A DNA stretch of 35,134 nucleotides from Candidatus Psychracetigena formicireducens (lineage in GTDB: Bacteria > Coprothermobacterota > HKB111). The notes under the pieces are model-generated. The model was not told the origin of the DNA. It searched no databases and was given only the letters and a program-made list of their open reading frames with translations. Below, in pieces: positions 1 to 35,134 of this stretch. How positions within the stretch are numbered: position 1 is the first letter of the stretch; every line of letters begins with the position of its first letter. Position numbers and translations under genes: made by a program. Location: assembly GCA_018725125.1 (NCBI GenBank), contig QLTW01000003.1:1-35134 (forward strand), written 5' to 3'.

Positions 1-33
1 TCTCTGGTGGATACCACCAACCAGAGTGAGTAT

Positions 34-62
34 ATATTACAGGAAAGAGGGGTGGGTGTCAA
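34..62 (-). promoter_or_regulatory. sigma70-type promoter pointing out of the left edge
   Basis: Minus strand reads TTGACA (62-57), a 17-nt spacer, then TAATAT (39-34). Confidence 0.55.
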
Positions 63-126
63 TAGGTGAAGGGGTAAGAGGAGAGTAATAACTAAACATA
101 AGAATCTGTAACCAGGGATATAAAAC

Positions 127-166
127 AAAAAGTTGCAGGAAAAATAAACTTCAACTGCAACTTTTT
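127..166. terminator. intrinsic terminator downstream of thyX
   Basis: Perfect 12-bp inverted repeat AAAAAGTTGCAG (127-138) / CTGCAACTTTTT (155-166) with A/T tails, about 40 nt past the thyX stop. Confidence 0.7.
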
Positions 167-204
167 CGTTAAAAAGAGGTGTATCTAATATTTTTTAAAA
201 ATAA

Positions 205-888
205 TCAAGCCTTTTTTGCTGAAATTAAAACTTCGCAGGGCGTATCTTCCGGACACTTACCGAGATGAAGGCACTGAGCTTGTAAGAGAGAAGCCAGGAA
301 AGGCGATACTGTTCCCACCGCTTTTCGCACTTCCTCAAATAAAGAGAGGATTTCCCATTGAGATAGGGTGCATAATCTAACAGAACAGGTGTTCCAGAGT
401 TCTCGCATATTCATAGTCATAACGATACGAGTATCCAGTCCATGAGGTAATAAGTACCTGGCATCTTCCATAGGAATCCCCAAAGTACAGAGCTTATGGT
501 AGGCATCCATAGTTTTCTTCTCTATATCTTTCATAATCTTTAAGGCTTCAGAGTTACGCTGTATAGAAGGTGGTATTATCAGGTTGTTATCTTTCATAGA
601 AGCATACCGTTGGCTTTGCTGGGTATAAGAAGCTAACCGATGTCTTACCAGTTGATGAGAGGTTACCCGTGAAATACCTTCAATACCAAAAACAAAAGAA
701 ACATGCTCTAATATTGAAAGGTGACCCCACTTAACCAGATTGCGGACGAGCTTTTCTTTTTCACTTTCTTTTGGTTTTACTTTAAGTTGGGTATCAAAAT
801 CTCCTACATAACGAGAGGTACGCGCTGCTAAGTAGAGCACTTCCATAGGGTTTTCCGTTTTACTTAAAATAATTACTCTAATCATCAC
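205..888 (-). CDS. thyX: FAD-dependent thymidylate synthase
   Basis: ThyX signature RHRLASYTQQSQRY; GHLSILEH; EDARYLLP. Confidence 0.97.
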   Translation of the reverse strand: MMIRVIILSKTENPMEVLYLAARTSRYVGDFDTQLKVKPKESEKEKLVRNLVKWGHLSILEHVSFVFGIEGISRVTSHQLVRHRLASYTQQSQRYASMKDNNLIIPPSIQRNSEALKIMKDIEKKTMDAYHKLCTLGIPMEDARYLLPHGLDTRIVMTMNMRELWNTCSVRLCTLSQWEILSLFEEVRKAVGTVSPFLASLLQAQCLHLGKCPEDTPCEVLISAKKA

Positions 889-2246
889 ATTCCCACCTTT
901 GACAGAGTTTGAAAAAATTCCCGATTTGAGCGGGTTCGTCTCAATAAGTTTATAATTTGATCCATTGCCTGAACAGATTCAGAATCAGCAATTAATCTTC
1001 TCAATTTATAAATCTGCTCTAAATCGTCAGGGGAATAAAGAAGTTCTTCATGCCTTGTGCCTGACCTCTGCACATTGATTGCCGGAAACAATCTGCGTTC
1101 AGCTAACTTTCTATCTAAAACCAACTCCATATTACCGGTACCCTTAAACTCTTCAAATATCACTTCGTCCATTCTGCTACCTGTTTCTACTAAAGCAGTA
1201 GCCAGTATGGTTAAACTACCTCCAAATTCCACATTTCGAGCTGCCCCGAAAAATCTTTTGGGTCCCTGGATAGAAGCCGGGTCAAGTCCTCCTGACAAAG
1301 TTCTTCCGCTGGGAGGTATATAATTGTTATAAGCGCGGGTCATCCTGGTAATACCATCAAGTAAAATTACTACATGTCTTCCGATTTCTACTAACCTTTT
1401 AGCTTTCTCCAGGGTTAATTCAGCCACCCGAACATGGTTTTCCGGGCCTAAATCAAAAGTAGAGCTGACTACCTCAGCTTTCTCTACCGAACGCCTTATA
1501 TCGGTAACTTCCTCTGGTCTTTCATCCACAAGCAAGATAATAACTAAAACATCGCCATACTTTTTGGTTACTGCCTGAGCAATCTTTTTTATGATGGTAG
1601 TTTTGCCCGCTTTGGGAGGAGCCACAATAAGGCCCCTCTGCCCTCTTCCTATAGGGGCAATCAAATCCACCAGCCTGGTTGCCAGATCTTGAGAATCAGT
1701 TTCCAGTATAAGTTGTTCACGGGGAAAGATAGGAGTAAGGCTTTCAAAACGGGGCCTCCCTCTCACTTCATCAGGTTTCATCCCGTTGACAGAAATAATC
1801 TCAGCTAAGGCGGGATATTTTTCCTGTGTTTGTACTCGTGGAGGCCTTGTCCAGCAAATTATAGTATCGCCGGTCCTTAGACCTAACTTCCTTATATAAG
1901 CAGGAGAAACATATATATCTAAAGAAGACATAGTGTATTTAGTTCGCAGAAAACCGAAACCTTCTTCTAATATTTCCAGAACTCCGGTTTCTTGAACTAC
2001 AGCAGGTACAACTGCTGTTGAATGAAGACTGGATTTGCTCTCCTGAATTTTGGCTTCGTGAGTTTTTACTTTGGAAACCTCTATATCTTTTTCAGAAACT
2101 TTTCTTTCTAAAATATCCTGAATTTTCTTGGTTAAAACTTCTTTAGGCAATCTGGAAAAACCCTTAATGCCTAATTCTTTGGCAATTAGAAACTGTTTTC
2201 TAATGGGTAAATTCGGAATATCGCTCGGTATATAATTTACTGACAT
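885..2246 (-). CDS. rho: transcription termination factor Rho
   Basis: [46 protein letters not shown]; start placed at ATG 2246 after AAGGAGG (ORF track starts at 2288). Confidence 0.97.
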
Positions 2247-2305
2247 GCTTGGTGAATTTCCTCCTTGGGTAATAAAACAAGAATGCACTGTATAGAATAC
2301 AATAA

Positions 2306-2902
2306 TTATTCAAAGGTGTCAACTGTTTTAAGATAAGAATCAACTACGGCGCTAATTTGCCGCTCTTTACTCCTGTAATTATTAATTATTTCCTTTAGAC
2401 AGGAAATAATTTCGTCTCTAAGGGATCCGGGAGGCATTTCCTCCAGATTAATCCGAGCATTAAGAATCCCTCCCAGGGTGGCAATCTGAGCCATCAAAGA
2501 AGAAATCAAAGCATCGGTAATAGCTTTAGAGTTACCTTTTAAAGATAAATCTAAAGCAGTATCCATAAAAGCTAAACCTTCAAAACTTATTTTTAACGGG
2601 GTTAAAGCTGCTTGATGTAATGAGTCTTTTATGCCGGTTTTATGGCGAAAAGATTCTATTACTTTAAGATACTTATCTGCATCTTCTTCCGCTAATTCTA
2701 ACCCTTTTTGTATAATACTCGCGCATTTATCATTATACTCAGGTAAATAACCCTGTTTTTTGCTTATTGAACAAACTTTCCGAGATAAAGCTCCGGCTAA
2801 AGAAAGTAGAAGAGCAGAAACGCTCCCTCCACCAGGGACTGGGCTGTTGGAGCTAATGCTGTCTAATAAATCCACAAAACTTACATTTTTGAATTGAACC
2901 AT
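2306..2902 (-). CDS. formiminotetrahydrofolate cyclodeaminase/cyclohydrolase family protein
   Basis: SSNSPVPGGGSVSAL, EEDADKY, GNSKAITD and NARINL motifs of the FTCD C-terminal family. Confidence 0.85.
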   Translation of the reverse strand: MVQFKNVSFVDLLDSISSNSPVPGGGSVSALLLSLAGALSRKVCSISKKQGYLPEYNDKCASIIQKGLELAEEDADKYLKVIESFRHKTGIKDSLHQAALTPLKISFEGLAFMDTALDLSLKGNSKAITDALISSLMAQIATLGGILNARINLEEMPPGSLRDEIISCLKEIINNYRSKERQISAVVDSYLKTVDTFE

Positions 2903-3957
2903 AATCCTCTATTCTCCTTTTTTGAACAGGCTGTAATTAAAAGTCCCAAGGCCAGGTAATTTTTAATCATGGCGCTACCACCATAACTGATGAATGGTAA
3001 AGGAATACCCACCACCGGGGCTATCCCCATATTCATCCCAATATTTATCAAGGTTTCAAATCCCCACATTCCTAAAACACCGGCAATCAATAAAACGCCC
3101 TGTGGGGTAAGACTAGCGGAAATTAACGATAAGGTAAGTCCAAATATTATCATAAAAGAGAAAATTATAAATAGACCCAGCATAAAGCCACCTTGTTCCA
3201 TTAATGAAGCAAAAGCAAAATCTGACCAGGGTACTGGCAGAAAACCTAACCTGGCCTGGGTTCCCTGCATAAACCCTTTTCCCGTAAACCCTCCTGAACC
3301 CACAGTAATCAGGGATTGCATTATATTATATCCAAGACCACCAGGATCTAATCCGGGGTTAATAAAAACCAGCAACCTTGCTTTCTGGAAATCTTCCAGC
3401 ATGAACCAGCCAAAAGGCATGACCAGTAAGAAAATTACAGATAAAACAACTAAATATTTTAATGGAAGGTTAGAGAAATAAACCATACTTATAAAAATCA
3501 TTCCCAGAACCAATGAAGTACCGAGATGAGGTTGCCAATACACCAGCAACCCATAAATTCCGAAAGTTAATATTGAATAGAAATATTTAAGTAAGGGGTT
3601 TCCTTTTTTAGTTAACAAAGTGGCTAAAGCCAGAATAAGAGATATCTTGGCGAACTCTGAAGGTTGGAATTGAAAACCACCGAGACTTATCCAACGAGTA
3701 GCACCGAAGGCTTCTTTTCCCATTCCGAGGGGAATGAGGATAAGTGTAATTAAACCTACTATATAGGCAAAAGGCGCTAACCACATAAAACGCTTCAAGT
3801 TAATAAATCTCATGAAAATAAGGATTAATACTCCCAGAAAAAAGGCAAATATCTGCATATAAAATTGATTGGAATAGCCCTGGTGTATGGAATAAAGATT
3901 TACTAAACCGAGGCTGGTTAAGATAACGGTTAGAATAAAAATAATTACTAATCTCAT
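2881..3957 (-). CDS. rodA: rod shape-determining SEDS protein RodA
   Basis: GATRWI, FQPSEFAK, GIPLPFISYGGS; polytopic; follows PBP2. Confidence 0.93.
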   Translation of the reverse strand: MRLVIIFILTVILTSLGLVNLYSIHQGYSNQFYMQIFAFFLGVLILIFMRFINLKRFMWLAPFAYIVGLITLILIPLGMGKEAFGATRWISLGGFQFQPSEFAKISLILALATLLTKKGNPLLKYFYSILTFGIYGLLVYWQPHLGTSLVLGMIFISMVYFSNLPLKYLVVLSVIFLLVMPFGWFMLEDFQKARLLVFINPGLDPGGLGYNIMQSLITVGSGGFTGKGFMQGTQARLGFLPVPWSDFAFASLMEQGGFMLGLFIIFSFMIIFGLTLSLISASLTPQGVLLIAGVLGMWGFETLINIGMNMGIAPVVGIPLPFISYGGSAMIKNYLALGLLITACSKKENRGLWFNSKM

Positions 3958-4017
3958 TCTTAAACCTGCATAATTTTTTTAAGGCTTAAAAAAAGGCTAC
4001 CACTGGAGAAAAGAGGA

Positions 4018-5769
4018 TCAGTTTCCTCTATTTTTATACTCAATCCAGGCCTCAAGAACTCTTCTCATATAAGGTGCTAATCTATTGGCTAAGTCATACC
4101 TACTGCTTTCAGAAAGAATTACTGCTACTACTTCTGGGTCATTAGCTGGAGCATAGGCAACCAGCCACAAGTGAGGTCTTTCGTTACGAGCAGTCTGAGC
4201 TGTACCAGTCTTAGCGGCTACTTCTATAGGCAACTCTCTGAGTGGGCTTAATCCACCACCGTGAGTAACTGCTCTTCTTAGCCCTTCTTTGATTACTTTA
4301 ATTGTGTTCAAAGGTACATCCTGGAAAAGGGGAGGAAAATAAGCTCGGTATATTTCTTCACCCTGGTTGTTCCTGACACTCTTGACTATATGGGGATTAA
4401 CCCTATACCCACCATTGGCAATAAAACTGTAAAAAGATGCCATCTGCAGAGGGGTTGCCAGTAAATAACCCTGACCAATTGATAAATTAGCGGTATCCCC
4501 AGCATACCATCTCTCTTTTATTTTTTCTCTTTTCCATTGGGGATTAGGAAATAAGCCCTGAAGTTCGTTGGGTAAATCTATACCTGTAGGTTTGCCAAAT
4601 CCAAGATTTTCAGCGTATTCAACTATCTTGTTAATACCAACTTCTGCTCCCAGCGTATAAAAATAGACGTTACAGGAGACAGCGATTGCTTCGCGCATAT
4701 CAACCGCTCCATGTCCCCTTGGATAAGTCCAGCATCTGAAAACCCTCCCTCCTACAGTTAAAAAACCACGGCAATTTACTACTGTTCTATCTGTAAACAT
4801 TCCGCTTTCTAGCCCAGCAATAGCTACTAAAGCTTTAAAGGTAGAGCCAGGTGGATATTGACCACTAATAGCCCTATTAACCAATGCTCTGCCTTGCATC
4901 CAGAGGTTCCAGATAGCCTGTCCCAATCCTCTAACGAAATAATTAGGATTATAATTGGGGTTACTAACAAAAGCAAGAATTTCACCATTTTTAGGGTTCA
5001 TCAGAATAGCAGCCCCCGGTAAATCTTTAATAATATCTGATACTTTCAGCTGAAGTTCGTCCGACAGTGTAAGAACCAGGTTATTACCTTTTTCGGGCAA
5101 CTTTTCACTTTGCAAAAATCTTTCTTTACCGAGAACATCAACTTTGAATACTTGCTTTCCTTTTATACCTCGTAGATATTCTTCATACTGTTTTTCTACA
5201 CCAGTTTTACCAATTCTATCTCCTGAAGTATAGCCCCGATGAAATAATCTAAACAGCTCTTCTTTACTTATTTCATCCACATATCCTATAGCATGAGCAA
5301 AAGATTCTGCTTTCTCATATTTTCTTAGCGGGGACATCTCTACGGATAATCCCGGGAACTCTTTTTCTTTTATTTTCAGTTCCAAAACTTTGTCCAGGGG
5401 AATATCAACCGCAACTATCCTGGGATAATAATAGGGTAATAACTCATCATTTATAGCTTTCAAAACATCCTCTCTGGTAACTCCTAAGGTAGAAATAAGT
5501 AATTCAATTATCTTATCTTCATCTTTGATGTCTGCTGGAGTAACTTTTATTACATAAGTAAGAATATCATGAGCTAAAATTGTCCCTTCCCGGCTAACTA
5601 TATTGCCCCGGGGTGCTTGAACCAGTATAGTTCTGAGAAAGTTTCTAACTGATAGATTAGCATACTCCTCGCCTCTAATTACCTGAAGGTAAAACAGCCT
5701 ACCTGAAAAAAGCAGGGTTAAAACAAGTATTAATATTAATGCGAAAAACTGCTTTGCCCGGATATCCAT
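4018..5769 (-). CDS. mrdA: penicillin-binding protein 2
   Basis: N-terminal TM, APRGNI, active-site PGSTFK, SCN and KTGTAQ; in the mre cluster. Confidence 0.95.
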   Translation of the reverse strand: MDIRAKQFFALILILVLTLLFSGRLFYLQVIRGEEYANLSVRNFLRTILVQAPRGNIVSREGTILAHDILTYVIKVTPADIKDEDKIIELLISTLGVTREDVLKAINDELLPYYYPRIVAVDIPLDKVLELKIKEKEFPGLSVEMSPLRKYEKAESFAHAIGYVDEISKEELFRLFHRGYTSGDRIGKTGVEKQYEEYLRGIKGKQVFKVDVLGKERFLQSEKLPEKGNNLVLTLSDELQLKVSDIIKDLPGAAILMNPKNGEILAFVSNPNYNPNYFVRGLGQAIWNLWMQGRALVNRAISGQYPPGSTFKALVAIAGLESGMFTDRTVVNCRGFLTVGGRVFRCWTYPRGHGAVDMREAIAVSCNVYFYTLGAEVGINKIVEYAENLGFGKPTGIDLPNELQGLFPNPQWKREKIKERWYAGDTANLSIGQGYLLATPLQMASFYSFIANGGYRVNPHIVKSVRNNQGEEIYRAYFPPLFQDVPLNTIKVIKEGLRRAVTHGGGLSPLRELPIEVAAKTGTAQTARNERPHLWLVAYAPANDPEVVAVILSESSRYDLANRLAPYMRRVLEAWIEYKNRGN

Positions 5770-6200
5770 GGGGAAACTTTAATAGCGTAGAATAAAGCCA
5801 AAAGCATAGTTAATAGTACTTTTGGTAATAAGGCGGTCAAAAACTGGGAATTTATTTGCAGGTTGAAAAACAACACTTTAATTATCAGGAAAGCAGTATA
5901 GGTTAACATCACCTTTAAAATAACCGAAGAAGTAGAAATAAACAGATTTCTACCGGTAGTTATAAGGTTAATAATATACTGAATAGCGAAAGGTAATAAT
6001 AGTAAAACCACCAAAAATAAAGGCTCCCTGCTAACTGAAGCACCTAAAAGTATTGTCAGAAAGAAAGGTAAATTTAGTCTATGGTTTTTACCTGATTGAC
6101 TGATGGTTATAGCCAGAGGAAGGTCAAATAAAGAAAAAAAAGGCCAGGTAGAAATGAAGAAAGAGCTTATCAGGATAATTGAAGGCCAATAGGTTTTCAA
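5736..6200 (-). CDS. mreD: putative MreD (divergent membrane protein)
   Basis: 154-aa hydrophobic protein between mreC and mrdA; call rests mainly on synteny. Confidence 0.6.
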   Translation of the reverse strand: MKTYWPSIILISSFFISTWPFFSLFDLPLAITISQSGKNHRLNLPFFLTILLGASVSREPLFLVVLLLLPFAIQYIINLITTGRNLFISTSSVILKVMLTYTAFLIIKVLFFNLQINSQFLTALLPKVLLTMLLALFYAIKVSPWISGQSSFSH

Positions 6201-6994
6201 TCAGGATTTACCCCCAATACTATGAGAAAGAACCTTCCTCCTGCTGGATTTACCAGGGGTTCAACCTTAGCAGAAGGAGTTATTTTGCCAACAACATCAA
6301 CTGATTTTATTTTTCCGATAGGCAAACCGAAAATACCTTCTCTGGAAGAAGATACTACCAGTTGACCCACCTGAATCTGAAGGTTTAATGAGAGGAACTC
6401 CATATTTAGATTTTCTTTCCCTCCTCTCACCACCCCCATTTCTCCTCCTGGGTCAACCATGCCTCCTATAGCAAAATCCTCATTGTTGGTGAGAACTGCC
6501 AGGGAGGTGGTTTCAAATACTCTAACCACTTTCCCAGCAACACCTCCGCCATATAAAAGGGTTAAGCCTTCTACTACACCATCCCGGGCTCCCCTATCCA
6601 GGATGAGGGATGGAGAAAAAATACTAAAATCGGTCCCGATTACTCTTGCTCCTATAAAATTAAGATTTATCGGAAGCTCTTTAATTTTCCATAAATCTCT
6701 TAAAACTTTGTTTTCCGCTCTTAATCTTTCAATTTGCAGGTTTAAAGTTTTAATAAGCTGTAAATTCTCTTTATAATCAGCTCTTTCTCTCAAAACATTT
6801 TCAAAATTAATAATAGCTCCTCCCCAATCTTCAATAGCCCTGCCAAGGTTCCACCAAAAAGAAATTAAACCTCTGGTGGAGTCTATAATAGAACCTCCGA
6901 TAACCGTGAATAAAGGTTTACCACCAGGCGGAGTAATTGATAAAACAATGACAACCAAAAGTAGTAGGAAGACCTGTAGAATGGTTTTACTCAT
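6197..6994 (-). CDS. mreC: rod shape-determining protein MreC
   Basis: TM + coiled coil (LRAENKVLRDL), ARVIG, LDRGARDGV; follows mreB. Confidence 0.92.
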   Translation of the reverse strand: MSKTILQVFLLLLVVIVLSITPPGGKPLFTVIGGSIIDSTRGLISFWWNLGRAIEDWGGAIINFENVLRERADYKENLQLIKTLNLQIERLRAENKVLRDLWKIKELPINLNFIGARVIGTDFSIFSPSLILDRGARDGVVEGLTLLYGGGVAGKVVRVFETTSLAVLTNNEDFAIGGMVDPGGEMGVVRGGKENLNMEFLSLNLQIQVGQLVVSSSREGIFGLPIGKIKSVDVVGKITPSAKVEPLVNPAGGRFFLIVLGVNPD

Positions 6995-8029
6995 TTATCT
7001 ATTAGTTTTAGAGGAAAACAATACTTTTCTAAATATGCTCAAATTAGACAGCGCTTTACCTGCCCCTAAAGCGACCGATTCCAGGGCTTTGGGAGCTATA
7101 TGTACAGGAATACCAATTTCCCTGGTAAGAAACTGGTCAAGGCCTTTGATTAAAGCTCCGCCTCCTGCCAGCATCATGCCCCTATCCAGGACATCAGCTG
7201 ATAATTCAGGTGGGGTAATTTCCAGGGTAGATTTCACCAGGTCAGCTATACCGGTGAATATTTTTTGAAGAACATCCCTCAACTCATCAGAATTGGCTTC
7301 TACCATCCTGGGAAGGCCTGAGATTAAATCCCTTCCTTTCACAGGAGCTGTTTTTACCCCATTATAAGGAAAAGCAGAACCGATATTTATCTTAATATCT
7401 TCAGCGGTATAATCTCCAATTAGTAAATTGTAATGGTGGCGGAAAAACCTGCTAACTTCTTCGTTCATCTCGTCGCCTGCGATTCTGCTGGACATAGAAG
7501 CTACTATTCCTCCCATAGAGATGACTGCTGCTTCAGTGGTTCCACCACCTATATCTAACACCATACAGCCACGAGGTTCCATAACGGGTAAACCTGCACC
7601 AATAGCTGCAGACATAGGTTCGTCAATAAGATATACTTCCCGAGCTCCAGAAGCTAAGGTTGCTTCTTCTACCGCTCTTTTTTCCACCTGAGTAGCTCCT
7701 GAAGGAATGCCTACAATAACACGGGGTTTGCCAGCTAAAAAACTCCAGAATGATTTATTTCTGCTTAAGGCTTTGTCTATAAAATAACTTAACATGGATT
7801 CGGTTACGGAAAACTCAGCAATAACACCATCTTTTAATGGTCTACAGATATATATATCATCAGTTGTTCTGCCTGCCATCCTCCGGGCATCCATTCCAAC
7901 AGCAAACACTTTATTACTTCTACGCTCCAGGGCTACGATGGTAGGTTCATTAACTAAAATCCCACTTCCTTTAACATACACAATGGTAGTTGCGGTGCCT
8001 AAATCTATGGCAATATCTTTTCCAAACAT
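6995..8029 (-). CDS. mreB: actin-like MreB
   Basis: IDLGTATT, DIGGGTT, LAGGGAL; SD AAAGGAG upstream. Confidence 0.97.
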   Translation of the reverse strand: MFGKDIAIDLGTATTIVYVKGSGILVNEPTIVALERRSNKVFAVGMDARRMAGRTTDDIYICRPLKDGVIAEFSVTESMLSYFIDKALSRNKSFWSFLAGKPRVIVGIPSGATQVEKRAVEEATLASGAREVYLIDEPMSAAIGAGLPVMEPRGCMVLDIGGGTTEAAVISMGGIVASMSSRIAGDEMNEEVSRFFRHHYNLLIGDYTAEDIKINIGSAFPYNGVKTAPVKGRDLISGLPRMVEANSDELRDVLQKIFTGIADLVKSTLEITPPELSADVLDRGMMLAGGGALIKGLDQFLTREIGIPVHIAPKALESVALGAGKALSNLSIFRKVLFSSKTNR

Positions 8030-8089
8030 TATTTTAATTTCTCCTTTATAAGAAGGTTTAACAAAATTATTGTATCATGATAATTATCA

Positions 8090-8338
8090 TTAATTTAAAT
8101 AATAAACATATAAACCTACTAATAAACCCAATAAACCCCCGAGAGACACCTTGAATTTAAAAGAAAAGGAGAAAGACATAATAATTAAGTTAACCTCATT
8201 AACAATCAGCTTTAGTTCCGGCCCCTCAAATAATATAGGAATAACATCTTTTAAAGCTAAGGCCACTACATTTCCCAGGAGTAAACCAAAAAACAGTGCG
8301 CCTATAAAAAAATACTTACGATTGTAAATCCTTGCCAC
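8090..8338 (-). CDS. small membrane protein (DUF4321-like)
   Basis: 82 aa with hydrophobic segments and a C-terminal GGLLGLLVG; family recalled from size, pattern and position. Confidence 0.55.
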   Translation of the reverse strand: MARIYNRKYFFIGALFFGLLLGNVVALALKDVIPILFEGPELKLIVNEVNLIIMSFSFSFKFKVSLGGLLGLLVGLYVYYLN

Positions 8339-8837
8339 TTATAAAACCTCCCAATCTTCTTAAAGTATACGCCCCGGTTGTTCCGATAAACACCCCTGCT
8401 AACACTCCGCTTAGTAATAAAAAAGGAAGATAAACCACCAGATAGGGCTGCTGTAACAATATGACCACCATCAACCATTGAGTAAAATTATGCATCAAAC
8501 CACCTAACATGCTTACAGCTACCACGCCTGTCTCCCTTTTATAAAAATAATACACTGCTTCCATAATCAAAGCGCTAACCACGCCTCCACCTAAACTCAG
8601 AAACCCCCTCAAATCAAAACCCAGAAATAGGTTTACGGTTATAGTTCTTAGAATAGTTATCCAGATAGCTGAATAAGTTCCTAGTGAATACAAGCCAATT
8701 ACTGACATCAGGTTAGCCAGGCCGAGCTTAATTCCAGGTACTGGAGCTGGTAGAGGTGGTTCTATTAAATTGAGCACTACTCCCAGTACTGTTAGAATAC
8801 AAATTCTAACCATCTTGTTAGTGGGTGAGTCCATCAA
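8316..8837 (-). CDS. Gx transporter family / heptaprenyl diphosphate synthase component I-like membrane protein
   Basis: PGIKLGLAN, SLGGG, GGLMHN motifs. Confidence 0.85.
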   Translation of the reverse strand: MMDSPTNKMVRICILTVLGVVLNLIEPPLPAPVPGIKLGLANLMSVIGLYSLGTYSAIWITILRTITVNLFLGFDLRGFLSLGGGVVSALIMEAVYYFYKRETGVVAVSMLGGLMHNFTQWLMVVILLQQPYLVVYLPFLLLSGVLAGVFIGTTGAYTLRRLGGFISGKDLQS

Positions 8838-9204
8838 TTTGGGCTCCTCCCCGGTAGTAAATAATTATCCTGTTAGGTAAACAAACTATAGTTTGGGGGG
8901 GCTCACTTATCCAACCCTGATTCATGCATATTTTATCAGGACAGTAGTGGGGTGAGGCTGGGTTTACTCTAATTTTATAACCATCCAGGTTTAGGATTAA
9001 AACTCCCCAGGAACCTTTTAACTCCACAGTTCTCTTTTCGGAGGGAAGGGGTATTTCTGTAAAAACCTGTCTTTTATATTCTACCACTACCGATTTAATG
9101 CGCTGATTAGCCCCCCCTATTCTGTTTAGAAAGAAGTATATTAAAAAGGATGATAATAACATAAAAATGATAAACAGATAAATCAGTAAATCTCCTCTTT
9201 TCAT
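8818..9204 (-). CDS. NusG domain II-containing membrane-anchored protein
   Basis: MKRGD + TM; CPDKICMNQGWI; IVCLPNR. Confidence 0.88.
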   Translation of the reverse strand: MKRGDLLIYLFIIFMLLSSFLIYFFLNRIGGANQRIKSVVVEYKRQVFTEIPLPSEKRTVELKGSWGVLILNLDGYKIRVNPASPHYCPDKICMNQGWISEPPQTIVCLPNRIIIYYRGGAQIDGLTH

Positions 9205-10214
9205 AACTCAGGCTGAAATAATCTTTCAGCCTCTCCGGTGAAATGAATCTGTAAATCAGAGGTAATAATTATAGCTGATAATGATTTTTGGGTAAGAAAT
9301 TCCATCCCTTTCTCTAACCCCATAGCAAAAACAGCTGTAGAAACAGCATCGGAAAAAAGACCGTTTTTATTTATTATGGTTACGCTCACTAATTCCTCAG
9401 CTGGATAACCCGTAAAAGGATTTAGTAAGTGGTGGTATCTTTTTCCACCAATAATATTATACCTTTCGTAATCACCTGAAGTTGAAACTACCGTAGTTGA
9501 TGGTAAGTTTAACACCCCAATTATACCATCTTTTCTGGGATGTTGAATTCCAATTCTCCAATAATTCCTTCCAGGTGGAGAACCATAAACCCCTATAGTG
9601 CCTCCTGCATTGATAACAGCTCTATCAACCCCCCGGTTACGAAGTATTCCAAAAGCCCTATCCACAGCATAACCCTTAACCACAGCTCCAAAATCAAGAG
9701 ATACCCCGAGAATAGTAAAGGATACCTGACCATCTGGTTCATTTATAATTATATTTTCAGTTTTACTTAAAGATATTGCTTTTTTTATTAAATCTATATC
9801 GGGTAAAACAGAATCCTCTTCTCCTTTAATTATTGGCCTCCAGAGATCAACCAGGGGTCCAATTGCCGGATTAAAATAACCTTCAGTATAACCTGACAAC
9901 TTTATACTCTCTTGGAGTAAATTTTCAAAGATTGAGGGAATTGAAACAGGTTTTTCAAAAGCATTTTTATTAACATTATAAATAACCGAGTTTTCATCGT
10001 AACGATTAAAGATTGATTCCAGTAATTTAAAATCATTTAAAATCTCTTCTAAAACTGCCTCTCCTGGTTGATGGTAAATGGTAATTTCTAAATAGGTATC
10101 CATAGCAAAATCTCTAATAGTTTCCGGTCTGGGCTCTGTTTTATTTACCCAGTAGGCAAATGGTATGACTAAAGCTAAGATAATCAGGGGTAGATATTTA
10201 AATACTCTCCGCAA
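9201..10214 (-). CDS. apbE: FAD:protein FMN transferase
   Basis: LDFGAVVKGYAVD, INAGG, STSGDYERY, YHHLLNP, SDAVSTA; N-terminal TM without a lipobox Cys. Confidence 0.95.
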   Translation of the reverse strand: MRRVFKYLPLIILALVIPFAYWVNKTEPRPETIRDFAMDTYLEITIYHQPGEAVLEEILNDFKLLESIFNRYDENSVIYNVNKNAFEKPVSIPSIFENLLQESIKLSGYTEGYFNPAIGPLVDLWRPIIKGEEDSVLPDIDLIKKAISLSKTENIIINEPDGQVSFTILGVSLDFGAVVKGYAVDRAFGILRNRGVDRAVINAGGTIGVYGSPPGRNYWRIGIQHPRKDGIIGVLNLPSTTVVSTSGDYERYNIIGGKRYHHLLNPFTGYPAEELVSVTIINKNGLFSDAVSTAVFAMGLEKGMEFLTQKSLSAIIITSDLQIHFTGEAERLFQPEL

Positions 10215-11197
10215 GACTTACAACCTCCCTTTTCTGAAACATTAACCTCATAAACCTCAAATCCGCTCCTTCTTATGGCAACACTACCACACTGTGAGCA
10301 TAAACTGTTTTCTTCCAAACTTTCCCAGGTATTCCCTATATAAATAAATTCTATTCCACACTCCTTACCAATTTCTCTGGCTTTGATTAGCGATGGTAAA
10401 GGGGTTGGAGGAAGATAAGAAAAATCAAGATAGGGAAAAAACCTGGTAATATGCCAGGGGGTTTTCTCTCCCAGTTTTTCGCTTATAAAAGTAGCGATTG
10501 ACCTAATTTCATCCTCAGTATCATTGATGGTGGTAATAATGTTGGTAACAATTTCTACATGGGTCCCGGATTCTCTTGCTTGCAAAGCGGAGGCCATCGG
10601 TATTTTGACATCAGATATTCCTGTTATTATTTTAAAACTGTTCTGAGTAAAAGCTTTGATATCAACCCTGTAAACATCCAGGTATTTGAGTAATTCGCTT
10701 AAAGGCTTTTCCCTGATAAATCCATTGGTAACCATAACCGTGTATAAATTATTCTCCTTAGCAATTTTTGCGCTTTCTATCACATATTCAAACCAGATGG
10801 AGGGCTCGTTATAGGTCCAGCTTACTCCTTTAGAGTTTGTTTTTAAGGCTGTATTTATCAACTGGTGAGGAGTAATATCCCTTAAACTTTCATTTTGACT
10901 TGACGAACGAGATAACTCCCAATTCTGACAGTGGCGACACTTTAAATTACATCCCACCGTCCCTGCAGAAAGAACTGAACTTCCGGGTTTATAATGATAA
11001 ACAGGCTTTTTTTCAATTGGGTCAACTGCTAAGGAAGCAACCTGGTTATAAATCAAAGTATAAAGGACGCCGTTAATATTTTCCCTTACACCACACTTAC
11101 CTATTTTTCCTTCGGATAGCAGGCAAAGGTTGGGACAGAGAAGGCAACGAACTTTATTATCTATTAAAGGTTCAAAATAAGATGCTTTTCTCAACAA
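10184..11197 (-). CDS. amrS: AmmeMemoRadiSam system radical SAM enzyme
   Basis: CLLCPNLC...GKCGVR, DPIEKKP, CNLKCRHCQNW, WTYNEP, WHITRFFP. Confidence 0.93.
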   Translation of the reverse strand: MLRKASYFEPLIDNKVRCLLCPNLCLLSEGKIGKCGVRENINGVLYTLIYNQVASLAVDPIEKKPVYHYKPGSSVLSAGTVGCNLKCRHCQNWELSRSSSQNESLRDITPHQLINTALKTNSKGVSWTYNEPSIWFEYVIESAKIAKENNLYTVMVTNGFIREKPLSELLKYLDVYRVDIKAFTQNSFKIITGISDVKIPMASALQARESGTHVEIVTNIITTINDTEDEIRSIATFISEKLGEKTPWHITRFFPYLDFSYLPPTPLPSLIKAREIGKECGIEFIYIGNTWESLEENSLCSQCGSVAIRRSGFEVYEVNVSEKGGCKSCGEYLNIYP

Positions 11198-11209
11198 ATT
11201 AAATTCCTT

Positions 11210-11352
11210 TTATTTATTGGTACTTTTGAACTTTAAAAAATTAATCTCATCAATGCCAGTTTTTAATCGGATAAAGTTTAATTGTTGTTCCACAGAATTT
11301 ATACCTTCCATACCTACCAGGTAAAAACACCTCTTCTGAAGCCTTTTTTCAC
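11210..11352 (-). pseudogene. amrA: frameshifted C-terminal remnant of AMMECR1-domain protein AmrA
   Basis: Three frames give VKKGFRRGVF / FLPG / MEGINSVEQQLNFIRLKTGIDE..., resembling the AMMECR1 C-terminal pattern (RRGxxLPxxEGxxxVEEQxxxxxxKAGI, recalled); lies between amrB and amrS. Confidence 0.7.
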
Positions 11353-11354
11353 TT

Positions 11355-12143
11355 TTACTCTATACCTCCCACCAGATAACCTACACCAAAAGGACCTTCA
11401 TAAGAATACAGCTTTGTCTGAAAGTTTGAATCAGAGAATGCCCCAATTAAAGTCATTAAAGGTCTATAGCCACATTCCCCCGCTCCCTCTAATAACTCCC
11501 AGTCCATATTTTTTACCCTAAAAACATCGCCGGTTTCAAAGAAATTAGCTACCATGCTATCAAATAATTTTCCCTGGGGGTTATATCCAGCAGGTGCGTT
11601 TAAGGTTAAACGATGCGATAAATCACCACTGGCAACTATCAGTAGATTTCTATTCAATTCTCGTGCAGTTTCGCTGATAATTTTTCCAAAGTCAATATGA
11701 TAATCCGCTCCCTCCCAGGCTATACTGGTGATAACCAGCTTCCCCTTGATCCCTTTTTTATGTAAAAAATATAAGGGTAACATGGTGCCATGGTCCAGGG
11801 AAGTTTTATATAAGGGATTGAATTTAACCCTATTTTCCTTAGAGATTAGGCGTGAAATAAATTCTTCGTCACATTCAGCAGAAAGAGTTATCTCAGGAAA
11901 ACCAAAATTGAAAAAATTCCCTTTAACCTCTCTGGAAGTTAGAACCGATATGGCATTTCTGGAAACTGGGGTGTGGGGGCTAATAATAACGATAGTATCA
12001 ATGCTAATCTCTTCCAGAGATTTAAGGGCTTTTTCCATGCCTTTTAAGGTTTTATTAACTTCCAGTAGCCTTTTAGCACCGATTTCTTTTATTAATAATG
12101 GAGGGTGGGGAAAAAGAAAACCTTTTTTAACCGGCATGCACAT
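11355..12143 (-). CDS. amrB: AmmeMemoRadiSam system protein B (MEMO/LigB-like)
   Basis: PHPPLLI, ISPH, LDHG, ASGDLSHRL, GECG, YEGPFGVGY; start may be 12137. Confidence 0.88.
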   Translation of the reverse strand: MCMPVKKGFLFPHPPLLIKEIGAKRLLEVNKTLKGMEKALKSLEEISIDTIVIISPHTPVSRNAISVLTSREVKGNFFNFGFPEITLSAECDEEFISRLISKENRVKFNPLYKTSLDHGTMLPLYFLHKKGIKGKLVITSIAWEGADYHIDFGKIISETARELNRNLLIVASGDLSHRLTLNAPAGYNPQGKLFDSMVANFFETGDVFRVKNMDWELLEGAGECGYRPLMTLIGAFSDSNFQTKLYSYEGPFGVGYLVGGIE

Positions 12144-12954
12144 GCACCGTGGTATAGTTAACTATGCATTTAGTAGGACATTTTTCTACACAAACACCGC
12201 AGTTATTACACAAAGTATAGTCAATCACAGCCAGATTTCCTAAGGATGGTTCAAGATGGATTGCCCCTTGAGGACAGTTCTTAACACAAATGCCACATTT
12301 AATGCAACCTACCTGACAGGCTTTTCTGACTTCAGGACCTTTCTGAGGCGAAACACAGGAAATGATAACTGGATTATCTCGAGGAAAAATATCAATAATT
12401 TTTCTGGGACAGGCTTTAACACATAAACCACAAGCAGTACACTTACTTTCATCAACTAGGGGTAAATTATCAAGGGACATCCTTAGAGCGTCAAAAGGAC
12501 ATACTTTTACGCAATCTGCTAACCCTAAACAACCGTAAAAACATTGCTTAAAACCACCAGAAATCTGAGAAGCGGCATTACAGGTATTAATTCCATAATA
12601 TTCAGCCCTACGAGAGGCTCGAGCTTCGTCTCCCTGACATATGATACAGGCAATACCAGGTTTTACCTGTGAAACCTCAATTCCTAATAAATTTCCAATT
12701 TCAGCAACTACTTTGTTTCCTCCCACAGTACATTTTTCTGGCACTAATTCACCTCGTAAGATGGCTTCAGCTAATTGCCTGCAGCCGGGATAACCGCAAG
12801 CTCCACAATTTGCCCCGGGTAATAGATTTTGAATCAGCTCTAAACGAGGATCTTCTTCAACTTTAAATTTCTGGGAAAATAAGGCTAACCCCAATCCAAA
12901 AACCAGTCCTAAACCACCGGTAATTATTAAACTATGAATAATAAATTCAATCAC
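12127..12954 (-). CDS. rnfB: Rnf complex subunit B (polyferredoxin)
   Basis: TM + LPGANCGACGYPGC and several CxxCxxCxxxCP motifs. Confidence 0.95.
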   Translation of the reverse strand: MIEFIIHSLIITGGLGLVFGLGLALFSQKFKVEEDPRLELIQNLLPGANCGACGYPGCRQLAEAILRGELVPEKCTVGGNKVVAEIGNLLGIEVSQVKPGIACIICQGDEARASRRAEYYGINTCNAASQISGGFKQCFYGCLGLADCVKVCPFDALRMSLDNLPLVDESKCTACGLCVKACPRKIIDIFPRDNPVIISCVSPQKGPEVRKACQVGCIKCGICVKNCPQGAIHLEPSLGNLAVIDYTLCNNCGVCVEKCPTKCIVNYTTVHVHAG

Positions 12955-12966
12955 AATTATACCTCC

Positions 12967-13542
12967 CTACTTAGCCATACCGACAAATCCCATAAAGGCT
13001 ACTGAGAGAATAGCAGTTACTATAAATACTATGGGATAACCTTCCAGAAATTTTGGTACATTGCTGTGCTTTATCCTCAGCCGTAGGTTGGCTAACAGAA
13101 GCATAGCCAGAGTGTAACCCCAGGCAACTCCGACAGAATTAACAATTGACTCTATCAAGGTATATCCCTCTCTTTGATTTATAAAAGTAAGTGCCAGAAT
13201 AGCACAGTTAGTAGTTATCAAAGGTAGGTATATCCCCATAACATGATATAGGGAAGGAATGCTTTTCCTGAGATAAATCTCTACCAATTGAACCAGAGAA
13301 GCAATAACCAGGATAAAGATAAGTGTACTTAAAAAAGTTAACTCCAGTGGTTGTAAAATAAAAACATTCAGAAACCAGGTTACTACTCCGGCTAATACCA
13401 TTACAAAAGTTACTGCCCACCCCATACCCAGAGCAGGTCCGGGTTCAGTAGTCATTCCTACATAAGAACAAAGTGCTAGGAATCTCATAAGAACAATATT
13501 ATTAACAAGTAAAGCGGCAATGAAAAGATTAAGAAGATCCAT
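12967..13542 (-). CDS. rnfA: Rnf complex subunit A
   Basis: NNIVLMRFLALC, VIASLVQLVE, LPLITTNC. Confidence 0.95.
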   Translation of the reverse strand: MDLLNLFIAALLVNNIVLMRFLALCSYVGMTTEPGPALGMGWAVTFVMVLAGVVTWFLNVFILQPLELTFLSTLIFILVIASLVQLVEIYLRKSIPSLYHVMGIYLPLITTNCAILALTFINQREGYTLIESIVNSVGVAWGYTLAMLLLANLRLRIKHSNVPKFLEGYPIVFIVTAILSVAFMGFVGMAK

Positions 13543-14152
13543 GTTTATGTCCTCCGTTACTTTTCAGTTTAAACAGGTTATTGAATATGGCGATCATAAT
13601 GCCGATAGCAAAAAATGCACCTGGAGGAAGAATCATTATCAACGCAGGTTCAAAACCATCAAAAGGTAGAGAAACCCCCAAAATAGTTCCCTTGCCGAGA
13701 AGTTCTCTCGCGCCTGAAAGTAGTATTAGGATCAAGATAAAACCAATTCCCATCCCCAGTCCGTCAGCAATTGACCTTATCAGGGTATTTCTGGAGGCAA
13801 AAGCTTCTGCTCTACCCATAATAATGCAGTTAACTACAATAAGAGGAATGAAAATACCAAGAGCTTTATGCAGGCCGGGAAAATAAGCTGCCATAGATAA
13901 GTCAGTAATAATCACAAAGGTAGCTATAACAATGATAAATATGGGTATCCTGATTTCCTTAGGGACAATATTCCTGATAAGCGCGATGGTGAGGTTTGAA
14001 CCCAGAAGAACAAAGGTGGTAGCAAAACCCATACCAATCCCGTTCATGACAGTTGTGGATACTGCCAGAACCGGGCATAAGCCTATCATCAGTTTTAAAA
14101 CAGCGTTTTCCGTGATAATGCCATTCATAAAATCTTTCCAGAGTTGTTTCAT
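13529..14152 (-). CDS. rnfE: Rnf complex subunit E
   Basis: GLCPVLAV, IPLIVVNC, LPPGAF; ATG 14152 overlaps the rnfG stop (TAATG). Confidence 0.95.
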   Translation of the reverse strand: MKQLWKDFMNGIITENAVLKLMIGLCPVLAVSTTVMNGIGMGFATTFVLLGSNLTIALIRNIVPKEIRIPIFIIVIATFVIITDLSMAAYFPGLHKALGIFIPLIVVNCIIMGRAEAFASRNTLIRSIADGLGMGIGFILILILLSGARELLGKGTILGVSLPFDGFEPALIMILPPGAFFAIGIMIAIFNNLFKLKSNGGHKHGSS

Positions 14153-14718
14153 TATCTCCAAGCCTCCCTATTTCTTAATACATAATCTGCTACTTTCCTT
14201 ACCAGTTTAGCCACTGCTTCTGAAGATTGAGTTGCTCCTGTTATAGCAGTTAAATCTTCATTAATGGTCAAGGGATCGTTTATATTTTTACTTAGGAACA
14301 TACCGATAAATGGTGCTTCAGCAATTTTAGAGCCCAGACCTGGAGTTTCCCTATGCTCTATTATCTCAATCCCGGTTATTTTATTATCAATGGAAATTCC
14401 TATCAATATTACTATAGGGCCTCCATAACCTTCTTCTGTAACCCCTTTAATTGCTACTCCAACCGGGTTTTCCTCTGAGCCAAAACCAAGATATATATTG
14501 GTGATGGTCATTGCCGAATCATCAAGAGGTTTAAGCTCCGAGTTATTCAATTCTTGAAAACTAATAGTCGAAGGTAATACCTCTAATATCGCCAGCTTTA
14601 GCTCTGCAACTCTTCGTTGTTCAATAATAGGTTTGGTTTGAAAATAAACAAAAGCTAATCCCCCTGCTGATATTGCTCCTACCAGCATCAGTATAAAACC
14701 TAGTCGTAGAACATTCAT
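14152..14718 (-). CDS. rnfG: Rnf complex subunit G
   Basis: GYGGPI, ETPGLG and FMN-attachment motif ITGATQSS. Confidence 0.95.
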   Translation of the reverse strand: MNVLRLGFILMLVGAISAGGLAFVYFQTKPIIEQRRVAELKLAILEVLPSTISFQELNNSELKPLDDSAMTITNIYLGFGSEENPVGVAIKGVTEEGYGGPIVILIGISIDNKITGIEIIEHRETPGLGSKIAEAPFIGMFLSKNINDPLTINEDLTAITGATQSSEAVAKLVRKVADYVLRNREAWR

Positions 14719-15650
14719 TTACGCACCATCCCATATTTTCTGGGAAAGGTTGCCTGTTCCAACATAGGTGTAAAGGCATTCATAATTAGGATGGCAAAAG
14801 TAACCCCTTCGGGATAACCACCAAAAACCCTGATAGTGATAGTTAATAGACCACAACCTATGCCAAATAAAAGCTTTCCCCAGGGTGTAATGGGGCTGGT
14901 AACATAATCTGTTGCCATGAAAAATGCCCCCATAAGAATCCCCCCTGCCAGGAGTTCAAAGACTGGATCTCTACCCAGGGTCAGGCTCAAAATAGCTGCT
15001 GATCCCAGGTAAGCAGCAGGTATCTGCCATTCAATAGTTCTTGATAATAATAAGAATATACCTCCTATTATCAGGGCAATGGCTGAGGTTTCACCTAAAG
15101 AACCGGCAATATTACCTAATAATAAATCCTGATAAGAAGGCAATGGTAGATTATCTCTGAAAAAAGCCAGAGGAGTAGCTGTGGTTATCCCTGAAAAAGG
15201 TTGAACAAAAGTTGTCAGGTGGGTAGGCCAGGAAATTAATAAAACTGCCCTTCCAACCAGCGCTGGATTAAAAGGATTATGCCCAAGACCTCCAAAAAAT
15301 TCTTTCGCTACAATAATAGCAATAGCGCTACCCACAATGGGAATCCACCAAGGAGAGGTCGGGGGTAAAGTTAAAGCAAGTAATAATCCGGTAACCACAC
15401 TGCTGGAATAGGTTCCGGTGATAGGTTTTCGTTTAAACAGCCTCAATATGATAAATTCAAATAAAACCGCCGAAGCAACTGATAAACCCACAACTTTTAA
15501 AAAACTAATCCATCCAAAAAAGTAAAAAGCTGCTATAGAAGCCGGTATCAGGGATAGTATAACTCTATTCATTATTTTATCGCTGTTGATATTGGCATGA
15601 AAATGGGGAGAAGGTGAAATTATAACTTTACTTAGATTCAATTCTGCCAA
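14715..15650 (-). CDS. rnfD: Rnf complex subunit D
   Basis: SPH, GGLGHNPFNPA, TTATPL flavinylation site, GSLGETS, FMATD. Confidence 0.95.
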   Translation of the reverse strand: MAELNLSKVIISPSPHFHANINSDKIMNRVILSLIPASIAAFYFFGWISFLKVVGLSVASAVLFEFIILRLFKRKPITGTYSSSVVTGLLLALTLPPTSPWWIPIVGSAIAIIVAKEFFGGLGHNPFNPALVGRAVLLISWPTHLTTFVQPFSGITTATPLAFFRDNLPLPSYQDLLLGNIAGSLGETSAIALIIGGIFLLLSRTIEWQIPAAYLGSAAILSLTLGRDPVFELLAGGILMGAFFMATDYVTSPITPWGKLLFGIGCGLLTITIRVFGGYPEGVTFAILIMNAFTPMLEQATFPRKYGMVRK

Positions 15651-15663
15651 CTTATCCTACCTC

Positions 15664-16965
15664 CTATGACTTTGAACTCGTCATTTTTATTTTAAACAGT
15701 TCGGTTTTGGCAACTTTAACATAGTGAACAAGGGGAATATTAGCTGGACAGACATAAGAGCACTTACCACACTCAAAACAGTCAGAAGCTCCATAAAATT
15801 CTGCCATTGAATAGTCGCCTAACTTAGTATTGGAAGCGATATAGGCTGGCATCAACCTCAGAGGGCAATTTAGAACGCACCTGCCGCACCTTATACAATC
15901 TGCAGCTTCTTGAAACCTGGTTTTCTTTAGAAACAACAAACCAGATGTTCCCTTTATTATAGGTACTTCAAGAGTAGCTTGAGAAAAACCAGTCATAGGT
16001 CCACCCATAATAAGCCTGGAGTAACTATCAGAGAACTCAACTAAATTATTTATAACATCTTTGACCATTACCCCTAAGTGAACTTTAACATTGATAGCTT
16101 CATTTACAGCATCCCCAGAAATAGTAATTACCTTCTCAGTAAATACTTTACCTTCAAAAACAGCCTCTGTTAGGCTAATAGCAGTTGATACATTGCTAAC
16201 CACTACACCCACATCCAGAGGAAGTCCTCCCCGGGGTACTTCTTTTCCAATAATAGTCTTAATCATTACTTTTTCAGCTCCCTGTGGGTATTTACTCGGT
16301 AAAACAAAAACTCTAATATCTGAGGTTTGTCTGACCATTTCTATTAGTAGGTTAATAGCATCCTTTTTATTATCTTCAATAGCAATTAACCCCTTTTTGG
16401 CTCCTACTGCTAACATGATAAGTTTTAAGCCCGAAATTAATTTTTCTGGATTTTCCAGCATCTGCCTGTGGTCTACAGTTAGAAATGGTTCGCATTCTGC
16501 TCCATTGATAATGGCATATTCAATCGGTTTAGTTGGGTTTAACTTTACATGAGTTGGAAAGGCTGCGCCACCTTGTCCAACCAACCCAGCTTCTCTTGCT
16601 CTTAATCTGACTTCATCTGGGGTAATAGGATAATTTAATGGACTTAGCAATATCTCATCAGTATTACCATTTGCTTCTATAGTAATTGACGCCATCTCTC
16701 GACCAAGCATCGGGTGAAACCAGGGAGAAATTGATTTTACAATTCCACTTATAGATGAATGAATGGGAGCAAAAATATAACTTGGAGAATCTCCAATAAC
16801 CTGCCCTTTTATTACAGTATCCCCTGCTTTTACAGTCGGTTGAGCTTGTGCTCCAGTATGTTGTTGCATCAACATTACAACTCTTTTGGGAATTGGAAGA
16901 TTAATTATCGGTTTTTTACTGGAATATTTGAACTCAGGTGGATAAAACTCATGTTCAAGAATCAT
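15664..16965 (-). CDS. rnfC: Rnf complex subunit C
   Basis: GQGGAAFPTHVK, INGAECEP, YPQGAEK, two 4Fe-4S motifs; SD AAGGAG lies inside the PHP gene. Confidence 0.96.
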   Translation of the reverse strand: MILEHEFYPPEFKYSSKKPIINLPIPKRVVMLMQQHTGAQAQPTVKAGDTVIKGQVIGDSPSYIFAPIHSSISGIVKSISPWFHPMLGREMASITIEANGNTDEILLSPLNYPITPDEVRLRAREAGLVGQGGAAFPTHVKLNPTKPIEYAIINGAECEPFLTVDHRQMLENPEKLISGLKLIMLAVGAKKGLIAIEDNKKDAINLLIEMVRQTSDIRVFVLPSKYPQGAEKVMIKTIIGKEVPRGGLPLDVGVVVSNVSTAISLTEAVFEGKVFTEKVITISGDAVNEAINVKVHLGVMVKDVINNLVEFSDSYSRLIMGGPMTGFSQATLEVPIIKGTSGLLFLKKTRFQEAADCIRCGRCVLNCPLRLMPAYIASNTKLGDYSMAEFYGASDCFECGKCSYVCPANIPLVHYVKVAKTELFKIKMTSSKS

Positions 16966-17701
16966 CTTTTCTCCTTAACCATCTGCCTTCTATGTTTCTT
17001 AAGGCTAATTTTAACTCTTCCCAGGTAGGTTCGTTAACCCAAGCCTGAGTGACAAATCTACCTATAGTTGGAAGGTCATGAGCATCAGAACCATAAATAA
17101 TCCCGACATTTTTAGGAATTATCGGTTTACAATTTGTATAATTGTCTATTTCTACCCCATCAATATCTATATCAGGGGGTATAAAACCTAATTGAGAATA
17201 AATACTAAAAGCTGGACGGTTAATATGAGCCAGAATTACCAGGACTTCATAGGTTCTGGCCAGCTTAATGACAGTATCAAGCGGTAAATCAACGGAAAAT
17301 AATAGTAATTGCTTTTCAACTTTAATCACCATATCATTATCATTGACCAGGCATTGAGGTTTTATAGCAGTTACATCATCCATAATTGAGGGTGATTTTT
17401 TAAGAATTTCAACTTCAAACCTTAGTGCTTGTTGGTAAGAACGAAAATATAACAACAGGTGAACTTCTTCTTTGGTTTGCACTTCCATTGCCGGGATAAG
17501 CTTTACACCACTTATTTTACCCCGCTTACAGAAACCCGGATAATTACGAACTGAATGGTGGTCAGTTATGCCAATTAAATCTAAACCTTTCTTTTTGGCT
17601 TCCGCTAAAACTTTTTTGGGGCTCATATCCCAGGTAGAACAAGGGGATAAGACAGAGTGTATGTGCAAATCAAAGTTATACCACTGCAAATATAGTATCA
17701 C
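16955..17701 (-). CDS. PHP-domain phosphoesterase
   Basis: DLHIHS, ITDHHS, AHINR, SDAH metal-binding motifs. Confidence 0.9.
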   Translation of the reverse strand: MILYLQWYNFDLHIHSVLSPCSTWDMSPKKVLAEAKKKGLDLIGITDHHSVRNYPGFCKRGKISGVKLIPAMEVQTKEEVHLLLYFRSYQQALRFEVEILKKSPSIMDDVTAIKPQCLVNDNDMVIKVEKQLLLFSVDLPLDTVIKLARTYEVLVILAHINRPAFSIYSQLGFIPPDIDIDGVEIDNYTNCKPIIPKNVGIIYGSDAHDLPTIGRFVTQAWVNEPTWEELKLALRNIEGRWLRRKDDS

Positions 17702-18030
17702 CTTATCCCGGACAAATATAAACTTCCGGAAAGTTCATAAGAAGGTAATGAACTTTTTAGAATTGTTATCCCTTCTTCCTGGGCTTTGTCAATCACCTCC
17801 TCATTAACCTCCAGATTAGAGGTTACTATGACTGCCGCTACCTTACAAAGCGAGGCAACAGCAACTACATTCATATGTGTTTGAATGGTTAACCACAAAT
17901 CACCTTCTTTAGCATTCCCCATCACATAACTGAGTAAGTCTGAAACAATACCGCTCCTTACTTCTACTTCCAGGTTACCTTCGCTTATTACCTGTAAATT
18001 CAAACTATCAATAACTTCTCTTAGTAACAA
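17698..18030 (-). CDS. DRTGG-domain protein
   Basis: SDLLSYVM, LWLTIQTHMNVVAVA; SD AAGGAGGT before TTG. Confidence 0.85.
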   Translation of the reverse strand: MLLREVIDSLNLQVISEGNLEVEVRSGIVSDLLSYVMGNAKEGDLWLTIQTHMNVVAVASLCKVAAVIVTSNLEVNEEVIDKAQEEGITILKSSLPSYELSGSLYLSGIR

Positions 18031-18045
18031 ATAACTATACCTCCT

Positions 18046-19326
18046 TTATTTAAATCTCTGGGGTGATGGACCAAGGCGAGATAAATCCGCAACCTCTTCA
18101 GCTAATTTTTTTAGTTTATCTTTTAAAACGAAAATGCAATCTGTTATATAAGACCATCCCAATACCACATCTTCAGCAAAAGCTCTGCAGGTAGGGGCTC
18201 CGCAAGCACCACAATCTATACCCGGAAGCGTATCCAGGATATGTTCTAATTGCTCAAATTTCCGAAGCGATACTTCCATTTCTTCATCCAACTTTAACAC
18301 CGGTCATTCAGTAATCTGTTTTTTTAGGTCAAATAAACCAATGTTAAAATCATTAATCAACTCTTCTCGCCTCTCATCAGAAACCAAGGTTTTTGGTGAT
18401 TTCCTCGCCCTTCTAAAATACTGCATCAATACCACCGGAGACAGAGCATTAAGAATCCCACCTGCACAACCATAATCACAAGCCCAGAGCTCTATAATAT
18501 CTGGAGAGAGATTATGTTTTATCTCTTCTTCATGAAGGGCATCTTTTATCCGATTTATACTGCATAAAGACAATATGTCTTTCTCGGGTATAGCTTCTGA
18601 AAACCACTCACCGCAGCAAGCTATAATTCCTTCACTTAAATCTCCAGAGGGTGTTTTTTCAAAATACCGACGAGCCAGGTGATAAAAATGATTCATAGGT
18701 ATAGCATAATCTAATCGAGATGAGTCTATACCCAGTGGAAATTTAATAGAAGTGATCTGTGCTGGACAGGTAGTAGGCAGGGCTACCTTTATTTTGTTAT
18801 CTTTTTTCTTAAACAGTCCAGCACTAATCTCCCAAGGAGAGTCAAACATAGCAACATTGCTCAATAAGTTGGGAAAACTTACAGTTAGCAATCTTAAGAC
18901 ACTTGGGCATACAGGGGGTATAAACCCCTTTTTCTTACCTGCTTTATCCATATGCAAATGTAATAACTTTGGATAAGATTCAAAAATTAAACTCATATCA
19001 TAAGCTGCTTTAAACCCCAGGGATTTAATAAACTTGTTTACTGTAGCAAAAGCTGGAGGAGTATCAAAATGTAAATAAAAAACCGGAGGTATTAACACCA
19101 CAACATTATCTCTTTCAGGAATACTGGAAATATGGTCAAAAATCACACCTCGGGCTTTATAAGGACAAACCCGTATACACTCTCCACAATCTATACACCT
19201 TATTGGTAATATACGAGCTTTCCCATCTACCACTCTGATTGCTTCAGTGGGACAGTTGCGAACACAATGGGTGCACCCTTTACATAGGTCGTCTTCAATA
19301 GTAATTGAATGCATGTAACCCTTCAC
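18046..19326 (-). pseudogene. [FeFe]-hydrogenase-like Fe-S sensor protein interrupted by one in-frame TGA (18304-18306)
   Basis: 2x CxxCxxCxxxCP, degenerate H-cluster motifs, then ...QITE*PVLKLD...LPGIDCGACGAPTC in the same frame; the 84-aa downstream ORF has no clear SD; 426 aa if read through. Confidence 0.75.
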
Positions 19327-20237
19327 TTTAACCTCCTGATGAGATTAACTACCGAGTAAACTTTTGTACCTACACCCACACGGCTGTCAATCTGAAAAAT
19401 ATCAGAATTTCTCTTTATATTTGGCAACCCCATTCCTGCACCAAAACCCATTTCTCTTATATAGTCCGGCGCAGTAGTAAACCCTTCTTGCATAGCTAAA
19501 CTCACATCAGATATTCCTGGTCCCTTATCCTCAGCAGTCACCTCAATTTTTTCGGAGTTTATTTTAACCTGCAAAAAACCTTTATCAGCATGGATTATAA
19601 TATTCATTTCAGCTTCATAAGCTATTATACCTGTCCTCCTTAAATCTTTAGGGTCAATGGATAATTGTTGCAGGGATTTCCGCATCTGCAGGGAAGCATT
19701 CCCGGCATGAACAAAATCCCTTCCTAAAACCTGGTAAGTATAGCTTATTACTCCTTCTGATGGAATAGTTTTTTTAACAACCATGCTCGTGTCCAGAGCT
19801 TCCTGTAAAAACGCAAATAATGACCACCAATACACTACCCCTATAACTTTAAACTCCTCATCAACCACAGGAAGCCGCCCATATTTAAAGCGGTTCATTT
19901 CTCTAAGAGCTTCAATGAGAGTTTTACTTAGAATTAAGCATTTTACCGGTGTAGTCATATATTTACTTACCGGAGCTTCCAGGTCTTTATTCTCAATGCA
20001 GATAATCAGGTCACTAATAGAAATAATACCTAAAAGATGACCTTCATCGTCAGTTACTGGAACCCCATCAAGTCTTCTAATTCTCATTAACTCTTTGATA
20101 TGTCTCATCTGCCAATAGGGAGTGACCTGTGGAATATTCCTTACCATCACTTTTTCTACAGAATAAGAAAGAATATCTGGTCCTAACTTATTAGTTACTT
20201 CTGAGTCCATGGTCATATAAAATTCCGCAGGTTTCAA
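19323..20237 (-). CDS. CBS-pair + RsbT/anti-sigma-type HATPase (Ser/Thr kinase-like) fusion
   Basis: Two CBS repeats (GVPVTD...GIIS; RLPVVD...GVV), then YEAEMNIIIHA, DKGPGI, GFGAGMGLPNI; start may be ATG 20216 or 20210. Confidence 0.88.
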   Translation of the reverse strand: MKPAEFYMTMDSEVTNKLGPDILSYSVEKVMVRNIPQVTPYWQMRHIKELMRIRRLDGVPVTDDEGHLLGIISISDLIICIENKDLEAPVSKYMTTPVKCLILSKTLIEALREMNRFKYGRLPVVDEEFKVIGVVYWWSLFAFLQEALDTSMVVKKTIPSEGVISYTYQVLGRDFVHAGNASLQMRKSLQQLSIDPKDLRRTGIIAYEAEMNIIIHADKGFLQVKINSEKIEVTAEDKGPGISDVSLAMQEGFTTAPDYIREMGFGAGMGLPNIKRNSDIFQIDSRVGVGTKVYSVVNLIRRLK

Positions 20238-20532
20238 ACAACGATAGATCAGTGGATACTATAGGAATATCTAACTCCTCTGCAAGATTCAGGATGGTAT
20301 CATCGGTCTTTTTTCCACTTACAATTATTATTCCTACCATCCCAACCATTTCTGCTGTTCTCACAATCTGGGGCGTAGCTAAAGAGGTTATCAGAAGGGC
20401 TTCTTCGGTGGGAGAAGCGAGAACATCTGACATTAAATCAGCTGCCCAGGCTTTATCTATTTCTATACTTTCCAGATGCTGGCAAACACAAATTCTACCC
20501 TTAATCAGGTTAACAATGTAATTAAGTTTCAC
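20191..20532 (-). CDS. DRTGG-domain protein
   Basis: AADLMSDVLA, QIVRTAEM, FETCGILY. Confidence 0.85.
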   Translation of the reverse strand: MKLNYIVNLIKGRICVCQHLESIEIDKAWAADLMSDVLASPTEEALLITSLATPQIVRTAEMVGMVGIIIVSGKKTDDTILNLAEELDIPIVSTDLSLFETCGILYDHGLRSN

Positions 20533-23164
20533 ATCCTTCTCCTTGAAGATAATTTATGATTTGGTCAATTTTCGCTATTTGTTTATGATACTCTTGCTCT
20601 CTATGCTTAAATTCTTCAATGGTAGCTGGTGAAGCTTTTTCCCTGAATAGAGGATTCCTGAGATAATTTTGGACCCTTTCCAACTCAGTGGATAATTCAA
20701 CCAGACTTCCTTTAAGTTTTATAATTTCTTCTTCAATCTCTACTAAACCTTTCAAGTTGACAAATATTGTAGTTCCCCTGACTACTTGAATAGCTGAACT
20801 TTTAGGCCAGGTTTCCAGGTCATAGGCGATGTTCAAATCTCCAATATCTACCATATTTTTGATATAGTTAGCACCTTCAACTAATGATTGATATTCAAAG
20901 GCATCTGAGGGATGAATAACCACTTTTATGGGGCGTGTGGGTTTAATTTTGAATAAACTACGAATGTTCCTTATTGAAGAAATAATACCAAAGATGTAAT
21001 TTGTTTTTTCCAGAGCTAATTTACATTCAGGAAAATCAACTTTACTAACCCACTCCTGGATTATCAAAGGCTGTAAATTATCCCGATTAAGATTACACCA
21101 GAGCTCTTCGGTAATAAATGGAATAACTGGATGCAATAGAATTAAGATGTTTTTCAAAACATAATATAGGGTAAACAGGGTTCCCTGGCTATCTTTCTTG
21201 AATTTGGATATTTCCAGGTACCAATCACAATAATCCTTCCAGAAGAACTCTTCAATTGCTTTTACATATCCCGCCATATCATAAGAATCAAATTTATCGT
21301 TAATCTCTTTAACTAATTCAGATAAACGCGATAGGATGTACCTGTCAAACAGGTCTAAATCAGTCTCTTCAGGTATTTTTTCAAACTTATTCTCCCCGAG
21401 GGTATGAATAACATAGCGAGAAGCATTCCACAGTTTGTTCATGAAATTCCTGCTATGTAGGAGTAACGGTTTAGTTAAAGTGATATCCTGACCTCCGAGG
21501 GTGCTTAAAGATGTTAGGGTAAACCTGAGGGCATCGGTACCAAAATCTTTTATCAAATCAAGGGGATCAAGAACATTTTTCAGAGATTTAGACATTTTTC
21601 TGCCTTTCTCATCTCTCACTAAACCATGTATTAAAACATTTTTAAATGGTGGTTTACCGGTTAACTCTAATCCTGCCATGATCATCCGGGAAACCCAAAA
21701 GGTCAGTATGTCATAACCTGTGACTAAAACTGAAGTGGGATAGAAATATTGTAAATCCGGGGTTGAATCAGGCCAACCAAAAACTGAAAAGGGCCATAAA
21801 GCAGAACTAAACCAGGTATCCAGAACATCTTCAACTTCTTCAAAGTTCTCAGAGGAACAATGACTGCATTTTTCAGGTGTTTCCCGGGAAACGATAACTT
21901 CTCCGCAAGACTGACAAATCCAGGCTGGAATGCGGTGTCCCCACCAGAGTTGCCTGGAAATACACCAATCTTGGAGATTTTCCATCCAATCCAGATACAC
22001 TGCAGACCATCTCTCTGGAGTGAAGATAATTTCTCCACTTTTTACTTTCTCAATAGCTGCTTTTTTAATTTCTTGGACACCTAAAAACCATTGCACAGAC
22101 AGCAATGGTTCTATTATAGTATGGCACCTACTGCATCTTCCCGGAGAATATCTGTAAGACTCAGTTTTTACCAATCTATTTTCCAGGTTAAGTTTTTTTA
22201 GCATTAATTCCCGGGCTTCCAATACTGATAAGCCAGCAAAGTCACTACCAGATTCTTCAGCCATAAAACCATGTTCGTTAATAACTCTTATGAGGGGAAG
22301 ATTATGCCGTTTTCCGATTTCATAGTCGAGAAAATCGTGACCTGGGGTTACTTTTACCACCCCAGAACCAAATTCTGGGTCAACCAGAGTGTCAGCAATA
22401 ATAGGCAAATTTCTACCAACAACGGGCAAAATAGCTACTTTTCCAACAACTGATTTATACCTCAAATCATCTGGATGAACCGCTAAAGCAACATCCCCCG
22501 GCATAGTTTCTGGCCTGGAGGTTACTATTTCTAGGTCACCACCCTGTTCAAGTTCATAAGTTATATGGTAAAGTTTTCCTTCTACCTCTTCCCTCTCTAC
22601 TTCAATATCAGAAATTGCGGTATGACAGTGCGGACATAAATTGACCAGGTATTCGCCTCGATAAATATAACCTTTTTCATACATGCGAACAAAAAACTCA
22701 GTTACTGCACGAGAGCAAATGTTGTCAAGGGTGAATCTTTCTCTGTTCCAGTCACAGGAAGCCCCCATTTTTTTTATCTGAGAGGTAATAACCCAATGAT
22801 ATTTTTCCTTCCACTCCCACATATACTTCTGAAATTCCTGTTTACCTATTCTGGATCTCTCTATACCCAGTTTACTAAGCTCTTCTTCCACCACATTTTG
22901 CGCAGCAATCCCTGCATGGTCGGTTCCCGGTACCCATAATGTAGGAATTTTTTGCATACGATTAATCCTGACTAAAATATCCTGCAATGTTACATCAAGA
23001 GCATGTCCTATATGAAGAGAGCCGGTAACATTGGGAGGGGGTAAAACAATAACAAAAGGAGGTGAACCAGCAAATGTTTGTGGTGTAAAATAACCTTTCT
23101 CCTCCCAGAATCGGTACCACTTCTCTTCTACTTCTTCCGGGTTATATCTGGTAGATAAGTTCAA
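20522..23164 (-). CDS. valS: valine--tRNA ligase
   Basis: PPPNVTGSLHIGH, WCISRQLWWGH, KMSKS, C-terminal coiled coil. Confidence 0.98.
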   Translation of the reverse strand: MNLSTRYNPEEVEEKWYRFWEEKGYFTPQTFAGSPPFVIVLPPPNVTGSLHIGHALDVTLQDILVRINRMQKIPTLWVPGTDHAGIAAQNVVEEELSKLGIERSRIGKQEFQKYMWEWKEKYHWVITSQIKKMGASCDWNRERFTLDNICSRAVTEFFVRMYEKGYIYRGEYLVNLCPHCHTAISDIEVEREEVEGKLYHITYELEQGGDLEIVTSRPETMPGDVALAVHPDDLRYKSVVGKVAILPVVGRNLPIIADTLVDPEFGSGVVKVTPGHDFLDYEIGKRHNLPLIRVINEHGFMAEESGSDFAGLSVLEARELMLKKLNLENRLVKTESYRYSPGRCSRCHTIIEPLLSVQWFLGVQEIKKAAIEKVKSGEIIFTPERWSAVYLDWMENLQDWCISRQLWWGHRIPAWICQSCGEVIVSRETPEKCSHCSSENFEEVEDVLDTWFSSALWPFSVFGWPDSTPDLQYFYPTSVLVTGYDILTFWVSRMIMAGLELTGKPPFKNVLIHGLVRDEKGRKMSKSLKNVLDPLDLIKDFGTDALRFTLTSLSTLGGQDITLTKPLLLHSRNFMNKLWNASRYVIHTLGENKFEKIPEETDLDLFDRYILSRLSELVKEINDKFDSYDMAGYVKAIEEFFWKDYCDWYLEISKFKKDSQGTLFTLYYVLKNILILLHPVIPFITEELWCNLNRDNLQPLIIQEWVSKVDFPECKLALEKTNYIFGIISSIRNIRSLFKIKPTRPIKVVIHPSDAFEYQSLVEGANYIKNMVDIGDLNIAYDLETWPKSSAIQVVRGTTIFVNLKGLVEIEEEIIKLKGSLVELSTELERVQNYLRNPLFREKASPATIEEFKHREQEYHKQIAKIDQIINYLQGEGCET

Positions 23165-23216
23165 TTCATTTACCTCATTAAAAATTAAATTACATCTAAT
23201 AAATATACCTTATTAT

Positions 23217-23870
23217 TTATTTTCCTGCAATAGCTTGCAGTATTTCCCAATACATTTTCAAGTGAGATAAAAACCCTCTCCAAAATCCCAATTTTTCTGT
23301 CTTCATAACCTGGGAAACACCATATAAATATACCTTTTTTTCTTTGAGACCCATCTTTCTAATATTTTTATAAATCAAGGGCTCAATAGCATAACCTTTT
23401 CCTTGCAATGAATCTTTCATTAAAAAAAAGGTTTCTCTTTTTATTGCTCGTTGGGAATTTAGGGCTGGGGTTAAGGCTTGAGTAAAGTCGGTGATTAATC
23501 TTCCGCCTTTAAACACTCCAATAGATGTATCAACCTCTCCAGTAAAGACAGGAGTTAAAAGGGAGTCAAGGTGGTGTGGTTTAAGATTAGTTATATCTGC
23601 ATCAATAAATAGTAATACTTCATAACTTGAAAGCTTTGCACCGGTAATCAAAGCGTTACTTTTACCTGAATTTTTTTTAAACTCAACCAGATAATCAGTA
23701 TTATTGATAGCTGATTCAGATGTCATATCTGTTGACCCATCATTAATTACTATTATTTCCCCAACTAACTCAGATTGGATTACCGCTTGGATAACCTGTC
23801 CTATTCTGGGTTCTTCGTTATAAGCAGGAATAATTACTGAAGCTTTTTTTTCAAAAAACTGCTCAACCAT
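23217..23870 (-). CDS. glycosyltransferase family 2
   Basis: IIPAYNEE, INDGSTD, FIDAD. Confidence 0.9.
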   Translation of the reverse strand: MVEQFFEKKASVIIPAYNEEPRIGQVIQAVIQSELVGEIIVINDGSTDMTSESAINNTDYLVEFKKNSGKSNALITGAKLSSYEVLLFIDADITNLKPHHLDSLLTPVFTGEVDTSIGVFKGGRLITDFTQALTPALNSQRAIKRETFFLMKDSLQGKGYAIEPLIYKNIRKMGLKEKKVYLYGVSQVMKTEKLGFWRGFLSHLKMYWEILQAIAGK

Positions 23871-24880
23871 TTTAGGGTTTCGTCCTGAGTTTTAATCCCC
23901 TGAAAAACACCTTTAAGAGAAACTACTATTCCCTCAGGGGAACCATATAGCCCTATATCAGCACCTTTTGCCTCACCAGGTCCATTAATCTCGCACCCCA
24001 TAACAGCTAAGGTGTAATTTTCCCCTAAATCGCCTATCAGCTCATTTACGAGGGTTGCCAGTTTTAATACATCAATTCTCGTTCGGCTACAACCCGGACA
24101 GGAAATTAGATTTAACCCTTTTACCTGCTTTGTTATATTATTAAGTATTGCTTTCGCAACTTTCACTTCTTTGACAGGTCCATCAGTAAGAGACACTCTT
24201 ATGGTGTTACCAATCCCCTTAAATAACAAATTACCGATACTTATTGATGATTTGACAATACCAGATAAACCTAATCCTGCTTCAGTTAACCCTATATGCA
24301 GAGGGTAATCTGTCATAGAGGAGATTTTTTCATTAATGATAATATTGCTTTCCACATGAGAATCTTTAGCAGAAATCATTAGGTTTTTCTGGCCAGAGGT
24401 TTCAAAAATATCCAGGGTTTTCATTAATTCCTGTTCAATTATTGGTATTACCTCAATATTTCTAAGAACAAGGGAACCAGTATTTAACCCAACTCTGATA
24501 GCTACATTATAATCAACCGAAGCAAGGGCGATATTTTGTAACCCTTTAGCAGAAGTGTTGCCGGGGTTAACCCGTATCATAGAAAAACCTTTTTGAGCAG
24601 ATAATACACCCAATTGGTAATCTTTGTGAATATCAGCTATGACTGGAAGAGAAATATTATTTTTAATAACTCCAAAAGCCTCAGCCTCTTCAGAACACCT
24701 AACTGCAACCCTCAGGATGTCTGCTCCTGCTTGCTCTATTTCAGCGTACTCCTGTAAAAATTCATTTTTTTTTAGAAGACTAACACGAGACATAGTTTCA
24801 ATTAAAACTGGAAAATTACCTCCAATTATCAAATTTCCTAATTTAATAGTACGGGTGTATTTTTCTGGTATAAATATCAA
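23834..24880 (-). CDS. ispG: HMBPP synthase (MEP pathway)
   Basis: ADIH, RVNPGN, PLHIGLTEAG, IRVSLT, CPGCSR, MGCEINGPGEA. Confidence 0.95.
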   Translation of the reverse strand: MIFIPEKYTRTIKLGNLIIGGNFPVLIETMSRVSLLKKNEFLQEYAEIEQAGADILRVAVRCSEEAEAFGVIKNNISLPVIADIHKDYQLGVLSAQKGFSMIRVNPGNTSAKGLQNIALASVDYNVAIRVGLNTGSLVLRNIEVIPIIEQELMKTLDIFETSGQKNLMISAKDSHVESNIIINEKISSMTDYPLHIGLTEAGLGLSGIVKSSISIGNLLFKGIGNTIRVSLTDGPVKEVKVAKAILNNITKQVKGLNLISCPGCSRTRIDVLKLATLVNELIGDLGENYTLAVMGCEINGPGEAKGADIGLYGSPEGIVVSLKGVFQGIKTQDETLKWLSSFLKKKLQ

Positions 24881-25872
24881 AACAGATCCCTGATTTCTCT
24901 AAAAGAGAGAAGAATCAGGAATAACATTAAAAGAGCAAAACCGATGAAGTTTATTAAACCAAGGATCTTAGCCTGAGGTCTTTTCTTAAAAATCATCTCA
25001 TATATAAGAACAATTGCATGGCCTCCGTCCAGGGCTGGTATGGGAAGGAGGTTAACCGTTGCCAGGTTTGCGCTTAATAAAGCCGTGATAAAAAGCAAAT
25101 ATAAAATTCCTGCTCCATAGGCCCGGCTAACAACCTGGGCAACCCCAACTGGTCCAATAAGATCCAGCGCCCTTTCCCCAATAACAAAGAAGAATATTGC
25201 CTGAATAATAGATATGGAAGCAGAAAAAGTTCTGATAACACCATAGTAAAGTGAGTGTAAAATAGGAGTTCTGGCAAACTCAGGGAAAACCCCGATAATT
25301 CCCACTCCTCTCCCTTTATCCAACTCAGGCACTACCGGTATTTCTAATCTCTGGGAATTTCTGATTATTGATAAGGTTATCTCTTTCTGCGGGTTGTTAT
25401 TAATAACTGACACCAGTTCTTCCCATTTTTTTATTTCAATACCATTCACAGCAACTACTCTATCACCTATTTTTATACCCACAGCTTCTGCTGGAAGTCC
25501 AGGAACTAAACCTCTTATGGTGGTAGTAGGCTGAGCTGGATCACCAGACATTAGTATTATAGTAAAAAGAATTATAGAAAGAATAAGGTTCATGGCTGAA
25601 CCCCCAAGCAGTACCTTAAGTCTGGAAAATGGTGACCCAAAAATAGTACCACTTTCCTCTTCAAAAAGACCGGTAACTTTTACATAACCACCGAAAGGAA
25701 TAATGCCAATAGAAAACATAGTTTCTTTATATTTAAAGTTATAAATAGAAGGTCCAAAACCAATAGAAAATTTTTCTACCTTAAAACCCTCTCTTTTAGC
25801 CATCAGAAAATGTCCAAATTCATGTATTCCCACTAAAACACCAAACACTAAAAGCACTACGAGAATATTCAT
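24877..25872 (-). CDS. rseP: RIP metalloprotease (M50) with PDZ domain
   Basis: HEFGH, FSIGFGP, NLLPIPALDGGH. Confidence 0.95.
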   Translation of the reverse strand: MNILVVLLVFGVLVGIHEFGHFLMAKREGFKVEKFSIGFGPSIYNFKYKETMFSIGIIPFGGYVKVTGLFEEESGTIFGSPFSRLKVLLGGSAMNLILSIILFTIILMSGDPAQPTTTIRGLVPGLPAEAVGIKIGDRVVAVNGIEIKKWEELVSVINNNPQKEITLSIIRNSQRLEIPVVPELDKGRGVGIIGVFPEFARTPILHSLYYGVIRTFSASISIIQAIFFFVIGERALDLIGPVGVAQVVSRAYGAGILYLLFITALLSANLATVNLLPIPALDGGHAIVLIYEMIFKKRPQAKILGLINFIGFALLMLFLILLSFREIRDLF

Positions 25873-25875
25873 GGG

Positions 25876-26676
25876 TTAAAAGAATTTACCTCCAAAAATA
25901 TAAACTAAATAGAACCCCAAGAAAACAAAACAAAGACTATCAATACGGTCAAGGAATCCTCCATGTCCGGGAAGTAAAGCAGAAGAGTCTTTAACCCCAT
26001 AAGCCCTTTTGATAAATGATTCACTTAAATCACCCAGGGTTGCTAAAAGAGCAGCTATTAAAGCCAGTGATAGTTTCAGGGCAAGACTATTGAATCCAAG
26101 ATAAGGACTTATTACAAAAGATGAAACTATGACCGTGGCTAATCCTCCTAAGAATCCCTCCCAACTCTTTTTCGGGGATACCCGGGGCATAAAAGCATGT
26201 TTTCCAAAAGATTTACCGATAAAATAGGAGCCTGAGTCAAAAATCCAGGTCAACAGAAACGCTAATATCGCCCAACTCGGATTACTGATCTTTAACAATA
26301 GAATGAAAGGTAGAAGAAAGCCGAGATAGATCATTCCCACTAACAGGCGGTTTAAAACTCTTCTGCCTCTTTCAGGCTCTACCAGTATAAATAAAGAAAC
26401 TAAGGTAATTACTGAGGTAATCGCCCAAAAAAATGGTAAGAAGTGGAACTGTTGAGTTAAAAATAGGTAAAGGTTGACAACAAACATCACCCAACCACCA
26501 AGAGCCAGAAGAATCGGGGTATCAAAATTCTTCATGGTTATAATTTCCCACCAAGATAAGGTCATAATAAATATAATTAAATAAAAGAAGGGGTATGGGT
26601 TAGGAATCCAGGTAGTATAAAGTACTATGGGCGCTAATATTAATGCTGTTATAGTTCTTTTACTTAATTCGCTCAA
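25876..26676 (-). CDS. cdsA: phosphatidate cytidylyltransferase
   Basis: SPKKSWEG, GDLSESFIKR, KDSSALLPGHGGFLDRIDS. Confidence 0.96.
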   Translation of the reverse strand: MSELSKRTITALILAPIVLYTTWIPNPYPFFYLIIFIMTLSWWEIITMKNFDTPILLALGGWVMFVVNLYLFLTQQFHFLPFFWAITSVITLVSLFILVEPERGRRVLNRLLVGMIYLGFLLPFILLLKISNPSWAILAFLLTWIFDSGSYFIGKSFGKHAFMPRVSPKKSWEGFLGGLATVIVSSFVISPYLGFNSLALKLSLALIAALLATLGDLSESFIKRAYGVKDSSALLPGHGGFLDRIDSLCFVFLGFYLVYIFGGKFF

Positions 26677-27242
26677 TGCACTTCCATTATTTCTTTTTCT
26701 TTAGCCTTGATCAATTCATCAACCATTATTATGAATTTATCGGTTGTTTTTTGTATCTTCTCCTGAATTTTATGCATAGTGTCTTCTGATATAAGGTCGT
26801 CGTTTTCAGCTCTTTTAATATGTTCGTTCTGTTCTCTTCTGATTGAACGAATAACTACTTTGCACTCTTCTCCGTGTTTATGCATATTTTTTACTAATTC
26901 TTTACGCCGATCTTCGGAAAGTGGAGGAAATACCAGGCGTATGTTAGTACCATCATTGGAAGGAGTTATCCCCAGATCAGATTTAAAGATTGCTTTTTCA
27001 ACATCTTTAAGTATATTTTTATCCCAGGGTTGGATTAATAAAGTTCGGGCATCAGGAATAGTTACCTGACATACCTGGGTTATAGGAGTAGGAGTATCAT
27101 AGTAGATAATTGAAATTTTTTCTAAAATACGAGAATTAACACGCCCTGTTCTAATGAGAGAGAAGTCTTCTTTTAATTTAGCAATTGCTTTATTCATAAG
27201 CTTTTCGGTTTGGTCAAGAGTTTCTTTCTCCACAAACATCAC
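26673..27242 (-). CDS. frr: ribosome recycling factor
   Basis: IRTGR, IQPWD, LGITPSNDG, RRKELVK. Confidence 0.97.
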   Translation of the reverse strand: MMFVEKETLDQTEKLMNKAIAKLKEDFSLIRTGRVNSRILEKISIIYYDTPTPITQVCQVTIPDARTLLIQPWDKNILKDVEKAIFKSDLGITPSNDGTNIRLVFPPLSEDRRKELVKNMHKHGEECKVVIRSIRREQNEHIKRAENDDLISEDTMHKIQEKIQKTTDKFIIMVDELIKAKEKEIMEVH

Positions 27243-27247
27243 CTCGT

Positions 27248-27976
27248 TTATTTTATGCTGGTACCTATTTTTTCTCCTAACACTACTTTAATAATATTTC
27301 CCGGATCATCACCATTAAAAACAATCATCTTCATTTTATGTTCTCGAGATAAGGAAACTGCAGTGGAGTCCATAGCCCCTAACATTTTCATCAAGACATC
27401 GTTGTAAGAAATTTCATCATATTTTATGGCCAAGGTTTCTTTATTAGGGTCAACATCATAAATTCCATCAACCTTATTTTTAGCCATTAGCAAAGCTTCT
27501 GCTCCAATTTCTACAGCCCTTAAAGCAGCAGCGGTATCGGTGGTAAAAAAGGGATTACCTGTTCCAGCGGCAAAAATAACTACCCTTCCCTTTTCCAGGT
27601 GCCTTATCGCTCTTCGTAAAATGAAAGGTTCTGCCACCTCACGCATTTCTATAGCCGATAAAACTCTGGTTTGAATCCCCTTGCTTTCAAGGACTCCTTG
27701 AAAAGCAAGAGCATTGATTACCGTTGCCAGCATCCCCATGTAATCGGAAACAGATCTGTTAATACCCATAACATTGCCTTCCAGACCTCGCCATAGGTTA
27801 CCACCCCCTACGATTACCCCTACTTGTACTCCCATCAACACAATTTCCTTCACTGCATCCGCAACAGCAACTACTGTTTCAAAATGGATACCCTGCATTC
27901 CAGGTCCAGAAAAAGCTCCACCACTTAGTTTAAGAGCTATCCTTTTATAAAGTGGCTTCCTGGAAGAACTTGACAT
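27248..27976 (-). CDS. pyrH: UMP kinase
   Basis: LKLSG, GGGNLWRG, GTGNPFFTTD. Confidence 0.97.
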   Translation of the reverse strand: MSSSSRKPLYKRIALKLSGGAFSGPGMQGIHFETVVAVADAVKEIVLMGVQVGVIVGGGNLWRGLEGNVMGINRSVSDYMGMLATVINALAFQGVLESKGIQTRVLSAIEMREVAEPFILRRAIRHLEKGRVVIFAAGTGNPFFTTDTAAALRAVEIGAEALLMAKNKVDGIYDVDPNKETLAIKYDEISYNDVLMKMLGAMDSTAVSLSREHKMKMIVFNGDDPGNIIKVVLGEKIGTSIK

Positions 27977-27978
27977 TA

Positions 27979-28575
27979 TTAATCCTCGTTAACCTTCATA
28001 CGAATGAATTTTCTTATAGTTACATTCTCACCGGTTTTAGTAATAACATCCTTTATTAAATCCAGCACTTTTTTTGTACTATCTTTAACATAGGGTTGCT
28101 CTAAAAGACAGATATTTTTAAAATAATCTTCCAGTTTTCCTAAAGCAATTTTTTCAATCACCTGAGCTGGTTTACCGCTTGCACGAGCCTGAGTTTCAAA
28201 TATTTCTTTTTCTTTTTTAACTTCTTCAACCGGAACATCATCCCTGGAAATATAAACAGGGTTCATGGCAGTAATCTGCAAAGATATTTCTTTAGCTAAA
28301 CTCCTGAACTCATCAGTACGAGCTACAAAGTCTGTCTCGCAATTCAATTCTAACATAACCCCTACTTGCTTATCATGATGAATATAAGCTTCAATAATAC
28401 CCGATTTGGTTTCTCTGGCCATTTTTTTTAGCGCTTGTGTAAGACCTTTCTGTTTTAGCAATTCACAAGCTTTATCAAGATTTCCTTCTGTCTCAATTAA
28501 AGCTTTTTTACAATCTAAAAAACCTGCTCCAGTAATGTCTCTTAATTGTTTTACCATCTCTGCATCCAGACTCAT
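27979..28575 (-). CDS. tsf: elongation factor Ts (short, ~200-aa type)
   Basis: [26 protein letters not shown]. Confidence 0.97.
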
Positions 28576-29381
28576 AACGAGTAATCCTCCTTTAAAAATG
28601 TTAGTTCTTCTTCTTCACCATAAAAGGAGGCGTCTTTCAAAATCGTAATTTCTTCCAAGGATTCTTCATCTACTACACCTTCGGTTGATTCCAACTGAAC
28701 GCCTTGCCTTCCTTCAATAACCGCGTCAGCTATGAGTCCTAAAACCAGTCTGATTGCCCTGATAGCATCATCATTGCCCGGTATGGGAAAATCTATACCA
28801 TCAGGATCACAATTGGTATCTACCAAAGCAATAACAGGAATTCCCAATTTTTTGGCTTCTTTTATTGCATTCTCTTCCTTTTTAACATCAATTACTACTA
28901 AAACCTGAGGAACTTCAATCATAGAGACGATACCGTTAAGATTTTTTTCTAACTTGTCAAGCTCTTTAAGAGATGTCTGGCGATCTTTAACATGAAGTTT
29001 AACAATCTCTCCATTACTAACCATTTCTCTTAGAGATTTCAACCTGTTTATCCTTAGTTTGATGGTTGAAAAATTTGTCAGGAGTCCACCCAGCCACCTT
29101 TCGTTCACAAAAAGCATTCCGCATCTTTTAGCTTCATCAACTATAGACCCTTGCGCTTGCCTTTTAGTACCAACGAAAAGAACATTTCCGCCCTGGGCTG
29201 AAACCGATTTGACAAATGCATAAGCCTCTTCTATTTTTTTTCGGGTGATCTGCAGATCTACAATATGAATACCGTTTCTTTCTAAAAAAATAAACCTTTT
29301 CATTTTAGGGTTCCATCTCCTGGTCTGATGCCCGAAATGAACCCCAGCTTCTAATAACTGTTTAAGTGTAACAACTTGCAA
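28572..29381 (-). CDS. rpsB: 30S ribosomal protein S2
   Basis: [29 protein letters not shown]; start placed at TTG 29381 behind AGGAGGTG. Confidence 0.97.
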
Positions 29382-29400
29382 AAAAACACCTCCTGGTTTT

Positions 29401-29473
29401 TCCTCCACTTTTTTCATCTTCTCCTGTCGCAGAATAAAATACCTGACCTGACAGGAAAATCTAAAAGTGTGCG
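29401..29473 (-). ncRNA. rpsB (S2) autoregulatory leader, t44-like
   Basis: CACAC...GTGGAGG ends with nested stems CACTTTT/AAAAGTG and TCCTGTC/GACAGGA immediately upstream of the rpsB SD. Confidence 0.7.
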
Positions 29474-29495
29474 GTTTTAAAAAATTTATCTTATT

Positions 29496-29506
29496 AGTAT
29501 ACCACA
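29496..29506 (-). promoter_or_regulatory. extended -10 promoter of rpsB
   Basis: TGTGGTATACT, resembling the conserved TGTG-extended rpsB promoter. Confidence 0.65.
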
Positions 29507-29522
29507 AATAATTTGAATTCTG

Positions 29523-29607
29523 AAAAAAAAGAACCTGCCCGGATCTTTTATTTTGAGAAGGAGGGGGTGAGAGAGGAGGTGGTATAGGGGAAGACCCGGG
29601 CAGGGTT
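29523..29607 (-). terminator. long-stem terminator-like hairpin with a large C-rich loop after rpmA
   Basis: AACCCTGCCCGGGTCTT pairs with AAGATCCGGGCAGGTT (~16 bp), followed by CTTTTTTTT. Confidence 0.7.
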
Positions 29608-29611
29608 ATAT

Positions 29612-29902
29612 CTAATTAATATTATTATTCGGAATAATTCTTACCCTTACTTTTCCCTGAGTAAATTTTTCAAATTCCACGATTCCATCTTGCAGCGCGA
29701 AAAGAGTATAATCTTTACCTAAACCAACATATTCTCCAGCAAAGATATTTGTACCTCTTTGTTTTACAATGATAGAACCAGCTTTTACTGATTGCCCAGC
29801 ATATCTTTTTACTCCAAGAAACTTAGGTTGAGAATCCCTTCCATTAGAAGAGCTTCCACCTGCTTTTTTCTTGGCAAATAACTGTAAATTCCATCTTTTC
29901 AT
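29612..29902 (-). CDS. rpmA: 50S ribosomal protein L27 with cleavable N-terminal extension
   Basis: [24 protein letters not shown]...; LQLF/A Prp cleavage motif. Confidence 0.97.
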
Positions 29903-29908
29903 TTTTAA

Positions 29909-30226
29909 TTATCCTCTTACTTCTACTAACTTAACACATTTATATTCTTTAGCTATATTTTTTACGCTTAAACTAAAAACAGCAAGCGCAAACTGAACTT
30001 CTCTTTTTTTCTCCTCCCCTACAGCAGGAAGAATTACTATAAACTTACCACTTTTTATTATACCACAAACCGGTAAATTTAATACCTTTTTTAGACCAAA
30101 ATATAGGGATTGAACCAGAGTTGAAATGGAACCACAAACAATCTTCTCCTGAAGATGATTTCCGCAGTGACCGGTTACTTTAATCCAAGCAGGATTGGAT
30201 TTTAAATTTATTTCAACTCGTACCAT
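29909..30226 (-). CDS. prp: ribosomal-processing cysteine protease Prp
   Basis: Between rplU and rpmA; TGH...IVCGSIS catalytic His/Cys pattern. Confidence 0.85.
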   Translation of the reverse strand: MVRVEINLKSNPAWIKVTGHCGNHLQEKIVCGSISTLVQSLYFGLKKVLNLPVCGIIKSGKFIVILPAVGEEKKREVQFALAVFSLSVKNIAKEYKCVKLVEVRG

Positions 30227-30228
30227 TT

Positions 30229-30543
30229 TTAAGCCTGGATTGACTCAACCTTTACCAGTATGTAAGGGTCCCTATAGCCGACTTTCTTGTGGTAATCCCT
30301 TTTACTTTTATATTTAAAAACTATTATTTTTCTATCCCTACCTTGTTTAAGCAGTTTAAGAGAAACTGAGGCTCCTTCTAAATAGGGTTTTCCTATTAAT
30401 AGTTCTCCATCGCGATTAACCAGAATAACCTTATTCCATTGATAAACATCCTGTTCGGAAAAAACGGTAGAAAAAGGTAGTTTGTATACCTTATTTGGTT
30501 CCAGTTTAATCTGGCGACCTCTGATATCAATTATTGCGTACAT
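30229..30543 (-). CDS. rplU: 50S ribosomal protein L21
   Basis: MYAIIDIRGRQ, IGKPYLEGA, KIIVFKYK. Confidence 0.95.
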   Translation of the reverse strand: MYAIIDIRGRQIKLEPNKVYKLPFSTVFSEQDVYQWNKVILVNRDGELLIGKPYLEGASVSLKLLKQGRDRKIIVFKYKSKRDYHKKVGYRDPYILVKVESIQA

Positions 30544-30733
30544 ATATTATCCTCCATAATGCTTTAATATTCAGTAAATTCACGAAATAAACACGAGTAT
30601 CATTTTATCACAAATATCAGATAAAATGATAATAATCGCTATAATTTATACAAATATTCTCTGGTGTTTATGTCAAAAAAGCGTTATTTTATATAGACTA
30701 TTTCTTTACTTAAGCCCTAAAGTACTTAGTAAA

Positions 30734-31252
30734 TTAAGGTCTATCTGATAAGAACTGTTTATTAGCATACCCTTCATGGACTTTGCCTTCCCTGTCCGTA
30801 AAGCGCACTTTGGACCACTCCAACCCTTCCTCCAGGATGATTACTTTAGAGCCTCTAGGCATCACAACAATCTTTTCAAATGTGCTACCCGCACCCCTCC
30901 GTAAATTTAGGTTTACCGTGGTGTATCTCTCAATGGCAGTTGGAGTAGTCGGGGTAGTCGGAGTAGTCGGAGTAGTGGGTGTGGTAGTTGAAGGAACAAG
31001 TTTCCAGAGTTCTGTAACAGAATTATCCAGTGAATCAACTTTTTCTTTATAACTTGCAAATTCCTCCCTTAAACTGTTCAAAACCTCTGCGCTACGCCTT
31101 GCTTCCAATAAATTAACTACTGTTACTATAAAAACGATGGGTATAGCAACCACCACTAACCAGATCCACCAGGGTATAGGCTTTTTATTATGTTGACGAA
31201 AATATTCTTCGTCATCATAATTTTCGTCGTCTAAGGTCTTTCCCATATTCAT
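30734..31252 (-). CDS. membrane-anchored SH3-domain protein with coiled coil and Pro/Thr linker
   Basis: TM (PWWIWLVVVAIPIVFIV), coiled coil, PTT repeats, SH3b-like LNLRRGAG...WSKV...GY. Confidence 0.8.
   Translation of the reverse strand: MNMGKTLDDENYDDEEYFRQHNKKPIPWWIWLVVVAIPIVFIVTVVNLLEARRSAEVLNSLREEFASYKEKVDSLDNSVTELWKLVPSTTTPTTPTTPTTPTTPTAIERYTTVNLNLRRGAGSTFEKIVVMPRGSKVIILEEGLEWSKVRFTDREGKVHEGYANKQFLSDRP
30938..30989 (-). repeat. imperfect 9-bp tandem repeat encoding (PTT)n
   Basis: Plus-strand units ggagtagtc / ggggtagtc, about 5 copies. Confidence 0.85.
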
Positions 31253-31268
31253 TAATCCCTCCTATTTT

Positions 31269-32624
31269 CTAACCTAAAAAATCTTTTTCTGCTAAACCGA
31301 TTGACTCATCCAGGATATCAATAATTCTATTTATCTGTTCTCTGGATACCACCAAAGGGGGAGCAACATAAGTTTTGTCAACTGAAGCTCTACATAAATA
31401 GAGGCCTCTATCCCAGGCTAATTGCTCCACTTTAAAAGCAAACCTCACATTACCGGGAATTTTTTTTCTGGTCTCTTTATCCGCAACATATTCAATGGCA
31501 GTTAATAAACCCATGCCCCGAATGTCGCCAACCGTACGATACCTCCTGAGGGTTTGTAAACCCTGAATTAAATAACTTCCCATTTCCATAGATTTTTGAG
31601 CCAGAGCCTCAGATTGAATAACCTCAATATTTTTAAGGGTAGCAGTGGTTGAAAGCGTGTGACCTCCAAAAGTTAACCCATGAATAAACATATAGTCGTC
31701 AAAAGCCTGTCCAAGCTCTTCTTTTGCCAGAACCGCTCCCAGAGGAGCATAGCCAGAAGTGAGTCCCTTAGCTAAGACCATCATATCAGGGTGTATATTG
31801 AATATTTCTGAAGCAAACATAGCGCCAATTCTTCCAAATGCACACACTACTTCGTCAATAATCAATAAAACCCCATATTGTCGGGTAATTTCTTGGACCC
31901 TGCGAAAATAGCCTTCAGGGGGGGTAATTGCTCCCAACGCATTCATCACAGGTTCTAAAATAACTGCTGCTACAGTTTTGGGTCCCTCCCATTCAATCGC
32001 CTGAGCAATTGCTTCAGCGCATTCAAGGTTACAGGAGCCGGGTTCTTTATTAAACTCGCAGCGATAACAATAAGGTGCTGATACATGGTGAAAGCCAGGT
32101 ACTAATGGCTCGAAAGGTTGGCGGTAAACCCTTATTCCAGTTGCACTGAGAGCCCCTAAAGTTACACCATGGTAAGCTTCCTTTCTGGAAATTACTTTAT
32201 ACCTTCCGCCTTGCCCTTTTACCTGGAAATACTGGCGACTCATTTTGATAGCTGTTTCTACTGCTTCAGAACCCCCACTTACAAAAAATACCCTGTTTAA
32301 CCCTGCAGGAGCAATTTCTTTAAGCTTGGAAGCTGCTAATACTGCTGGAGCGTTGGAATAACCACCAAAGAGAGAGGCATAACCGATTAAATCCATTTGC
32401 TCTTTCATAGCCTCAATAATCTCTCTTCTATTGTGCCCAGCATTTACTACCCATAACATAGAAAGACCATCAATATACTCTTTACCTTCAAGATCTCTGA
32501 TTACGGCTCCGTTACCGGAAACTATCACCTTAGACCCCTTCTCTACTACTTCTTTCATAGAAGAGTAATGATGCCAGAGAGTAGGCTTTAAGGATTCTTT
32601 CTTTATATTGTTATATTCTGACAT
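31269..32624 (-). CDS. class-III PLP aminotransferase (omega-amino acid transaminase-like)
   Basis: GGSEAVETA, AYHGVT, IIDEVVCAFGRIG, LAKGLTSGY, HGLTFGGH. Confidence 0.92.
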   Translation of the reverse strand: MSEYNNIKKESLKPTLWHHYSSMKEVVEKGSKVIVSGNGAVIRDLEGKEYIDGLSMLWVVNAGHNRREIIEAMKEQMDLIGYASLFGGYSNAPAVLAASKLKEIAPAGLNRVFFVSGGSEAVETAIKMSRQYFQVKGQGGRYKVISRKEAYHGVTLGALSATGIRVYRQPFEPLVPGFHHVSAPYCYRCEFNKEPGSCNLECAEAIAQAIEWEGPKTVAAVILEPVMNALGAITPPEGYFRRVQEITRQYGVLLIIDEVVCAFGRIGAMFASEIFNIHPDMMVLAKGLTSGYAPLGAVLAKEELGQAFDDYMFIHGLTFGGHTLSTTATLKNIEVIQSEALAQKSMEMGSYLIQGLQTLRRYRTVGDIRGMGLLTAIEYVADKETRKKIPGNVRFAFKVEQLAWDRGLYLCRASVDKTYVAPPLVVSREQINRIIDILDESIGLAEKDFLG

Positions 32625-32643
32625 TTTGCCTCCTGAAATTAAA

Positions 32644-33489
32644 CTAAAGCTTTTCCCGTAATATTTTCAATTCACCTTCAGATATATTATAGGTGTGTTC
32701 TCTGGCAGGAAATACACCTATTTCCACTTCATTTTTATAAGTTTTAAGAGCATTGACAATTATTTCTGAAAGATTAGCATATTTTTTTACGAATTTTGGA
32801 GTGAAAAGTTCAAAAATCCCCAGCAGGTCATTAAGGATAAGAAGTTGTCCATCACAATGTTTACCTGCACCAATTCCAATAATAGGTATGCTGGCTTTCT
32901 CAGTGATAATCTGACCAACATCTTCGGGGATAGCTTCCAATAAAATAGAGAAAGCACCGGCATCTTCCAAAGCTTTAGCATCATCAATAAGCACTTTAGC
33001 TGCATCAGCAGTTTTTCCTTGAGCAACAAATCCACCAAGTTGGGTCATTGATTGAGGAGTAAGTCCAATATGCCCCATAACTGGTATTCCAGATTTAACG
33101 ATTGCTTCTACAATATGAGCCACCCTTGCTCCACCTTCAAGTTTTATGGCATCAGCTCCTCCTTCTTTGATAAACCTCCCAGCGTTCCAGATAGCATCTT
33201 CAACACTTTTATGGTAAGCCATAAAAGGCATATCCCCAATAAGCAAAGGAGATTTCGCCCCACGGCTTACTGCTTTGGTATGGTGTATCATTTCCTCCAT
33301 GGTTACCGGCAAGGTATTTTTATAACCTAATACTACCATTCCCAACGAATCACCAACTAAAACCATGTCAATACCTGCTTCTTCCATAAAACAACCCATA
33401 GGGAAATCATAGCAGGTTAGCATAACTATTTTTTTCCTTTCCTGTTTCTTTTTTAAAAGTTCTGGTAGTGATACCTTTTTTCTATCCAT
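32644..33489 (-). CDS. panB: 3-methyl-2-oxobutanoate hydroxymethyltransferase
   Basis: LVGDSLG, DMPF, KLEGG, MGHIGLTPQS, IGIGAG. Confidence 0.96.
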   Translation of the reverse strand: MDRKKVSLPELLKKKQERKKIVMLTCYDFPMGCFMEEAGIDMVLVGDSLGMVVLGYKNTLPVTMEEMIHHTKAVSRGAKSPLLIGDMPFMAYHKSVEDAIWNAGRFIKEGGADAIKLEGGARVAHIVEAIVKSGIPVMGHIGLTPQSMTQLGGFVAQGKTADAAKVLIDDAKALEDAGAFSILLEAIPEDVGQIITEKASIPIIGIGAGKHCDGQLLILNDLLGIFELFTPKFVKKYANLSEIIVNALKTYKNEVEIGVFPAREHTYNISEGELKILREKL

Positions 33490-33501
33490 TAAATCCTCCT
33501 A

Positions 33502-34434
33502 TTATGGTTTGGGAATAGATAAGTCGGTAGGACCCTGAGCAGAAAGCTTCAAGTTAGGATTCACCCTTTGTACTAATTCATGAATAATTTTAGCCTGTTT
33601 CACTTTCTCTCGTGCTAAAAAGGCTAAAGAATCTGGTCCCACCCATGGTTTATATAATGCTCCCATCCCTGGTCCTGGTTCTATTTTAAAATAGCACGGG
33701 GAACATACCCGAGCAAGCTCAGCCCCTTCCCAGAAACGATTAAACCCTCCCATTGAGTCAAATAAGTACACATGGAGATCCATAGGTAATTTAACAGCTT
33801 TTCTTATTGATCCCAATAGAGGAAGTGTCATGTCGGCTACTGGATTAAAGGTATTAGCTCCAAGCATTTCCAATACTTTTGCTCCAGCAGCATTGGCGTG
33901 TCCAGCAAAAATAGATACCTTAAAGGTTGTATCTGAGGGAATATCTCCGTTTATTTTCATGTTATTTAACAAGTTTAATAAACCTTCATCCCAGACGAGA
34001 AAACCTCTAAAACCTGCTTCTATGCAACGGAAAATGTCCGAAATAATATAACGAAGGTTATCGGACCCCCTTATTCTTAAACCTGACACAGCCCCTTCAG
34101 GGGTAGAAATCTGTTTTCCTAAATCCCAAAAAGGTCGAGGACCTGGTGTAACAATCGCTTCAATCCTGGAATCATGAGCGATTCTGGCAAAATCTTTTAA
34201 TTCTTCCATAGAAAGTAAAGTAGCTCCCATAACCGTAGCAATTATCCGATGGATGGGTATCTTTCTTTTGTTCATTTCATCCACCATCGCTTCCAGAGTA
34301 GATGGTCGTTCTATGCCTGATAGTTCCATACGGTAATGAGCGCCATCAGGAAAAGTGTAGGGAGAATCAGCAAGTTCATAAGCATCTCTTCCAGGAATAC
34401 CATATTTTTCCATTAACTTCATTACATAATCCAT
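33502..34434 (-). CDS. uncharacterised 310-aa enzyme-like protein (family often auto-annotated 'U32 peptidase')
   Basis: Long ORF with strong SD AAGGAGG; FPDGAHYR, GPR..WD and GFRGFLVWDEG segments recalled from a conserved family; function unknown. Confidence 0.6.
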   Translation of the reverse strand: MDYVMKLMEKYGIPGRDAYELADSPYTFPDGAHYRMELSGIERPSTLEAMVDEMNKRKIPIHRIIATVMGATLLSMEELKDFARIAHDSRIEAIVTPGPRPFWDLGKQISTPEGAVSGLRIRGSDNLRYIISDIFRCIEAGFRGFLVWDEGLLNLLNNMKINGDIPSDTTFKVSIFAGHANAAGAKVLEMLGANTFNPVADMTLPLLGSIRKAVKLPMDLHVYLFDSMGGFNRFWEGAELARVCSPCYFKIEPGPGMGALYKPWVGPDSLAFLAREKVKQAKIIHELVQRVNPNLKLSAQGPTDLSIPKP

Positions 34435-34469
34435 AAAAATTCCTCCTTAAGGATATTAATTCCAAATAA

Positions 34470-34478
34470 ATTATATCA
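34470..34478 (-). promoter_or_regulatory. extended -10 promoter for the panB-containing operon
   Basis: TGATATAAT about 35 nt upstream of the 34434 start. Confidence 0.5.
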
Positions 34479-34550
34479 GAAATATTTAATTTTTTCTGGA
34501 AAAATAAAGTGAAATCATCAAAGAACAATAAAAAGGTTGGAGCAAATAGA

Positions 34551-34626
34551 TGGTACCCCCAAGGGGATTCGAACCCCTGCCGCGGCCTTGAAAGGGCCGT
34601 GTCCTAGGCCTCTAGACGATGGGGGC
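34551..34626 (-). tRNA. tRNA-Glu(UUC)
   Basis: Cloverleaf, anticodon loop CTTTCAA, GTTCGAATC, encoded CCA. Confidence 0.95.
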
Positions 34627-34639
34627 CTAAAATAATGCC

Positions 34640-34715
34640 TGGTGGGCCCACCTGGGGTCGGACCAGGAACCTTCCGGTTATGAGCCGGTGGCTCTGCCAG
34701 TTGAGCTATGGGCCC
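34640..34715 (-). tRNA. tRNA with CAU anticodon, most likely tRNA-Ile2 (lysidine)
   Basis: GGGCCCA acceptor stem with C4-G69/C5-G68, CCGG-CTCATAA-CCGG arm, encoded CCA; no fMet features. Confidence 0.85.
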
Positions 34716-34730
34716 ACTATTAGCTAAATC

Positions 34731-34805
34731 TGGCTGCTCGGGCAGGACTTGAACCTGCAACCAGACGGTTAACAGCCGCCTGCTCTACCATTGAGCTACC
34801 GAGCA
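34731..34805 (-). tRNA. tRNA-Asn(GUU)
   Basis: Cloverleaf, anticodon loop CTGTTAA, GTTCAAGTC, G73 + CCA. Confidence 0.95.
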
Positions 34806-34820
34806 ATATTGTCAGGATTT

Positions 34821-34829
34821 ATTATATCA
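34821..34829 (-). promoter_or_regulatory. extended -10 promoter of the tRNA cluster
   Basis: TGATATAAT 15 nt upstream of tRNA-Asn. Confidence 0.55.
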
Positions 34830-35100
34830 TAATCAAGCAATAGTTAGCGAATTACGAATTGCCTCCTCAAAAATCTTTAGGAAACTGATTCATTGCCTCA
34901 TGAGAAAATCTATACAAAATATAGTATCCTGCCTCCAGAGTCTCTAACCCAGTGTCACTCTGAACTTAATCCAGAGTCTCCCTCACTTTATTTTTGCGAT
35001 CCCCGAACCTATTCACCAATCTCCAATAGGTGCAGGGCGCATAATGACTTCTTTTTTTTGTCTCTGATTATATGAAAGCACCTTAGAACAACCGACAGTT

Positions 35101-35134
35101 TATACTGTTAGTAAGAATAAGGAGGTACTACCAT
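35101..35134 (+). promoter_or_regulatory. -10 and ribosome-binding site of a divergent gene starting at the right edge
   Basis: TATACT at 35101, AAGGAGGT, then AT at the window end (probable ATG). Confidence 0.55.

Follow-up and report, generated by a model that had tools for sequence, protein, structure and literature searches.

A signalling cassette joined to the rnf genes in candidate division WS2: a candidate regulator through which redox and energy state may act on the Rnf ion pump

Rnf carries out ferredoxin:NAD+ exchange coupled to ion pumping. In Candidatus Psychracetigena formicireducens, a member of candidate division WS2, its genes are joined directly to a set of signalling genes that mostly lie ahead of hydrogen-producing enzymes. 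What, then, might these genes be doing next to an ion pump? We analysed the locus in a stretch of 35,134 nucleotides (the window), comparing it with genomes of the window's own family (f1), of a sister family (f2) and of more distant bacteria.

Gene order and junctions

On the minus strand the genes follow each other in the order valS, DRTGG-1, CBS-CBS-HATPase, [FeFe]-hydrogenase-like Fe-S protein, DRTGG-2, PHP and rnfCDGEAB. All the genes named in the original prediction, which had been made from the letters of the window, were found on this strand where it had placed them.

20522..23164, minus strand: valS, valyl-tRNA synthetase, upstream of DRTGG-1 (tRNA-synt_1, E 1.2e-138)
20191..20532, minus strand: DRTGG-1, 113 aa, single domain (PF07085, 28.9 bits; cut-off 25.2)
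19323..20237, minus strand: CBS-CBS-HATPase protein, 304 aa (CBS in two stretches, E 9e-23; HATPase_c, 28.9 bits)
18304..19326, minus strand: HydS-like Fe-S protein, N-terminal 340 aa (Fer4 families; Fe_hyd_lg_C, 36.2 bits; cut-off 22.1)
18046..18300, minus strand: C-terminal Fe-S domain of the HydS-like protein, an 84-aa ORF (PF04060, E 1.4e-14; motif Cx2Cx4Cx16C)
17698..18030, minus strand: DRTGG-2, 110 aa, single domain (PF07085, 29.5 bits; Hpr_kinase_N, E 6.4e-6)
16955..17701, minus strand: PHP-family metal-dependent phosphoesterase, 248 aa (PF02811, 38.9 bits)
15664..16965, minus strand: rnfC, NADH/FMN-binding subunit (TIGR01945, 465 bits; cut-off 246; RnfC_N)
14715..15650, minus strand: rnfD (NQR2_RnfD_RnfE, E 1.6e-110)
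14152..14718, minus strand: rnfG (FMN_bind, E 1.1e-17)
13529..14161, minus strand: rnfE (Rnf-Nqr, E 1.3e-65)
12967..13542, minus strand: rnfA (Rnf-Nqr, E 3.8e-49)
12127..12954, minus strand: rnfB (PF04060 FeS and several Fer4 families; RnfB models, 245-261 bits)
9201..10214, minus strand: apbE, flavin transferase, co-directional and downstream of rnf (ApbE, E 1.4e-74)

The rnf genes span 12127-16965, and the rnfC product carries a NuoF-like Complex1_51K domain (E 2e-49). Going by the known function of the ApbE family, flavinylation of RnfG and RnfD is probably the job of apbE.

The junctions are tight. As had been claimed for both ends of the cassette, DRTGG-1 begins within the last 11 nt of valS, and rnfC within the last 11 nt of PHP; the CBS-kinase and Fe-S genes overlap by 4 nt, as do DRTGG-2 and PHP. 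Shine-Dalgarno-like sequences are embedded in the upstream genes, namely AGGAG for DRTGG-1 in the 3' end of valS and AAGGAG inside the 3' end of PHP, 5 nt ahead of the rnfC ATG. Contigs from RNA libraries bridged the junctions (X4 record 13 covers 14363-24000, and X6 records cover 14849-17702 and 17718-21007); since such contigs may reflect DNA carry-over and one contig is not proof of one transcript, co-transcription of cassette and rnf is only weakly indicated.

A HydS-like protein with an altered H-domain

The hydrogenase-like gene was recognised in the original prediction, but the in-frame TGA that interrupts it (18304-18306) had been overlooked. The reading frame is continuous across this codon. 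A relative (G012) and runs X4, X6 and X2 have AGA there, and the TGA is thus a strain allele. The two pieces are fused in the relatives G012 (426 aa) and G010 (431 aa), and likewise in the loci of the survey described below, where the cluster median is 453 aa. The truncation of the sensor in the window's own allele counts against a role of the cassette in regulating Rnf.

The N-terminal part of the protein comprises two ferredoxin-type 4Fe-4S motifs and a degenerate H-domain, and the four cysteines of the C-terminal motif were kept in 48/48 sensor rows (three from f1, three from f2 and 42 from the survey). According to PMC8163306, the [FeFe] hydrogenases of group D (M2e), which are putative sensors, have two 4Fe-4S motifs at the N-terminus, Thr at position 353 and a Cx2Cx4Cx16C motif at the C-terminus, and lack both a Cys at 299 and a PAS domain; the window's Fe-S protein has these features. 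Judging by these sequence characters, the cassette is the helper cassette of this group, of the TamHydS type.

The model of an intact sensor ortholog (pLDDT 91.6) showed an [FeFe] hydrogenase fold (TMq 0.53-0.67), and the best 50 PDB matches listed for it were all [FeFe] hydrogenases or complexes containing one. One listed match was a hydrogen-dependent CO2 reductase.

In the sensor of the window's family all four H-cluster cysteines are kept and pocket residues are lost. The equivalent of K358, a lysine that presumably keeps one of the cyanide ligands of the [2Fe] site in place, is Q in 3/3 sensors of the family and K in 37/42 survey sensors and 3/3 sister-family sensors; the P354 equivalent is T or S (T in the window) versus P in 40/42 survey sensors. 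The only PF02906 match in the four genomes of the window's family was a weak one to the sensor (24-44 bits), the scores in the sister family being 126-133 bits for sensors and 349-358 bits for HydA.

All four genomes encode Rnf, and HydA, HydG and HydE were not found in them. For HydG the count was 0/4, against 4/6 positive genomes in the sister family; HydE above the cut-off was likewise found in 0/4, and HydF above the cut-off was not found in the window's own genome. At 83-95% genome completeness, the case for a lack of HydEFG is strong, though not absolute. The HydS-like protein of this family very probably lacks the [2Fe] subcluster and therefore would not sense H2. That the hydrogen-sensing cofactor has probably been lost was a point absent from the original prediction.

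These data bear on the idea that the protein is a true H2 sensor tuning Rnf to ambient hydrogen, much like the proposal, put forward in a paper on the genome of Vallitalea guaymasensis (PMC6163223), that Rnf is regulated there by a histidine kinase and a putatively sensory hydrogenase encoded beside rnf. The retained H-cluster cysteines and hydrogenase fold would agree with it, and so would the presence of a [NiFe] hydrogenase in the genome, which makes H2 part of the metabolism. However, with the Lys to Gln change, the neighbouring Pro lost, the H-domain score down from about 130 to 24-44 bits and the maturases missing from the family as described, we regard an H2-sensing function as highly improbable.

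Linkage to rnf and the usual context of the cassette

The direct PHP-rnfC junction was present in 4/4 genomes of the window's family, representing two genera. The order gcpE-GT2-valS-cassette-rnfCDGEAB-Memo-like...ApbE is common to G012, G011 (whose contig ends inside the cassette) and G010 (from a different genus), with the same valS-cassette junction and the same apbE position in G012 and G010. The PHP/rnfC overlap and its embedded ribosome-binding site are kept across the two genera. Between the window and G012, dN/dS was 0.09-0.19 for cassette genes, 0.14 for valS and 0.09-0.30 for rnf genes, so the cassette is under purifying selection at the level of rnf.

To see the usual company of the cassette, we fetched 80 loci out of at least 588 relatives; 73 had a PHP ORF, and the 55 with at least 5 kb downstream formed the informative set. 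In these 55, the partner downstream of PHP was NuoF only (15 loci), HydA (14), [NiFe] (11), Rnf without HydA or [NiFe] (4), Rnf with HydA (2) or none of these (9). The expectation that the cassette usually precedes NuoEF/HydABC-type genes was borne out, NuoF-type partners occurring in 42/55 loci (the two Rnf-plus-HydA loci included) and a second HATPase within three genes of PHP in 48/55. The neighbourhood count of rnf versus hyd that the original prediction had proposed thus gave 6/55 for rnf and 42/55 for NuoF-type genes. With 4/4 genomes of the family and 6/55 other loci showing it, linkage to rnf extends beyond this genome; had it been unique, the original prediction would have been refuted. 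Since the order recurs throughout the family and the cassette across many phyla, we reject a chance arrangement.

Linkage may nevertheless be a leftover. The cassette could act in trans on NuoEF-type enzymes encoded elsewhere, chiefly those of the C113 operon described next, its position at rnf being what remained after loss of hyd genes, with Rnf not a target at all. The further HATPase and the NuoEF genes that had been noted as missing are indeed missing from the window, but not from the genome: both lie on contig C113, in an operon NuoE-HATPase2-u127-NuoF(1042 aa)-NuoE-NuoF-NuoG-like followed by [NiFe] small and large subunits. CBS-type cassettes usually have such an operon as their partner, but here no cassette lies upstream of it, so the target may be that enzyme, or both. 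In a metagenome survey the NuoE-HATPase2-[NiFe] gene set directly followed DRTGG-CBS-kinase-DRTGG-PHP (e.g., L119, L120, L123, L139, L158 and L163), and each f1 genome has 3-5 NuoF-type genes. Bacillota offer a graded series: L064 and L047 have cassette-NuoE-HATPase2-u127-NuoF-HydA-rnf, L020 and L063 the same cluster without HydA, and in L022 and L034 HATPase2 alone remains ahead of rnfC. The clostridial series resembles a stepwise loss of hyd genes from a cassette-hyd-rnf cluster, and the cassette-rnf adjacency could be a by-product of it. Against this stand the overlap and ribosome-binding site conserved between genera and the purifying selection on all cassette genes; there is no evident reason why a purely trans-acting module should keep translational coupling to rnfC. 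We consider exclusive action in trans unlikely. Action in trans and regulation of Rnf are not mutually exclusive.

The kinase, the DRTGG proteins and the putative switch

The closest solved structure to the CBS-CBS-HATPase protein is SpoIIAB (E 4e-12). Its top NCBIfam match was anti-sigma F factor (E 5.6e-13, below the cut-off), HATPase_c_2 scored 26.8 bits, slightly below the cut-off of 27.4, and the residues of the N, G1 and G2 boxes were invariant in 50 rows. By sequence, the protein joins a CBS pair of the adenylate-sensing type to a GHKL domain resembling SpoIIAB/RsbW, an ATPase or serine kinase, which supports the kinase first proposed. That this cassette has a CBS pair on its kinase in addition to the HydS-like sensor is a rare combination. 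In 40/57 loci the kinase is short and has no CBS pair.

The conserved serines first pointed out in DLMSDV and DLLSYV held up in the alignments. In DRTGG-1, S35 (within SDLMSDV) was invariant in 50/50 rows together with D32, T49, Q55 and K74; in DRTGG-2, S34 (within SDLLSYV) was invariant in 50/50 rows together with D31, L32, L33, W46, T48, Q50, H52 and N54. In the DRTGG-1 model (pLDDT 95.6) Ser35 belongs to the opening turn of a helix, and among PDB entries the DRTGG protein AF1212 matched best (TM 0.85). The fold also matched the DRTGG domain of CBS-pyrophosphatase (PDB 3l2b and 3l31; TM 0.76) and the HPr-kinase N-domain, and no STAS match appeared in the structure comparison. STAS proteins were found in 0/13 genomes of the phylum, which leaves the SpoIIAA/SpoIIAB analogy without a homologous substrate.

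The metal-ligand His, Asp and Glu of the PHP protein were invariant in 30 rows. Among its 12 matches to solved structures, the closest were to Endonuclease Q (E 2e-16), a 5'-3' exoribonuclease (E 5e-8) and phosphoesterases acting on nucleotides, and none was to a protein phosphatase of the PHP type.

Such relatives, the pyrophosphatase-like DRTGG fold, the CBS pair and the lack of a STAS substrate in the phylum would suit a module built around a nucleotide: CBS and DRTGG domains would bind an adenine (di)nucleotide, PHP would hydrolyse what they bind or some other phosphodiester, the GHKL domain would serve as a clamp driven by ATP or as a binding protein, and Rnf or NuoEF enzymes would be regulated allosterically. 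Yet an invariant serine at a helix start in both DRTGG paralogs and a SpoIIAB-like kinase with intact motifs fit phosphotransfer well, and most cassettes are without the CBS pair, which makes us doubt this scheme.

The kinase might instead be an anti-sigma factor for a SigB/F/G-type sigma, with DRTGG proteins replacing STAS as anti-anti-sigma factors. In 4/4 f1 genomes a sigma factor exceeds the SigBFG cut-off (247-251 bits versus 234), the cassette kinase is the sole HATPase_c_2 match above the cut-off in G000, G012 and G010, and STAS proteins are missing as noted. The sigma gene is, however, distant, belonging to a cysS...alaS array where it has no kinase as a neighbour; genomes of a third family have related sigma factors but no cassette, and the companions of the cassette across phyla are NuoF/RnfC-type enzymes rather than sigma genes. 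A transcriptional switch of this kind appears quite improbable.

Overall, a regulatory role of the cassette over Rnf is plausible, and we favour, with a probability of about 0.45, a variant of the cassette wired to Rnf as a post-translational module that matches Rnf activity to redox and adenylate state. Regulation of Rnf by neighbouring signalling genes has a published precedent in the proposal for Vallitalea guaymasensis (PMC6163223). From within the tightly coupled array valS-cassette-rnfCDGEAB, it would tune Rnf as follows: the HydS-like protein would read the redox state through its Fe-S clusters and the CBS pair would read the adenylate or energy state, the kinase fused to that pair would act ATP-dependently on both DRTGG proteins at the invariant serine, and the PHP enzyme would be the hydrolase resetting the switch. 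Gene identities, fold, synteny, conservation, purifying selection, the lack of HydA, HydG and HydE and the residue changes come directly from the analysis, and from them we infer the sensing, the phosphotransfer, what PHP does and that Rnf is the target. The likely output target would be RnfC, the NuoF-like flavoprotein.

Compared with known systems, this cassette, its H2 sensing probably lost, is a candidate for regulating Rnf by redox and energy state, and RnfC would take the place held by NuoF/HydB beside the cassette in most other genomes. Whereas known partner-switch substrates have the STAS fold, the proteins on which the kinase would act here have a different one, that of the DRTGG domain.

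Layout and conservation of the locus

The window's cassette is a variant of a known, uncharacterised cassette, newly tied to Rnf. It lies in a co-directional minus-strand array of core genes that makes up the entire 35-kb window (rpsB, tsf, pyrH, frr, cdsA, an M50 protease gene, ispG, a glycosyltransferase gene, valS, the cassette with rnf, mreBCD, the PBP2 gene, rodA, rho and thyX). The features concerned are:

20191-20532, minus strand, DRTGG-1
19323-20237, minus strand, CBS-CBS-HATPase protein (the kinase)
18304-19326, minus strand, [FeFe]-hydrogenase-like Fe-S protein (the HydS-like sensor)
18046-18300, minus strand, 84-aa Fe-S ORF
17698-18030, minus strand, DRTGG-2
16955-17701, minus strand, PHP protein
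12127-16965, minus strand, rnfC, D, G, E, A and B, each subunit identified by Pfam and NCBIfam matches

The gene set and its overlaps proved to be as originally predicted. Both valS/DRTGG-1 and PHP/rnfC overlap by 11 nt, and at each junction an AGGAG or AAGGAG motif sits within the upstream gene, a few nucleotides ahead of the start. A promoter scan of 9000-25500 was uninformative (58 consensus-like sites, with 49.5 ± 7.4 expected). Terminator-like sites in the same interval numbered 25 (13.2 ± 4.4 expected), and those on the minus strand within 12127-20532 all fell inside ORFs. Contigs from RNA libraries span the valS-DRTGG-1 and PHP-rnfC junctions, which, as these are assembled contigs with possible DNA carry-over, is a weak hint of co-transcription.

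The phylum is represented by 13 species genomes in our collection, and the nearest named protein came from a candidate division WS2 MAG. In all four genomes of the window's family, f1 (the window's own genome, G000, with G011 and G012 of the same genus, and G010 of another), the order from ispG to apbE is the same, including the PHP/rnfC overlap and the six Rnf subunits as C-D-G-E-A-B. Pairwise dN/dS between the window and G012 was 0.09-0.19 for the cassette genes (valS, 0.14; rnf genes, 0.09-0.30), indicating that the cassette is not decaying.

The window's own MAG (426 contigs, 89.7% complete, 9.4% contaminated) measures 2.1 Mb versus 1.2-1.3 Mb for its relatives, and carries extra RnfD-like matches on three other contigs (C282:14-1012, C95:3-227 and C6:2-130). 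The MAG probably includes sequence from a second organism or strain.

Two further observations concern the flanks. A 157-nt gap (11198-11354) separates a Memo-like gene (11355-12143) from a radical SAM gene (10184-11197); in G012 and G010 it is occupied by an AMMECR1 gene (170-177 aa, PF01871, E ~1e-42). The AmmeMemoRadiSam set of the window therefore lacks component A, and no insertion at 11198-11354 was seen in the public-run contigs aligned to the window. On the other side, valS also directly precedes the cassette at four surveyed loci (L048, L049, L064 and L084) of distant lineages, from Atribacterota, Thermosediminibacteraceae, Peptococcia and one unnamed bacterium, which argues that this neighbourhood predates the window's family.

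Genomic context of the cassette elsewhere

A PHP profile search of one-genome-per-species contigs found at least 588 relatives, of which the best 80 were fetched. A crude ORF caller defined the genes of each locus, which were labelled by BLAST with the window's proteins and, for cluster representatives, checked with Pfam. The PHP ORF was called in 73 of the 80 loci (the other 7, where it was missed, were dropped), and 55 of these 73 had at least 5 kb of downstream sequence. The canonical order was DRTGG, a short HATPase (~143 aa), a HydS-like protein (~453 aa), DRTGG and PHP, followed by a second HATPase (HATPase2, ~182 aa), NuoE, a 127-aa protein (u127), NuoF and a catalytic subunit.

Downstream partner of the cassette in the 55 genome loci
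NuoF only: 15
HydA: 14
[NiFe] hydrogenase: 11
None: 9
Rnf without HydA or [NiFe]: 4
Rnf after HydA: 2

HATPase2 stood no more than three genes from PHP in 48 of the 55 loci. Together with the predominance of NuoF, HydA and [NiFe] partners, this bears out the usual context that the original prediction had given, namely hydrogenase or NuoEFG-like genes with a further HATPase gene. The neighbourhood survey that it had proposed also showed that the rnf linkage is not unique to this genome, since it occurs in 4/4 f1 genomes and 6/55 surveyed loci.

The CBS-bearing kinase was found in 13 of the 63 genome loci with a kinase ORF, never beside a HydS-like gene (0/13). A metagenome survey seeded with the kinase gave at least 571 relatives, 80 of which were fetched; here the CBS-kinase was present in 64 of 68 loci, accompanied by a HydS-like gene in a single one (L102). 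The typical order in CBS-type loci was DRTGG, CBS-kinase, DRTGG, PHP, NuoE, HATPase2, u127, NuoF, NuoE, NuoF, NuoG-like and [NiFe], and rnfC followed PHP in none of the 80 fetched metagenome loci (of at least 571). Within these samples (80 of at least 588 genome loci and 80 of at least 571 metagenome loci), the f1 cassette thus unites both sensor types, CBS and HydS-like, in a rare pairing, and it alone abuts rnfC without HATPase2.

Two apparent variants were set aside. Some PHP and kinase ORFs in the surveys were long, but their extra N-terminal parts gave no DRTGG match at E 1e-4; we rejected them as gene fusions among cassette parts, and they may be ORF-start artefacts of the crude caller. 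At L084 (10762-11268 onward) and L048, the cassette lacks HATPase2 and is followed by no redox enzyme. We had considered a Nuo/Mrp-like membrane complex here and rejected it, because the genes after PHP start with mraZ; they look like a cell-division cluster, judged beyond MraZ from ORF lengths.

In the sister family, f2 (G001, G002, G003 and G005), the cassette is canonical, with a short kinase and a sensor of 449-454 aa, after which come PHP, NuoE, HATPase2, u126, NuoF and HydA. Among Bacillota, two loci (L064 and L047) read cassette-NuoE-HATPase2-u127-NuoF-HydA-rnf; two others (L020 and L063, of genomes G015 and G016) have the same genes up to NuoF and then rnfC, with no HydA; and in a third pair (L022 and L034) HATPase2 alone separates the cassette from rnfC. 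In f1 no gene intervenes between PHP and rnfC. These arrangements form a series and may mark a route to Rnf linkage. Adjacency of hyd and rnf is already in print for Tepidanaerobacter (PMC4374699).

A PHP tree was built on 49 rows hand-chosen from 109 (a prior FastTree of all 109 had no support values). In it, f2 nests in a Bacillota clade with L022, L034, L020 and L063 (SH-aLRT 98), and a long stem sets f1 apart. In an AU test, a topology with one WS2 clade was not rejected (p = 0.226, lnL difference 12.2); the f1 cassette therefore may or may not have arisen in place from the hyd-linked cassette of f2.

Class and probable cofactor content of the HydS-like sensor

Residues 8-58 of the sensor match Fer4_6, Fer4_10 and Fer4_7, corresponding to two ferredoxin-type 4Fe-4S motifs, and C15, C21, C25, C44, C47, C50 and C54 were invariant in 43 sensor rows. 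Equivalents of the four H-cluster cysteines (C300, C355, C499 and C503), the ligands of [4Fe-4S]H that also form the bridge to [2Fe], are kept in all three f1 sensors. Position 299 is Val rather than the proton-relay Cys, a Thr lies two residues before the Cys355 equivalent (position 353), and no PAS domain was detected by Pfam. The 84-aa ORF carries a C-terminal Cx2Cx4Cx16C motif (PF04060, E 1.4e-14), a domain that is fused to the sensor in G012, in G010 and in the public runs X4, X6 and X2. According to PMC8163306, two N-terminal 4Fe-4S motifs, absence of Cys299, Ser/Thr353, a C-terminal Cx2Cx4Cx16C and absence of PAS are the traits of M2e/group D proteins, of which TamHydS is the type. The G012 ortholog (86% identical to the window's protein) gave a model with pLDDT 91.6, and every one of the top-50 PDB matches listed for it was an [FeFe] hydrogenase or a complex with one (TMq 0.53-0.67).

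The Pfam H-domain score of the window sensor is low, at 36 bits. The equivalent of K358, the lysine that binds a cyanide ligand of the [2Fe] site, is Gln in 3/3 f1 sensors; it is Lys in 37/42 survey sensors, 3/3 f2 sensors and both HydA sequences. The P354 equivalent is Thr or Ser in f1 and Pro in 40/42 survey sensors. No bifurcating group A hydrogenase lies downstream, where rnfC directly follows PHP, and HydF gave no match above cut-off in the window's own genome.

Rnf, hydrogenase and maturase genes in f1, f2 and a third family, f3 (f1 genomes 83-95% complete)
RnfD: f1 4/4; f2 0/6; f3 0/3
True HydA (349-358 bits): f1 0/4; f2 5/6; f3 0/3
Sensor Pfam H-domain score: f1 24-44 bits; f2 126-133 bits; f3 no match
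HydG: f1 0/4; f2 4/6; f3 0/3
HydE above cut-off: f1 0/4; f2 present in G002, the sole f2 genome searched

Given the lack of HydA, HydG and HydE in these f1 genomes (83-95% complete), the low H-domain scores and the changes at K358 and P354, the f1 sensor very probably binds 4Fe-4S clusters only. At the Bacillota loci L020 and L063, Arg takes the place of the K358 Lys in the sensor; no HydG was found in either genome, and in one of them (G015) no further hydrogenase H-domain was found.

In the HydA of f2 (L099, 11718-13469; L098, 4263-6008), the first H-cluster motif aligns as Cys-Ser-Pro versus x-Cys-Pro in the sensors. The ligand Cys appears to sit one position off, perhaps as an effect of the alignment.

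One TGA (18304-18306) interrupts what is otherwise a single frame, made up of the hydrogenase-like gene and the 84-aa ORF. The corresponding codon in G012 is AGA (Arg), giving one chain of 426 aa, and the G010 protein is likewise one chain, of 431 aa. When contigs of four public runs (two RNA libraries and two DNA runs) were aligned to the window stretch, T at 18306, which restores AGA, was found in both RNA libraries (X4 and X6) and in DNA run X2, and the TGA allele of the window also in DNA run X3. The TGA is therefore specific to a strain and is not shared by the family; it makes a nonsense or split allele that segregates between populations. A GTG two codons past the TGA could allow translation to restart.

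A possible switch on the DRTGG proteins, its target, and comparison with known systems

The N, G1 and G2 boxes of the kinase are invariant over 50 rows (E208, E210, N212, D237, G239, G241, G264-G270). Among solved structures it is closest to SpoIIAB (E 4e-12), and it matches TIGR01925 (anti-sigma F) below threshold (E 5.6e-13, 49 bits versus a cut-off of 135). It is the sole HATPase_c_2 match above cut-off in G000, G012 and G010. Both DRTGG proteins have an invariant serine (50/50 rows each), namely Ser35 of DRTGG-1, in SDLMSDV, and Ser34 of DRTGG-2, in SDLLSYV. In the DRTGG-1 model (pLDDT 95.6), a helix carries Ser35 in its first turn; the model matches AF1212 (TM 0.85), the DRTGG domain of CBS-pyrophosphatases and the N-domains of HPr kinases; no STAS protein was listed among its structure matches, and no STAS-domain protein was found in any of the phylum's 13 genomes. 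An ATP-dependent step on a DRTGG serine, with Ser35 and Ser34 as candidate sites, is plausible. A complex prediction that paired DRTGG-1 with the kinase's HATPase domain (residues 165-304) scored 0.29 against a mark of 0.32, and weighs neither way.

PHP has invariant metal ligands. The proteins of solved structure closest to it comprise Endonuclease Q (E 2e-16), a 5'-3' exoribonuclease and phosphoesterases acting on nucleotides; a role as protein phosphatase would be the weakest link of the model.

A sigma factor of the SigB/F/G type scored above cut-off (247-251 bits) in 4/4 f1 genomes, at a distant locus with no adjoining kinase (G000:C46:19064-19735 in the window's genome; L186, 4984-5760, on G012:C11). 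The gene array there is cysS, SpoU methylase, rhomboid, RseC-like, YtxH, sigma and alaS.

The original prediction had proposed a kinase/phosphatase switch acting on the DRTGG proteins and tuning Rnf. What stands is a real, conserved and selected cassette tied to Rnf, with a sensor that is probably cofactor-less and a newly gained CBS input; the phospho-switch on the DRTGG proteins and Rnf as its target are what we infer, against two serious rivals. One of these is a target encoded elsewhere in the genome, the other a module that would work through a nucleotide ligand. The missing HATPase gene that the prediction had remarked upon is indeed absent from the locus, but HATPase2 is found on another contig of the same genome (G000:C113:3000-17000, locus L182), in an operon that reads NuoE, HATPase2 (178 aa), u127 (125 aa), a NuoF-GltD-like fusion (1042 aa), NuoE, NuoF, NuoG-like, and the [NiFe] small and large subunits. 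NuoF and NuoE matches are spaced likewise in G012 and G010. In other organisms, CBS-type cassettes are typically partnered by an operon of this type, which makes this one a serious rival to Rnf as the target. The genes upstream of it (G+C of the contig, 0.371) are unrelated and include no cassette.

With Rnf as the target, the sensor without [2Fe], the CBS-fused SpoIIAB-like kinase, the two DRTGG proteins and the PHP hydrolase would form one switch, whose inputs would be ferredoxin redox state and adenylate charge and whose output would be RnfC. We consider it rather unlikely (about one chance in five) that this is a partner switch of a new kind, in which DRTGG replaces STAS as the phospho-acceptor and Rnf is gated through RnfC. 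The candidate functional sites are the two DRTGG serines (Ser35 and Ser34), the ATP-binding site of the kinase and the metal site of PHP.

In many anaerobes Rnf determines both the ferredoxin/NADH balance and the ion gradient, and no dedicated regulator of the complex is known to us. If true, the partner switch would be the first dedicated post-translational Rnf regulator, and would supply the long-sought signalling route of the group D "sensory hydrogenases", whose route and partners are given as unknown in PMC8163306 and PMC13104023. The main texts of the open-access literature yielded a single proposal of a dedicated Rnf regulator, that for Vallitalea, and no description of the DRTGG/PHP cassette or of such an Rnf link; the available parts of PMC4676874, PMC11406978 and PMC4374699 do not describe the cassette either. 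The locus also offers a natural experiment on group D signalling, as the cassette has exchanged a hydrogenase for Rnf, has apparently lost the H2-sensing cofactor of its sensor and has acquired an adenylate-type sensor, with all of its genes still under purifying selection. We argue on these grounds that the cassette is a general redox/energy regulator of NuoF/RnfC-type flavoprotein complexes, and not an H2 sensor as such.

Compared with TamHydS of Thermoanaerobacter mathranii, as described in PMC8163306 and PMC13104023, the window sensor shares the architecture, with two 4Fe-4S motifs, four cluster cysteines, no Cys299, Ser/Thr353, the C-terminal Cx2Cx4Cx16C, no PAS and the hydrogenase fold. 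Unlike TamHydS, it precedes rnfCDGEAB and not a bifurcating group A hydrogenase, no H-cluster maturases were found in its family, and its K358 equivalent is Gln, with the adjacent Pro lost. The neighbourhood differs as well, the window's kinase bearing a CBS pair, HATPase2 being absent from the locus and the TGA splitting off the C-terminal domain.

For Vallitalea guaymasensis L81 it was proposed that two proteins encoded beside rnf, a histidine kinase and a putative sensory [FeFe] hydrogenase of HydDB group C1, regulate Rnf, with H2 taken as the signal (PMC6163223). As in the window, sensory-hydrogenase-type and kinase-type genes adjoin rnf there, going by that paper's description of the locus; in contrast to it, the window's sensor is apparently cofactor-less and is accompanied by DRTGG, CBS and PHP parts. 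The Bacillota loci L022, L034, L020 and L063 share with the window a five-gene cassette upstream of rnf, and at L020 and L063, also, the sensor is without the K358 Lys and the genome without HydG. However, all four have HATPase2 and a short kinase with no CBS pair, and the genomes of L022 and L034, unlike f1, keep HydA elsewhere.

The SpoIIAB-SpoIIAA and RsbW-RsbV modules resemble the cassette in that a small GHKL ATPase, nearest to SpoIIAB, has an invariant-Ser single-domain protein encoded just upstream. In the window, though, the candidate substrate has a DRTGG fold, not STAS, the candidate phosphatase is PHP, not PP2C, there is no sigma factor at the locus, and the module itself contains an Fe-S sensor as well as a CBS pair. 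The CBS-DRTGG-CBS insert of CBS-pyrophosphatases, which is regulated by adenine nucleotides, provides the other parallel: family II (CBS) pyrophosphatases likewise combine CBS with DRTGG (PDB 3l2b and 3l31; TM 0.76 for the DRTGG model). There the domains sit in the regulated enzyme, a pyrophosphatase; here the DRTGG proteins are free-standing, the CBS pair is fused to the kinase, and the enzyme that would be regulated is no pyrophosphatase.
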